Source: Azolla caroliniana (Eukaryota; Plantae; Polypodiophyta). From it: a DNA stretch of 64,000 bases. Where the stretch lies: contig JBHGNT010000008.1 of the NCBI GenBank assembly GCA_043228905.1, forward strand, positions 6,200,001 to 6,264,000, in the 5' to 3' direction. The translations under genes and the position numbers were made by a program. Shown here in pieces: positions 1 through 64,000 of this stretch. A model generated the notes under the pieces. That model saw nothing but the letters and a program-made list of their open reading frames with translations, searched no databases and was not told the origin of the DNA. Positions within the stretch are counted from its first letter, which is position 1; each line of letters opens with the position of its first letter.

Positions 1-107
1 ATTCCGTGGATGTGAAGTATCATCATCATCCCCTGTTATTACCCTAACCTGTCCTCACCCATGGTGGTACTTCACTGTCAGATTTCATTTCATAGATGTA
101 ATATGTA

Positions 108-110
108 TCC

Positions 111-145
<35 letters not shown>

Positions 146-200
146 TATAGTATGTACATATAAATGTGCATATACATATAAATATACCATGCATATATAC
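108..200. repeat. (ATAC)n/(AT)n microsatellite
   Basis: acatacatac... followed by atatatat runs. Confidence 0.85.
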
Positions 201-646
201 ATATCTATACAGACACAATGTAGGCTCAGTATATACCATTGATGTTGGTAAATAACACGGTGGAGCTTGAACAATTGGACTCAACGCATGCACTATTTGT
301 GTTCCATGATATGCTTGAAGGGGCTGCCATGGTGGCATCGGACACAATTGAATGACAGGTTGATGAGGAACGATCATGTCTCTGACTCCTATGCCCATGC
401 ATATGAGCCACATGTCACGCTAAGATTAAATAGAATTATGAAAGAAAATTACTAAATGCCTTTAAATACTAGTCCCACATACAATCATATTCGGATATGA
501 AAAAGAAAACGAGATTAAAATTCAAAGTTTCACAGGTTTAGAGATTTTGAATTCTTTACATAACTCCCACAATTATTAATACCCATGATAATCCAACTTT
601 TATGGTTATTTAATAGCTTTAGAGAGAATAAACTGACTAATTCAAT

Positions 647-3194
647 TCAAATCATGAAAACAAACAGGTGTGTGACACTATAGTAATCAGACAGTTTGAC
701 AGAAATCAAATGTGTAATGGGACATGGTTCTAATCCCATACCTATTTGTGGCAATGTTGATATTCCTTGCATGGGAACACATTGTAATCCGGCTGACATC
801 ATTACCGGAGGAAAGACAAAGTTTGATCTCGTACTCATAAGCTGTGCATACCAAATAGATCACAAAATAAGATTTTGTTTTTATTTTTTTGATGATTTTC
901 TTCTGTAGGTAACTGAAAAATTCTCTTTTGCAGCAGCAATCAAATACCTGCACTTGTGCTTGAAGCATCTTGAGATATTGTATAGCATCATCTAGTATGG
1001 ATGCCTTGTCAGTCTATGAAGAGAAGGAATAATAATCATTAACTAACAAAAAGAAATGATGGAATAACTTAGGATTCAGATAACAAGAGCATTGATTATA
1101 CCTTGGTTGAGTTTGGTATCAAATCTTGCAGAGCCTTTAGCTTTACATTGATCCTATCCCGACGTCTCTGCATATCCAAACATCATAGTGAGACATTCAA
1201 TACAACTCCTGCCATCTTTACAATCTTTACTCTGCATTAACATGAGTCAAACATCACAAATCTTTGCGGATACAAGTCCACAGATAATCACTCACTTTCT
1301 CTGATTCGTTGTGGGTCTCTGCAGCTCTACTCCTCTTTAGATGAGATGGAGGATTTTTTATTGTTATTACATCCTCTACATCCTACACAAATTCAAAAAA
1401 TAACCTTTTCAATAACTTTGAATGAATATAGATTAGTTTACGGGGTAAGAAAAAAAGGTTCATAACCACATTTAAAACAAGATTTGAAACAAGTCAAAAT
1501 GTCAAGACCTGGGATTCTTCATTGCTGCAAATTCTTGTAGGACTTGGATTAATGGAGGCTGATATCATTGACGGAGATGATATCATATCTACCATCCCTG
1601 TCCCACACTCAGAGAGAACAGTGGTACAGCAAGATATTTGATCTGCTCTATCACTCTTGATGCTTGGATTTTGTTCACATTCAGCCATCCGATTTATCCT
1701 CAGTCCTTCAGAACTATGACCCATTGATGATTCCTTACCTTTGGAAGTGACTTGATCAGGGTTGGGAGTGACTTGATCAGGGTGATTATTCGCTAAAGAT
1801 GAGTTTAAACACCTAGTATTGCTTTCTTCTAACGTTTTCTTAGCTTCAGACAGCTGAACATTTGTATCAGGACATGAACAATGAATAGAAGAAGACACTT
1901 CACTTGACAAGATTAGATCCCTTGAAAGAGGTTTTCTGGCTCTCTCGATGTTAGTAGGACCACTTTCGGCACCGAGAATCCTCAGGCTGTCTCGTGTTGC
2001 AGCCACCGCACGTGAGAAGAGGGGAAACTTGTAATGTATCTCTTCATTTTGTTCCTCACAAGGGTGGAGTGATGGTATTCTCTTTTCCTCTAATTGACGA
2101 GGGTTAGAACCCAGCACCTTTTTATTTCTTAATGAAGGCTCCATTGAGTTCACCATATGAGTCGATAATCCACAACCATAAAGATCAAGTCTCTTTGAAT
2201 CATCACTTGTTTTCTCTGATTCATCATCATTAAGGTTGAGTTTCTTTGAAGACTCACATGTATTGTCCAACCCATGGACTTTGAGAGAGAATCTCTTCGA
2301 GTCATCATTTGCTTTCTCTGATTCATGGCCATCTATATTGACTTCCTTCAAATCATCATTTGGTTTGTGTGAGCCACAGCTCGGATAAACTCTCTTCAAG
2401 TCATCACATGTCTTCTCTGATTCATAGCCAACGATATCAACTCTTACTGAATCATCACTGTTTGTCTTCATCTCTGATTCTTTCATGGTTTGATGAATGA
2501 ATACATCCTTCACCAGGTGCAAATGAGGGTTGATAAGGTCCCCGAAAAGGTCAGAACCATATGGCCGATCAAATGTACCATCGGATGGATACATCAACCA
2601 TGACATCATCTCATCATCATGGAAAGACATATTACCTGTGATTAATAATGGAACATCAAGGGCCGGAACGGAGTGGCAATCCACTTCTTCTTCTTCTTCC
2701 TTTTCTTTCTCCATGGGATAATCAACTACCCTTTGCACTGTGGTTGTTTGCTTCAATACTTTAGAGGCATAATCTCTGGGCCTACCCCACACCAGATATG
2801 TAAGCAAAATGAGCCATGCAATGTGTAAAATAACACCTAAATACACCTGACTTGTTGGGTACTTACCAGAATGCCCCTCAGCTTTAAACAATTACAAAAA
2901 TACCCCCAAGCAGTACATCCTTAACTACTTCCAACAGTAGGTTATCTGGCAATTTTAAATACCCAACAAGTTAGGGGTTTTTTGCCTATTATTCTAATGC
3001 TTACGATTGGCGCTTTAAACTAAAGAAAGGAAACAAAAACAAATCAAATAACCTTACATATGGCCAATAGCGCGCTTCTGAAGAGACATGTTACGATTAT
3101 GAAGGGGGTTTTGGAAGCAATGAAGATCTGTGTTTGTGTATACCATCAAACAACCTCCTATGTTTCCATCCCAGCTTGGATGACAACAGCTCAT
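647..3194 (-). CDS. PIF: PIF-like (phytochrome-interacting factor family) bHLH transcription factor, multi-exon. Coding exons 3194-3058, 2781-1509, 1382-1296, 1167-1102, 1013-948, 841-647 (3' end uncertain; a further exon near 419-237 is possible)
   Basis: Spliced bHLH reads KRSRAAETHNESEK|RRRDRINVKLKALQDLIPNSTK|TDKASILDDAIQYLKMLQAQVQ|LMS, with two 66-nt exons and in-phase GT/AG sites. N-terminus MSCCHPSWDGN resembles the MxxCVPSWD start of PIFs. DDEMMSWLMYP and an APA-like KFPLFSRAVAA lie in exon 2. The H-E-R basic residues are intact. Confidence 0.88.
948..1382 (-). CDS. PIF: bHLH-domain exons of the PIF-like gene (1382-1296, 1167-1102, 1013-948)
   Basis: 87-, 66- and 66-nt phase-0 exons with acceptors tgtag/tgcag/catag and donors gtgagt/gtataa/gtattt. 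Confidence 0.93.
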
Positions 3195-4100
3195 GCTCTT
3201 TCTGCAAACAGGTTAAAAGATTAGAAGAACAAAAACCCCAAATGGAGAGCCAAGAAGTTATTTAGACAATAAGTAGCCCCAAAAGCATTGCCAAGAAGTT
3301 ATTTTCACAATAAGTCATGCTCTCTGCAAATGGGTCGTTTGTTTGGAACAAAAAAACCCAAAAAGTGGACTTAATAGACTAGACGGAGCTATAGAAATTT
3401 ACACATATCCTCATAAAGACGATCTATTATATGACGAGTTTAGAGAAAGCAACGCAGATTTACGCATGTATTCCTCAAAGGAAACCCAAGCAAGCAAGTC
3501 ATAGAAATGATCAATATTTGGATAATAAAAGAAACCCAAAAGGATATACATAGCAAGCAAAGAAAGAACTCTGCAGATGTCAACCAAAGAAACCCAATAA
3601 GGAGAAGCTCACAACTATGTAGATCTTAGACATAGCATTCACAAAGAGAACCAGAGAGAAGAAACTCTGCAGATCTTAGATAATCCTTCCACAGGAGAAC
3701 CCCAAAAGACGAGTAATCAAAGAAAGAAATAAGATCAGCCCAATTAAGGGCACACAAACCAGACTTTAGACTAACATATATGTGATTCTTTTTCTCCCGG
3801 GTTATACAAGCAGCAGAAATGGAGAGATACCACGGATCATGTTCTTGTTCTCCGTTTTCTCCACAAAGAAGGAAAGTTGAGCTATGGAATAGATTATTAT
3901 GCATATGCAGCGCATTTGATCCCATTGTAACTTCAATAGGGGGAATAAAAGGGAAGAAGAAGAAGAAGAAGAAGATGAAAGGGAGTTTCTTACCTCAGAG
4001 GAAGAGGTTAAGGATGCAGGAAATGACTAGATGCCATGATGAAGGGATAGAGAGAGAGAGAGAGAGAGAGAGTATATGTCTTTTGTTTTTCTTCTTCAAG
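3195..4100 (-). other. Probable 5' UTR of the PIF-like gene with a leader intron (~3993-3202) and a (CT)n-rich first exon
   Basis: Donor gag|gtaaga at 3994/3993; acceptor tttgcag| 7 nt before the ATG; (CT)n tract at ~4049-4072. TSS not determinable. Confidence 0.55.
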
Positions 4101-5854
4101 GAATCCAAATGAAGAAATGTTACTAAAGGCACTTATTGATCATTCTAAAATAGGGAGGGAAGGAGGAGACACACACAATCTATGTATCTGATCTCTGTTT
4201 TTTGTTTGATATATTATTCATCCCCCTTATCTACATATCTGATCTCTGTTTTTTGTTTTTATATATGTAATAATGTATGTATTACTATTCCCCCCCCTCC
4301 CATGATGATCATGAATTCATCACTTTTACTACCAATGTGATGGGGATCCATTGTTCAGATAGATTTGCAGATGTGTAGTTGTGTCGAGTCATGTCATGTC
4401 AAGATTCATCTCCATCTCCATCTCCATCTTTGGTCGAGAAAGTAAGTATGTAACTCCCCTCATGCTCTACCTTCCATATGGCTCAAGTTCTTCCCCAACT
4501 TAACAACTTTGTGTTCGGCTTCCTAGAGTTTTCCCTTCTCACTCGAATGACTCTCTTTCTCTCTATTTTTTTTGTAATTAGCTTATCCTAGTGATAAGTT
4601 GTTACACTACTAGCACTACGTCTTGGGTTCGAAACCCAATTTTCTCACTTCTTCACTAGATGCCACTGTGGAATGTAGGGGTTGAACCCATGACTCTCTC
4701 TCTCTCTCACCCACTTGTGTTTTGCTCCGTTGAGGTTTACCTTCTTTAGCTCCAAATGTTCAAGTCCAATTGTTTTGGTTGTGGGTTTTTTTCCTTGTCC
4801 TTTAAAATGTCCCCGAGTTTGCATCTCGAAACTCGCTTGATTTTGTTTCGTGTAGTTTTTAACCTGTATGGATGAGATCCATCTATCTAGTATCTCTCTC
4901 TCTCTCTCTCTCTCTCCCCTTTAAAGGGATGAAAAGGTTTCCCTCTCTCTAGTTGTCCCTTCCAAGGGACCCCAAATGCCTCTTTATCTATCTAACTTAA
5001 TGGGGTTGTCCCTTCCGAATGATTGCACATTTTTCTCCTTTGTATCTTTTATAATGGGCTTGTTCCTTCTAATGGGGTCTCTCTCTCTCTCTCTCTCTCT
5101 CATCTAGTGCACAAATATATTCTAGTTTGGACACATATATGGTCTCTAATTAAGCATTTGATTGTCCTTAAGAAAATTCTACGAATCACATGTGCTATGT
5201 CTCATGAGACTTACTTGTAATGTTTTTCTAGATTCCATAGGTCTATAGCATATAGGGCTTCCATGGATGTAAACAATATATCTACCTATCTATCTCTGAG
5301 ACAAACATGCAAGGTGGAGCATTTGATGCATGCAAAATTTCAAAGCACTTAAGGGGACAAACCCTACCAATCTTTGAGGATCAAATTACTATGAGGATTC
5401 ATCCTCTTTAAAGTTCTGCATGTAATACCAACCTTGAGAGGGGATAATTTATTATTTGCAAGAAAGATATACTTACCAAGGTAAAACCAGAATTTTTTTA
5501 TGGTTCAACTTTTAGTTCTCTCGTAGGTAGAAAATTTAAGATTAAATTGTCAATCATCATCCTACACGCAACATGGTACTTCTTTGCCAACGAAAGTATT
5601 CATGTCTCCACTACTCTTGCATTTAAATGGAAATGAAGGTGTCAAGTTTGAATTCAATAGTATAGTGAATGCTAGCTTGGTAACTTGGTAATGGTTCAAA
5701 GTGTTATTTCATTACTACACATGCACATTATGGCATCAAAACCATGTGAACCATTGGATATGTTATGCTTGGTGATCGATACTTTGCTTTCCATATTTGG
5801 AGAGTAGTTATTTAGAATAAATGGTAGAAGAAACATAGAGAGATTGGTGATTAG

Positions 5855-6159
5855 TGGGAATCGTCACCAACTCAACTCAAGCCTAAAACGAACCGTTAAA
5901 CCATTTTTAAACAGTTTGGAGGTTTTGTGGTTTGGTTTAGGCTTGAGCTTCCTTAACTGATTTGAGATCGGTTTGGGATGGCTCAAGCCGAACCGAATTG
6001 TTTTGGACTAAACCGGATCCCAAATTGGTTAAGGATTAATTAGTTTGGATAAATCGGTTCCTAAACCAGGTTATGCTTAACCGGTTTGGGAGCTGGTTCA
6101 ATTCAAGTTTGAAAACTCCCAAACTGGTCAAGTTGAAACCGAACCGTTGTCAATTCCTA
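5855..6159. mobile_element. Non-autonomous hAT-type MITE (~305 bp)
   Basis: Perfect 8-bp direct repeat GTGATTAG at 5847-5854 and 6160-6167; degenerate TIRs (tgggaatcgtcacc vs rc taggaattgacaac); many AACCG/CGGTT subterminal motifs. Confidence 0.7.
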
Positions 6160-6788
6160 GTGATTAGATAGCAAAAAATTATACTTGTCACACATTCAGG
6201 ACACATAAGTTAATTGAAGACCATACATTGGTGGGTAATGGTGGAAAATATGTTATGCAATATATTTGGGCATCATTTATTGGGATAATCTTATGCTTAT
6301 TTTAGTAGAGGTTCACCCATGAGCGTTGGGCTTTACCCATCAAATCATATGAGATGGTTTTTAGTATCTTTAGTGTTGGCTAAATGGAGTGCTTGTCCAA
6401 CCTCTTGGAATGATGGTCAACACGTGCATTAAGTGGTAGCCCAAGCTCAACAACTGGGCAACTATGAATCCAACACAACATTTGTATACATGTGTGTGTG
6501 TCTTGATGAAAACACATGACTACATAAATTCCATGGGAAATTTCCTTCACTTATATCACCATGTATTGCATTGACATTACCCCCACAAATAGAGTGATCC
6601 CATTGCAACCATGCTACCAAACAATATATGTTATGGTAACGGTTGCATGCTTGAACTAAACATACATGCTAATGGAACCATATTAATCAACATCAACAAT
6701 TCCATAATAAGACCGTTCCCATAAGCACTAAATTGTTGAGTCTTTTTATGTTGTTCTACATGCAACCAAGCTACATGACTTCATGATG

Positions 6789-9700
6789 TGTGCGGAATAG
6801 TGCTCGGCCACAACCGAGTCTTAATCACTCAATGGAAGAAACAAAACAGAAGTGAAGATCAATGCACTTACACAGAAGGAGATGACCCCAGTTGTTAACG
6901 TGGAAAACCCTAATCGGGAAAAACCATGGGAGCCCACAGACTCCAACTATCACTAAAAGAAGAAAGATACAATGGGAGACTCGAAGGCAACAACCTCAAG
7001 CTCTGTCTTCGCCAATCGACAATTACAACAGAAAATCTTTCTGTTTCTCTTTCTCTCTCTCTCTCTCTCTTGTGTCTCTGTACAACAATATCTCTACACA
7101 CATTATAGTATTGCCCTAAGTCATATTTATACTTATATGACTTTAGGACTATTTACAAATATGGCCATGACAGGCACACTAGAAACATATTTACAGATAT
7201 GTCCCTAGATCCGATTCACATTGAATCCATTCGGATCCATCTGGTCCAGTTCTTTCCTTCGGCTCGTCTGATTCGTTGCATCCGGATCCCATTCGGAGGG
7301 ACCAAATTCCCAACAAACTCCCCCTTCACTTCGACATGGGATGTCTTGCCAATCCGATCCATCTCCTGCACGCGTCTAGCTTGTCGGCTATAAACACCTC
7401 GGTCAACATGTCTGACCCGTTCTCCTCTGTGTGGATCTTCAATATCGCGAAATCTTGATCTTCCACTCTCTCCCGAAGCCAGTGGTATCTACGCTGGATG
7501 TGCTTCGTCCTAGAGTAGTACGCCGCGTTCTTTGCAAGGTGGATGACACTTTGACTATCGTAGTAGAACCGGAATTCCTCCTCCTAGATCCGTAGCTCTT
7601 TGATGAAGTCCTTCATCCAGATTACCTCTTTATCGGCTTCTACGGACGCCATGTACTCTGCTTCCGTTGTCGATAATGCAACGGACTTCTACAGCCTCGA
7701 CTGCCACGATACGGCCCCCCCTGCATATGTCATAACATATCCGGAAGTTGACCGACTGGTATCCGCATTAGCCGACATATCCGAATCCGTGAATCCTTCA
7801 AGTTGGGGTTTCCTGGAGCCGAATCGGAGGCACATACTCGAGGTGCCTTTCAAGTACCGGAGTATCCACTTGACCATTGTCTAGTGTTCTCTCCCTGGAT
7901 TGCTCATGAACCGGCTAACCACTCCGACTACATATCCGACATCCAGCCAGGTACACACAATTGCGTACATCAAGCTTCCAACGGCGGAGGCATATGGTAT
8001 CTTCATCATTTCTGACTTCTCTGTCTTGGACTCTAGACTTTGCTTTTCGAATAGCTTGCATGCTGGAAGTGTCGACCGAACTGGCATTGCATCCTTCATG
8101 TTGAACTGTTGAAGCACCTTTGTCATGCACTTTCTTGTGACAGCCTCAATACCTTCTTCGTCCGGTCTCGGACTATGTGCATCCCCAATATCTGTCTCAC
8201 CGAATTCAGATCTTTTATTGAGAGGGTTTGGTTCAAGGCCTTCTTCAGATTTCCGATTTTGATCTGGTTCGGTCTGACGATCAACATATCGTCTACATAC
8301 AATAGTAGTATCAGGAAGTCTCCTCCGTCGAAATTCTTCACAAATACACAGTGATAAGCTTGTGTCTTATGGTATCCTTGGTCAGTCATGAAGGAGTTGA
8401 ACTTCCAATACCATTGCTAGGGAGCTTGCTTCAGTCCATATAAGCTCTTCTTCAACCGGCATACCAGGTGCTCCTTCCCTTTCTTGACAAATCCCTCTGG
8501 TTGTTGCATGTAGATCTCTTCTTCGAGGTCACGGTGCAAGAATGTCATCTTGACGTCTAGCTGCTCAACCTCGAGGTCCATGCTTGCCACAATGCTCTCA
8601 ACATAGTCCGGATGGACATCACCTTGACTGCCAGGGCAAAGATCTCGTCAAAATCCACTCATTTCTTATGTTGAAACCCCTTTACCAGGATCCGGGCTTT
8701 GTACCTTGGTGGATTTCCGACGTCTCCCGGTTTAAGCTTGTACACCAACTTGTTTCGGAGCGCTCTCTTTCCTTTCGACAACTCCGTCAATTCATATGTG
8801 TGGTTCTCATGCTGGGAATCCATCTCGTCCTGCATGGAACTTAACCACCTACGGCTGTGGGTGTCTTTCTTTGCTTCCTCGTAGCTTTCCGGCACCCCCT
8901 CATCGGTCAACATCAAATACTCTATATCTGGAAATCTCGGAGGGGGCCTTCTCTCTCTTAGAGGATATCTCCGTCCTTGGTTCTTGATCACAGGTTCCTT
9001 TGTTTGCTCTTCATCCGAATCTGATTTGGGGTCTTGTTCGGTTCCGATGTCCAATTCTTCTTCGGTCGGTTCGGGTCTTTGTCCGAATCCGGCCGGTTCA
9101 TCATGGTCCTCGTCTAACATCCGGTTTCCGATCGGATGTGTCCTAACATCTTCCAATTGATCTCCGTCAGTTGACCCGGAGTCTATTATCTTCTTCTCCG
9201 ACTCCCAGTCGGCGATGTTCTTGACTTCCATGAAGACTATGTCTCGACTTCGGAAGACCTTCTTGTCGACCAAATCCCATACCTGGTAGCCGAACTCATC
9301 ATCGCCGTATCCAATAAATATGCATGGCCGAGACTTCAGATCCAACTTTGCTCTCTTGTCCTTTGCAACATGCACGTATGCAAGACAACCGAATACCTTC
9401 AGATGTCGGTAAGACACTTTGAAGGTGTGTCTCCGTCCAAGGGTGCTCAGGGTAATATGTTAATCACGTATGTCACCGTCATCAATGCCTCAACCCAAAA
9501 CATCTTGGAAAACTTAGCATGTGCCAACATGCTCCAAACTCTCTCCATCACAGTCCGGTTCATCCATTCAATTCTAGCATCTTCGACATAGTAAATTCGA
9601 GCTGGATTCCCTTCGACTGACAATGCTCCTCAAACTGCCCCTTGTATTCTCCTCTGTTCTCCGCTTGAACCGCCTTCAGCTTCTGAGCGGTTTCCCTTTC

Positions 9701-11599
9701 CACCCTCCTAGGGAATTCCTTGAAGACGGATAATACTTGATCCTTTGTCTTTAGTGGCGAGATCCACAACTTCCGACTGTGGTCGTTTATGAACGTCACG
9801 AAGTACTGAGATCGAGCATGTGACTTCGTGTCCACATGGCATACATCGGTATGCACATGTTCCAGCAGTGCATTCCGTCTCATCGGTGGTCTCGACCGAA
9901 AAGAGGTTCAATTTTGCTTGCTGGCCAAGCAGTTGGTGCATTTCTCAAGCTGCATGTCCTTCACCTCCGGAATGAGGTTATCTTCGGCAAGTCTTCTCAT
10001 CCCTTTCTGGCTCATGCAACACAACCTTTTGTGTCACAACTCACCGGCATTTTCGGATGCCACGTTTATTTCCTCCCGGCAAATTCGGGAATGCATAAGG
10101 TACAATGTGTTCATCTTCTAGGCTTGAGGCAAAATCAAGCTCCCTTTGCAAAACTTCATGACTCCATTCCGGATGCTACCCATGTAGCCTTCATCATCTA
10201 GCCGGCTGATTGATATCAGGTTCAACCGAACCTCCGGAACGTGTCGTACGTCCTTCACAGCAACTTGTACCCGGTTGACGTTGTCAACTACACATCTACT
10301 ATGCCGACAATCCAACATGTACCTTCATTTCCCATCCGGACACAGCCGTGATCTCTGGCTTTGTACGATGAGAAACACTTCCGGTCGGGGGACATATGGA
10401 ATGACGCACTAGAGTCGACCACCCATGTCGTCTCGTCGTTGACAAGATGAGCAACCATTCTTCTTCAATTGTCGTGATTGCCAATGTTCCTTTCCAATCC
10501 GAACTTCTTCGGTCTGGACCCTTCTTTGAGTCGGCATTGTCGGTTCCTTTCTCCGTCTGGAAGTGCTGGCAATTCTTTTGGAAGTGCCCCGGCTTTCCGC
10601 AATAAAAGCAAGTGGGCCTCCCTCTTGACTTCGACCTCGTCCCCGATTTGTCCCGGTTCTGGGGACTTTGATTCCAGTTTCTTCCCCGGTTATGGTCATC
10701 TTCCGTAACCAAGGCCTTCAGATCGGTTCCGGATTCCTGGTCCTTTCAGCGAGGTTCTTCATCCAGCAAGCTTGATTTTACCCTTGTTAGGGACAACTGT
10801 TTTCCTTCCAACCTGGCGTTGCCCTAAGTGACAACTAGAGTCTCCCAACTATCGCAAGGGAACTGAGCAGGAGCAACGCAAGTACCTTGTCGGCTGGAGG
10901 TACTTCTAGCGAGGTTGTTTGATTTATGAGCCCTCGAAATGCATTCTTGTGCTCCGCCATGCTGGATCCGTCTTGGTACCAGAGTCTCACTAACTTCCGG
11001 AATACTGAAACCTGATTTACAACGTTTTTACTCTCCAACATGGTACCGATTTTCTCCCAAAGCACATGAGCCTTACTTTCTTCATTAAAGTTGTTGTATA
11101 GGCTCATGTCGATGAACCATCTAATGTATGCTGTCTTCTTCTTATGCATCACCTCCCACGCCATGGCATCGATCTTGTCCGGTTTCTTGTCCCTGAACTG
11201 TATTGACATCCAGGGATCTTTGACCACAAGCATGTCCCTCATCTTCGACTTCCACACTGGATAGTTGGAGTTGGTGAGCTTGAACATGCTTCCGAATGAC
11301 TCTTCCATTTTCTTCAAGGTTTAGAACCTTTGCTCTGATACCAGTTTGTGCGGAATAGTGCTCAACCACAACCGAGTCTTAATCACTCAATGGAAGAAAC
11401 AAAATAGAAGTGAAGATCAATGCACTTACACAGAATGAGACAACCCCAGTTGTTAATGTGGAAAACCCTAATCGGGAAAAACCATGCGAGCCCACAAACT
11501 CCAACTATCACTATGAGAAGAAAGATACAATGGAAGACTTGGAGGCAACGACCTCGACCTCTGTCTTCGCCAACCGGCAATTACAACAAAAAATCTTTC

Positions 11600-11656
<57 letters not shown>

Positions 11657-11883
11657 TCTTTGTACAACAATATCTCTACACACATTATAGTGATTGCCCT
11701 AAGTCAGATTTATACTTATATGACTTTAGGACTATTTACAAATATGGTCATGCTAGGCACACTAGAAACATATTTACAGATATGTCCCTGGATCCGATTC
11801 ACACCAAATCCATCCGAATACTTCCTCTGGCTTGTCGGATCCATCGCATCCGGATCCCATCCGGAGGGACCGAATTCCCAACA
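6789..11883 (-). mobile_element. Copia-1: full-length, decayed Ty1/copia LTR retrotransposon (family 1, Tnt1/Tork-like)
   Basis: LTRs 6789-7315 and 11347-11883 (TG..CA); TSD TGATG at 6784-6788 and 11884-11888; tRNA-iMet PBS TGGTATCAGAGC at 11343-11332; PPT at 7316-7329; gag-PR-INT-RT-RH order. Confidence 0.96.
7327..11309 (-). pseudogene. Copia-1 gag-pol, broken by stops and frameshifts
   Basis: Fragments with CFYCGKPGHFQKNC, HTDVC, YRHLKVFGCLAYVHV, LLLYVDDMLI and GFTDSD. Confidence 0.9.
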
Positions 11884-12418
11884 TGATGATGGTTCATACA
11901 AGACATGCTTTCTCTCTAAAATAACGAATGAATTTCTAAAGATTGTCATGCTAATAGAAGTAGTACACTTCTATCCCTTAACATTCAAATGACTCCAACA
12001 TACCCGCCTCTACTAGAGTGATTAAACCATGCCTCACAAACCAAAACATAGAGTATTGCACCAAGGAGTGTGTAGTCATGAGGTTGGGGTTGATGGGTGG
12101 GGAAAGAATATTAATTGTTTTCCAAACACAAAGTTCAATATCCTTATAGTAAACTTTCCCATTCATGTTCTCATCTTTTCAAAATATACTACGTGTCTTT
12201 ATATGTTTTTCAATGTATCATAATACCCTTTGATTTTTTTGCCTTCAAGCTCATTTGACTCACAAGTTCCATTTGTAGTAAAACACTTTTTTTGGTTATA
12301 GTTGATAAATAAGAATCATTATAAAGTGCATGATTTACAAACAAAGACATCCCAATCTTGCAAGATTTAAGCTTGTGTGACCTGGGTCTTCAACACCAGT
12401 CTCTATATCTAACCATTG

Positions 12419-15400
12419 TGTGAATGTAAACGTGTGGAAGCATTAGACAGAACCGGCTCAACCGGATAGCAATAGAGAATAAGAGGTTTAATGGAGAAGC
12501 TTAATACACAGAGAGAGTATACACAGGAGAGACAGAGAGAGTAGAACATAAACGTTTATTCAAAATAACTCTACAACTCTGTACATACAACGTGCTAAAC
12601 AACACTATTTATACAAGTCCATAAAGAACTAATAGAAATATTGACAGGTACTTCAATATTCCTACGTGCGACTGACACTAACTACGAGACAATGATTACC
12701 TAGTAGTCTAGGCTACTACTAGGCTTCCGGTTCCCGCTCGAATCCGGCTCTCCGATCCGTCTCCCCGATCTGGCTGGTTGTTTCTGGATACCATCCAGAT
12801 ACCGATCCGGCTCAGGCTTCTTCAGCTGATTCGGATCCGGTTGAGCTTGCTCGCTCAACACTCCCCCTCAAGCTCAACTTGAGGTCGGATCATGGTGTTA
12901 GTGTCCGTGGCAGCCGATCATTCCACCTGACTCCTTCTCGCGTCGTCACGCCTTGCTTGCGCTCCTCGTCCAGTTCGGTTCTGCTTCCCACGATCCGTTT
13001 GGTACTGCGCGCCTCGACCTCCTCGGTCAGCTTGTCTGCTCAACAGGCCCATTTCAGCTCCCTCGCTGTTGCGACTCTGGCACATGTTGACCCGTTGGTT
13101 CCTTCGTGTTGGCGTCGACTTCTGCCGTGTCCATGTCCGCTTGGCCTTTAGTTGATCCGGCTTCTCCGAATCTTGAACTGAATCGGTTTCCTTTGATTCA
13201 TTCCAGCTCTTGTCCAAATCAGTGTTCTCCAACTCGTCTTTTGGTTTCATGCCATGCACCATATCAGACCATGTCCGGGTCTTGGCCTTCTCCTTCCGGT
13301 CGGCTCTGTCCTTCTTGACTCTGCCGCCGCTGCCACTCGTTCTGACTTGTTCAGATGTGCCGACTTCCTTCGTCGACTTGGCTTCCTTTGTCCCTTTGTC
13401 CCCCCCTTTGTTGGTTCTTTCTTCCTCTCCGGCTCCTTGTCCAGTGCCATCTGTTCCCTTTCCTTTTCTCCCCCTCAAGTGCGGCATGTCGAGATGCTGA
13501 ACACCAAGCATTTCGGTGAAGTGCTGCAACTTGTCTGATCCAAGCGGTTTGGTGAAGATATCGACAACTTGCCGATCCGTCTGAACATACCGAAGTTCAA
13601 CTTCACTGCTCAAAACCCGCTCACGCACGAAGTGATAATGCACTTCTATGTGCTTCGCCCGAGCATGGAACACGAGGTTCTTGGTGAGCTGAATGCTGCT
13701 CATGTTGTCACAGTAGATTAGGATCGGGGTTGGTACCTCAATCCGTAGATCTTGCATCAGTCGCCGAAGCCAAATGGCTTCACAGGTGGCATTGGTAGCG
13801 CCCCGGTATTCAGGCTCAGTGCTCGATAGAGCCATTGTTGGCTGCTTTTTGCTGCTTCACGCAACAACCGCACGACCTAGAGAAAACATGTAACCAGAGG
13901 TGGATGGGAGATCCGATGCATCACCAGCCCAGTAGGCATTGGTATATCCAACTAGCTTCCCAACTATACCGTGTCAGTATAACAATCCCTGATCCTTCGT
14001 GCCGCTAACATACCAGAGTATCCGGTGTGCACAGTGAAGGTGCTCGACGGTCGGCTTCTGAATGAACTGGTTGACCACTCCGACCAGGTAATTGAGGTCG
14101 GGTTGAGTGATTGTCAAGTATATGAGGTTTCTGACAATTTGTCGGAACCATTTCTCATCACAGGCCGGTTCGGAGTTGGGATAGAGCTTCTAGTTCCGGT
14201 CCAGGGGTGTGGAGATAGGTCGGCATTCCGTCATGCCGAACTTGTACAACATATTCAACACATAATGTCGTTGTGAGAGCAATATGCCGTCGGGGGTTCG
14301 GATCACCTTGATCCCAAGGAAATAATGAAGGTCCCCCAGGTCCTTCATTTCAAATGCATTCGATAGTTGGGACTTTACTCGGCCGATTTCATTGAGTCCG
14401 GGTCCGGTGATGACTAAATCATCAACATAAAGTAGGATGCAAACCGGACTGTCTAGACCTTGCCGAATGAACAACGATGAGTTGGATTTAGAGGTCACAA
14501 ACCCCATCTTATGCAACTGGTGCGTAATCTTCGAATTCCAAGCTCGGGGGTTTGTTTCAGACCATAAAGTGACTTCTTAAGCCAACACACCGCTGACTTG
14601 TTCATCTCCGACTGAAAACCGAGAGGTTGGATCATATAGAGCCGTTCTTCAAGGTCACCTTGAAGAAACACATTCTTCACGTCCATCTGGTGAAGATGCC
14701 ACCCCCTTACCGCAACAACCGATAGTACCACACGAACTGTCGTTATCTTCGCTACTAGAGCGAATGTCTCGTCGTAATCGATTCTATGGGTCTTCGCGTA
14801 TCTCTTCGCCACTAACTGGGCCTTGTACCGGTTAACCGAACCGTCGACATTGTACTTTACCTTGTACACCCATTTGCAACCTCTCGGTTTACAGTGTCGG
14901 GGAGGGTCAACGAGGTCCCATGTGTCATTGGCATCGAATGCCCGCATTTCTTCTTCCATAGCGGCACGCCAATTTGCATCCTTTGCCGCTTCTGCGTAGC
15001 TCTCTGGCTCACGCACTTCCGCTACTTTGGTCATGTACGCATAGTGATGCGCCATGTACTCATTGTACCCGTACCGCGTAACGGGGTTCTTCAGGCGGGA
15101 GGACCGACGTAACTTGGTATCACCTAGTTTGGGGCCCTTCTTGGCTAGTTCGGACTTCGTTCCGAAGATCCACCTTCATCCTTTCCGGAGTCGTATGCAC
15201 TCCGATCCGACTCAATGTTGCCGGCTTCGTATTCCGACATCTTCTTCTTCCCCTCTCTTTGCGCGTGAACCGTCTCTTTGGTTCCTTGCGCGGGGAGAGT
15301 ACGGCAAAGTCTCCACTACTCGCCAGTTCTTCATCCGACTGGTCACTTTGACCCAATCGCTCATTCGGTCCGCTCAACTGAAACGATTCCGGACTCTCTT

Positions 15401-18311
15401 CTAGAGTCTCCATCTCATCATCTTCTATCTGGACCTCCTCGGGCTCACTAGCCTCATCTTCCGGAATCGGGTCTTCATCGGGAGTTGGAGTGGGTAAGGA
15501 GTACCATGATGCTGTCTCATCAAACTCGACATCCGGCTTACTCGGACCTGCTTAGTCCGAGGGTTATAGCACTTATACCCCTCCTACTCATGCGAGTAGC
15601 CGACTAGGATGCACTTCTCTGACTTCGGATTTAGCCTTTTCCGCTTCTCATCCGGTACATGCACATATGCTATGCTACTGAATATCCGAAGGTGTCTCAA
15701 ATTCGGCTTGCGCCCGAAATACAGCTCGTGTGCTGACACATTGTCACCGATCCGGATTTGGATGTAGACGGCCATCCGGACCTCCTCAACCCAGTAGAAA
15801 TGGGGCATGCTCTTCTCCTCCAGCATTGCCCTTGCCCCGTTGACAATAGACCGGTTCTTCCTTTCAGCCACACCGTTTTGCTCCGGTGTGTACTTGCAGC
15901 TGAATTCTCTCCGAATTCCGTTCTGCTGTAGATAACTGTTGAATTGGCCGGAAAAGTATTCTTTCCCGCCATCCGACCGCAGACACTTGATCTTCCTCTC
16001 CGTTTCCCGTTCAACCAAGCTTTGAAGGTTCCGGAAACACTCGAAGACTTCGCTCTTCCTCTGAATGAGGTAGATCCACGTGTGCCGACTGTAGTCGTCG
16101 ATGAAGGAGACGAAGTACCGACTCCCACCAAGACTAATGTTTTGTGGCGGTTCCCATACATCTGGATGGATTAAATTGAGCTTGTTAGGGCGCCAATTTC
16201 ATTCGGTGGGGAATGGAAGCCGATGTTGCTTCCCGAGTTGGCAGGCTTCACAAATTTCGGCAAACCGAAGACAACTTGTTTCAATTGCAGGTCCTGAAGC
16301 CTCCGGTAGTTGACTTGGCCGATCCGCTTGTGCCACAGGTCGATGTCTGACTCGACCTTCTGCCCTTTGGCAAACATGGCGGTGCCAACGTCATTGGTGT
16401 TGAGGATGAACATCCTCCCTTCTCTGCGCCCTTGCACAAGTATCCAACCTTGTTCCTCGATGAAGCACCCTAGGTGCGTAAACCGCACCTGCATCCCTTG
16501 GTCGATGACTTATCCAACTAACATCAGGTTCTTTGTGATAATCGGAACATGTAGTACGTTCATCAGCTTCCCCTTTTGTCTGACATGGCTTAAAAGGACT
16601 TCTCCGACATGCACAATCGGGTGAGGGGTGTCGTCTCCGGTTTCGACAATCCCCGGTTGTTCTAGCTTCTCCAAAAAAGAGAACCACTCTTCATGGCTCG
16701 TCATGTGGTTGGACACTCCGGAATCAACGTACCATACCTCCTCCGATTTTGAAGTAGTCTTCTTCATCGAGTTAGCCTTGTGCTTCATCATGAAGGCTAG
16801 CCATTTACCGGTTTTCTCGGTTCCGAATCCTTCCGATCCTTCCGCGTAGTGCGAGCTTTGCCGGTTCTCTCGACCGGTTTTGCAGGATCCAGATTTGTCC
16901 GAATCGGCGCGCTTCTTCCAACACTCGCTTTCCTTGTGGACCTTTTTGCCATAGTACGAGCATTCTGTGTCGCCCTTTCCTTGACGGTTCCCGGTGCCGC
17001 TTTGATTCCCCCTGCTAGTGGAGGGTTTGGAACTGCTGTCTGCACCACCTCTGTGCCTCCGATCTTGCTCTTGCCGGCCGCCTCCATTGCGTGCCTACCC
17101 AACTCGTCCACCACGTCCATGGGGCCGATCTATCTCTGTGTACAACATCTGACCGTCCGATTGAATGGTCCTTGACCCACTTGCATGGTTTTCTTCGACC
17201 ATCAACATCGATTGCAAGTCGAAGAAAGATAGTGGTTTCTCCTGGGTGTAGATCGCTATCCGGATTGGCCCGTACCTTTGCGCTAGACCACCGAGGTAGA
17301 TTTGTACCATCTTGTCTTCATCCACCATCACGTTGATGAACCCGAATGCATCGCAAATCTCATTTATCTTGGTGGTGTAATCTGTAACCGACATGTCTCT
17401 TTGTCGGATGTTGTTCAACTCTTGCCGGAGCTGCAACTTATGGGCTGTGGTACTTGCAGCAGAAATCTTCCTCAGATTTCCCAGTCCTCCTTCGGCTTCT
17501 TTGCATCCTTGATGTAGCCGAGCATCTGAATGTGTACACGGGACGTGAGGTAGTACAATACTTGGCTCGCTCCTTTCTCCCATACCGGGAAGTCCTTGTG
17601 TGACGACTCCGATGCTACTTCATTTGTTCCTTCCACGAAGCTCCAATATCCATTCCCCAACAAGTATTGGTGCATTTTATATGACCAGGATGCGTAGTTG
17701 CTCTAGTTGAGCTTCTCTGTTGGAAGTGAACTCGCCATTCCTCTGTCCATATCTTCTCTCTATCTGTTGTTACCAGGTTCTAGGGTTCGTCTACGGAAGC
17801 AAGTGTCGGCTGCAGAGGTTCTCAAACCTCACGCTCTAATACCATGTGAATGTAAACGTGCGGAAGCGTTAGACAGAACCGGCTCAGTCGGATAGCAACA
17901 GAGAATAAGAGGTTTAATGGAGAAGCTTAATACATAGAGAGAGTATACACATGAGAGACAGAGAGAGCAGAACGTAAACGTTTATTCAAAATAACTCTAC
18001 AACTCTGTACATATAATGTGCTAAACAACACTATTTATACAAGTCCATAAAGGACTGATAGAAGTACTGACAGGTACTTCAATATTCCTACGTGCGATTG
18101 ACACTAACTACGAGACAATGATTATATAGTAGTGTAGGCTACTACTAGGCTTCCGGTTCCCGCTCGAATCCGGCTCTCCGATCCTTCTCCCCGATCTGGC
18201 CGATTGTTTCCAGATACCATCCGGATAACGATCCAGCTCATCCTTTCGGATGCTGATCCGGCTTAGGCTTCTTCAGCCGATCCGGATCCGGTTGAGCTTG
18301 CTCGCTCAACA
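12419..18311 (-). mobile_element. Copia-2: full-length, decayed Ty1/copia element (family 2, with a 3' Pol extension)
   Basis: LTRs 12419-12860 and 17845-18311; TSD CATTG at 12414-12418 and 18312-18316; PBS TGGTATTAGAGC at 17844-17833; PPT at 12861-12872. Confidence 0.96.
12918..17750 (-). pseudogene. Copia-2 gag-pol pseudogene
   Basis: WYVDSG protease, LRSDGGKEY integrase, LLYVDDL RT and KHIEVHYHFVRE RNase H, in several frames. Confidence 0.9.
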
Positions 18312-18514
18312 CATTGCAATGGTGACAATGCTAGAGATGAACCCACCAACACTCTAGTTGCAAGTTTGCCCGCACACCTTGTAGCTTACCCAAACCATGT
18401 CTAGGAAAAATAAAAAATAGAAGACTACATCAAACTACTCAACAAGAGGAAGATCAACCACCGTCCAATCTACCAAGCTTAGATTTTGACCAACTCAATG
18501 ATTGGGTCAATGTT

Positions 18515-18576
18515 CCTCCCCATTAGTGCTTCTTTATGGGGTGGAAATATGATAGTGGTTGTAGCATCCCTAAATC
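18515..18576 (+). mobile_element. LINE RT C-terminal relic, left part
   Basis: Reads PLVLLYGVEI*..GCSIPKS and continues in frame at 32796 once Copia-3 is removed. Confidence 0.6.
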
Positions 18577-18707
18577 TGTGGAAGGTTTGGTAGGTGTGTG
18601 TGTATGCGGAAGCATATGAGAACCTGTTTGTGTACTCGGAAAACAACACAGAAAGGGAGGAAGGCAGAGAATTACACAGAAACGAGCTTTGATGGAAACC
18701 TTTATTA

Positions 18708-18742
<35 letters not shown>

Positions 18743-20140
18743 AAAGACTTGATACAATGTGGATTTGTATACTTTACAACGTTAGGTTATTGCTTATATA
18801 CTAAGCCCTAACTATGTGGACGAGTTCACACTGGGACAGATACAAATAGGAAGGAGTAGGCCTTTTATGCTAACAAACTCCCTTGTAAAAGGACTATTCT
18901 TTCTTGCGTATACAAATATTTGGGGTTATCTCCCCCGTAAATCTAGATTGAAACAAGATTATCCTAAATTTACATTACAAGTCAGTCGGCATGTGGCCGA
19001 GTTGGCAAAGGTATAGTAAGTGTAGATATTGTTGTTCCGATTAGGTCTTACCTATTGTTCCTCGTTCGGCTTTCTTCTGCTCGGTCGCTTGTTGTAGTCC
19101 CATCTTCGTCCTTAGTGCTTCGAAGCGTAGATCTGGGAGTGACTTTGTCAGGAAATCGGCGATGTTCACCTCGGTGCTGATTTTCCAAACTTCGAGCTTC
19201 TTCTCGGTTACGAGCTTGTGGATGTGATGATACCACACCTCAATATGCTTCGTCTTTGCGTGGTAGACGGGATTGTTGATGAGATGTATTGCGCTCTGTG
19301 AGTCGCAATGGATGGTTGGCGATAGTCGATCGTTTTTGCTTGTATCTAAGAAGTCGGTGCAACCAGATCACTTCCTTTGCTGCTTCCGATGCCGCTATGT
19401 ACTCGGATTTTGTGGTAGACAGAGTCGTGCACTCTTGAAGTTTCGACCTCCATGATATTGCACCACCACCATTGGTGAAGATGTAGCCTGATGTCAATTT
19501 CCAATTATCTGTATTTCCAGCATAGTCGGAATCGGTGTAGCCTTCAACTTCGGTTGAGGTAGTCAAACTGAAAGTTAGCTGTGCTTGACGGCTTGAAGAT
19601 GTGCTTGACGGCCTCCCAATGCTTCCGTCCTAGGTTGGACATGTACCGGCTGACCACCCCTACGACATAGGCTAGGTCGGGTCGGGTCGCCACCATTACG
19701 TACATGATACTTCCTACAACTGATGCATAGGGCAACTTTCCGTTAAGCTCTCTCTCCTTGTTCGTTGAAGGAGAGTCTCTGTCCGATAGTCGGATTGACG
19801 TTGGAAGCGGTGTTGGTGCTGGCTTCACATTCTCCATGTTGAAGCACTTCAGCACCATCTAGATATAGTTAGACTGGGAGAGTCGGAGAGTCTTGATCGT
19901 CCGATTTCGCTCGATCCTCATGCCCAGTATGTGTCGGGCTTGTCCAACTTCCTTCATCGTGAACTTGTCGTAAAGGCTCCACTTCAGCTTTCCGATCTCT
20001 GCTTGATTGCTTCCTGCAATCAACATGTCGTCCAAGTTTTTGTAGTGTAATTCGTACACTACGTGAAATATGTTAAAAATATATCCGATTGTAGTACGCA
20101 TAAATAAATAAAAGAAAAATATTAAAAATATTTTAACATG

Positions 20141-20255
20141 CATAGGACAGGATTCGAACCTTGTACCTCCATGTTAACGATTTTAAGCCTTACCACAGGA
20201 TTCGAACCTTGTACCTCCATGTTAACGATTTTAAGCCTTACCACTGTACTAGCAT
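20141..20255 (-). promoter_or_regulatory. tRNA-like Pol III A/B-box cassette in the Gypsy-A 5' LTR (B-box segment duplicated, 48 bp)
   Basis: Minus strand: A box TAGTACAGTGG (20251-20241); B boxes GGTTCGAATCC (20208-20198, 20160-20150); 43-nt A-to-B offset. Confidence 0.7.
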
Positions 20256-22221
20256 AATATGAGTTTTAATGTTATACTAAACTTTATCCCATCTAAATAT
20301 TCTAGATAAGCATGATAGAAAAAGTTATTCATGCATACACACTCGAGTTAAAAGAAAAGATGTTATAGATAGCTAATCATGCACATGTAGTGTGCATGAA
20401 AACTAAAGTTAGAAAAAGCATGATGCTTGCATGTGATAAACTTAGACTCTTCTATCACTATATAAGGAAGAGAGAAAGATGTATATGGTTGTTGATTTTT
20501 TATAAGGGTTGATTAATACAAAATATTCGTGGGATTCATGATTTTGCAATCTAATTCTCTCTTACAATCTAAGTATCAATTAATACACTATACTCGTGGG
20601 ATTCACAAGTTTCATATCTCCATCTTGCAATCTTTTCTTAACTAACAATATCTCATATTCTTCTTTCTCCTAGTCCAAAATCCCAGCGGTTCCCACCCGA
20701 CTCACGCAAACGATCTGGCGCCGAAAGGCACGACACAAGTGGTGAACCTGACGTGAAACTCGGATGGCAAGGAGATGGAAAATCAACCGGAAACTAACAA
20801 CATGATGGCGATGTTCGAGCAGATGCTACAAGAACAACGCGCGATGTCGGAGATGGCAGCAGCAGTAGAGCGGCTCGTTCAGCGGAGCGGGCAATTCAAC
20901 GGGAAGGATGTGTCACGATATTTGTGGGATTACAAGGCGGAAATGCTACGTTGCGGAATATCGGAAGGATTGCAGGTGACATCCTTCAATCGGGTGGCTA
21001 CGGACGAGATTTAAAGGAGTATCCACGGGATACGACAACAGAATCCAACGTGGGAAACATTTGAAGAAGCGCTAAAGACCACGTTCGCCATCGAGGACTC
21101 CTCCAAGGCAACGCGGAGGGGATTTGAAGATTGGGTGGAAACGCCAGACAAGGGGCTGAAGGTCCTCGATGTGTTTTCGGCATTCAAAAGTCGGTTTGGG
21201 AGGTTGTCCGCGAGATATCAAGCCATCCTCACATCGAACAAAGTGATCATGTTCTTACGAGCCGTGGATGTCCGGGACTGGAAAGATCTTGGAATGCTTC
21301 TAGAGGACACCACTACTGAGAGTGGCCTCACCAATACATGGGAAATTGTGCGGGATATCGTCGCGCGATACACAAAGAGGGGGCAATGGCTTGGTAGTGA
21401 AGAAAAGAGGGTTTCAGAACCAATTCCGAAACCAAGATCCGGATCAGAAGACCATCAACTGTGGGCTCGGGAGACTACGACCAAGAAGGGAATCGATGCA
21501 ACCACGGTGGAGTAGTTGCTAAAGGAGGTGGAGAATCTGAAAATCGCGATGGTGAAGAAGTCGGATGACCGTCCCACAAGTTCCAAGTATATGGACCGTC
21601 GATGCATATGGTGCGATAGCACCGAACATGATAGGAGGGATTGCGACGAGCACAAGGAGGCGCTACGACGGGACCTTATCTACTACGAGGGAAATCAGAT
21701 TCATTTGATGGACTCTCGGAAGCCACTCCGACCGAACTTTCGAAAAGGCGGCATGAAGACGGTCCTAAAGGAGGAAATAGCGGCAAAAAGCAATTATGTG
21801 ACAACCACGGGGATATGTGTGGGTGAGTCATCTGGAGCAAAGTCGTCTTTTTGGCGGGAAGTGCTAGAAAACCCCGAGAAAACTGACTCTAATGAGATCC
21901 AAAGCACCGCGGAAGGCATCCGAGAAGCTACGGGATGGGAGTGCCCCGTTGATAAGAATAGCGTGTACGCCCTATGCCAATTACATGAGGTGTATGTAGA
22001 TGAGAAACGACGGCGCACAAATGATGTAGTCAGACCATCAAAGATGCCAGAGAGTTGGAACTTTGAAGGGAAGGGAGTGTCATGATATGGCAAGACTTGA
22101 ACCCATGACCTTATGCTACATGGGTCGAGCTCTTACCATTAGACTATGAATTGTATTTTGTAAGATATTATTTTCATTTATGCTTTATCATAGAAAATTG
22201 ATGTATATTCCAGATCTCTTT

Positions 22222-22267
22222 GGAACATTCTAGAAGCTTCAGGATTATTCCTAAAAACACTATAAAA
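22222..22267 (+). promoter_or_regulatory. Perfect 4-unit heat-shock element plus TATA box in the Gypsy-B LTR (HSE also at 27367-27386 and 62557-62576)
   Basis: GAAcaTTCtaGAAgcTTC, about 20 nt upstream of TATAAAA (22261). Confidence 0.75.
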
Positions 22268-22573
22268 GGAGGCACAAGGCATTGTTTTGAACCAAATTGG
22301 TTCAACACCAGTCTTAAGCCTCTTAGTCGATTTGTACTTATCTTTCATATAATATAAGCGCTGCTGTCATCATCCTATTTCTCTCTCTCTCCTCTTCTCA
22401 CTTCCTCTCTCTCGGGAATCTTACGCAGTCTTGTCCTCTTAGTACTAATAGTACTACTCTTCTTAGTACTAATTCCATCTCTTCTTTAGTACTATTCCTG
22501 ACAGTTTGAACCAATTTGCTTCCTCCAACCTACTTGTTGTTCTCCCTCATCCTCCTATCCTTTTCCCCCTACT

Positions 22574-23731
22574 ATGGCTATTGTTAGCGCCTAAGAATAT
22601 CAATCCGTTTTCTCCGAGTTACAGTGCGTAAAAGAAAAGTTTGTTGCCCTGGAACAAGAAAACCAACGGCTGATAGGGGATCTGCAACAAATCGCTCTAG
22701 AAAAGCCACAAACGCAGCAACAACATGGGGAGTTAATGTTACGGGTGCAGCAACTCGAAGCGGCATTGCAACAACAAGGATCAAGTCCCCAAGGATTTCA
22801 TAAAGAGCCGAAGATTGGACTTCCTGTGAAATTTGATGGAACGTGATCACAATTCAGGGGATTCCTTAATCAGATACGATTAGTCCTCCAAATGCATCCT
22901 TCCCGATACCCCACTGATGCATCCCGAGTCGGTTTAATAGGCACGTTGCTTAGCGGCTTAGCCTTAGCATGGTTCGCTCCGCTTCTAGAAAAACAATCGC
23001 CCTTGCTTAATAACTTTGAAGATTTTATTAGTGAGTTCAAAGCCTGCTTTGGAGACATCGACAACATCAGGACGGCGATCAACAAGATCCGGCAATTGCG
23101 TCAAGGCGATCGTCCAGCCTCTGCCTATGCGGCAGATTTCCGCCTACTTGCTTCCGACATACCCTGGGATGATCAAGCACTAATGGAGCAGTTTCGCTAT
23201 GGCCTGCGAAATGATGTCAAAGATCTACTTCTAACCTTCCCTGAAGAACCAAAGTCTCTTACGGAGGCAATCAGTCGAGCGGTCCGATGTGACAACCGCC
23301 TCTTCGAACGGCATTCGGAACGACAATTACAGATACCACGCGCTAGGCCGGAGCCCACTTACGCCGCAGTCGCGGCTAGACCATTTGCATGAGACATTCC
23401 TCAAGCAAATACTTCGACACCGATGGAGATCGATACCATGCATCGACGCGGCCCGTTATCGGAAGAAGAAAAGCAACAGCGACGTGCAAATCAATTATGT
23501 CTTTATTGTGGTGGACCAGGGCATATCGCAATCAATTGTCCCCATAGGCCAAGAAGACAGGTAAATCAAATTGTAGCCTGTACTAAACCCGAGTCAATTC
23601 TTCCCTTAGGAGTGTCTGATAGTATTAATAGTACTAATAGAGTGTTTGATAGTATTCATAGTACTAATAGCCCAAGTATCTCAAATAAATTTGAAATCCT
23701 TAGTCAATTAGATGAAGAGTTAAACGATTGA
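22574..23731 (+). pseudogene. Gypsy-B1 gag
   Basis: Retrotransposon-gag-type sequence (ALAWF..., LRQG..., FRYGLR), PMEID and a CCHC knuckle; premature stops. Confidence 0.9.
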
Positions 23732-26700
23732 GTCCAGCCAAAATAGGAGCCGTTTGGTTGGACAACAGCCCTAGATCTGTACAACCCATTAGTGGTTCCA
23801 TTCCTTCCAAGCAAGTTAGCAATGTGTTCCTAGCCCAAGTCATTGTTAGTACTAAAAGTACTCCCCCAGTACCCGTCCTAGCACTTTTAGATTCCGGAGC
23901 TAATTCCTGTTTCATGGATCGAAATTTTGCCCAAGCTTCTCAGATATCCTTAAGAAAACTTCCTTGTCCCGCATCTGTAGTAGTCATTGATGGTCGTCCC
24001 ATTGCTTCCGGGAATATTGTAGAAGAATTAGAACCCATTCAAGTTGTCCTAGGTAGTTTTGTGTGTGTAATATCATTTAATATAATTAGTAGTCCAGAGC
24101 ATCCCATTGTCCTAGGATTACCTTGGTTTGAATTACATAATCCAGCCATAGATTGGAGAACAAGAGAAGTCCGATATCGACCACCCCAAGAATCAACTCA
24201 CCAAGTTTCGACCATTTCACTCCATCAACTACGCGAAGAAGGACCCAAGGAGGCAATGTTCCTATTTGCAATATCAGTACATCCTTCCAGCACTATTAAG
24301 AAGGACTCCTCAGTACAACTTCCAGCAAAATATCATCCTTATGCCGATGTATTTGACAAGGTAAAAGCCGGTACCCTTCCTCATCACCGTCCCTATGATT
24401 GTCCCATCGATTTACAACCAGGAGCCGAGCCACCATGGGGACCAATTTACAACTTGTCACCCACCGAGTTAGAAGTCCTTCGAGCCTACATAGAGGAGAA
24501 CTTGGCAAGCGGGTTATTTGAGTTAGAAATCTCCGGCCGGTGCACCCATCTTCTTTGTCAAGAAGAAAGATGGCTCACTTCGTCTTGTCAAGTTTTTTAC
24601 CAAAATCGACCTATGAGGAGCGTATAATCTCGTGCGGATCCGACCGGGAGATGAGTGGAAGACCGCCTTTCGCACGCGGTATGGGCATTTCGAGTATATT
24701 GTTATGCCGTTTGGCCTAACCAATGCACCCGCAGTCTTCCAACACATGGCAAATGATATATTCAGAGACCTCTTGGATATCTGTTTGATCATTTATCTGG
24801 ATGATCTGTTGATTTATTCGAAGACCCAGGAAGAGCACGATTCTCATGTACTATTAGTACTAAAGCGACTCCGCGAGAATGGTCTTTATGCCAAGCTAGA
24901 AAAATGTAGCTTTGACTGCAAGCAAGTGGAATTTCTAGGCTACGTCATCTCCTCAAAGGGCATCACCATGGATCCAGCTAAAATCCAAAGTGTACTCGAT
25001 TGGCAAATTCCACGGTCGGTACGAGATGTACAATGTTTTCTAGGTTTTGCTAACTTCTACCGTAAGTTTATACAGGATTATTCGAAGATTATTTTACCTC
25101 TCACACAACTTACGAAGAAGGGCCAAGCATTTCTTTGGTCCATAGAAGCAGATATGGCTTTTCGGCATCTTAAGAAAGCCTTTACATCAGCACCGATTCT
25201 AGCTCATGTGGATACAAGCAAACCATTCATCATGGAGGCCGACGCATCAGATTTCACCCTCGGTAGCATCCTTTCTCAACAAGGCGATAAAGAAGAGTTG
25301 CATCCGGTGGCTTTCCATTCGCGCAAATTCGATGTCGCAGAAATCAACTACGAAATACATGACAAGGAGTTATTAGCCATCGTGGATTCATTTGTACAAT
25401 GGCGGCATTTCTTGGAGGGCTCTCCACATCAGGTCATTGTCTTTAGCGATCATAAAAATCTTGCTTATTTTCAGAACGCTCGTGTACTAAATCGACGGCA
25501 AGCTCGGTGGGCGCAATTCCTCACGCGTTTCGACTTCAAAATCACATATCGACCGGGGAAGCAGCAAGGAAAAGCAGATGCACTATCACGGCGTTCATAT
25601 CTTGCACCTCGTCCTGGTGACACAACATTTGATAATCAAAAGCAAGTAATCTTGGGACCAACTCGATTGCACACGACGCGGATTTTTCACACCCCGATGG
25701 ATTCACGGATTACCGATGACATACGTGCAACCTTGAAGACGGATAGTTTTGCTCAAGACATCCTGGCGCACATTGATACTTCCCGGGCATCCTGTTCTTA
25801 GTCTCAACAACTAGGTATTGACTACCAACAATTCGAATATCATGATGGTTTGTTATTCTTTAAAAAGCGCGTATATGTCCCCGATTGCTCCTGTCGCCTT
25901 CAAATCGTCCAACATTGTCATGACACCCATACGGCGGGACATTTCGGTAGTACTAAGACGTTGGAGCTAGTGCAGCGATCTTTTTGGTGGCCCCACATGC
26001 GCCGTTTTGTCGACGACTACGTTCAGACCTGTGATGCTTGCTGCCGAGCAAAGATGCCACGACACCATCCATATGGCTTGTTGGAACCTTTACCGATTCC
26101 AAGTAAGCCATGGCAGTCTATTTGTCTTGATTTTATCATAGATCTGCCGGTCTCGAAGGGGTTCGATGCTATCCTAACCGTCATCGATCGATATACGAAG
26201 ATGGCACATTTTTTGCCATGTACTAAAGCCATCACTAGCGAGGAAACCGTCGTTCTTGTTATGCGTGAGGTATTTCGGCATCATGGCCTCCCAGACAGTA
26301 TTATCAGTGACCAAGGCCCGCAATTTGTCTCCAAACTTTGGCAGCATCTCTTCAAGATGCTCAAGGTCTCCTGCAACCGCTCCTCTGGCTACCATCCTCA
26401 GACCGACGGACAGGTGGAACTAACAAACCAAACGTTGGAGCAATATCTCCGGTGTTTCCTGAGTTATCAACAGGACGATTGGGCCGAGATTCTCCACTTT
26501 GCGGAGTTTGCGTATAATAATGCTATTCACTCCTCGGCTCGGGTCTCCCCATTTTTCGCTTATACCGGTTTCCATCCTCGCTGGTCGGTGATCGACACTC
26601 CAGAGCTACCTACCAACCCTCGTGCCGAGGATCATTTGGAGAGGCTACGCAAGATCTAGATGGATCTCTCTACTCATCTTCGTCATGCTCAACACACACA

Positions 26701-27181
26701 GAAGACTTATGTGGATCGTCATCAGATTCCCTCCTCTTTTGCCATAGGAGATCGAGTATGGCTCTTACGTCGTCACATCAAGACTACTCGACCGTGCGAC
26801 AAGTTGGATTATCGACGACTCGGTCCTTTCCGTATTACGGGGAAGATTAATGATGTCACCTTCTGCCGTGATCTCCCTCCGCAGCTTTAGATACATCCGG
26901 TTTTCCATTGTTCTCTTCTTGAACCTTATAAAGCAAACACCATTCCCGATCGTGTGACACCACCGCAGCCCCCGCTGGAGTTGGACGCCGGCCCGGAGTA
27001 TGAAGTTGCTGCCATCCTCGATTCCAAACTTGTTTGCAACAAACTTTATTATTTGGTCAATTGGCTCGGTTATAGTCCGAGCGAACGTACTTGGGAACTC
27101 GTCGAGCATGTTGCCAATGCACAAGATCTTCTTGCTGATGATTTCCACCGAAAGTATCCGGACAAACCCGGTCCGCAATGA
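23719..27181 (+). pseudogene. Gypsy-B1 pol (PR-RT-RH-INT-chromodomain), -1 frame to gag
   Basis: ORFs 23728-24627, 24632-25801, 25850-26659, 26660-26890 and 26954-27181 (EYEVAAILDSK..YYLVNWLGY..TWE); short RT deletion near 24588. Confidence 0.92.
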
Positions 27182-27230
27182 GCGCCGACTCGTTCCACTC
27201 GTCGTCTATAAGGGGGAGATAGTGTCATGA

Positions 27231-27295
27231 TATGGCAAGACTCGAACCCATGACCTTATGCTACATGGGTTGAGCTCTTACCATTAGACTATGAA
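27231..27295 (-). promoter_or_regulatory. tRNA-like Pol III A/B-box cassette in the Gypsy-B LTR (also 22093-22146 and 62427-62481)
   Basis: Minus strand: A box TAGTCTAATGG (27291-27281); B box GGTTCGAGTCT (27248-27238). Confidence 0.7.
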
Positions 27296-30200
27296 TTGTA
27301 TTTTGTAGGATATTATTTTCATTTATGCTTTATCATAGAAAATTGATGTATATTCCAGATCTCTCTAGAACATTCTAGAAGCTTCAGGATTATTCCTAAA
27401 AACACTATAAAAGGAGGCACAAGGCATTGTTTTGAACCAAATTGGTTCAACACCAGTCTTAAGCCTCTTAGCCGATTTGTACTTATCTTTCATATAATAT
27501 AAGAGCTGCTGTCATCATCCTATTTCTCTCTCTCTCTCCTCTTCTCACTTCCTCTCTCTCGGGAATCTTACGTAGTCCCTTCCTCTTAGTACTAATAGTA
27601 CTACTCTTCTTAGTACTAATTCCATCTCTGCTTTAGTACTATTCCTGACAGGGGAAAGGAAAAAAATTTCCGGCATTCAAACTCACTTCGGACATCGAGC
27701 AATGAACAGACTTAAAAAAGGTGTTCGAGGAGAGAATCCTCGATAGCTGGGTAAATTTTTCGCTTTGGGAATTACTCGGAATAGCGAAGGAGTTCCACGA
27801 TCTTCTTGTGGATCTCGTGAAGAGAAAAAGACAAAATACGGAGGAAAATGCTCCAAGGGTGAATGCAAATACCGTTCTAATGAATGACACCGAAGTGGAG
27901 GATGAAATTCCGAACTCCCACTACACAAGGCCACATTGGGCACGCGCAACTATGGAGACTCTGGTCCGAATCGGAAAAATCAAGGAGCCTGCACTAGCAT
28001 TGATAGATCACGGATCAAAGATCAATTTGATGTCCAAGGAGTTCTACCGAAAGGGGAAGTGGCCTATTAACACTAGTCATGGATAGAAGATCCGGGCAAC
28101 CACTAAAACAACAAAAGATTTATTTGCGGCTTGTCCGGATGTGATGGTGAAGATCAGAGATGTGGAGATTGACCAAAATTTCTTTGTGCAAGATGAGGTC
28201 TCACAGTCCGTGATCCTCAGACAAAACTTTATCACGACTTCATGGATGGAGACAAAGGTGCTCGATAGTGGAACGGCTTTTGCATGAATTCGGAGCCAAA
28301 ATGGAGGGAAAACCATCCAATTCCTAACCGTGCCATCAAATCACGAAAGGAACAAGAGAGATCTCTTGTCCCAAACAAAAATGGATTTTTAAAGCAAACT
28401 GTTGTAGAGTGGGGAAGTGATAGTCTGAGAAGCCCTGATACCCCACACAGGAAGAAACCTCTCGGAGCAAAATAAGTACGAATCGGTTCGGATGGGGCAT
28501 CTACATACACGGCCGTAACCGGAGTAATGAAGAAAGAATTCCGAAAGGTGCAAGATGAGTTACAGTCTGCATCAATAATAAAAGAAGACGAAGAAATCGT
28601 GGGAGTAGTCGAAGAAGTGTTCTATGGGAGCACGCTACAACGGCTTGAAGAAACTTCACAGATGAGACCCGGAAGAAACTTCGGATCGGTGGAGGTGGGT
28701 TCCTTTCACAAAACGAAGAAGAACAGTTTTGTGAGATGTTGGAGCAGCATGGAAGAGCGTTTGCATTCACATCGAAAGAGATAGGGTGTGCTGACCCGAG
28801 CCGATGGTGATCTTCACGATTGATCATGTGCCGTGGAACCTAAAGCCAATTCCGGTGCCACGGGCGCATATTCCAAAAATCATTGACTTGCTCAAGGAGA
28901 AGGTGGTGATGGGGATTCTAGAGCCATCAAACGCTCCGTACTCAAATCGATGGTTTACGATTCCGAAGAAGAATGGGTCACTCTGATTTATTCAAGATTT
29001 GCAACCGGTGAACAAGGTCACGATCCTAGATGACATTCCGATAAAAGGATGTGTGGTGGAAGAAAAAGATGAGACTATGGATGATCGGGGATGCCGAAAG
29101 TTCGTAGTCAACCATATTCGTGATTGCGAGAAAGTGTTACGGAAGTTAGAAGATGTGCACCTAACGCTCTTCGAGAGAAGTTGGCATTCAAACAAGAAGA
29201 AATATTGGTAGTCAGACATCTATGTGGACCCTACGGCTGAAGACCGTTGCCGGTCAAGATCGATGCGATTCAAGTTATGAAAGAAATATGCATGTCACAA
29301 TCCGAAGGCTGTAGATTTCTTGGGGCATGTGCATTCTATCACATATGGATTCCACACTATGCACACATTGCGGACCCACTCTATCACTTGTTGCAGAAGG
29401 GGAAGAAGTTCGAATGGAGACCGGAACATACCAAAGCCGTGAAGAAGCTCAAGAAATCACTACAGAGGGTAGAAGCACTTAGGAAGCTGAACTATGACCG
29501 ACCGATTATAGTAACGGTTGATACAAGCCCAACTGGGATCGAATGGGTCATCAATCAAGCCGATTCGGATGGTTCATGATATCCGATCCAATTCGGAGCA
29601 AAGGTTCTCAATGAAAGGCAACGCGGATATGCACAAGTTAAAAGAGAATTATGGGCAGTCGTGTCAGTGATAAAATCAGATCGAGATTACTTGATTGGAG
29701 CCGAAGTGGTGATTGAAACAGATTGTCTTCCGATACTTGGGATGATACGGTGTTGCACGATACCAGATGTGGCTATGCTAAGATGGATTGCATATGTAAA
29801 GTCACTCAATCCGGAGATACGACACATCTCTGAAAAAGACAACGCGGTAGTGGATATGCTATCAAGGGCACGGTTCGGAGACGACATAGCCGAATTCGAT
29901 AATGAAGAAATTTCCAAAAACTACTTTACTTCGGAGCACATATGCCGAGTGAACGTAATCCGAGAATTCCGGGAAGAAGAATATGAGGGAGAAAGCTTGT
30001 TGATCGGGAAAGTGCTACAAGAAATCGAGGAATCATCGGACAATAAAGAAAAGGGAGTTGTGATCCGAAGTAAGAAGTGGCAAGTCCAGAAGTTTTTCTT
30101 GAACAATGGATTAATCTGGAGGGAGCCGAAAAGACCGAATGGTATACCACTACGGGTAGTCGGAACAAAAGAGCAACAAAACCGGATAATGTCCGAATTT

Positions 30201-31399
30201 CACGAATCCGATTGGGCTGGACATCGGGGAACATGGGCAACATTTGCGCAGATCAAACAAAAATATTGGTGGAAGAATATGTACAAAGATGTAGCGGAGT
30301 TCACAGAAAGCTGTGAGAAATGTCAAATCTACTCCGGAGTTCGACACCGAGATGAATTACATCCGACATTATCAACCGACAATCAACTTCAAATGGATGG
30401 TCGACATTGTGGCCATGCCAACCGGGATCAGACAAAAGAAGTACTTGGTGTTAGCCTGGGAAGATCTAACAAACCAAGTAGAAGGACGGGCACTACGGAG
30501 GAAAACATGTTCCGCGGTATGCCAATTTCTCTTGGTAGAAGTGTTCTGCAGGTACAAGTGCGTCAGACAAGTAATTGCGAATCAAGGAGAACTTGACACT
30601 AATAAAGCTAGGGAATTCTTTGTCAGACATGGAGTACGGTTAACACTAACCACGACATACAATCTGGAAGCCAACGGGAAGGTCGAACAAGGACATAGTC
30701 CAATCGTCAAAGCACTTGCAAAAGCATGCGACGGAAGGGTGAAGGATTGGCCGCAGATGCTTCCGAATGCACAATGTGGGCGGATCGCACGACGCATAGT
30801 TCCGTGACCGGTTATATGCTAGCCGAACTTATGAACGGACAAGCACTGGTAATGCCGATGGAAACCGCGATTACAACATGGATAGTGCTATCGTGGAAGG
30901 AAGAAATGAGCCGGGAAGATCTACTAGCGGTCCGGATACGACAACTAGAGGGAAGACTAGAAGACATAGTGGAAGCAACACGTTGACTACAGGAAGCGCG
31001 ATTCTGGAACAAAGGTCGATTTGACACAAAGCATCGACTACGACCACAAAAGATTGAAGGAGATTGGGTGATCATCTATGACAGTAGTTTGGATCATCAA
31101 CATACAACGATACAGAAGTTTGCTAAAAGGTGGTTCGGGCCATACAAGGTTCGGAAAGTTTCCGACAACGGAACTTACCGACTATGTGAGTTGGATGGAA
31201 CAGTACTACGGGTGCCTATAGTGGGGAAACATGTGAAGATTTTCAAGAAGCGGATTGACGACGAACCTTATGTAATCTTAGAGAGGACTGACAACGAGGA
31301 GAAATCGGACAAAGATAGCGGTGATGCGGAAAGCGAAGAAAGTGGACTACAATTGATAATCGACATAAGGGGAGAATTGAGAGTGCTACGGATGAAGGT

Positions 31400-31905
31400 G
31401 AATAACAAGCATCGGGAACTTCGGCACATATCAGAGGATGTGCGGGTTCGGAGGGGGCGAGTGTCGTAGTGTAATTCGCACACTACATGAAATGTGTTAA
31501 AAATATATCCGATTGTAGTACGCATAAATAAATAAAAGAAAATATTTAAAATATTGTTACATATCCGTAGGCGAATAACAAGCATCGGGAACTTTGGCAC
31601 ATACCGGAGGATGTGCGGGTTCGGAGGGGGCGAGTGTTGTAGTGTAATTCGCACACTACGTGAAATATGTTAAAAATATATCCGATTGTAGTACGCATAA
31701 ATAAATAAAAGAAAATATTAAAAATATTGTTACATATCCGTAGGCGAATAACAAGCATCGGGAACTTCGGCACATACTGGAGGATGTGCGAGTTCGGAGG
31801 GGGCGAGTGTCGTAGTGTAATTCGTACACTACGTGAAATATGTTAAAAATATATCCGATTGTAGTACGCATAAATAAATAAAAGAATATTAAAAATATTG
31901 TTACA
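31400..31905 (+). repeat. 173-bp tandem triplication spanning the 3'UTR-PPT-LTR start of Gypsy-A
   Basis: PPT/LTR junctions at 31462, 31635 and 31808, exactly 173 bp apart. Confidence 0.92.
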
Positions 31906-32795
31906 TGCATAGGGCAAGATTCAAATCCTGTACCTCCATGTTAACGATTTTAACCCTTACCACTGTACTAGCATATTATGAGTTTTAATATTATACTAAA
32001 CTTTATCCCATGTAAATATTCTAGATAAGCATGATAGAAAAAGTTATTCATGCATACACACTCGAGTTAAAAGAAAAGATGTGATAGATAGCTAATCATG
32101 CACATGTAGTGTGCATGAAAACTAAAGTTACAAAAAGCATGATTCTTGCATGTGATAAACTTAGACTCTTCCATCACTATATAAGGAAGAGAGAAAGATG
32201 TATATGGTTGTTGATTTTTTATAAGGGTTGATTAATACAAAATATTCGTGGGATTCACGAATTTGCCATCTAATTCTCTCTTACAATCGAAGTATCAATT
32301 AATACACTATACTCGTGGGATTCACAAGTTTCATATCTCCATCTTGCAATCTTTGCTTAACTAACATTATCTCATATTCTTCTTTCTCCTAGTCCAAAAT
32401 CCCAGCGGTTCCCACCCGACTCACGCAAACGATCCGGCGCTGAAAGGCACGACAACGTATAGGATCAGATAAATCCTAGAATCGTCGGCTAGTTGCTGAA
32501 TGTACATACATGGGTCAGAGTCAAATTGGCGGTATACAAGTTTCTTGATGTAGGAGTCAAACTTCTGGTACCATATCCTCAACGCTTGTTTCAAGCTATA
32601 TAGACTTTTCTTTAACCGACATATGAGGTGACAGTCCTCCCCCGTCACCGTGAAGCCTGCTGGTTGAGACATATAGATGTGGATTTGTATACTTTACAAC
32701 ATTAGGTTATTGCTTATATACTAAGCCTCAACTATGTGGACGAGTTCACACTAGGACAGATACAAATTGGAAGGAGTCGATCTTTTATGCCAACA

Positions 32796-33049
32796 AAATC
32801 TACTTGGAAAGAGTTTGAGAATGTCCAAAAACATTTTCTTACAAAGTTCCTGGAAGTTAAGAAACAAATGCCATACACCCTCTTCCTTGAGACAGGATCC
32901 TTCCCATTGAGATCAGGGCCATGGAAAGGGTTGTCGAATACATGCTTAAGGTCCAAAAAAAGTCTCTCACATCAAAGTTTTAGAATTGCAGAGCAAGCAA
33001 GGAAAAAGATCCAAAAGACGCATAAAAGCAAAATTTTGTGTTCTAGTTG
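32796..33049 (+). mobile_element. LINE RT C-terminal relic, right part
   Basis: KSTWKEFENVQKHFLTKFLEVKKQMPYTLFLETGSFP/IEIRAMERVVEYMLKV.. resembles the post-RT region of non-LTR retrotransposons. Confidence 0.65.
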
Positions 33050-35643
33050 TGTTGAGCGAACAAGCTCAACCGGATTTGGATTGGCTGAATAACCCAGATC
33101 CGAATCGGAGTTCGGATCAAAGAACCGGATTGGTGTCCGAAACCAGGAGCCGGATCATAATCCGGATCAATATAAACTAGTAGGCCGTTTGAGGCCTACG
33201 AATCTAGCCTAGTACGTAAGCATATGGGAGTCTGTGTTAGTCCCTCGTATGAGCATTGAAGTACATGTCAATACTTCGGTCAGACCTTTGAAGGACTTGT
33301 ATAAAAAGTGTTCTATAGGACATCGTATGTATAGAATATTATTATTTTGAATTGAGTTTACTGTTCTTCTCTCTATGCCTTTCCCGCGTACTCTCTGTGT
33401 GTGACTAAGCTTTCCATTAAACCTGTGCATATTCTCTGTTGCTATACAGTGAAGCCTGTTTCATTTACAAGCTTCCACACGCTACTTTTCACATGGTATT
33501 AGAGGGCGAGTGTGAAAAACCTCTGCTGTTGACAAGCCATTTCCATAGACGAACCCTAACTTCCGAAAAAACACAGACCGAAAAGAAAAGAAATGGACAG
33601 AGGTATGGAAAGCACCGAGAAAAGTACTATGGCAAGAAAGAACATAGAGAGAGAGAGTGCTGGAGGAAGCACGCCGATTTGGATAAATCCGGATCGGCAA
33701 GGCTGGACAAGGGAATCGGCAAAGCTTGCAGTATGCCAAAGAATCAGAAGGATCGGAAACCGAAAAGAGCTGAAAAGGGCCAACCTTTGTGATGAAAATA
33801 AGGTGAACTCGATGAAGAAGACCACTTCCGGATCGTAGGAAGTGTGGTATGTTGATTCTGGAGTATCTAACCACATGACGAGCCATAGCAACCAGGAGAA
33901 ACTGGGAGTTGTTGAAACTAGAGACGACACTCCTCACCCGATTGTGCATGTCGGAGAAGTCCCCTTGAGTCATGTCAAACAAAAAGGGAAGGTTCTGATC
34001 GTGCTTCATGTCCCGACAATCAAAAGAACCCGGTGTCGGTCGGGCAGATTGTCGACCAGGGGATGCAGGTGCGGTTTACACACCTCGGGTGCTTCATTGA
34101 GGAAGAGGGCCAGATCATCGCACAAGGGCACTAGGACGGAAGGATGTTCATCCTCGACACCAATGACGTTGGCACTGCTCTATTCGCCAAAGGACAAAAA
34201 GTCGAGTCAGAGATCGACTTATGGCACAAGAGAATACGCCACGTAAACTATCAAAGGCTTCCAGATTTGCAATCGAAACATGTGGTTTTCAAATTGCCAA
34301 AATTTAGTGGCCGGAAGGCCCAAATATGTGAAGCCTGCCAGCTTGGGAAACAACACCGACTTCCATTCTCCACCAAATGAAACCGCAAACATAACAAGCT
34401 CGAATTGATACATTCGCATGTATGGGGACTGATACAAAACGTTAGTCTTGGGGGGCAACCGATATTTCGTCTCCTTCATCGATGACTACTGCTGGCACAT
34501 GTGAATCTATCTCATTGAGAAGAAAAACAAAGTCTTCGACTGTTTTCCGAACATGCAAAGTCTTATCAAATAGGAAACGGAGCAAAAGATCAAGTGCCTA
34601 TAGTTGGATGGCGGAAAAGAGTATTTTTCTAGCCAATACAACAACTATCTTCAACATAAAGGAATTCGGAGGGAATTCAGATGCTGATATACATCGGAGC
34701 AAAACAACGTTGCCAAGAGGAAGAACCGATCGATTGTGGAGGCGGCAAGGGTGATGCTTGAAGAGAAGAGCATGCCCAAGTTCTATTGGGCCAAAGCGGT
34801 TCGGACGACTGTGTACATTTAAAACCGAATTGGGGATAAGGTGTCACCACACGAGCTATATTTCGGGCGTATGCCGAATCTACCGACTCAGACCCCTGAC
34901 TCAGATCCGATTCTGGAAGATGAGACCAGTGAGCTCGAATCGATCTGGGCAGAAGAAGAAGAAGGATTCGTTACTCTAGATGAGAGCCCAATCTCATTTC
35001 GGCTAAGTGGGCTGAACGAGCGACTGAGTCGGAATGACCAGTCAAATGAAGACCCGTGCTCTCCCTGTGCAAGGTGTTAGGAAACAGGTCCCTCCGGATG
35101 GGAAGTGAGAAGGCCTCAGCCGAAACCGGATGTGGGAGACCCGGCTACGGAAGACCCTTTTACCGGCCGGCAAAGGAGTCCGGAGTGGGAAACGGAGAGC
35201 TAATTAAGTAGTAGGAATGTGGTTGTAATTAAGCTATGAGTGTGGACGGACGAACCGGAATCGGTATGCCGTTCCGGATCCGGACCGATCCCGAACAGGT
35301 GCGGATGGCACCGTTTTGTAATACAGACCAGAAACCTATTTAAAGGCCCGGATACAATGTAATAGTTAGCGGTTAATTAATGAAAGCTTAAGCGTTGTTA
35401 TATCTCTGTGTTAATTGCCGTTCTGTCTTAATTGTTATATCTTACGCGTGTTATGAAGACGATCCTAATAAGTAACTTGATTAAGTCGGATTAAGCGTTG
35501 AAGTCTAATCCGGTTGCCGTAACACCCTTTGGTGAAGTGTCTCCCGTAGACACCCTGTGTTAGGCCATTGTCCGGCCCGAAGAGTTAACACAGTTTTTGG
35601 CGACCACGATTCCTGTTTTTGTAGTGAACGACAACACGGATGG

Positions 35644-38600
35644 ATGTTTAGATCAACGCACGACCTGGTTACAGATCGAACTCGATGCCTTGCCGAAAGG
35701 CAAACGAGACGTGAGGCTTTCCAGCAAGCGGCGCAGGAAATTAGAGCGGATCGCTCGTTTTCCAACGTAATCCGGAGAGTAGCGGAGGACTCCCATTGGT
35801 TACAGCAAACATCGCACCCGGACGACGGCAACAGCCTAAGCAGCCTCCGGGAAACCGAATCCCTTCTCCACGCGTTGGCAAACGGAGAAGGCGAAGTAGA
35901 GGCCTTTTCAGCATATGAATCGGACTCTGAAGGGGAATACAGCGTGCACACGAACTACCGTAGCAGCAACGAAACCCCGGGCGGACCGGAGGACGAAGGA
36001 TCGGATACCTTATCGACACCGGAACCGGAACCGGAAGTGCTAACGCTGGAACCCCCGGAACCAGTAGAAGAAGAACGACCTCCGACACCGGAAGTCAAGG
36101 AGGAGAGGCCTCCGTCACCAAAGGAAGAGAAACAACCGACACCGGAATCAAATCGGGAAAGACCACCGACACCGGAGAAAATTCCGGAATGAGCACCAAC
36201 ACTACCAGCCCGCGCACCGACACCGGACAACGACATGCCGTTCCAGTACTCCAAGTATAGAGATGATCTGGACGCGGAAGCTCATGTGCACGCCTTTGAA
36301 CAAACATGGGAAGCCAACCATGTGTCCCAGCGACTGACACCAGAGGAAGAAGAACGCTCTAAGATAGCAGAGTTTGGCGTCACATTGGAGGGACCGGCAG
36401 CAAGATGGCGCCGGACGCAGGACCCGTCTACCATCAACACCTTTGCAGATTTAAAAGCTAAATTCATGCATTTTTTTCAAAAGGAGGTGGACCAGACCGT
36501 AATGGTAGGCTTATTTTATACCATCTGGCAAGAGGCAGGGGAGAGCATTCCCCAATTTGTCATCCGGTTTCAACGGATGCATAGTCAGCTTACCCGTGCA
36601 CCCCCGGAGGAGGAATTACGGACGATATTCCTAAACGCGCTCCGGGAACCCCTACGCACGGTTTGGACGGTAATCGATTTCCGCACAAGTACCATCGACC
36701 AGGTCATTGACCGGGTGAAAGAGATGGAAAAGACAAGCTCCTGGCTCACACTGGGCGCACTTCAACGGGCGTTACCAACTGATGAAGACCTCCGGTTTCG
36801 GCAAGCAATACAGTGCACAACCTGCTTGAATTCCGGACACTCGGCTCTAGAATGCACTATGAGGACGCAATGTGTAATCTGTCAGTCCAAGAGCCATACG
36901 ACGGATAGGTGCGAGTATAATCTGTTGACTCGGCAAGCACCGCCCGTCTGACAAATTGAGCCACGCAGCAGCCGGGATGAAGAAGACGAACGCTGGCGGC
37001 GAATGGACCATGACCGACCGGCACAGGATGTACGGTATGGCGAGCGACGGGAAAATAATGTCCGGTACGGCGAGCGACGGGATAATGATGTCCGGTACGG
37101 TGAGCGACGGGAAAATGATGTCCGGTACGGTGATCGGCGAGAGAACTATGATCGGCATGATCGGTACCAGGATTACAATAGACGATACGAACAGTACGAC
37201 CGGGAGCACTCCCCCAGGTATCGTCAGCAACGGGAGGAATACGGCAGATATAACGGGCAACCCCATCAAGAGTACCGTAATAAGAAGAGCTTTAACAAAA
37301 AACAGCATTTTAAAAAAGGCGGCTACCCCCGGGATCCGGAACAAGGCGTTCCAAGTAGCCAACCGGTACAAAACCCCGCGCGTACCGTAGGACCTACCCC
37401 GGGTACAACAGACAATGCTGAATCTAGCAATGCCCGGAAAGCCTACTGCTACTACTGCCGACAGGAAGGCCATTATAGTAACCAATGCCCGGTGAAGAGC
37501 TATGAAAAACGACCGGCGGTAAATATGGTAGTCCTTGAGGTGGCAGACTTGCAGCAGGTGACCACAAGGTCGAAGGGCATGGCCAAAGAATGGGAGACAC
37601 AGGAGACCATCCGCAAACAAGCAACGGAATGGGTAAAGAAAGCAAATGAGCAGAATGTCACAGACTTACAACAGCAAAAGGAGAACACCGCAGGGCTTGC
37701 CGGCGGTAGTCACTCCGAGAACGAGACATGGCAGGCGTTGCAAGAATGCCAGATTATGTTACCACTAGGAAGACTCCTACAACTCGTGCCGAGATTCACG
37801 GAAGGACTGAAGACGGCCATGACGGTAGGAGAACCATCACCGGCACCGGTACTCTTCTCGAATCCGGAGGAGGGACCAACAGTGGTAGACACCAGCAGTC
37901 CGGTAATCACTGCCATTGTAAAAGGGAAAGAACTCCCCGACACAGTTATAGACGGAGGCTCTGGGGTAAATGTAATAAGCCTCCGGACGTGTGAGGACCT
38001 AAGAATCCACGAGTGGGAGCCGTGTCCATTTTGGTTGCAGATGGCCGATACAAGCTCAGTGCGGCCGACAGGATTAATACGGAAATTAGAAGTCACCGTC
38101 GGCGGGCATACATTTCACATTTCAGCCGTAGTGCTACAATTACAGGCACAAGGCGCCTACCCGCTATTGCTGGGGCGGCCATTGTTGAAAACGGCACATA
38201 TCAAACAGAATTGGCGAAAAAATATAATTACATTCCGGCGAGGAAAAGCCAAGGTACGGGTACCAACACAGCCAAGGACGAGCACTGGCAAGGAATGTAC
38301 AACGTTGTATGCGGAATGCGTCAACATGCTAGAAGGGTTAGCGGACGAAGAAGAAGCTCAATACCTGCAGGAAAACCCGAAGATCATACCCCTCTTCGAA
38401 ATTGACATTGCCGAAGCCGTAGCACCGTATTTACCGCAACCGGAAGAGGCGGAAGCAGAACCGGATAAAGACGCAATCCGGGAGTTACGGCAAGCGCAGG
38501 AAACGTTGGAACGGGAAATGGCCGTTTCACAGCGCGTAAAAGCATCGCAACTGGAAGAGGTGAATTTAGGCACCACGGACGAAGCAAAACCGGTGCACAT

Positions 38601-41478
38601 CGCCAAGGAGATGAAGTCCGAAGACAAAACGACGATGATAACACTTCTCACGGAATTCCGGGATGTGTTCGCCTGGTCATACGAAGATATGCGAGGACTC
38701 GACCTTGAGTTATACCAGCATCAAGTACACTTGAGCAAGGACGCAAAACCAGTGGCACAAAGACGGTACCGGATGAATCCCAATTATGCTGCCAAGGTCA
38801 AGGAAGAAATCGACAAACTGCTAAGAGTTGGCTTTATCCGTCCGGTAAAGAAAGCGACGTGGCTGAGCCCGATCGTAGTCGTACCAAAGAAGAACGAAAA
38901 AATTCGAGTTTGCGTGGACTACCGGAAACTCAATGCGGCTACGGTAACGGATGCGTTTCCACTTCCGTTCACAGATGGAGTGTTGGATGCCGTCGTCGGC
39001 CATGAGGTCTATAGCTTTCTAGACGGATTCAGCGGGTATAATCAAATCCGGATGCACCCCAACGACCAGGAGAAAACGGCATTCGTCACCGAATGGGGGG
39101 TGTTTGTGGCCGTGGTGATGATGTTCGGACTCAAAACGGCACCGGCAACGTTTGAAAGAATCATCATGGAAATCTTTGGTGAATATATACCGGCTTTTAT
39201 GCAGGTTTTCCTTGACGATTTCGCCGTCTATAGCCGGGAGGAGGACCATTTTTAGCACCTCCGTCTTTGTCTAGAAAAGTGTAGAGCGTACCGGCTAAGC
39301 TTGAATCCGGCAAAGTGTGTATTTGGTGTGTCCAGTGGAACTTTATTAGGACATATTGTGAGCCAGGAAGGTATTGCAGTCGACCCGGACAAAGTAAAAG
39401 CCATATTAGAAGCACCGGCGCCGGCAACGGCAAAGGCATTAAGCCGGTTCTTAGGCCAGATCCGGTGGCACAGCCGGATGCTCTGATACTTGGCCGACCT
39501 GGCTACACCGTTGCATGCTGCCATACATCGGACACCATTCCAGTGGACCGATACTGAGGATAGGGCGTATAAGGCCCTCAAGGTTCTATTGTCGCAGGCA
39601 CCGGTAGTACAACCTCCAGATTGGAGTAAAGAATTTCACGTGTTCGTGGACGCCTCCGACATCGCAATCGGAAGCGTATTGATGCAGCTTACGGAACCAA
39701 AGTGGTACCGGCCAGTGTACTATGCCAGCCGGAAGCTATCCCAAGCAGAACGGAACTACTCTACTACGGAACGGGAAGCTCTAGGAATGATCTACAGTGT
39801 GACAAAATTTCGGCACTATTTATTGGGAAGGAAGTTTTCCTTCCATGTAGATCATTCGGCACTCCTTTACCTGGTGTCCAAGGCGTCACTCACCGGCAAA
39901 TTGGCCCAGTGGACCTTATTGTTACAGGAGTTCGAGTTTGAAATATTCCACCGACCTGGTATACAGCATGCCGTAGCGGATTACTTAAGCCGATTGGAGT
40001 TCGGAGAGACGGGTGACGGAGTACCGGATGAGTTTCCGGATGCGGAGCTGTTTCGAGTCACTATGGAGACAGCAGCAGATGAGACAGTGGCCCAGGAAGA
40101 CAAGTGGCTCACAAATATGCACCAGTTTCTGAGCATAGGACTGCATCCGAAAGAGCTAAACTGGGACGAACGGAAACGCCTGGCGGTACAAAACCGACAT
40201 TTCTGCTTATTGCAAGACACACTGTACCACAAGGGAGCTGACGACATATGGAGACGGGCGGTGCGCAGCGATGAAAAGGATCTGATACTGAGGGAAGCCC
40301 ATTGCGGAGTTGCCGGAGGTCACTATGCCGGAGATGCGACAGCCAGAAAAATATGGCAAAGTGGCCTATGGTGGCCAACGACATTAAGAGATGCGGTACG
40401 GTACGCAAAAGAATGTGACCTATGCCAGAGAATGGGCCAGCCAACGGAGCAGGCTCGTATGCCACACCAGCCGGTACTACCACTTGAGCCATTCCAAAAG
40501 TGGGGGCTGGACTTTGTAGGACCGTTCAAGCCACCGGCACTGAGAACGGGTAATCGGTACGTTATCGTTGCTACGGATTACTGCACGAAATGGGTGGAGG
40601 CCAAAGCTTTACGGGATAACACCGCTGCGTCAACGACAAAGTTTCTATATGAGTACATCTGGTGCCATTACGGATGCCCCATTGAATTGATAAGTGACCA
40701 AGGGGGGCACTTTCTCGGACAAGTAGTGGAAAGCCTAACGACCTTCTATGTCGTGGTCCACAAACGAAGCACACCTTACTATCCACAGGCGAACGGATTA
40801 GCGGAATCAACAAACAAGACGCTCCAGAACATCCTTCGGAAGATCGTCAACGAGAACCAGACGGATTGGGACACAAAGCTACATAGCGCGCTTTGGGCAT
40901 ACCGGACGGCATACAAAACAAGCATCCGAACAACACTGTTCCGGTTGGCGTTCGGACTCGAGGCGGTCATGCCGGTAGAATTTCAAGTACCTAGCTTACG
41001 GATCCAGCTACGAGAACGGCTGAACGAGAAGGAGTCGGAGACAATAAGGTTGACAGCGCTGTGTGAGCTGGAGGAACAACGGTTGGCCAACATCCTACAT
41101 TTAGAATTGGAGCAACGGCGACGGAAAGCATTCGTCGACCGACACAGGAAAGGTAACGAAAAAATGTTCGCAATCGGCAAACCAGTGTTAGTATTCCAAA
41201 CCCGGATGGGCAAGATGCCGGGTAAACTAAGGTTTAGATGGACCGGACCATATTGGCTAACACGTGAGTATAATGGGTCCTACCAGTTGGGGACACTTGC
41301 CGGCGAAGTGCTGGGCAAATGGGTCAACAGATTCCGGTTAAAGGCATATAGAGGACCGATGCCTAAGAACCCGTTTGAGCAAAGGACCGACGGCAACCAC
41401 CAAGACGGCAGAGAAGGCGAGCCGGTAACCGGAGAGAATGTGGCCGGTAAGGGTTCGGGAGGACCAACGGACATGTGA
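35644..41478 (+). pseudogene. Gypsy-C single-frame gag-pol with four nonsense codons (36190, 36949, 39253, 39484)
   Basis: All track ORFs are in one frame: three CCHC knuckles, VIDGGSG, FLDDF, VDAS, H-H-C-C, GLDFVGP, WTGPY. Confidence 0.93.
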
Positions 41479-41556
41479 CGTCACACTAATAATAATAATA
41501 ACTGAAAAAAAGAAAAAGAAAAAAACAAAAAACAATCATGCAAAAGCGAGGAATGA

Positions 41557-44199
41557 ATGGATGAAAGAGCGTGGAGCGAAAAGGTACGTAGTGGGCATTT
41601 AAAGCGCCACCACAGGACATAATGCTATTTTAAGTACGCGACATGCACAAACTCGGAAAAGGCGCCAGAATGCACAGACAAAAACCATTACGCAACACAG
41701 GGCGGCGGAGATATGCTGTTCCGCAAAATTGCTCGTGTGCTCCATGAATACGGCCACGTATACCCTAGACCCCCTGTCATGCCGCAGAACCGGGCAGGGA
41801 TGATCATCGCCACCTATGAAGGGATCAAGGTGGATTGGCTGGTATTGATCGCAGACGGGTTGTGTGCGGCGATCGAGATCGTCAGAGGCAAAGACGGCAA
41901 AGAAGGCCGAGACGAACGAAGGATATGGCACGCCGTAACGCAGTGGCTCACCTTGCTGGTGCCACCCGTTCAGACCGTCCAACCAAAGAAGCGAGGAAGA
42001 GTGCCAGACGGCACCCCAAGGACGGCTTCCAAACAGCAACAGCTGTTGGCCTCTAAGGCCAGTAAGGGAAAGGCGGCGGATGCAGAACAGGCGGCAACAG
42101 GAAGAAGAAACCGGAAGCGCCCAACGGAGGAGGAACCACCGGCATGGCCCATAAAGGTCACACTCCGCCGACAGGTGAATCGAGAAGCGGACCCCTTGGC
42201 GGCAAAACTCAATGCCGGAGCTCAGGAGGAGGAAATAGAGGAGGAGCCTATGGAGCACCTCCAGCGACGGTCGTCAGCAAGGACTGTTGAGACAGCCGGG
42301 AAACGTTCGGACCCTCAGAGAGAGGGAACACCGGCTCCCCATACTGAGACTCCTACGCCAAGGAAGGAACCGGAACCGATGCAGGTGGCCCTGGAAACAG
42401 ATGCCCCGGCACCACCGGCAACACCGGCAAGTCCCATCCCGCCAGAGCCGGAAAGGTCACTACAGCCTCCCTCGGTCAGCCAAGAAGAAGCGCAAGGGGA
42501 CCAAGCACAGCAGGATGGTCCACGGGCAGAAACGGAACTGCAACTCCGCGCAACCAGGCGGGACCACCCCTCTACAAGTGAGCCCATCTATCAAACCTCC
42601 GTGCAAGCACAACAAGGCACCGGTAGCCTGTGGCTCCGGTGGATAGGCGAACAGATAGTCGGAGCGGTGGGGTATATAGAGGCGGAAGAAAGAGCGCAAA
42701 GCGAACGGTTGCTCATCACAACTGAACAACTAGAGACGGCCCGGTCCAGAATCCGGTGCCTTGAAAAAGATTTGGATCAGGTCACGACAGAGATGGCCAA
42801 AATACGGATCCAATCACCGGTGACTCCGGTAAGTGTACAGAATAATGAAACGGAACGACCTGTACATAGGAATAAGACCCCGGGAACGGAAACTGTTCCG
42901 GCGAGAGATGCGGCGCAAGCTCGGGAGCTTGCGGAATTGAGAGAGGAACTTGCCGCACAAGAAGCGCTAAGGAGCCAGGAACGAGAATTGAAGACGGCGG
43001 CCGAAGCCGAATTAAAGAAGACTGTTGAGAACCTCCGCCGGGCAGAGGAGAGCCTCCGGAAAGGCCATCAAGCGTACGACCGGCTAAAGGAGGAGAAAGA
43101 CAAAGTGCTGCAGGAAAAGGACAAGCTGCGGAAAACGGCGGAAACAGAGATTGAGCGGCTAAAGGAAGAGCTCCGCCAGCAGAAGGACCGCGAGGACCAG
43201 GCCCGTCGTCAGATCAACGCACGACTCAAGCAAAAGACGGATGATTTTGAGCACCTGCACCAGGACTACAAACGGCTGGAAACGGAGCATAAAGAACGGA
43301 TGGCCGAGCTCCAGCAGGCAGTTGATTGGGCCGCGACGGCGATCACCGACGAACGGGCGGAAAATACAAGACGCTTGGAAGAGGCGGAGAAGGTCCGGAT
43401 GGAGCTCTAGAGGCAGCAATAGGAAGACAAAGAGAGAGCGTCAACAGTATTGTAGAAATTACAAAGTACATATCAAAGGCAATTGACGCATTACAAGGCG
43501 CAGGCGGAGGACAACGTAAAAATCATCAAACAACTGAAGGAGGAACGGCAAGCGGCGGAAACCAAATCGCAATTGGGAACGAACCGGATTCAGTCCATCC
43601 TTCGGGCATGGCTGAATCAGACGAAGCACTTGATTGATGAAAGCTCCGTAAAATGGTGGACAAAGTGGGCACAAAACGCGGCGGAACTCCAGTTGCTACG
43701 GGCGGATGTGGCAAACCGGCGGAAGGAGGGAGATGACTGTTATACGTTGACTTCCGAGGACTTCACCGCCATACGGGACAAGCTGGCCGACGACTTCCAA
43801 GTCCTGGCAGATAAACAGTTGGCGCAGGTCAGGCAACTCGTAGCTCAGCTGGACGATGATAGGCTGGACGCTCAAATTCAGTTTGAAAGCTACGAGCGGT
43901 CCTAGGTACGGGAAGAAAAAGCACAGGAAGCGACAACGGTTAACCTTAGTGATGAGGAACCGTCATCGGCTGAGGGCCAGCAGGGAACCAGTCAACCGGA
44001 GACCACCACGACGCAGGGAGCAACGACGGAGACGCCGGTGTCAGAGCCACAAACGGAGGAGCAGCCGTAGCAACTACCAACGGACCCGCCGCAACAGACA
44101 ACAACAGAGCAGCAACAACAGCAACGACAACAACCACTTCCAGATGAACCATTGGAGCCTCTCGAACAAAGCATTCTGGACATTTTGGACGAAGAATAG
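41557..44199 (+). pseudogene. Gypsy-C extra ORF (~880 codons): globular N-terminus, P/E/Q-rich linker, long coiled coil
   Basis: One frame from MDERAWSE to ILDEE*, broken only by TAA/TAG codons consistent with C>T changes; heptad-rich at ~42660-43860. Confidence 0.8.
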
Positions 44200-44691
44200 C
44201 AAGGGTCGGTTGTGGATTCGACGTACAAGGTACTGTCCCACGGGCGTGCCATGTGTTACCGGCCGGCAAAGGAGTCCAGAGTGGGAAACAGAGAGCTAAT
44301 TAAGTAGTAGGAATGTGGTTGTAATTAAGCTATGAGTGTGGACGGACGGACCGGAATCGGTATGCCGTTCCGGATCCGGACCGATCCCGAATAGGTGCGG
44401 ATGGCACCGTTTTGTAATACAGACCGGAAACCTATTTAAAGGCCCGGATACAATGTAATAGTTAGCGGTTAATTAATGAAAGCTTAAGCGTTGTTATATC
44501 TCTGTGTTAATTGCCGTTCTGTCTTAATTGTTATATCTTACGCGTGTTATGAAGAAGATCCTAATAAGTAACTTGATTAAGTCGGATTAAGCGTTGAAGT
44601 CTAATCCTGTTGCCGTAACACCCTTTGGTGAAGTGTCTCCCGTAGACACCCTGTGTTAGGCCATTGTTTGGCCCGAAGAGTTAACAGACCT

Positions 44692-44895
44692 GGTGAGAAC
44701 TGGATGACGAGTACCCGGCAACGGAAGACCCGGTGAGAACCAGATGACGAGTACCCAGCAAGAGCCGGATGGTGAAGACCCGATGAGAACCGGATGCGGA
44801 GTACCCGCCAACGGAAGACCCGGTGAGAACCGGATGACGTGTGCCCAGCAAGCGCCGGATGATGCAGGCCCGGTGAGGAGTGCTCACCGGATGAA
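44692..44895 (+). repeat. ~33-37-bp CCGG-rich subrepeats in the U3 of family-1 copia LTRs (also 49500-49705 and 61290-61425)
   Basis: Variants of ccggtgagaaccggatgacgagtacccggcaacggaaga in tandem. Confidence 0.8.
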
Positions 44896-45046
44896 GGGAC
44901 ATATTCGTAAATATGTTTCTGAGAGTCCATCTGGACTATATTTGTAAATAGCCGAAAAGTCATATTAGTATAAATATGACTTAGGGAAAACTTTAGGAAG
45001 CAATTGTCATTCTTGTTGGCGCTAGATCAGAGAGCGCGTAACAATG

Positions 45047-45094
<48 letters not shown>

Positions 45095-45397
45095 GAGGTC
45101 GTTGCCTCTGTTGTAACCGCCGCCTGTGGCGAAGATCGTGAGTGCGAGGTCGTTGCCTCCGTGAGCTCACTGTTGTAATCATTGTGATATAGTGATAGTT
45201 TGGAGTCTGTGGACTCCCGTGGTTTTTCCCTCTCAGGGTTTTCCACGTTAAACATCTTGTGTACTCTTCTCTCCTTTGTGTCGTGCGTTAATTATCCGTT
45301 TTCTGTGTATGATTCTAAGCTCGGTTGTGGCCGAGTGTTGCGCATAGGGAGCGTGCAGTTCTTGTCAAAGTGGTATCAGAGCAAAACGACACAGAAA

Positions 45398-48300
45398 ATG
45401 GATGATTTGTTGGGAGGTATGTTCAAGCTCACCGGCTCCAACTATTCGGTGTGGAAGTCGAAGATGAGGGACATGCTCGTGGTTAACGATCTTTGGTTGC
45501 CGGTTCAGTTTGGGGACAAGAGACCGGACAAGATCGACACCGCGATATGGAAGGTGATGCACATGAAGACAACGGCGTACATACGGTGCTTCATCGACAT
45601 GAGCCTATACAACAACTTCAATGAAGGAGCAAGGCTCATGAGCTATGGGAGAAGATCAACATTATGTTTTAGAACAAAAATGCTGTTAACGAGGTTTCGG
45701 TATTTCGGAAGCTAGTAAGACTCCGGTACCAAGATGGCTCCAGCATGGCAGAGCACATGAATGCCTTCCAGAGGCTGATACACCAGGCAACATCATTGGA
45801 AGTACCTCTCGCCGATGAGGTACTAGCGCTACTCTTGCTCAGTTCCCTCCCAAACAACTGGGAGACGTTGGTTGTCACTTTGGGCAACGCCGACCCGGAA
45901 GGGAAACGATTATCCCTAGCAAGAGTGAAGTCGAGCTTGCTAGATTAGGAGGCGCGTCGGAAAGATAAGGATACGAGCTCCGATTCCAAAGCGCTCCTTA
46001 CCGAATCGGAACACGGAAGACAAAGGAACCGTAGTCCCCAGAACCGGGAAAAGTCGGGGACACGGTCAAAGTCAAGGGGGAGGCCTACTTGGTTCTATTG
46101 CGGCAAGCCGGGACACTTCCAGAAGAATTGTCGGCGCTTCCGAAAAGACAAGGAAACCAATGGTACCGATTCGAAGCGGACACCGGACCGGAATGGTAAA
46201 GACCGGAGGGGAACGGACAGGAAGGGAACGACGGCAATCGCGGCAAGTGAAGAAGAGTTGATGCTCATCACCGAGGAGAGTGAGATAAACCTTGCCGGCG
46301 ACGAGATGACCTGGGTGGTCGACTCCGGAGTGTCGTTCCACCTTACCCCGGACCGGAAATGCTTCTCATCCTACTCAGCCGGTGATTACGGCTGTGTCCG
46401 GATGGGGAATGAAGGTACATGCCGAATTGTCGGCATAGGGGACGTGTGGCTCACGACACCAACCGGATGCAAGCTGCTGCTGAAGGATGTCCGACACGTT
46501 CCGGAGGTTCGACTGAACTTGATATTAGCCGGTCGACTAGATGATGAAGGCTACACGGGTAGCATCCGGAACGGTGTTATCAAGTTCAGCAAAGGGAGCC
46601 TGATTGTGGCTCGGGCCCGGAAGGTAAACACACTGTACCTGATGAATGCTCGGTTATGTCCGGAGGAAGTGAACGTGGCATTCGACACTGCCGGTGAGCT
46701 GTGGCATATGAGCGAGAAGGGGATGAAGAGGCTTGCAGACGACAACCTCATACCAGTGAAGAACCTGCACTTGGAGAAGTGCACTGATTGTCTGGCCGGT
46801 AAGCAAAACCGGACCTCCTTCCGATTAGGGCCACCGATGAGAGATAAAGCACCACTGGAGTTGGTGCATACTGATGTGTGTCAAGTAGACACGAAGTCAT
46901 ATGCAGGATCGTAGTACTTTGTGACGTTCATAGATGACCAGAACCGGAAGTTGTGGGCCACATCGTTGAAGACTAAGGATCAGGTGCTATCCGTCTTCAA
47001 AGAGCTCCACGTGAGAGTGGAAAGAGAAACCGGCCGGAAGCTGAAGGCGATTCGAGGAGATAACGGAGGTGAATACCGGGGGCAGTTCGAGTAGTATTGT
47101 CGCTCGAAGGGAATCCGGCTCGAATTTACCGTGCCGAAGACGCCGGAACTAAACGGGCTGGCCGAGAGGATGAACCAGACCATAATGGAGAGGGTCCGGG
47201 GGATACTGGCGCATGCAAAACTACCCAAGAAGTTTTGGGCTGAGGCACTGTCGACGGTGACATATGTGATAAACAGATCACCCTTAGTACCCTTGGATGG
47301 AGACATGCCATAGAGAGTCTGGACCAGTAAGGAAGTGTCCTACCGGCATCTGAAGGTATTCGAGTGTCTTGCATATGTGCATGTAGCTAAGGACCGGAGA
47401 GGAAAACTAGATCCGAAGACCCGGCCATGCATATTCCTCGGTCACGGCGACGATGAGTTTGGCTACCGAGTGTGGGACTTGGTCGACAAGAAGGTATTCC
47501 AGAGTCGAGATATTATCTTTATGGAGGACAAGACGCTCGCCGACTGGGAGTCGGAGAAGAAGATAATGAACTCCGAGTCGACCGGTAAGGATCGATTCTA
47601 CGATGAGCAGACCCAACCGGCAAGAGACCGGTTAGCACTCGAGGAACCAGCCGGTTACGGTGAGGATACCGAACCGGCAGAAGAAGAAGTAGAGGAAGCT
47701 GAAACCGGAACCGACCAAGACCCCGAATTGGATTCGGATGAAGAGCAAATGGAGGAGCCGGTTACCGAAGCCCAAAGACGGAGATATCCTCTCAGAGAGA
47801 GAAGGCCCCCCCGGAGATTTCCGGATGCAGCGCATGTGCTGCTAACCGATGAGGGGGAACCAAAAAGCTTCGAAGAAGCGAAGGATGACACCCACAGCCG
47901 CAAATGGTTAAGTGCCATGCAGGATGAGATGGATTCCCTGCATGAGAACAATACGTACGAATTGGTGGAGTTGCCGAAAGGAAAGCGGGCACTCTGAAAC
48001 AAGTGGGTGTACAAGTTGAAACCTCGAGATGCCGGCAACCCCCCGAGATACAAAGCCAGGATCGTGGTGAAGGGGTTCCAGCAGAAGAAGGGCGTGGACT
48101 TCGACGAGATATTTTCCCCGGTAGTAAAGATGACCTCCATCCAGACGGTGCTGAGTATAGCGGCAAGCATGGACCTCAAGGTAGAGCAACTGGACGTGAA
48201 GACGACATTCCTTCACGGTGACCTCGAAGAGGAGATCTACATGCAGCAACCGGAGGGATTCTTGGAGAAAGGGAAGGAGCATCTGGTTTGCCGGTTGAAG

Positions 48301-49431
48301 AAGAGCCTATACGGACTAAAGCAGGCTCCCCGACAATGGTACCGGAAGTTCGACTCCTTCATGACCGATCAAGGGTACCACAAGACGCAGGCCGATCACT
48401 ACGTGTTTGTGAAGAAGTTCGAAGGAGGCGACTTCCTGATACTCCTTCTGTACGTGGATGACATGTTGATCGTCGGACGGGACCAAGCCAGAATACAAAT
48501 GCTAAAGAAGGCTCTCAACCGAACTTTCGCAATGAAAGACTTGGGTTCGGCAAGATAGATGTTGGGGATGCATATCATCTGGAACCGGCCAACGAAGCAA
48601 TTATGGCTGTCACAGGAGAAGTACGTGACAAAGGTGCTTTAGCGGTTCAACATGTAAGAAGCGAAACCGGTCAGATCGACACTCCCGACAAACTGCAGAT
48701 TATCCGGTAAGCAAAGCCTGAAAACAAAAGCAGAGAAGGCTGATATGATGAAGGTTCCATATGCCTCTACCGTCGGGAGCTTAATGTACGCAATGGTGTG
48801 TACCCAACCGGATATAGGATACGCAGTAGGAGTGGTGAGCCGGTTTATGAGCAATCCCGGCAAGGAGCACTGGAACGCGGTCAAATGGATACTCCGGTAC
48901 TTGAAGGGCACTTCGAACATGTGTCTCCGATTTGGCTCCGGTAAACCTCAACTTGACGGCTTTACCGATTCGGATATGTCGGCTGATGTGGATACCAACC
49001 GGTCTACATCCGAGTATGTAATGACATATGCAGGGGGAGTTGTTTCGTGGCAGTCGAGGCTGCAGAAGACGGGTTGTTGTCAACCATGGAGGCTGAGTAC
49101 ATGGCGGTTGTGGAAGCCGGCAAGGAAATATTATGGATGAAGGATTTCATCGGAGAGCTCGGTATCCAGCAAGATGAATACCAGCTCTATTGCGACAGTC
49201 AAAGTGCCATCCACCTTGCTAAGAATGCGGCCTACCACTCCCGGACGAAGCATATCCAACGAAGGTATCACTGGATCTGGGAAAGAGTAGATGACTAGGC
49301 AGGAGTTCGCGTTGACGAAGATCCACACGGCCGAGAACGGGTTAGATATGCTGGCCAAAGTACTGATACCCGACAAGCTGGATGCATGCCGGAAGCTGAT
49401 CGGACTAGTAAGACATCCCATGCCGGAGTGA
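45398..49431 (+). pseudogene. Copia-5 gag-pol pseudogene
   Basis: WVVDSG, HTDVC, LLLYVDDMLI, GFTDSD and KHIQRRYHW motifs; stops and frameshifts. Confidence 0.92.
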
Positions 49432-51999
49432 AGGGGGAGTTTGTCAGGAAACAGGTTCCTCCGTATGGGAAGTGAGAAGGCCTCGACCGAAACCGGATGT
49501 GGGAGACCCGACTACGGATGACCCGACTACGGAAGACCCAGTGAGAATCGGATGATGAGTACCCGACAACGGAAGACTTGGTGAGAACCGGATGACGAGT
49601 ACCCGGCAAGAGCCGGATGGTGAAGACCCGGTGAGAACCAGATGATGTGTGCCCGGCAAGCGCCGGATGATGCAGGCCCGGTGAGGAGTGCTCATCGGAT
49701 GAAGGGACATATTCGTAAATATGTTTCTGAGAGTCCATCTGGACTATATTTGTAAATAGCCGAAAAGTCATATTAGTATAAATATGACTTAGGGCAAACT
49801 TTAGGAAGCAGTTGTCATTCTTGTTGGCGCTAGATTAGGGAGCGCGTAACAATGTACAGAGAGAGAGAGAGAGAGAGAGAGGAAGAGGTCGTTGCCTTTG
49901 TTGTAACCGCCGCTTGTGGCGAAGATCGTGAGCGCGAGGTCGTTGCCTTCGTGAGTTCACTGTTGTAATCATTGTGATATAGTGATAGTTTGGAGTCTGT
50001 GGACTCCCGTGGTTTTTCCCTCTCAGGGTTTTCCACGTTAAACATCCTGTGTACTCTTCTCTCCTTTGTGTCGTGCGTTAATTATCCGTTTTCTGTGTAT
50101 GATTCTAAGCTCGGTTGTGGCCGAGTGTTGCGCATAGGGAGCGTGCAGTTCCTGTCACAAGGAACCGAGGAGATGGTTCACACGCAAAGAGAAGGGGAAG
50201 AAAGAGATGTCGGAATATGACATGGGTAGAGATGAGTCGTATTAGAGCGAATTTGACTCGGGAAAGAATGAAGATGGATCTTCAGAGACGAAGTTTGAGT
50301 CGGTAGAGTGCCTTGAAATCGGTTAACGAGAAGTTATGCCAATCGACCCACCAGAAGAACCTCGTAAAATGGTATGGGTATAATGAGTACATAGCGCATC
50401 ACTATGCATACATGATGAAAGAGGCGGAAGTGCGTGAGCCGGAGAGCTACGTAGAAGCGGCAAAGGACGCACATTGGCGTGCCGCTATGGAGGAAGAGAT
50501 GCGGGCAGTCGATGCCAGCAACACATGGGACTTGGTTGACCCTCCCCGACATTGCAAATTGATCGGCTGCAAGTAGGTATTCAAGGTGAAGTACAATGTC
50601 GATGGTTCGATCAACCGGTATAAGGCCCACGAAATCGACTACGACAAGACCTTCACTCCGGTAGCAAAGAAAATGATGGTCCGTGTGGTGCTTGCAGCTG
50701 TTGTGGCAAGTGGGTGACATCTTCACCAAATGGACGTGGAGAATGCGTTTCTTCAGGGAGATCTTGAAGATTAGGTCCTTGGGATTGAGGTGATGCACAC
50801 CCCCGATGGCATATTGTTGTCCCAGAGACATTATGTGTTGAATATGTTGTTCAAGTTCAGCATGACCGATTGCCGACAAGTCTCTACAACCCTCGACCGG
50901 AACTTGAAGCTACGTCCCGACTCCAGACCAACCTGCAATGAGAAATGGTTCTGATAAATTGTCGGAAGCCTTATATATTTGACAATTGTCCAACCCAACA
51001 TAAGCTATTCGGTCGGAGTGATCAATCAATTTATGCAGAAGCCAATTGTCGAGCACCTTCAGTGCGCGCATCGACTATAATTGTGATATGTGAGTGGCTC
51101 TAAGGATTTCGGACTGTTATACCGACACGGTATAACTGAAAAGCTAGTCGGATATATCGATCCCGACTGGGCCAGTGATGCATCGAATCGTTGGTGAAGA
51201 TTCGGTTTCATGTTTTCCCTAGGGAGCGCAACTATTGCGTGGACAATGGCTCTCTCGAGCATTGAGGCTAAGTATTCGGGTGCTACCGTCATCACCTGTG
51301 AAGCCATATGGCTTCGGCCAGTGTTGCAAGACCTCTGTATCGAAGTATCGACTCCGATCCCGATCTACTACGAGAACATGAGAAGTATGCACCTTGCAAA
51401 GAATCCCGTGTTTCATGCTCACACCAAGCACATTGAGGTGCATTACCACTTCGTGTGCGAGCGGGTCCTGAGCAGTGAAGTCGAACTCCGGTATGTTCGA
51501 ACGGATCGGCAGGTTGTCAACATCTTCACCAAGCCACTCGGATCACACAAGTTGCAACACTTCTCGCATATGCTTGGGCTCCAACATCTCGATGTGCCGT
51601 ACTTGAGGGGGAGAACCGAAAACGGAATAGAAACCAGGAAAATAGGTAATGGCACCGGACAAAGAGTTGGAGAGAAGGAAACAAACAAAATAGGGGTAGA
51701 CAAGAAGAAAAAGGAAGCCGAGTCAACTGAAGTAGTCGGCACATCCGAGCAAGTCGGAACAAGCGGCGCTGGCGGTAGAGTCAAGAAGGACAGAGCCGAC
51801 TGGAAGAAGAAGGCTAAGACTCGGAGGGCCTGAAGATTGAGGGCGAATTGGAGACAACCAATTCAAACAAGAGCTAGAACGAAGTAGAGGCACCCGATTC
51901 GAAAGAGGTGTTTGATTCGGAGGAACTGAATCAACTAAAGGCCAAATTGATGAGAATGCAGCAAAAGTCAACACCGACACGGAGGAGCCGACGGGACGA

Positions 52000-53450
52000 T
52001 GTAAAAGTTAATATGCGGAAGCTTCGATAAACTGGTTGAGCCGGATAACAATAGTTAAACATTCTGTACATATGATGTTTTATAGAACACTTTTTATACA
52101 AGTCCTTAAAAGGACCGACAATAGTACATACAAGCACTTCAATGCTTATACGAGCGACTGACACTAACTCCAAGGAATATGCGTACATACTAGGCTAAGA
52201 TTGTAGGCCTCTAACGGCCTACCGGTTACCATCTGATCCGTCTCTCCGATTCAGCTCTGGCTTATTTAGCCGATCCGGATCCGGATCCGGTTGAGTTTGT
52301 CTGCTCAACACTCCCCCTCAAGCTTAACTTGAGGTCGGATCGTGGTGACAATGTCTGTTGGTCGTTCCCTCCAGATCCTCCTGGCGTCTTCCCACCTTGT
52401 TCGCGCTCATTGACCCATCTGGTCTCACTTTCCACGACCCATCTGGTTCTGCGCCTCTCAACCTTCTCGGTCGGCTTGTCTGCTCATAAGGCCAATCTCA
52501 GCTTTATCACTGTTGTGACTTCGGCGCTTTTTGACCTATCGGTTTCTTTGTGTCGATGTCGACTTCAGCTGCCTTCTCATCCATTTGGCCTTTAGTTGAT
52601 TCAGCTTCTCCGAATCGAACTCCTCTTCCGAATCGAGTGCCCCCGATTCGTTCAAGTCTAGTCCGAATTGGCTGTCTCCAATTCTTCTTCAACCTCCAGG
52701 CACTTCACCACGTCGAACCATGTCCGGGTCTTGGCCTTCTTGTTCTGGTCGGCTCTTTCCTTCTTGACTTTGCCGCCGTCACCGCTTGTTCTGACTTGTT
52801 TGAATGTGCCGACTTCTTCCGTCGACTCGGCTCCATTTTCCTTCTTGTCTGCCCCTACTTCGTTTGATTCCTTCTCTCCGGCTGCTTGTCCGGTGCCATT
52901 TCCTACTTTCCCGGTTTTGGCTTCGGTTCTTCCCGTATTAGTACCGGTTCTCCCCCTGAAGTGCGGCATGTCGAGATGCTGAAGGCCAATCATCTCCGAA
53001 AAGTGCTGCAACTTGTCGGTTCCAAGGGCCTTGGTGAAGATGTCGGTGACTTGCCGATCTTTTCGAACATACTGGAGTTCGACTTCATCGCTCAAGAACC
53101 GCTCGCACACAAAGTGGTAGTGCATTTCTATGTGCTTTGTCCGAGCATGGAACATGTGGTTCTTGGCTAGTTGCATGCTGCTCATGTTGTCGCAGTAGAT
53201 CGGGATCAGAGTCGGTACTTCGATCCGGAGGTCTCGCAACAGCCACCGAAGCTAGATGACTTCATAGGTGGCAATGATAGCGCCCCGATATTCAGCCTTA
53301 GTGCTCGATAGAGCCATTGTCGGCTGCTTTTTGCTTGTCCACGCAACAGCTGCGCTACCAAGATAAAATGAAAACTAGGAGTGGACCGATGATCCGATGC
53401 ATCACTGGCCCAGTCGGCATCCATATATCCGACTAGCTTTTCAGTTATAT
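52000..53450 (-). mobile_element. Copia-6 (family 2): 3' LTR, Pol tail and RNase H; interrupted at 53450
   Basis: LTR 52000-52310; PPT 52311-52322; KHIEMHYHFV and LVGYMDADWASD. Confidence 0.9.
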
Positions 53451-53794
53451 TGTTGTCGTGAAGTTGACGCTTCACGATGACAAAACAATGTCAAAAATAT
53501 ATAGAAAAACATTTCTCATTTGGAGCTTATGACGAGGAGCATGTAGGAATTTTCAGTTCGTGAATATGAGTTGTGAGTTTGAGTTTTGCCAAGTACCTTT
53601 TGGCAAATAAATATTGTAAGTGGTGTTTTACAAATAAAATACTTTTCGTGACAACGTTGCATTCTTTTGGGTCTCATAAGGGCAAGAGTCGAGGAAAATG
53701 AGAAACCGTTGCAAAAAACGAAGGCTGGCTTGGATGTCGGGGTCAGGGACGTCAAGGTATGTACGGAGGAAACGCCTCATGACACGAATCATTC

Positions 53795-55459
53795 TAGCTT
53801 CCGTCGGAGATATCCGAGGGGGTCGTGGAAACACGAGCCAGTTGAACTAGAGGGTGGGTAGTCATGCTTTGGCTGCCTGAAATTCATGCCACAACCAACG
53901 TCATGGTAGTGGAAAAAAGGAGGGGTTTGTGCGCATCTATGGGGGGTTGCAGGGCAAACCATTCTTGGAAGGTCGGGCACTCGAACCATGGGAGCTGCCA
54001 TGAAGGTTGAATACCGGGTGGTTCGATGAGTGGGTCGACCACCTGGTGGTGCCATCCTCGAGTTGAGGTGGGGTTAGCGGTCGCCCAAGTAGACATCTTA
54101 TCTCGGTAAACATGTGGGTAAAGGAAGATGTCGACTTGGGGTTCGGAGGCGACTTTCGGGTAGTAGTTGTAGAGGTAGGTGAGTAGCAGGGGGGCCTCGC
54201 AGAAATCAAACTCCTAGGGGATGGGGGCTGCAGATTGGCTATCGAGGCGGGTGTCCCAACCTTCCCTGTGTTCGATGTAGTCGAGAGTGTCTTGGAGGCC
54301 GTGGGTGAGTTGGTAATGATCTACCAAGTCAGTGTAGAATGCCGCAACATAGAATTGGGAGCTCGTGTGGTGAAGTAGAGGGGGGGTAGTGAAGACAGGA
54401 GGTGGGAGTTGCTGGTGGAGCATGAGGTGCGCGAGGGGGTGGTTGAAAGGGAGGGCTTTGCGGTGTATGGCATCCGTGAATGCCCGACCTGGGTGTGTGA
54501 CGACCTGTGTGTGTAGCGGGAAAGGATCGGTTGGTGGGGAGGTGTACGAAAGGGGTTGCGGTCGAGCATGGGGTGCGTATGATCATGTATGTGGTGTTTG
54601 CTTAGGTGTGGAAGAGTGGGGGGGGAGTGTTGAGGAGGGGGGGGGGGGGGGGGGAGGAAGGTATTGGAGGTGGGGGTGGTGATGAGGTATGGTTAGGGGC
54701 TGGGGTGGGTGATGGTCAGTATCATCGGGTGAGTCAAGGTTCCACTCTAGGTTGATAGCGGATGGGGGGCGGCCAGTGTTCGGAGGTAATAGTGTGCGGG
54801 CACGAATCTCGTCGAAGGCAGAGGTCTAACTCTTGTATGTCGTCAGCCTCGAGATCGGTGGGCTAGTTGAATGTTGCACATTCTATACTAAATATGTGGG
54901 TACGAACCCTGATGTCCCAAGAGTTTTGCCAAGCGTGGATTAACCAAAGGAACCCCAAAGGGGGAACATAGGCAGTAGTGCTCTCCAACATGGTGCGGGT
55001 GAGGGTGTTGGTGATTCGGTGTAAGAGCACAAGCGTGGTGAAGAGTTGGGCCAATTGGTCTTTGTTGACTTGCATTGTGATATTAGAAGGGTAAGTGAAA
55101 CACACAAGGTCGAGGATGTCTAAGTCCAGGGTGATGGCGGTATGGAGGTAGGCCATGCCTGCGAGAAACAAGACAAGAAGGTGTTGGGAGAAAAGGTTGC
55201 CTGCTGGTGGTGGGGGCTCATTGGTAACCTCTGGGTACAACATAAAGAGTGCCAGGGTGTGGTTGTCTTCCGGAAGGACTCGAACGAACGTCGCCCCATC
55301 GGGGGCCGTGGTCTCGTCGAAGAACACACGACGTGTAGCGGCTAACGACCGAAGTACGCACGTGGCCTGGGCGAGAAGGTTGCACGGTGTACGTGGTGCA
55401 GTGAAGAGTATGGAGAGTTGGGATGTTGAGGTCACATACACTAAGAGCGCTTGAATCAT
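53795..55459 (-). pseudogene. Element E ORF2: hydrophobic N-terminal half, poly-Pro/His linker, aromatic-rich C-terminal half (decayed)
   Basis: Track ORFs 54863-55459, 54214-54423 and 53884-54096 (the last two share a frame). Confidence 0.5.
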
Positions 55460-56741
55460 ATTTGGAGTAGATGGGGAGATCTGAACGGTGGAGGCGCCGA
55501 TCGTGCAGAGAGGTCAATAGTCATAGCAGTGAGTTACGTTTCTACCCGTTGGTGTTGTGTGGTGAGGCGTATGTACTCGGTAGAGAGTTCGGCATGTGTT
55601 TGCACTACTTGTTCTTGGTCGTGGCGCCATGTTGTCTAGGCTTGGTGGAACTCATTGGTGAGTTTGTGGCGTCAGGTTTCTTCAGCGAGCAGTTCCTTCT
55701 TGAGGAGTTTGTAGGCGGCGGCTTGGCATGCGTTGGTATGGTGGGCATTCCTTACTTCGGCGGTCAAGACCTCGTTCATTGTGTAGGCCTCCTACTGTTC
55801 ATTAGCGGTCTGTTGGGCCTGTGCGTGGACTTGGAGTAGGCATCGATTCACGACGGAAGTCAACTTGAGGATGTCTGTCACCATGTCAGCTAAGGGTTTG
55901 GGGGTGGTGGCAGGTGTTGGGGTAGCGTGGGCGGTTGTGGTAGTGGTTGGGTTAGGGCTAGGAACATGGGCTGGTGGGGTTTCCGGTGGGGTGGTTTTCA
56001 GGGTGGTATCAGGGGTTGGTTGGGAGGGAACAACTGGGCTTGGAGACGGTGGTGGGTTAGGGTTCTCAAGAGGGGGAAGGGGGGTTTCAACCTCTAGGGC
56101 GTCGATGGGTGGTGGGTTGTGGCGGGCTAGTTTACGGGGTCGAGGTTGTGGGGTGTCGTTGGTAAGCATGGGGGGTGTTGGATGGGTGGTCGTGCAAGGT
56201 GAGGCTGCTAGGGTTTCATCGAGGAGAGAGGTTGTCAAGGGTGGAAGGGGTAGGTCCACCGGGTTCTAAAGGTCGTGAAGGATCGATTTAGTGGTGCAAC
56301 TGCGAGTACGAGGGGTCGTGGCCGTGGTATGATGGGACAATTCCTGGATTTCCGTGGGGGTGAATTCACATATGTGGAAATCTTTTGTGCATTGCGTGAT
56401 ATCCTCGGGTGTATCGAGGGTATCCTCGGCCGCCACATGGGTGATTTGTGGTTGTTTGTGTGCTGGTGGGCGTTCACGTTCGCCTTGGTGGACTTGCCTC
56501 GGGTGTACCAATTGACCAACTCGGGGAGTACACCCCATGGGACAATCCCTAGGAAGAATTGGAGGCTAAGCCGTGAAAGGGTGTCAAAAACATCAAGCTC
56601 GAGGTACTTGAGTTGCGTGGCGGCCGTGGGCACCCGGTAGGTACAACGGGTGTTGTTGAACTCGACTTGAATGACTAAGGAGCCATAATCAGCGTTAGGG
56701 TAGTATGTGTGGAGGAGTTTAGTGAATGGGGTGGACGCCAT
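55456..56741 (-). pseudogene. Element E ORF1: globular N-terminus, P/T-rich linker, coiled-coil-like C-terminus (decayed)
   Basis: Track ORFs 56235-56741, 56266-56538 and 55792-56259 join with one frameshift and a few stops; the frame ends at TGA 55458-55456. Confidence 0.55.
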
Positions 56742-56801
56742 CGATTATAACTATGTACCAACTCTTACACTCCCTTGCTCTCGGTTACACAATAATACTA
56801 C

Positions 56802-59800
56802 TGTAAAAACGAATAGCGTGTGTGGAAGTAATAGAAAACCAAACACAGAAACACAGGTTTAATGGAGATCTTGATAGTACGGGGGAGAGACAGAGAAAGA
56901 GCAGAACAAGTTAAATCTATTACCAAACAATAATAGTTCTCTATACATAGAATGTTCTCAACAACACTATTTATACAAGTCCTAAGAGGATTGACAGAAG
57001 TATGGTGTACTTTAATGCTCATACGAGCGTCTGACACTAACTATGAGACATTAACTACCTAGTAGTCTAGGCTGCTACTAGGCTTCCGATTACTGTTGGA
57101 TCCGGCTAACTGGCTCCCCAGCTCACCGGTTCACTTGCTCACCGGCTCACCGATCCGGCTCATCCTTCCGGATGCCGATCCGGCTCAGGCTTATTCAGCC
57201 GATTCGGATCTGGTTGAGCTTGCTGCTCAACACTCCCCCTCAAGCTCAACTTGAGGTCAGATCGTAGTGTCAGTCTCTATGGCAACCGGTCCTTCCACCC
57301 GGCTCCTTCTAGCGTCACTCCACCTCGCTTGCGATCCTCGTCCGGTCCAGTCCTGTTTTCCGTGACCCTTCTGTTTCTACGCACCTCGACCTCCTCGGTG
57401 GTCTTGTCTGCTCAACAGGCCCAACTCAGCTCCCTCGCTGCTGTGACTTCGGCGCTTGTCGATTCGCCGATTCCTACGTGTTGGCGTCAACTTTTGCTAC
57501 CTTTTCGTTGTCTTGGCCTTGAATTGATCCAGTTCTTCCGAATCCGTCTGTTGAACCGAATCGGTTGTCTCCGATTCGTTCCAGCTCTTGTCCGAATCGG
57601 TCGCTCCCGATTCGTCTTCCGGTTCTAGGCCCTTCACCACATCATACCATGTCCGGGTCTTGGCCTTCTTCTTTCGGCCAGCTCTGCCCTTCTTGGCTCT
57701 CCTGCCGTTGCCGCTTGTTCCGACTTGTTCGGATGTGTCAACTTCCTTTGTCGACTCGGCTCCTTTCTTCTTCTTTTCTCTCCCTTTGTCTGTTCTTCCC
57801 TCACTGGCACAATCGGCAATTTCTTTGCCTTTGCTCGTTCCGGTGTCTTTGCCCGTTCTCCTCCTCAAGTGTGGCACGTTGAGATGCTGAACACCAAGCA
57901 TTTTGGTGAAGTGCTGCAACTTGTCCGATCCGAGTGGTTTGGTGAAGATGTCGGCAACTTGCTGATCCGTATGAACATACCAAAGTTCGACGTCACCGCT
58001 CAGGACACGCTCACGCATGAAGTGGTAGTGCACTTCTATGTGCTTTGTGCGAGCATGGAATATGGGGTTCTTGGTGAGCTGCATGTTGCTTATGTTGTCG
58101 CAGTAGATTAGGATCGGGGTCAGCAGCTCGATCCGTAGGTCTTGCAACAGTCGCCGAAGCCAGATGGCTTGACAGGTGGCATTTGTGGTGCCCCGGTATT
58201 CAAGCTCAGTGCTTGACAAAGCCACTGTTGGTTGCTTTTTGCTGCTCCACACAACAACCGCGCTACCAAGGGAAAAAATATAGCCGGAGGTGGATCGGCG
58301 ATCCGATGCATCGCTGGCCCAGTCGGCATTGGTGTAGCTGACTAGCTCTTCGGTTATACCATGCCGGTATAACAGTCCCCGATCCTTCGTGCCGCTCACA
58401 TATCACAAAATTCGATGCGCGCACAAAAGGTGCTCCACGGTTGGTTTCTGCATATATTCACTGATCACTCCGACCGGATAACTAATGTCAGGTCGAGTGA
58501 TTGTCAAATATATAAGGCTTTCGACGATCTGTCCGAATCGCTTCTCATCACAGGTCGGTCCGGAGTCGGGACGGAGCTTCTGGTTCCGGTCCAAGGGTGT
58601 GGAGATCAGCCGACATTCCGTCATGCCGAACTTGTACAACATATTCAACACATAGTTTCTTTGTGAGAGCAATATGGCGTCAGGGGTTTGGATCACCTCG
58701 ATCCCAAGGAAATAGTGAAGATCCCCTAGGTCCTTCATCTCAAATGTGTCTGATAGTTGGGACTTGACTCAACTGATTTCCTTGAGTTCGGGTCCGGTGA
58801 TGACTAGATCATCAACATACAACAAGATGCAAACCGGACCATTCGGACTTTGGCGGATGAACAACGAAGAGTCAGACTTGGAGGCCACAAACCCCATCTT
58901 ACGCAACCGGTGCGTGATCTTCGCATTCCAAGCTCGGGGGGCTTGCTTCAGGCCATAAAGTGACTTCTTCAGCCGGCTTACCGCCGACTTGTTCATCTCT
59001 GTCTGGAAACCGGGAGGTTCATTCATAAAGACCTCTTCTTTAAGATCGCCTTGAAGAAATGCATTCTTCATGTCCATCTAGTGAAGATGCCACCCCCTTG
59101 CCGCAACAACCGCCAGCACCACACGAACCGTCGTCATTTTAGCTCCCGGAGCGAAGGTCTCGTCGTAGTCGATTCCGTGGGTCTGCGAGTATCCCTTCGC
59201 CACTAACCGGGCCTTGTATTGGTTAACTGAACCGTCAACATTGTACTTTACCTTGTACACCCACTTACATCCGATCGGTTTACAATGTCGGGGAGGGTGA
59301 ATTAGGTCCCATGTGCCATTGGCATCAAGTGCCCACATATCTTCCTCCATAGCGGCACACCAATTTGCGGCTTCTGCCGCTTCTACGTAGCTCTCTGGGT
59401 CACGCACTTCCGCCACCTTAGTCATGTACGCATAGTGATGTGCCATGTACTCATTGTACCCGTACTGCTTCATGGGGTTCTTTTGGCGGGAAGACCGGCG
59501 TAACTTATCGTTTCTCAGTTTGAGACCCTTCTTGTTTGGTTCGGTCTTCGTTGCCGAAGATCCGCCTTCTTCTTCTTCAGAGTCGGGTTCGCTCCGATCC
59601 GACTCACCATTGCCGGTCTCATGCTCCGGCATCTTCCTCTTCCATTTTCCTTGCGCGTGAACCGTCTCCTTGGTTCCTTGCTTGGGGAGAGCACGACAAA
59701 GTCTCCATTACTCGCCGGTTCCTCATCCGATTGGTCATCCCGACTCAACCGTTCATTCGGTCCACTTAACCGAAATGAGATCGGACTCTCTTCTAGAGTG

Positions 59801-60824
59801 CCAAGGTCTTCATCTTCTATTTGGACCGGTTCAGGCTCACTAGCGTCATCCTCCGGTATCGGGTCGGAAGTCGGAGCCGGTAAGGCATACCATGATGCCG
59901 TCTCATCAAACTCAACATCTTGGCTAACTTGGACCTGCTTCATTCGGGGGTTGTAACACTTATACCCCTTTTGCTCATGCGAGTGATCGACAAGGATGCA
60001 TTTCTCTAACTTTGCATCCAACTTCCTCCGCTTCTCATCTGGCACATGCACATATGCAATGCTACTGAATATCCAAAGGTGTCTCAAATTCGGCTTGCGT
60101 TCGAAATACAGCTCATGCGCGGACAGCTTGTCACTGATCCGATTTTAGATATAGATGGCCGTCCGGACTGCCTCTGCCTAGTAGAAATGGGGCATGCTCT
60201 TCTCCTCCAGCATTGCCCTTGCCGCGTCGACAATCGACCAGTTCTTCCTTTCGGCCACATCGTTTTGCTCCAGTGTGTATCTGCAGTTTAACTCTCTCCA
60301 AATTCTTTTTTGGTGCAGATAACTGTTGAATTGGCCGGAAAATTATTCTTTTCCGCCATCCGACCGCAACCACTTGATCTTCCTCTCTGTTTCCCGTTCG
60401 ACCAGGCTTTGCAGGTTCTGGAAACACTCGAAGACTTCACTCTTCCGCTCAATGAGGTAGATCGATGTGTGCCGGCTGTAGTCGTTGATGAAGGAGACGA
60501 GATACCGACTCCCACCAAGACTAACGTTATGTGCCGATCCCCATACATCCGAATTAATAAGGTCGAGTTTATTACGGCTACAGTTTCGTTCGATGGGGAA
60601 TGGAAGCTGGTGTTGCTCCCCAAGTTGGTAGGCTTCACATATTTGGGCCTTCCGGCCACTCAACTTCGGCAAACCGAAAACAACTTGTTTCTTCTGCAAG
60701 ACTTGAAGCCTCCGGTAATTGACGTGGCCGATCCGCTTGTGGCAGATATCAATATCCAATTCAATCTTCTGTCCTTTGGCGAACAAAGCGGTGCCGACGT
60801 CATTGGTGTTGAGGATGACCATCC
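56802..60824 (-). mobile_element. Copia-7 (family 2): 3' LTR through integrase; interrupted at 60824
   Basis: LTR 56802-57232; PPT 57233-57244; RH, RT (LLYVDDL) and INT (LRSDGGKE). Confidence 0.92.
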
Positions 60825-61495
60825 TGACGAGAATTATGCGGAATAATCTCCGGCCACAACCGAAGCGTAGATCACTTGATGACAATCAGACATAGAGGAA
60901 ATGGGAATGGAGGTATGTACACAAAACAGAAAGAGAATACACCGGATATTAACGTGGAAAACCCTGAGAGGGAAAAACCACGGGAGTCCACAGACTCCAA
61001 ACTATCACTATGTCGAGTGATACAACAGGGAGCACAGAGGCAACAAGCTCTTGCTCACAATCTTAGCCTAGCAGCAGTTACAACAGAGACATGATCTCTG
61101 TATATATATATATCTCTCTCTCTCTCTCTCTCTTACACACTGTACAGGAGTTACACCAATAACTCTACAATATACATTGAGTTTGCCCTAGCTCATATTT
61201 ATACTAATATGACTTTCAGGCTATTTACAAATATAGCCCCAATGGGCTCTCTGGAACATATTTATAGATATGTCCCTTCATCTAGTGAGAGGTTCTCACC
61301 GGGCCTGCAACATCCGGTTCTCACCGGGTCTGCATCATCCGGTTCTGGGTACTCCACATCCGGTTCTCATCGGGTCTTCCGTTGCCGGGTACTCCAGATC
61401 CGGTTCTCATTGGGTCTTCCGATGTCGGGCCTTCGTATCCCATCTAGAGGGACCGAGATCCTAACAAACTCCCCCTTCACTCCGGCATGGGATGC
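60825..61495 (-). mobile_element. Copia-8 (family 1): 3' LTR plus PPT; interrupted at 61495
   Basis: LTR 60825-61466 homologous to the Copia-5 LTR; PPT at 61467-61480 followed by the Pol end HPMPE*. Confidence 0.88.
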
Positions 61496-62411
61496 TGTTG
61501 TCCGCCGGAATAGTAACCGACGGCCAAAAACGTAGGAATAAGAAACTATATAAAGCGTAACGTAATCATAGTAGTACGTAAGCGCAACCCGTGATAAGGA
61601 GTCGGTTGTAGCCGTCTCCCCTTACACACGGAGGAATCACAGAGGTTCTCTCCTTACGTAGTACGATTAAGCTCTGTTCGTTGTTCCACACCCACTTGGG
61701 GTCTAGGTTGAAGGACTGACCACGGACTGTGTTTCCTAAGGGGCAACACTTTTGGCACGCTTGGTGATCTGTGTTTTCCTCACAGACGAGCAACAACGAA
61801 TGGATGTTTCGCCGCAGACGACTCAGAGAACCAACAAGACAAGACCGGCCAATAACAAGGTCCGTCACATGCCAGGCAGAAGAACGCGGTCGGCAAAAGC
61901 CGCGCATCAGCGACCCAAGTAATACCTGCTGGGAGTGCAAAGAGGATTCCTTGTTCCCCAAATACCTCGACGAGGCGAGGGGACCACGCTTACTGCAGCC
62001 TCCCGGAGACCTTCTCCGATCCGCCGTAGCTCCCATGATGGCCTTTGCCTACCCCCGCTTTAACGGCGAAACCGACGCCGCAACTCATGTTCGCATGTTC
62101 TTAAACGTTTGGAATGCGAACCACATGGCGCAGAACCTTTCCGAGACGGTGGCACACCAGTCGAAAATGACGGAGTTCGGATTAACATTAGATGGGCGTG
62201 TGGTGTTCTGGCATTCACAGATGGATTTACCGGCCATAACAACCTTCGATCAACTCCAGTCTGCGTTCTTGCGTTTTTTCCACCGGAGGGTTCCACAACG
62301 CGAGATTCTCGGGTAGTTTTATACAATTAAGCAACTACCGACCGAGACAATAACAAACTTTAGCTTACGGTTCCAAAATTTACGACGGAACATGGATCGA
62401 AGACCTGCGGA
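61496..62411 (+). mobile_element. Gypsy-D: relative of Gypsy-C; 5' LTR plus start of gag; interrupted at 62411
   Basis: LTR 61496-61748 (tgttgtcc..gggcaaca); PBS TGGCACGCTTGGTG; gag YPRFNGETDAATHV..WNANH..EFGLTLDG aligns by eye to Gypsy-C gag. Confidence 0.85.
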
Positions 62412-63873
62412 TGTCATGATATGGCAAGACTCGAACCCATAAGCTTAGGTTATATGGGTCAAGCTCTTGACCATTAGACCATCTGTTGTAATACGTAGGA
62501 TATTATTTTCATTTACATTTTATTATAGGAAATTAGTGTATATTCCAGATTTCTCTGGAACATTCTAGAAGCTTCAAGATTACTCCTGAAAACACTATAA
62601 AAGAGGGCACTAGGCATTATGTTGAACCAAATTGGTTCAACGCCAGTCTTAAGCCTTGTAGCCACCATTGTATATTCTCTTCATATAATACATATCTTTC
62701 TTATCATCACTCTCTCTCTCTCTCTCGATCTCTCTCTTTCTCTCCATCTTGCTCACTCCTTCCTTCTCTCGAAGAAGTTCTACACCTCTCATAGTACTAA
62801 TCCTTTGTTTAGTACTAATTCCTTCTCTATCTCAGTACTGTTCCTGACAGTTTGAACCAATTTTCCTACCTTCTATCTCTCTCATTTCCTACTAATCTCT
62901 TATTCCTCTTTTCTTTCATCCCATGGCCACTGTTAGCGCTGAAGAATATCAATCTGTTTTCTCGGAATTTCAATGCTTGGAAGAGAAGTTCCATGCTTTG
63001 GAACAAGAAAACCAATGGTTGCTGGGAGATCTTCAACAAATCTCCTTAGAAAAGTAGCAAACGCAACAACAGCATGGGGAACTTGCGTTACGCGTGCAAC
63101 AATTCGAAGCAACCATCGTAATGATGCAACAACAAGGGCTCGGAACACAAGGGATTCATAAAGAACCCAAGATTGGCCTTCCCACGAAGTTCGATGGAAC
63201 GCGATCGCAGTTTAGAGGGTTCCTTAACCAGGTACGATTAGTTATCCAAATGCATCCTTCCCGATATCCCACCGATGCATCACGAGTGGGTTTAGTAGGC
63301 ACTTTGTTAAGTGGCTCAGCGTTGTCATGGTTCGCTCCACTATTAGAAAAGGAATCTCCGTTACTCAACAATTCTGAAGAGTTTCTAGGTGAGTTTAAAG
63401 CATGTTTCGCAGGTACTGACAGCATCAGGACCGCAATTAACAAAATTCGGCGATTACGCCAAGGTGACTGTCCAGCCTCCACATACGCTGCAGATTTTCG
63501 CCTACTCGTCACCGATATCCCTTGGGATGATCAAGCGTTGATGGAGCAATTCCGTTATGGTTTACGCAACGACGTCAAGGATTTACTCTTGACCTTCCCC
63601 GAAGAGCCAAAGTCCTTAACAGAAGCAATCAGTCGCGCGGTGAGATGTGACAACCGCCTCTTTGAGCGACGTTCGGAAAGACAGCTACAGATGCCGAGGC
63701 CAAGATCAGAGCCCACCTACGCCTCAGTGGTAGCAAGACCTTTTCCGAGGGAGTCATATAATGTGCCTCCAGCGAATACTCCGAATCCAATGGAGATTGG
63801 CACTACACGTCGTCGAGGGCCATTATTCGAAGAAGAAAAGCAGTGACGCCGTACAAATCGACTATGTCTTTAC
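62412..63873 (+). mobile_element. Gypsy-B2: second Tcn1-like chromovirus copy; 5' LTR plus gag; interrupted in the zinc knuckle
   Basis: LTR 62412-62849 homologous to 22078-22503; gag from 62923, ORF 63094-63846. Confidence 0.93.
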
Positions 63874-64000
63874 CAAGGTTGTTAGGTACGGTACATATAC
63901 CATACGTATTTAACGTATTAATACCCGTATAGTACCTCCCAATTTAAAAATACGTTAAATACGTTTTCTTAATATGTTAAATACTTATAAATACGTAAAA
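63874..64000. mobile_element. Start of another insertion, possibly a hAT-type non-autonomous element
   Basis: Gag breaks after LCLY; new sequence begins CAAGGTTGTTAGG with repeated ATACG motifs; the other end is outside the window. Confidence 0.45.

What the first reader, a model, noticed from the sequence alone, without database searches (positions are those of the whole stretch)
20141..20255. Antisense tRNA-like Pol III cassette built into the LTR of Gypsy-A
Seen: on the minus strand near the U3 start are an A box (TAGTACAGTGG) and a consensus B box (GGTTCGAATCC) 43 nt apart, with a GAGGTAC variable-loop-like motif between them and T5 runs ~25 nt downstream. The 5' LTR has a 48-bp duplication giving two B boxes. 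The 3' LTR has the same cassette (A 31970-31960, decayed B 31927-31917), so it is part of the replicating LTR. Known: this is tRNA/SINE type-2 promoter geometry, and Cassandra TRIMs carry 5S-derived Pol III sequence in their LTRs. Inference: the LTR may make a short antisense Pol III RNA or bind TFIIIC as an insulator against silencing.
Basis: partly seen in the sequence, partly recalled or inferred. Interest (0 to 1): 0.78.

Follow-up and report, generated by a model that had tools for sequence, protein, structure and literature searches.

The report
tRNA promoter mimics in Gypsy LTRs
Two unrelated, protein-coding families of plant jumping genes carry the same backwards-facing copy of a tRNA gene's internal promoter at the outer edge of their end repeats, kept while the sequence between its two boxes changes, so it likely serves as a docking site for the cell's tRNA-gene machinery that would help shield the element's own promoter from silencing.

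Summary
A tRNA-type A box (20251-20241) and B box (20208-20198) lie antisense, 43 nt apart, in U3 of a Phygy-like Gypsy LTR that starts at 20039. 29 of 30 family LTRs carry the whole cassette, and at least 1,817 B-box-plus-flank copies exist genome-wide; the 48-bp duplication is private to this copy. The nested, unrelated chromovirus (Tcn1-like; RNase H 23% identical) has the same antisense pair at its LTR start. Between these two groups the boxes and tRNA positions 44-47 stay 78-97% identical, while spacer and flanks fall to about 30%; no cloverleaf is kept. That points to selection on replicating elements for a TFIIIC/Pol III site, most likely a promoter-protecting boundary (inferred, 0.45). 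Against: among close copies the boxes are no more conserved than flanks, inserted copies lose the B-box CpG neutrally, and no binding data exist. The closest known kind is Helenus/Cassandra (TRIMp3), which are short and non-coding; these elements are gag-pol-coding and antisense. The scan noted antisense tRNA-like units in Gypsy elements of other genomes; I found no note of this cassette in this genome.

The parts
20039..20734 (+). 5' LTR of Gypsy-A (Phygy-like non-chromovirus)
   Evidence: aligns to the 3' LTR, K2P 0.040; ends checked against 30 family copies
20241..20251 (-). A box of the tRNA-like cassette
   Evidence: sequence
20198..20208 (-). B box, 43 nt from the A box start
   Evidence: sequence
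20209..20240 (-). spacer: fast-changing anticodon-arm equivalent, then the conserved tRNA position 44-47 motif
20150..20199 (-). 48-bp tandem duplication private to this copy, with a second B box (20160-20150) but no full A box
   Evidence: 1 of 30 LTRs
20115..20128 (-). two T5 runs, candidate Pol III terminators
   Evidence: T4+ at 21-23 nt past the B box in 8 of 8 Gypsy-A-lineage subfamilies
20459..20466 (+). TATA-like box of the sense (Pol II) LTR promoter, about 210 nt downstream of the cassette (role inferred)
   Evidence: sequence
20739..20756 (+). primer-binding site, TGG-type (tRNA-Trp by recall; not matched to a fetched tRNA)
   Evidence: 13 of 30 family LTR ends carry it
31396..31914 (+). 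173-bp unit (PPT plus LTR start) repeated three times; the repeats stop before the cassette
   Evidence: family D5
31809..32454 (+). 3' LTR of Gypsy-A
31917..31970 (-). cassette in the 3' LTR: A box 31970-31960, decayed B box 31927-31917
22078..27650 (+). nested Gypsy-B, a Tcn1-like chromovirus (gag, protease, RT, RNase H, integrase, chromodomain; predicted self-priming)
   Evidence: Pfam; LTR pair K2P 0.029
22093..22146 (-). antisense A/B pair (43 nt) at the start of the Gypsy-B 5' LTR
27238..27291 (-). antisense A/B pair (43 nt) at the start of the Gypsy-B 3' LTR; folds as a hairpin, z -6.3
62427..62481 (-). antisense A/B pair (44 nt) at the LTR start of a second Tcn1-like subfamily

Best explanation
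The cassette is the A-box/B-box internal promoter of a tRNA-type gene, stripped of its cloverleaf and fixed backwards at the outer edge of U3 in two unrelated Gypsy lineages, where it likely binds TFIIIC (with or without Pol III) and would act as a boundary that keeps the element's own Pol II promoter open after insertion into silenced chromatin. Shown: presence, orientation, position between the LTR edge and the TATA box, copy number, box-over-spacer conservation between lineages, loss of tRNA folding, neutral decay in inserted copies. Inferred: capture from tRNA-derived repeats, selection acting only on replicating master copies, TFIIIC binding, boundary effect. Any short antisense RNA (about 85-90 nt to the T run in a normal Gypsy-A LTR) is taken as a by-product.
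For: (1) Spacing is locked: 18 of 19 A/B hits in a 590-kb sample chosen by position are 43-44 nt apart (shuffle mean 2.8 hits); 33 of 105 in a noisier 990-kb scan vs 5 of 129 in three shuffles. (2) LTR-first test: of 22 non-seed LTRs found by at least 140 bp of cassette-free 3' sequence, 19 have an antisense pair scoring 15 of 17 or better and 0 a sense pair. (3) Between Phygy-like and Tcn1-like groups, identity is 0.78-0.80 at A-box consensus positions, 0.91-0.97 at non-CpG B-box positions and 0.89-0.90 at positions 44-47, but 0.24-0.30 in the anticodon arm and 0.24-0.35 in flanks. Within the Gypsy-A lineage the spacer window falls to 0.57, between windows of 0.90 and 0.80. (4) The two carriers are distant: RNase H 23% identical; a chromodomain was found in B. 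(5) No tRNA fold is kept: acceptor and anticodon stems pair at 0.36 and 0.38 vs 0.96 and 0.91 in this genome's tRNAs; ARAGORN finds 0 genes and Rfam no tRNA. (6) No fixed terminator outside the Gypsy-A lineage. (7) Precedent in yeasts: tDNA barriers work in either orientation (PMC2040200, abstract) and ETC sites bind TFIIIC without polymerase and act as boundaries (PMC3395662, abstract). Moss RLG1 carries a chromodomain and sits in heterochromatic islands (PMC7466625, passages).
Against: No binding or reporter evidence could be obtained. Among 29 close copies the boxes are not more conserved than flanks in raw terms, and the B-box CpG is intact in 7 of 29 vs 19-25 at 13 other LTR CpG sites (18 of the losses are the tolerated change). 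Genome-wide, 470 of 1,817 matched B boxes carry the damaging C-to-T and 365 the tolerated G-to-A, so inserted copies appear methylated and unprotected there, which a working barrier might be expected to prevent. The 25 representatives were mostly picked by a box scan, which inflates box identity (one search is the partial control; its seeds were cassette carriers). In the Gypsy-A lineage the 10 nt past the B box are as conserved (0.97) as the box, so more than the box is constrained. Positions 44-47 are not part of the textbook boxes (recalled). The Copia LTRs and a third Gypsy (35160-44686) in the window show no such pair. My one search for TFIIIC with plant LTR retrotransposons listed nothing on plants.
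Confidence: 0.45

Rival explanations
1. The product is the RNA: Pol III makes a short antisense transcript (about 85-90 nt in Gypsy-A; read-through into the PPT region or flank in Tcn1-like LTRs) that pairs with the 3' end of the genomic RNA and tunes or decoys silencing.
For: T4+ run at 21-23 nt past the B box in 8 of 8 Gypsy-A-lineage subfamilies. The A box, needed for initiation (recalled), is kept as well as the B box. Positions 44-47, an RNA-level tRNA feature (recalled), are conserved. Cassandra's LTR Pol III promoter is transcribed (PMC10886601, introduction).
Against: No fixed terminator in the 7 group-C or 10 Tcn1-like representatives; the region is AT-rich, so T runs are cheap. The Gypsy-A cassette has no stable fold (z -0.7 and -0.4) and no compensatory pairs (0 of 14).
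Confidence: 0.2
2. Captured tRNA/SINE heads kept for another reason or none: the boxes survive because they overlap a Pol II upstream element or an RNA/ssDNA hairpin next to the PPT, or both lineages took the head from one repeat pool and it is simply decaying.
For: The Tcn1-like cassette is an inverted repeat (z -6.3 and -3.3; 3 of 19 pairs with two-sided changes) that folds on either strand. The Gypsy-A 3' half forms a possible hairpin. A short non-LTR repeat shares 74-83 bp at 86-89% with the U3 start of one Tcn1-like family, so exchange happens. Inserted copies decay neutrally. Kojima notes that 'not a few' Repbase LTRs hold tRNA-like parts (PMC10886601, section 3.1).
Against: Passive decay does not leave two boxes and exact spacing while the homologous spacer drops to 0.45-0.67 within lineages and to background between them. 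The hairpin is absent in Gypsy-A and differs between Tcn1-like subfamilies, whereas the boxes, orientation and position are shared by all.
Confidence: 0.28
3. Self-made landing pad: as yeast Ty3 targets Pol III start sites (recalled), these elements carry a Pol III promoter to attract further insertions.
For: Nested insertions into these LTRs occur (L028 inside the cassette, L142 inside U3).
Against: Only 1 of 57 loci around family LTRs holds a tRNA gene within about 1.5 kb. The two nested cases are not at the predicted start site. Gypsy-A ends follow an NCGN target rule (11 of 17).
Confidence: 0.05
4. Chance resemblance to A and B boxes.
For: None.
Against: 0 of 100,000 LTR shuffles give a strict pair; same geometry in unrelated LTR families.
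Confidence: 0.02

Closest known systems
Helenus (TRIMp3; Kojima 2024, PMC10886601; read parts 1-4 of 6: abstract, introduction, methods, results, discussion; supplements not seen)
   Same: tRNA-derived sequence inside both LTRs; conservation concentrated at boxes A and B; unlikely to be a working tRNA; PBS and PPT present; one plant case (Selaginella).
   Different: Helenus is non-coding and 311-1263 bp, and its Pol III promoter is proposed to transcribe the element; the paper argues that autonomous partners must use Pol II. Here the carriers are 5.6-6.8 kb gag-pol elements with a TATA box, the cassette faces outwards and cannot make genomic RNA, and two unrelated lineages share it. The paper says many Repbase LTRs have tRNA-like parts but analysed only short TRIMs; its text gives no orientation and does not mention Physcomitrium.
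Cassandra TRIM (via PMC10886601 and PMC12486564, passages)
   Same: Pol III internal promoter conserved inside a plant LTR, with a fold unlike the parent RNA.
   Different: 5S-derived (A, IE, C boxes), non-autonomous, and the promoter makes the element's own RNA.
tDNA barriers and ETC sites of yeasts (PMC2040200, PMC3395662; abstracts and section lists only)
   Same: A/B or B boxes acting as chromatin boundaries, independent of orientation, in some cases without polymerase. This is what the cassette is proposed to work like.
   Different: Host loci with direct binding and barrier data; here the boxes ride on a mobile element and function is untested.
Phygy and Tcn1 clades (Neumann 2019, PMC6317226, passages); P. 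patens RLG1/RLG2 (PMC7466625, passages)
   Same: Gypsy-A: no chromodomain seen, NCGN target. Gypsy-B: chromodomain, no tRNA PBS, predicted self-priming.
   Different: The passages read describe no tRNA-like LTR cassette; 'tRNA', 'SINE' and 'polymerase III' occur 0 times in PMC7466625. Supplements not seen.

Membership tests
Helenus / TRIMp3 | tRNA-like sequence with conserved A and B boxes in both LTRs | tested here: met
Helenus / TRIMp3 | short (up to about 1.3 kb), non-coding TRIM | tested here: not met
   Gypsy-A about 6.8 kb without the nested element, with RNase H and integrase domains; Gypsy-B 5.6 kb with a full gag-pol domain set
Helenus / TRIMp3 | Pol III promoter placed to transcribe the element itself | tested here: not met
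   antisense to gag-pol and PBS in 19 of 22 LTRs, sense in 0 of 22; orientation in Helenus is inferred from the paper's proposal, not stated
Helenus / TRIMp3 | PBS and PPT present | tested here: met
   Gypsy-A PBS at 20739, PPT before 31809
tRNA gene | cloverleaf with paired acceptor, D, anticodon and T stems | tested here: not met
   ARAGORN 0, no Rfam tRNA match at E up to 10, stems 0.36/0.58/0.38/0.65 paired over 25 representatives
tRNA-derived SINE | free-standing copies with tail and target duplication | tested here: inconclusive
   Gypsy-A-type cassettes in the 590-kb sample all lie in LTRs; a short non-LTR repeat shares the head of one Tcn1-like family, direction of transfer unknown
Phygy (non-chromovirus) | NCGN target preference | tested here: met
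   11 of 17 non-PBS LTR ends are followed by NCGN, 4 more differ by one transition, 2 unclear
Phygy (non-chromovirus) | placement in the Phygy clade on an RT/RH/INT tree | not testable with these tools
   no REXdb reference sequences on hand
Tcn1 (chromovirus) | chromodomain; no tRNA PBS, self-priming | tested here: met
   PF00385 E 6.5e-10; the bases after the 5' LTR are complementary to a stretch inside the LTR at 13 of 14 positions
Tcn1 (chromovirus) | placement in the Tcn1 clade on a tree | not testable with these tools
   no reference sequences on hand
TFIIIC boundary (tDNA barrier / ETC) | TFIIIC occupancy and barrier activity | not testable with these tools
   needs ChIP and a reporter

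The most novel reading that the evidence does not exclude
Two unrelated autonomous Gypsy lineages of a moss-like plant have converged on carrying a tRNA-promoter mimic at the outer edge of U3 as a built-in TFIIIC insulator: a portable anti-silencing device that also seeds the genome with thousands of TFIIIC sites, and a first sign of TFIIIC-type chromatin boundaries in plants.
Probability: 0.35. Interest if true: 0.85.

Novelty: new variant of a known kind. Interest (0 to 1): 0.64.

Why it matters
If the boxes bind TFIIIC, coding LTR retrotransposons have co-opted the tRNA-gene machinery as a cis-acting defence against silencing, something described so far only as the promoter of tiny non-coding TRIMs. 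The two carrier groups are very abundant here (4,198 and 3,508 first-look candidates), so they would add thousands of potential TFIIIC sites. They also offer a ready test of whether TFIIIC boundaries exist in plants, in a group where gene targeting is routine (recalled).

Tried and rejected
Expression: no RNA holder listed; laying three coded runs gave 0 records for two and 1,499 contigs for X1, marked probably DNA. X1 contigs cover the LTR ends and the B-box side but hardly the spacer and A box at 85% likeness; this is not used as evidence. Rfam: 4 chance matches, no tRNA. Parent tRNA: best local matches to 39 fetched tRNA sequences (a partial set) are weak; the Gypsy-A anticodon position reads as in tRNA-Asn, but its sister subfamilies do not keep it, so no parent is assigned. 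An apparent 18:4 excess of the tolerated B-box change among close copies did not hold genome-wide (365 vs 470) and is rejected as proof of protection. A PWM trained on only 7 tRNA box pairs was noisy (105 hits vs 43 per shuffle); only its spacing peak is used. One row caught a copy with a deleted B box and was replaced. In one search, 11 seed self-hits and 12 hits under 140 bp were dropped from 45 before the 19-of-22 count. Primer read-through as origin: orientation fits, but the cassette is not at the PBS and lacks a tRNA 3' end; not pursued. tRNA-gene targeting: 1 of 57 loci. A genome-wide count of all cassette families was not obtained, so the number of carrier families rests on the 990-kb sample. 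Literature: the listings of 10 searches showed no description of an antisense tRNA-type promoter in coding moss LTR elements; most subscription journals, Repbase entries and supplements were not seen and could hold one.

Full report
Observation. On the minus strand the A box lies at 20251-20241 and the B box at 20208-20198, 43 nt start to start; a second B box is at 20160-20150 and T5 runs begin at 20128 and 20119. The 3' LTR has the same cassette with a B box hit at two invariant positions. It is the only strict pair in the window, and 0 of 100,000 shuffles of the LTR gave one. ARAGORN finds no tRNA and Rfam no tRNA match.

The element. Gypsy-A runs from 20039 to 32454, with LTRs 4.0% apart (K2P), a TGG-type PBS, RNase H and integrase domains and a triplicated PPT-plus-LTR-start unit. 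Its LTR has 4,198 first-look candidates in the 523-Mb genome, of which 40 were scored. Of the 30 fetched LTRs, 29 hold the whole cassette, one has its B-box side replaced by an insertion, and only the window's 5' LTR has the 48-bp duplication. 11 of 17 non-PBS ends are followed by NCGN, the target rule given for Phygy (PMC6317226, passages). A 24-nt pattern over the B box and its flank has 1,817 exact matches (control 0). Neighbouring matches are often about 2.5-3 kb or 6.5-7 kb apart, which suggests that both short derivatives and full-size elements carry it. The clades found point to a moss-like host (inference).

It is not confined to Gypsy-A. The nested element at 22078-27650 has gag, protease, RT, RNase H, integrase and a chromodomain, no tRNA PBS and a predicted self-primer, as described for Tcn1. 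Its RNase H is 23% identical to that of Gypsy-A. Both of its LTRs, and a relative at 62412, begin with an antisense A/B pair 43-44 nt apart with a different spacer; the 30 fetched copies of this LTR, all close to the query, carry it. In 590 kb sampled by position, 18 of 19 A/B hits had 43-44 nt spacing (shuffles 2.8). Most lay antisense near the 5' end of LTRs of Gypsy-A relatives, a second Phygy-like group or Tcn1-like families. Finding LTRs first by cassette-free 3' sequence in 990 kb, 19 of 22 non-seed LTRs had an antisense pair scoring at least 15 of 17 and none a sense pair (11 seed hits and 12 short hits of 45 dropped; seeds were carriers). Copia LTRs and a third Gypsy in the window show no such pair.

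What is conserved. Over 25 representatives, identity between Phygy-like and Tcn1-like groups is 0.78-0.80 at A-box consensus positions, 0.91-0.97 at non-CpG B-box positions and 0.89-0.90 at tRNA positions 44-47, against 0.24-0.30 in the anticodon arm and 0.24-0.35 in flanks (mostly box-picked). In whole-LTR comparisons of the window's 3' LTR with six Gypsy-A-lineage subfamily copies, the spacer window (0.57) is among the lowest and sits between windows of 0.90 and 0.80. The cloverleaf is not kept: acceptor and anticodon stems pair at 0.36 and 0.38 against 0.96 and 0.91 in this genome's tRNAs. The Gypsy-A cassette has no notable fold (0 of 14 pairs with two-sided change); the Tcn1-like one is a hairpin (z -6.3; 3 of 19). 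A T4+ run sits 21-23 nt past the B box in 8 of 8 Gypsy-A-lineage subfamilies but at no fixed place in the other 17.

Results against. Among 29 close LTRs the boxes vary more than their neighbours in raw terms (0.09-0.10 vs 0.02-0.06) because of transitions; transversions alone give 0.003 vs 0.012-0.029, on small numbers. Genome-wide, the damaging CpG change is at least as common as the tolerated one (470 vs 365 of 1,817). Inserted copies therefore decay like methylated DNA, and any selection acts on the replicating masters, not on the host's copies. No binding data were available.

Mechanism. Two boxes at fixed spacing, no fold, no shared terminator, always outward-facing and always between the LTR edge and the TATA box fit a DNA-level TFIIIC site best. 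In yeasts such sites block heterochromatin in either orientation and can do so without polymerase (PMC2040200 and PMC3395662, abstracts), and moss RLG1 is described as living in heterochromatic islands (PMC7466625, passages). I put a promoter-protecting boundary at 0.45, a functional antisense Pol III RNA at 0.2, a captured head kept for another reason or none at 0.28, a landing pad at 0.05 (1 of 57 loci near a tRNA gene) and chance at 0.02. Binding and boundary are inferred. A short non-LTR repeat that shares its head with one Tcn1-like LTR shows that such heads can move between repeats; whether the two lineages gained the cassette independently or by exchange is open.

Comparison. The present elements share the box-only conservation but fail the size, coding and orientation features, so they are not members. 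That paper remarks that not a few Repbase LTRs hold tRNA-like parts without describing them, so database entries may already show this. Ten literature searches listed no description of it in coding moss elements, and four look-ups of this scan's notes on this genome or sequence showed none. Box consensus, tRNA numbering, the Trp assignment of the PBS and Ty3 targeting are recalled.

Verdict. Real, family-wide, shared by two unrelated lineages and probably under selection; function untested. New variant of a known kind; interest 0.64.

Noticed in passing
window about 4573-4710; L020:2680-2880, L118 (two copies), L148, L182: A roughly 210-bp interspersed repeat with two tRNA-like A/B heads facing each other, next to CT-rich runs; one head matches the U3 start of a Tcn1-like LTR (L133, L165, L018) at 86-89%.
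   Followed up: partly
L140 near 4330-4400, L125 near 1310-1370, L172 near 4664 and 4800: LTRs of the second Phygy-like group appear to have a further, decayed sense-strand A/B pair downstream of the TATA box (scores 14-15 of 17), which would bracket the Pol II promoter; L172 has two antisense cassettes in tandem.
   Followed up: no
window 31396-31914: The PPT plus the first 100 bases of the 3' LTR are repeated three times (173-bp unit), stopping just before the cassette.
   Followed up: no
Gypsy-A family LTRs L003-L030: The first 100 bases of U3 come in at least three types, one replaced by another repeat, while the sequence from the B-box flank onwards is shared.
   Followed up: no
L123 near 5250-6100; L140 near 8990-9190: Tcn1-like LTR pieces joined head to head as inverted repeats around the predicted self-priming palindrome.
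   Followed up: no
window 35160-44686: A young Gypsy (LTRs 98% alike) with long open frames and no A/B cassette; it may belong to the PPT-less lineage noted by earlier agents in this genome, which I did not check.
   Followed up: no
L031, L038, L039, L048, L049: Tandem arrays of tRNA-Lys(TTT), tRNA-Ile(TAT) and tRNA-Arg(TCT) genes, some degenerate.
   Followed up: no

What the first reader, a model, noticed from the sequence alone, without database searches (positions are those of the whole stretch)
22078..22146. The same antisense A/B-box design in an unrelated chromovirus LTR: a candidate shared LTR module
Seen: all three Gypsy-B LTRs (22093-22146, 27238-27291, 62427-62481) carry minus-strand TRGTCTAATGG..GGTTCRAGTCT at 43-44 nt spacing, 15 nt from the LTR edge and pointing outward. 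Between B1 and B2 the boxes are retained while the spacer differs, and an internal stem covaries (acccatG..Catgggt vs acccatA..Tatgggt). There is no T-run before the LTR edge, so the 3' LTR would transcribe antisense across the PPT and chromodomain and the 5' LTR into host DNA. Inference: two distant gypsy lineages with the same position and orientation suggest convergent capture of tRNA/SINE heads as a functional U3 module. This is my best candidate for an undescribed system here; novelty is not verified.
Basis: partly seen in the sequence, partly recalled or inferred. Interest (0 to 1): 0.82.

Follow-up and report, generated by a model that had tools for sequence, protein, structure and literature searches.

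The report
Backward tRNA promoter in retrotransposon ends
A group of self-copying plant jumping genes keeps the two promoter signals of a tRNA gene, backwards at the outer edge of their terminal repeats, while the sequence around them has drifted to chance similarity; they likely recruit the cell's tRNA-transcription factors there, and this would help keep their own neighbouring promoter open.

Summary
All three Gypsy-B LTRs carry a minus-strand A box and B box at tRNA spacing (43-44 nt). The elements are Tcn1-like, self-priming chromoviruses of a non-seed plant.

In relatives found through integrase alone, 21 of 29 LTR clusters carry the module near the U3 edge, against 1 of 29 on the plus strand and 0.26% of shuffles. 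The A box, B box and the tRNA variable-loop motif stay 64-80% identical, while spacer, flanks and synonymous sites sit at about 40%.

The missing terminator is not general either (14 of 21 clusters have T4 in the LTR tail or PPT). Non-chromovirus Gypsy-A has the same orientation, but about 110 nt from its edge.

Best reading: a selected, DNA-level Pol III (TFIIIC) promoter back to back with a heat-shock/TATA Pol II promoter, likely acting on chromatin. Binding, transcription and function are untested.

Nearest known: Helenus/Cassandra (non-autonomous; Helenus sense) and foamy-virus U3 Pol III units. The scan noted antisense tRNA relics in retrotransposon tails of other genomes; my look-ups did not return this LTR module.

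The parts
22078..22503 (+). B1 5' LTR (TG...CA), 97% identical to the 3' LTR
   Evidence: (415 of 427 aligned)
22094..22146 (-). tRNA-like A/B module, tRNA positions 8-61: A box 22146-22136, variable-loop motif 22111-22107, B box 22103-22094
22147..22200 (.). AT-rich stretch between the A box and the heat-shock elements; predicted TFIIIB landing zone
   Evidence: 83% AT over the 45 nt upstream of T8 across 21 cluster rows; role inferred
22223..22245 (+). Perfect heat-shock-element array (alternating nGAAn units)
   Evidence: present within the first 260 nt in 13 of 20 LTRs, 0.075% of shuffles
22261..22267 (+). TATA box of the Pol II promoter, about 33 nt before the inferred start
   Evidence: sequence
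22294..22306 (+). Inferred RNA 5' end, complementary to the bases just after the 5' LTR (self-priming)
   Evidence: the same match in B2 at 62629
22504..22517 (+). Self-priming PBS (not a tRNA PBS)
22575..27181 (+). B1 gag-pol: Ty3 capsid, protease, RT, RNase H, integrase, SH3 and chromodomain, broken by stops and frameshifts
   Evidence: Chromo E 3.3e-11
27210..27222 (+). Polypurine tract
   Evidence: sequence; the same junction in relatives
27223..27650 (+). B1 3' LTR
27239..27291 (-). A/B module of the 3' LTR: A box 27291-27281, B box 27248-27239; family-specific hairpin at about 27232-27284
62412..62849 (+). B2 5' LTR (82% to B1 over aligned positions), followed by self-priming PBS and gag
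62428..62481 (-). A/B module of B2: A box 62481-62471, B box 62437-62428
20151..20251 (-). A/B module in the Gypsy-A 5' LTR, with a 48-nt duplication carrying a second B box
   Evidence: PWM 32.3; no null hit at 20 or above in 30 shuffled windows
31918..31970 (-). A/B module in the Gypsy-A 3' LTR, B box decayed
   Evidence: PWM 20.0

Best explanation
Autonomous Tcn1-like chromoviruses carry, antisense at the outer end of U3, the A box, variable-loop motif and B box of a likely tRNA- or SINE-derived head, kept far better than the DNA around it; it likely binds TFIIIC and would place TFIIIB on the AT-rich stretch beside the element's heat-shock/TATA promoter, predicted to keep that Pol II promoter open and shielded from silencing.

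Step 1, shown: the module sits at tRNA spacing, antisense, 16-63 nt from the LTR edge in most families.
Step 2, shown by comparison: the conserved bases are the promoter-type ones; the tRNA fold is not conserved.
Step 3, inferred (about 0.75): it works as DNA, as a type 2 Pol III promoter.
Step 4, inferred (about 0.45): the benefit is chromatin-level, like a tRNA-gene barrier at the element's edge. Any antisense RNA is a by-product whose end varies between families.
For: Loci were chosen by integrase/chromodomain only. 21 of 29 LTR clusters have 3 or fewer mismatches to textbook A+B boxes on the minus strand. Controls: 1 of 29 on the plus strand, 0.26% of 1160 shuffles, 0 of 25 in LTR positions 150-300, 0 of 29 in the 150 nt upstream.

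Mean pairwise identity in 21 rows: A box 0.64, positions 44-48 0.79, B box 0.80. Against that: spacer 0.41, upstream 0.40, downstream 0.41, four-fold integrase sites 0.415. For 88 pairs under 60% amino-acid identity: B box 0.78, positions 44-48 0.71, four-fold sites 0.39.

The 44-48 motif was not in the search pattern, yet 20 of 21 rows have it with at most 1 mismatch. G53, T55, C56 and A58 are invariant in 21 of 21, while positions 57 and 59 vary as in the box consensus. Within the B-box CpG, G57>A occurs 9 times and C56>T 0 times. Collapsed high-coverage contigs are intact (2 or fewer mismatches) in 30 of 36, low-coverage single copies in 15 of 28 (p 0.014), which fits selection during replication and decay after insertion.

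Acceptor, D, anticodon and T stems pair no better than column shuffles. ARAGORN tRNAs in the window and in 60 of 77 metagenome loci scanned. The HSE starts 48-86 nt inward of T8 in 13 LTRs. TFIIIC sites and tRNA genes act as heterochromatin barriers in yeast (PMC3395662, passages).
Against: There are no binding, transcript or chromatin data. The retained A box at fixed spacing, and T4 in the LTR tail of 10 of 21 clusters (3.9 expected, though these rows are related), fit a real short transcript, and a B box alone suffices for a barrier at ETC sites. Box conservation among the 21 rows is partly by construction, because rows were kept at 4 or fewer mismatches; this also biases the C56 count. The published SM-Tcn1 LTR lacks the module by eye, so Tcn1 replication does not need it. 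7 of 20 LTRs lack a perfect HSE within 260 nt. An upstream CAA is not enriched (6 of 21 against 4.2). All 77 loci come from one series of assemblies and several are near-copies, so the coverage test is not fully independent.
Confidence: 0.45

Rival explanations
1. The module is a true antisense Pol III transcription unit and its RNA is the selected product: a short RNA that tunes the element's own expression or silencing, folded as a Dicer-type hairpin in family B, much like foamy-virus U3 pri-miRNAs.
For: The A and B boxes are both kept at initiation spacing. T4 lies in the LTR tail in 10 of 21 clusters and in the tail or PPT in 14 of 21. The family-B hairpin has z -3.6 to -5.3 and is somewhat stronger on the minus strand. 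Pol III units in foamy-virus U3 are a precedent (PMC3993851, passages).
Against: The RNA would share neither sequence (spacer at background identity) nor fold (z of -2.9 or lower in only 4 of 22 cluster rows, one of them the misaligned L071). Its 3' end would range from about 65 nt to over 1300 nt. 2 of 21 clusters have T4 inside the A-B spacer.
Confidence: 0.22
2. The motifs act on the plus-strand genomic RNA as sites complementary to the D, variable and T loops of a host tRNA. They would anneal it next to the PPT to aid packaging or strand transfer, like the 3' segments of the Ty3 bipartite PBS.
For: The position at the 3' end of the genomic RNA and the antisense orientation fit. Conservation of the variable-loop motif, which is not a textbook promoter box, also fits. 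Ty3 has PBS segments in its 3' UTR (PMC4974528, passages). A tRNA-like tract in HIV-1 U3-R is recalled, not checked.
Against: These elements are self-priming and have no tRNA PBS (PMC6317226 passages). Wobble-tolerated transitions are not favoured: 15 of 273, against 16 of 147 intolerable ones. Position 59 takes A, G or T and position 10 is mostly T, which no single tRNA would pair with.
Confidence: 0.12
3. Neutral relic: a SINE or tRNA head inserted into an ancestral LTR and has simply been inherited.
For: SINE insertion into LTRs is the proposed origin of Helenus and Cassandra, and Repbase holds 'not a few' LTRs with tRNA-like parts (PMC10886601). A free repeat with a similar A/B head lies at window 4584-4635 and in L042. 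SM-Tcn1 lacks the module.
Against: The boxes stay at 61-78% identity where spacer, flanks and synonymous sites are at 39-44% in the most distant pairs. A-B spacing stays at 43-44 while the B-to-edge distance ranges 16-63 nt.
Confidence: 0.08
4. The conserved words bind something other than TFIIIC (a Pol II transcription factor or a replication/integration protein), or they attract integrase the way Pol III genes attract Ty3, and only resemble A/B boxes by descent.
For: A-box position 10 departs from the textbook G in 16 of 21 rows. The module abuts the integrase attachment end. Retrotransposon targeting to Pol III genes is well known (PMC5911963, search listing only).
Against: The invariant and free positions match the B-box consensus base by base, and two separate blocks keep tRNA spacing.
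Confidence: 0.13

Closest known systems
Helenus TRIMs / TRIMp3 (Kojima 2024, PMC10886601; parts 1-4 of 6 of the text, passages and one supplement passage read)
   Same: [quoted passage not shown]
   Different: Helenus is non-autonomous and 311-1263 bp long. In the supplement rows I saw (Helenus-1_SMo and bivalve rows) the boxes are in sense orientation, able to drive the element's RNA. Here the elements are autonomous (5.6 kb), the module is antisense, and a Pol II HSE/TATA promoter is kept. That paper expects autonomous partners to use Pol II and not share such LTR sequence.
Cassandra and Ajax TRIMs (PMC10886601; 10.1101/2023.07.14.548913, passages)
   Same: A Pol III internal promoter conserved in plant LTRs whose other sequence diverges freely.
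   Different: 5S-derived, non-autonomous, and in Cassandra the Pol III promoter replaces Pol II.
Foamy-virus U3 Pol III pri-miRNA cassettes (PMC3993851, passages)
   Same: A/B-box Pol III units inside U3 of an autonomous retroelement.
   Different: There the hairpin and terminator are the conserved product. Here neither is conserved across families, and the tRNA numbering is retained.
tRNA-gene and ETC/COC chromatin barriers bound by TFIIIC (PMC3395662, passages)
   Same: The proposed mode of action: TFIIIC-bound boxes limiting heterochromatin or insulating a promoter, often in divergent arrangements.
   Different: These are host loci in yeasts. ETC sites use a 3'-extended B box, whereas this module has an A box and a 5' (44-48) extension and travels in a retrotransposon.
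Tcn1 clade chromoviruses, such as SM-Tcn1 (PMC2864245 passages, section 7 and supplement S3; PMC6317226 passages)
   Same: gag-pol layout, chromodomain with aromatic-cage residues, self-priming; R-region and protein motifs resemble SM-Tcn1 by eye.
   Different: The SM-Tcn1 U3 is a tandem array with no such antisense A/B module by eye. In the passages I read, neither paper mentions Pol III boxes in Tcn1 LTRs.

Membership tests
Helenus / TRIMp3 | tRNA-derived A and B boxes in the LTR | tested here: met
Helenus / TRIMp3 | Non-autonomous and short (up to about 1.3 kb), no coding region | tested here: not met
   5.6-kb element with gag-pol and chromodomain
Helenus / TRIMp3 | Pol III promoter oriented to transcribe the element | tested here: not met
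   Minus strand in 21 of 29 clusters, plus strand in 1 of 29; the Helenus rows seen are sense
Functional tRNA gene | Cloverleaf with paired acceptor, D, anticodon and T stems | tested here: not met
   Stems pair no better than shuffled columns; ARAGORN 0; no Rfam tRNA hit at E up to 10
Type 2 Pol III promoter | A and B box consensus at workable spacing | tested here: met
Type 2 Pol III promoter | TFIIIC binding and Pol III transcription | not testable with these tools
   Only contigs were available; no raw RNA reads
Type 2 Pol III promoter | Oligo-T terminator downstream | tested here: inconclusive
   T4 in tail or PPT in 14 of 21 clusters; absent in family B
tRNA-derived SINE insertion | Head followed by body, tail and target-site duplication | tested here: inconclusive
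   Only the head remains in the B LTRs and no tail is visible before the LTR edge; no donor SINE was identified
Tcn1 chromovirus | Integrase C-terminal chromodomain with aromatic cage | tested here: met
   Pfam Chromo E 3.3e-11; Y/W/Y residues invariant in alignment A1; cage positions recalled
Tcn1 chromovirus | Self-priming instead of a tRNA PBS | tested here: met
   criterion from PMC6317226
Tcn1 chromovirus | Placement in the Tcn1 clade on an RT tree with reference elements | not tested
   No reference set was held; likeness to SM-Tcn1 was judged by eye
Foamy/BLV-type Pol III pri-miRNA | Conserved hairpin with a terminator at its 3' base | tested here: not met
   Hairpin only in family B and close kin, and family B lacks T4

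The most novel reading that the evidence does not exclude
Autonomous LTR retrotransposons of non-seed plants have domesticated a tRNA-gene promoter as a portable TFIIIC/TFIIIB barrier at the outer edge of U3, back to back with a heat-inducible Pol II promoter. It gives each new insertion its own anti-silencing boundary, and at least two distant gypsy lineages in one genome acquired it.
Probability: 0.3. Interest if true: 0.88.

Novelty: new variant of a known kind. Interest (0 to 1): 0.72.

Why it matters
The Pol III promoters in plant LTRs that I found described belong to non-autonomous elements, where they serve as the element's own promoter. A clade-wide antisense copy in autonomous elements cannot serve that purpose, so it points to another use. 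If it is a barrier, it is a cis-acting way for retrotransposons to resist silencing and it scatters TFIIIC sites through large genomes. It may also account for part of the thousands of 'tRNA-like' sequences reported in some plant genomes (more than 10,000 in a fern and a pine; 10.1101/2021.12.21.473619, passages); that link is untested. The family set is a natural mutagenesis of a plant type 2 promoter and suggests TFIIIC may read tRNA positions 44-48.

Tried and rejected
Whole-genome scan of LTR families: no genome is held. I used the window's six or so LTR families instead. Only Gypsy-A and Gypsy-B score (20-45); the 11 other LTR stretches score 5.6 at best.

Rfam and ARAGORN: nothing at the module.

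Viral and prokaryote collections: one weak locus and no relatives of B or of Gypsy-A. Conservation of the Gypsy-A module is therefore untested.

Expression: no RNA holder listed. One contig of a run guessed to be RNA covers 27223-27279 but shows neither strand nor transcription; not used as evidence.

Protein atlas: gave nothing.

The B-hairpin columns pair slightly above shuffles with G-U allowed (0.66 against 0.61, p 0.009) but not on Watson-Crick pairs alone (p 0.085). Related rows inflate this.

Upstream CAA motif: not enriched.

Tree (quick method): module-bearing rows occur in all main branches.

Rows left out: 3 of 77 loci ending in the gene; 19 of the other 74 without a detected junction or 130 nt of LTR. 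At least 7 of those 19 show the module by PWM. L069's junction is spurious but stays in the 29. 7 clusters had no alignable row, and L071 (A box deleted) was dropped from 22 to 21. 10 of 74 were left out of the coverage test.

A Drosophila mdg1 Pol III paper is recalled only; I could not read it.

Full report
SETTING. The window is a nest of LTR retrotransposons next to a host bHLH-like gene. B1 (22078-27650) has LTRs that are 97% identical and a broken gag-pol ending in a chromodomain. It sits inside a non-chromovirus element, Gypsy-A, whose named relatives come from Adiantum and Riccia and which shares only 20% RNase H/integrase identity with the B lineage. B2 (from 62412) is a truncated relative of B1. 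The bases after each B 5' LTR are complementary to a stretch about 33 nt past the TATA box. This is the self-priming signature reported for Tcn1 (PMC6317226 passages). It places U3 at about 22078-22293, so the module is in the outermost 70 nt of U3. The host is a non-seed plant by inference; earlier scan notes say moss or fern, and I did not settle it.

OBSERVATION. A strict A..B scan finds 4 hits in 64 kb: the three B LTRs and the Gypsy-A 5' LTR, all on the minus strand, against 0.017 expected. The sequence maps onto tRNA numbering 8-61 with a class I variable loop (numbering recalled). It is not a tRNA. In family B it folds into a long hairpin. In three DNA runs holding 1014-1480 laid contigs each, all 13 listed differences of 3% or more fall at 27256-27276 or at A-box positions 10-12; none fall in the B box or at A14, G18 and G19. 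Depth there is weighted toward collapsed high-copy contigs.

RELATIVES. An alignment of integrase-end and chromodomain homologues fetched 77 metagenome loci, the best 80 of 162 confirmed stretches, without reference to the LTR. 55 of the 74 examined had a PPT junction and 130 nt of LTR. With two window LTRs they form 29 clusters at 80% identity. 21 clusters carry the boxes antisense with 3 or fewer mismatches and 18 with 2 or fewer. The plus strand gives 1, neighbouring windows 0, and shuffles 0.26%. With spacing freed to 25-70 nt, 13 of 18 best hits are at 43-44; four others tie with a 43-44 hit seen, and one is the deleted L071. The distance from C61 to the LTR edge varies from 16 to 63 nt among cluster rows. 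A further, more diverged chromovirus LTR in L067 also has the module.

WHAT IS CONSERVED. Three blocks are kept: the A box through G23, positions 44-48, and the B box. Their pairwise identity is 0.64, 0.79 and 0.80, against 0.40-0.41 for spacer and flanks and 0.415 for four-fold integrase sites at 62% mean protein identity. The contrast holds in the most distant pairs. Box conservation among kept rows is partly circular. The non-circular tests are the presence count, the 44-48 block (20 of 21 rows within one mismatch), and the coverage split (30 of 36 against 15 of 28 intact). No tRNA stem pairs above shuffled columns, and a strong hairpin appears only in family B and a few others. Selection therefore acts on linear motifs at fixed spacing, as expected of a DNA promoter.

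ARCHITECTURE. From the edge inward: TG end, 16-63 nt, B box, A box (pointing outward), an 83%-AT stretch, heat-shock elements 48-86 nt inward of T8 (perfect in 13 of 20 LTRs; 0.075% of shuffles), TATA, start site. From general knowledge of type 2 promoters (recalled), TFIIIC on the boxes deposits TFIIIB upstream of the A box, which here is the AT-rich stretch beside the HSE. Terminators vary: T4 lies in the tail in 10 of 21 clusters and in tail or PPT in 14 of 21, but family B has none.

MECHANISM. I favour a chromatin role, because neither the sequence, fold nor end of the potential RNA is conserved while the factor-binding geometry is. TFIIIC sites and tRNA genes are barriers in yeast (PMC3395662 passages). 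The kept A box suggests an initiation-competent complex, so an antisense RNA is probable and could be the selected product (rival 1). Annealing of a host tRNA to the genomic RNA, as in Ty3, fits the position and the 44-48 block, but not self-priming or the substitution pattern. A neutral relic is unlikely.

TWO LINEAGES. Gypsy-A's LTRs score 32.3 and 20.0 on the chromovirus-trained matrix, with no null hit at 20 or above in 30 shuffled windows; the other LTR families in the window score 5.6 at best. Its module lies about 110 nt from the edge, is decayed in one LTR, and has no perfect HSE nearby. No relatives were retrieved. Convergence is possible but not shown.

KNOWN WORK. Helenus is the nearest kind but is non-autonomous and, in the rows seen, sense. 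That paper notes that many Repbase LTRs have tRNA-like parts and analyses only the short elements, so some autonomous cases may already sit in Repbase undescribed. The SM-Tcn1 LTR lacks the module by eye, so it marks a subclade. Nine searches of the held library returned no paper whose listing or read passages describe antisense A/B boxes in autonomous plant LTRs. Term look-ups in PMC11656987 and the P. patens T2T preprint also found none. Subscription journals, Repbase reports and bioRxiv supplements were not seen. Earlier scan notes report antisense tRNA relics in retrotransposon tails of other genomes, judged family-specific passengers. Look-ups by sequence, place and words found no note on this module.

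VERDICT. Real, selected and clade-wide; function inferred. New variant of a known kind, interest 0.72.

Noticed in passing
window 4584-4700 (+); L042 301-538 (-): A free interspersed repeat with a sense A/B head, a T4, and then an inverted B-box-like motif, upstream of the host bHLH-like gene. L042 has two tandem heads. Its A-box style matches several chromovirus LTR families, so it is a candidate donor or a derived element.
   Followed up: partly
window 22223-22245, 27368-27390; many of loci L002-L075: Perfect heat-shock-element arrays are conserved in these LTRs (13 of 20 within 260 nt), suggesting heat-inducible elements as described for ONSEN (PMC11656987 passage).
   Followed up: partly
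SM-Tcn1 record in PMC2864245 supplement S3: By eye, the bases after the 5' LTR are complementary to a stretch after its TATA box, that is self-priming, which that paper reported not finding. Its R region resembles B1's.
   Followed up: no
window 22078-27650: If the host is a fern, as one earlier scan note says, Tcn1-like elements would contradict the PCR survey in PMC2864245 section 7, which found none in ferns.
   Followed up: no
window 31396-31914: Three tandem 173-nt copies spanning the Gypsy-A PPT and LTR start; the 5' LTR has a 48-nt duplication of the B-box half at 20151-20245.
   Followed up: no
window 22073-22077 and 27651-27655: B1's target-site duplication is imperfect (3 of 5 bases match).
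   Followed up: no
window 35160-44686: A young gypsy element (LTRs 98% identical) with a 595-codon extra ORF at 41623-43410 that has no Pfam match; it has no A/B module.
   Followed up: no
window 1494-2891 (-) and 690-1013 (-): Host gene pieces: a 465-codon frame with internal repeats and no Pfam match, followed by a bHLH fragment.
   Followed up: no

What the first reader, a model, noticed from the sequence alone, without database searches (positions are those of the whole stretch)
53451..56801. Element E: two unknown ORFs coupled by an ATGA stop/start overlap, one possibly membrane-associated
Seen: 3.3 kb with strong strand skew and no gag/RT/INT/transposase motif I can recognise. ORF1 (globular domain, P/T-rich linker, helical tail) ends at TGA 55458-55456, overlapping the ATG of ORF2 (55459-55457). 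ORF2 has hydrophobic stretches (MIQALLVYVT..ILF, HLLVLFLAGMAYL, PLGFLWLIHAW), a poly-Pro linker and a W/Y/F-rich tail. The terminal ~205 bp is LTR-like and begins with a hairpin (tcgtgaag-ttgacg-cttcacga). Known: AUGA overlaps drive termination-reinitiation in several viruses, and Athila/Tat/SIRE elements carry extra ORFs. Inference: a bicistronic accessory (env-like or anti-silencing) cassette of an LTR element whose pol lies beyond the window.
Basis: partly seen in the sequence, partly recalled or inferred. Interest (0 to 1): 0.75.

Follow-up and report, generated by a model that had tools for sequence, protein, structure and literature searches.

The report
Broken copy of giant retrotransposon gene
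The two "coupled" genes are pieces of one decayed copy of a single 1,429-amino-acid gene that, in intact relatives, sits at the tail of a plant jumping gene and likely serves as its accessory regulator; the stop/start overlap is a by-product of a deletion in this copy.

Summary
The ATGA is there, but the two-gene reading fails. The window copy lacks about 550 nt and about 220 nt (both frame-shifting), carries 11 in-frame stops in 978 aligned codons and is cut at residue ~1290. 'ORF2's ATG' is internal Met668; the TGA closes only 25 open codons. dN/dS is 0.12-0.27 in the single frame, also in the segments the window lost. In 4 of 4 loci that reach the stop, it abuts a polypurine tract and a ~570-bp LTR; one LTR is followed by a tRNA-Asp-type primer site, pointing to an Athila/TatII-like Ty3/gypsy element. 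Its gag-pol was not seen. No transmembrane helix is conserved. The terminal ~205 bp is a separate repeat, not this family's LTR. The protein has no Pfam or PDB match; a weak language-model lead links its N-terminal domain to PMD/DUF1985. Verdict: dead fragment of a new, unusually large sense 3' extra ORF, a known kind of gene.

The parts
56802..57232 (-). 3' LTR of an unrelated Ty1/copia element that bounds the fragment on its 5' side (PPT just upstream; RVT_2 and gag_pre-integrase at 59-61 kb)
   Evidence: (LTR copies at 12.5 and 18 kb)
56742..56801 (-). Remnant of the leader before the extra ORF; lacks ~33 nt that in L001 and in one run-X1 contig hold a branch-point-like CTAAT and a CAG acceptor-like site
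   Evidence: (table 5c); splice role inferred
56515..56741 (-). Start codon and codons 1-76 of the extra ORF (N-terminal domain, first third)
   Evidence: 81% identical to P0035 1-79
56499..56514 (-). Junction of deletion 1 (about 550 nt, P0035 residues ~77-265, frame-shifting): removes most of the N-terminal domain
   Evidence: lost segment present in L001, L004, L005 and covered in runs X1-X3
55491..56498 (-). Residues 266-583: polar segment, P/T-rich linker, first half of a predicted coiled coil; 5 in-frame stops
55468..55490 (-). Junction of deletion 2 (about 220 nt net, residues ~584-664, frame-shifting): removes the second half of the coiled coil and creates the apparent two-ORF layout
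55456..55459 (-). ATGA = internal Met668-Ile669 codons of the single ORF, not a stop/start coupling signal
   Evidence: same ATGA in L001; 5 of 22 in-frame Met codons of P0035 form ATGA
54820..55467 (-).
54545..54819 (-). Poly-Pro/His linker with several frame-shifting indels
53669..54544 (-). Residues ~998-1290: aromatic-rich C-terminal region; 5 stops, one frameshift; cut off ~140 codons before the family's stop, PPT and LTR
53451..53668 (.). Separate repeat of about 205 bp with imperfect inverted ends and a terminal hairpin (MITE/TIR-like, inferred); not this family's LTR
   Evidence: (summed contig depth several-fold above the ORF bins in X1, X3, X5)
52306..53449 (-). RNase H end and 3' region of another copia copy, interrupted at 53449
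   Evidence: loose ends at 53449 in 65-81 contigs in 3 of 4 runs

Best explanation
The 3.3 kb is a dead, twice-deleted and 3'-truncated copy of one 1,429-codon extra ORF that in intact relatives ends directly at the polypurine tract and 3' LTR of a plant LTR retrotransposon, likely an Athila/TatII-like Ty3/gypsy, and likely encodes a soluble accessory protein. Shown: single frame in relatives, the deletions and stops here, purifying selection, position and sense orientation before PPT and LTR. Inferred: lineage (from one primer site), gag-pol upstream, expression from a spliced sub-genomic RNA (acceptor-like site just before the ATG). Most likely mechanism of the intact protein (about 40%): a non-membrane, nuclear regulator in which an N-terminal PMD/DUF1985-like domain binds DNA or chromatin, the ~200-residue coiled coil oligomerises it, and the C-terminal domains recruit partners, helping the element escape silencing or target integration. 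The window copy makes no such protein.
For: P0035/L001 172-4461 is open for 1,429 codons. tblastn maps residues 1-79, 266-580 and 657-1288 onto the window. Of 57 proteins fetched, 8 span the junction in one frame, at 40-100% identity to P0035; L004 does too (876-codon frame). dN/dS against L001: window 0.24 (95% bootstrap 0.20-0.29), L002 0.12, L003 0.18, L004 0.24, L005 0.27; segments lost here 0.28 (0.14-0.54) and 0.17 (0.10-0.27). In runs X1-X3 both lost segments are covered as deeply as their flanks, a contig bridges each 5' breakpoint without a gap, and neither window joint is among the 15 joints shown (22 not shown). Stop-PPT-TGTTA..CACA is shared by L001-L004, which diverge beyond it; TGGCGCC.. 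primer site 6 nt after the LTR in L004; tRNA-Asp is the main primer of Athila (72%) and TatII (37%) (PMC6317226, supplement 3; match of the motif to tRNA-Asp is recalled). Best 19-residue hydropathy in P0035 is 1.28. Atlas hits for residues 1-270 include DUF1985 (0.85) and PMD (0.84) clusters of Streptophyta.
Against: gag-pol of the parent was never seen; L001 holds only 171 nt upstream. The primer site rests on one contig. Seven proteins start at or just before Met668 (P0001, 2, 11, 12, 13, 15, 17) and their upstream DNA could not be read; P0035 has no Met between 459 and 668, so broken copies or contig ends would give this, but a split subfamily is not excluded for them. The PMD link is weak: Atlas scores are under 0.9 (a lead only), Pfam finds nothing for the domain, and the model is unreliable (pLDDT 48). 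A short run-X11 contig keeps the CTAAT but shows no AG acceptor before the ATG. The loci come from plant-containing metagenome assemblies, possibly another species than the window's.
Confidence: 0.9

Rival explanations
1. One reading: a functional two-gene cassette coupled by termination-reinitiation at ATGA, at least in a derived subfamily.
For: ATGA is present. One X2 contig spans the junction with 7 differences in 353 nt, so the junction is real DNA (record 12). Seven database proteins begin at or near Met668.
Against: Only 25 codons are open before the TGA; 4 stops lie in the coil upstream; the N-terminal domain is also deleted out of frame; 'ORF2' is itself broken. Eight proteins and two loci read through. 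The X2 contig has single-copy-like depth (9) and may be the same locus.
Confidence: 0.03
2. The intact protein is an env-like, membrane-anchored protein for movement of particles between cells.
For: Position and orientation match env-like ORFs, and an acceptor-like site precedes the ATG, as reported for Bagy2 (PMC7264820, parts 1-2 read).
Against: No 19-residue window above 1.40 in 7 of 7 homologues tested (P0035: 1.28); the window's best stretch (1.69) has a charged residue at its centre in 12 of 13 homologues viewed. No dedicated TM or signal-peptide predictor was available.
Confidence: 0.12
3. The ORF is the only gene of a non-autonomous LTR element (no own gag-pol) or a structural, particle-associated scaffold rather than a chromatin regulator.
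For: No gag-pol seen; long coiled coil and Pro-rich linkers fit a scaffold; TE coiled-coil accessory proteins are predicted to oligomerise (PMC13547354, passages).
Against: The ~480 nt after the primer site in L004 do not match the 171 nt before the ATG in L001, so more internal sequence lies between; two other contigs holding the gene are 13.8-14.2 kb, the size of a full element (suggestive only).
Confidence: 0.2

Closest known systems
Sense 3' extra ORFs (eORF-3'F / aORF-3S, 'env-like') of plant LTR retrotransposons: Athila, Bagy2, TatII, SIRE (PMC7264820; PMC6317226)
   Same: Single extra ORF in sense just before PPT and 3' LTR, kept by selection, acceptor-like site upstream, tRNA-Asp-type primer site in the family
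   Different: 1,429 aa (the sunflower Athila ORF is 487 aa, PMC11728184 passages); no conserved TM helix; no match to Athila ORF-1 PF03078 or Transposase_32 PF20167
Ogre/Retand extra ORFs with PMD (PF10536), Transposase_28 (PF04195) and Smc-like coils (PMC6317226; PMC11963269, passages)
   Same: Globular N-terminal domain with a weak PMD/DUF1985 lead, then linker and long coiled coil
   Different: Those ORFs are mostly antisense; no Pfam match here; about 760 extra C-terminal residues of unknown fold
VANC anti-silencing proteins (DUF1985) and MAIN/MAIL1 PMD proteins (bioRxiv 10.1101/2024.09.27.615353 and PMC13547354, passages)
   Same: Possible shared N-terminal fold family (lead only)
   Different: VANC is encoded by MuDR DNA transposons of dicots; no sequence match, no binding shown
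AUGA termination-reinitiation of viral bicistronic RNAs (recalled)
   Same: The four letters
   Different: No open upstream ORF, overlap made by a deletion, single frame in relatives

Membership tests
Bicistronic termination-reinitiation cassette | Open upstream ORF ending at the overlap | tested here: not met
   25 open codons, 4 stops in the coil upstream
Bicistronic termination-reinitiation cassette | Two-frame layout conserved among relatives | tested here: not met
   8 proteins and 2 of 2 loci that cover both sides read through; 7 proteins starting near Met668 could not be checked
3' extra ORF of an LTR retrotransposon | ORF of 250+ codons directly upstream of PPT and 3' LTR | tested here: met
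   4 of 4 loci that reach the stop
3' extra ORF of an LTR retrotransposon | Purifying selection among copies | tested here: met
   dN/dS 0.12-0.27 in 5 of 5 pairs
3' extra ORF of an LTR retrotransposon | gag-pol upstream in the same element | not testable with these tools
   no genome held; L001 has 171 nt upstream
Athila / TatII (non-chromovirus OTA) | tRNA-Asp primer-binding site after the LTR | tested here: inconclusive
   seen in one contig, L004 4333-4350; assignment to tRNA-Asp recalled, not aligned
Athila / TatII (non-chromovirus OTA) | RT-RH-INT phylogeny; extra RNase H absent (Athila) or present (Tat) | not testable with these tools
   pol not recovered
env-like membrane protein | Conserved transmembrane helix | tested here: not met
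   hydropathy maxima 1.09-1.40 in 7 homologues; simple scale only
env-like membrane protein | Spliced sub-genomic mRNA | tested here: inconclusive
   acceptor-like site in L001 and one X1 contig; no RNA reads
PMD / DUF1985 / Transposase_32 clan | HMM match at gathering score | tested here: not met
   0 of 17 alignment members and 0 for the trimmed domain
PMD / DUF1985 / Transposase_32 clan | Shared fold | tested here: inconclusive
   pLDDT 48 model, no clear PDB match; Atlas 0.84-0.85

The most novel reading that the evidence does not exclude
A non-seed-plant (perhaps fern) Athila/Tat-like retrotransposon encodes a 1,429-residue, VANC/PMD-like anti-silencing protein with two or three C-terminal domains of undescribed fold, made from a spliced sub-genomic RNA: an LTR-retrotransposon counterpart of the VANC counter-defence system, far larger than described extra ORFs.
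Probability: 0.25. Interest if true: 0.6.

Novelty: new member of a known kind. Interest (0 to 1): 0.27.

Why it matters
The claimed novelty (translational coupling in a retroelement cassette) is a by-product of decay, a useful warning for single-copy ORF calls in repeat-rich genomes. What remains is an unannotated protein family: the function of plant retrotransposon extra ORFs is an open question (PMC7264820), and this one is very long, conserved and available as a natural intact copy, so its domains can be studied. The window copy itself has no likely function.

Tried and rejected
Structure prediction gave unreliable models (pLDDT 48 and 33); fold searches found nothing (PDB Foldseek 0 at E<=0.001 for both; VIA best Z 5.2 on a helix pair), which says nothing about the folds. 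PDB sequence search with the N-terminal profile: 0. Atlas for residues 1010-1400: no usable hit. C-terminal homologue search: 2 close relatives only; 50%-representative search: 21 hits, all unnamed. Viral contigs: no match. Rfam on L001 and L004: 0. No tRNA-Asp-type primer site in the window. No homology between this N-terminal domain and the extra ORF of the neighbouring gypsy. No RNA holder listed; 4 short contigs of a run guessed to be RNA (X11) are no evidence of expression. Single-family PMD scans on L001 could not be run because the record is not held. Helitron 3' end for the terminal piece rejected: no CTRR after the hairpin (motif recalled). Earlier scan notes held nothing on this sequence. 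Four paper searches listed no description of this family; I saw listings only for most hits, and the library lacks most subscription papers. bioRxiv supplements were not seen.

Full report
Observation. [quoted passage not shown] The finding lies on the minus strand between a copia 3' LTR (57232-56802) and an interrupted copia RNase H (53449 downward). The six-frame translation shows that neither ORF is open: the first needs a frame change and several read-throughs, the second stops after 198 codons.

One gene, not two. Searching with the 198-residue piece gave 7 near-length and 3 longer proteins. Its DNA, L001 172-4461, is one open frame. The window carries residues 1-79, 266-580 and 657-1288. 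Codon-level alignment shows two frame-shifting losses of about 550 and 220 nt, several small indels, 11 stops in 978 aligned codons and truncation at 53669. The second loss removes half of the coiled coil and puts a short off-frame tail in front of internal Met668; ATG-ATx gives ATGA by itself, as at 5 of the 22 Met codons of the intact frame. Of 57 proteins fetched, 8 cross the junction in one frame, including P0009 at 40% identity, and L004 does so as DNA.

The losses are this copy's own. Contigs from DNA runs that hold the window (organism A) cover both lost segments on L001 as deeply as the flanks, and single contigs cross each 5' breakpoint without a gap (X1 135-507; X3 1754-2087); the window's joints are not among the 15 shown of 37. 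One X2 contig at depth 9 spans the window's ATGA junction at 98% identity, so the junction is real DNA and not an assembly error.

Selection. Against L001, dN/dS is 0.24 for the window (0.20-0.29) and 0.12-0.27 for L002-L005; it is 0.28 and 0.17 in the segments that the window lost. These are pairwise Nei-Gojobori counts sharing one reference, so they are not independent.

The parent element. In L001-L004 the stop codon overlaps a G-rich tract followed by TGTTA; the four loci stay alike for about 570 nt to ..ACACA and then diverge, which marks a 3' LTR. In L004 that LTR is followed after 6 nt by a TGGCGCC.. primer site and a leader with tandem repeats, i.e. a tandem element. I recall this motif as complementary to tRNA-Asp; Neumann et al. 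list tRNA-Asp for Athila (72%) and TatII (37%) (PMC6317226, passages and supplement 3). The gag-pol was not recovered, so the lineage is inferred. The window holds none of this LTR; its terminal ~205 bp is another repeat with imperfect inverted ends and higher summed depth. A branch-point-like CTAAT and CAG lie about 30 and 10 nt before the ATG in L001 and in one X1 contig and are missing in the window; a spliced message as for Bagy2 env-like (PMC7264820, parts 1-2 of 3 read) is plausible and untested.

The protein. Layout of P0035: N-terminal mixed alpha/beta domain (1-247), polar and P/T-rich linker, coiled coil (about 448-650; weak matches to many coil families only), helical domain (668-900), poly-Pro linker, aromatic-rich C-terminal region. 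It is not predicted to span a membrane: the best hydropathy window is 1.28, and the window's most hydrophobic stretch owes its score to substitutions in this copy. Pfam, PDB and fold searches are blank or uninformative. The one lead is the Atlas, whose hits for residues 1-270 include DUF1985 and PMD clusters at 0.84-0.85, below its own reliability line. PMD occurs in 57% of Ogre elements (PMC6317226, passage), retrotransposons encode PMD-A proteins, and PMD resembles the DUF1985 domain of the anti-silencing protein VANC (bioRxiv 10.1101/2024.09.27.615353, passages; PMC13547354, passages); Retand ORFs pair a related-type domain with Smc-like coils (PMC11963269, passages). I therefore put about 40% on a nuclear DNA- or chromatin-binding accessory role, 20% on a structural scaffold or sole gene of a non-autonomous element, 12% on env-like, and the rest on other roles.

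Verdict. The bicistronic ATGA cassette is not real. The sequence is a dead fragment of a conserved, unusually long sense 3' extra ORF: a new member of a known kind, of modest interest (0.27), higher if the PMD/VANC link and the unknown C-terminal folds hold up.

Noticed in passing
window 44215-44254 (+), gypsy element about 35160-44620: No purine tract before the 3' LTR; a tRNA-3'-end-like sequence ending CCA sits 2 nt before the LTR, as in the PPT-less family noted elsewhere in this genome.
   Followed up: partly
window 41623-44150 (+): The same gypsy element has its own sense extra ORF after pol (595 open codons, then stops): short N-terminal domain, P/E-rich linker, long coiled coil; no Pfam family at cut-off and no detectable homology to P0035.
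   Followed up: partly
L004 3755-4831: Tandem arrangement: extra ORF, PPT, LTR, then primer site and a leader with ~33-nt tandem repeats.
   Followed up: partly
window 57497-57900, 52658-52980, 12918-13400 (-) and 51600-51833 (+): This copia family's pol frame runs about 100-150 codons past RNase H into a K/E/G/T-rich tail before the PPT, in 4 copies.
   Followed up: no
window 1494-2891 (-): 465-codon open frame with no Pfam match; looks like a host exon, with a DEMMSWL-type motif that I recall from phytochrome-interacting bHLH factors.
   Followed up: no
window 31396-31914 and 20042-20495: AT-rich 173-bp tandem unit in three copies with a related copy 11.7 kb away.
   Followed up: no
P0007, P0010, P0019, P0034 at P0035 residue 720: Four proteins leave the frame or end at the same poly-C run (L001 about 2324-2330), a slippage hotspot or assembly error.
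   Followed up: no
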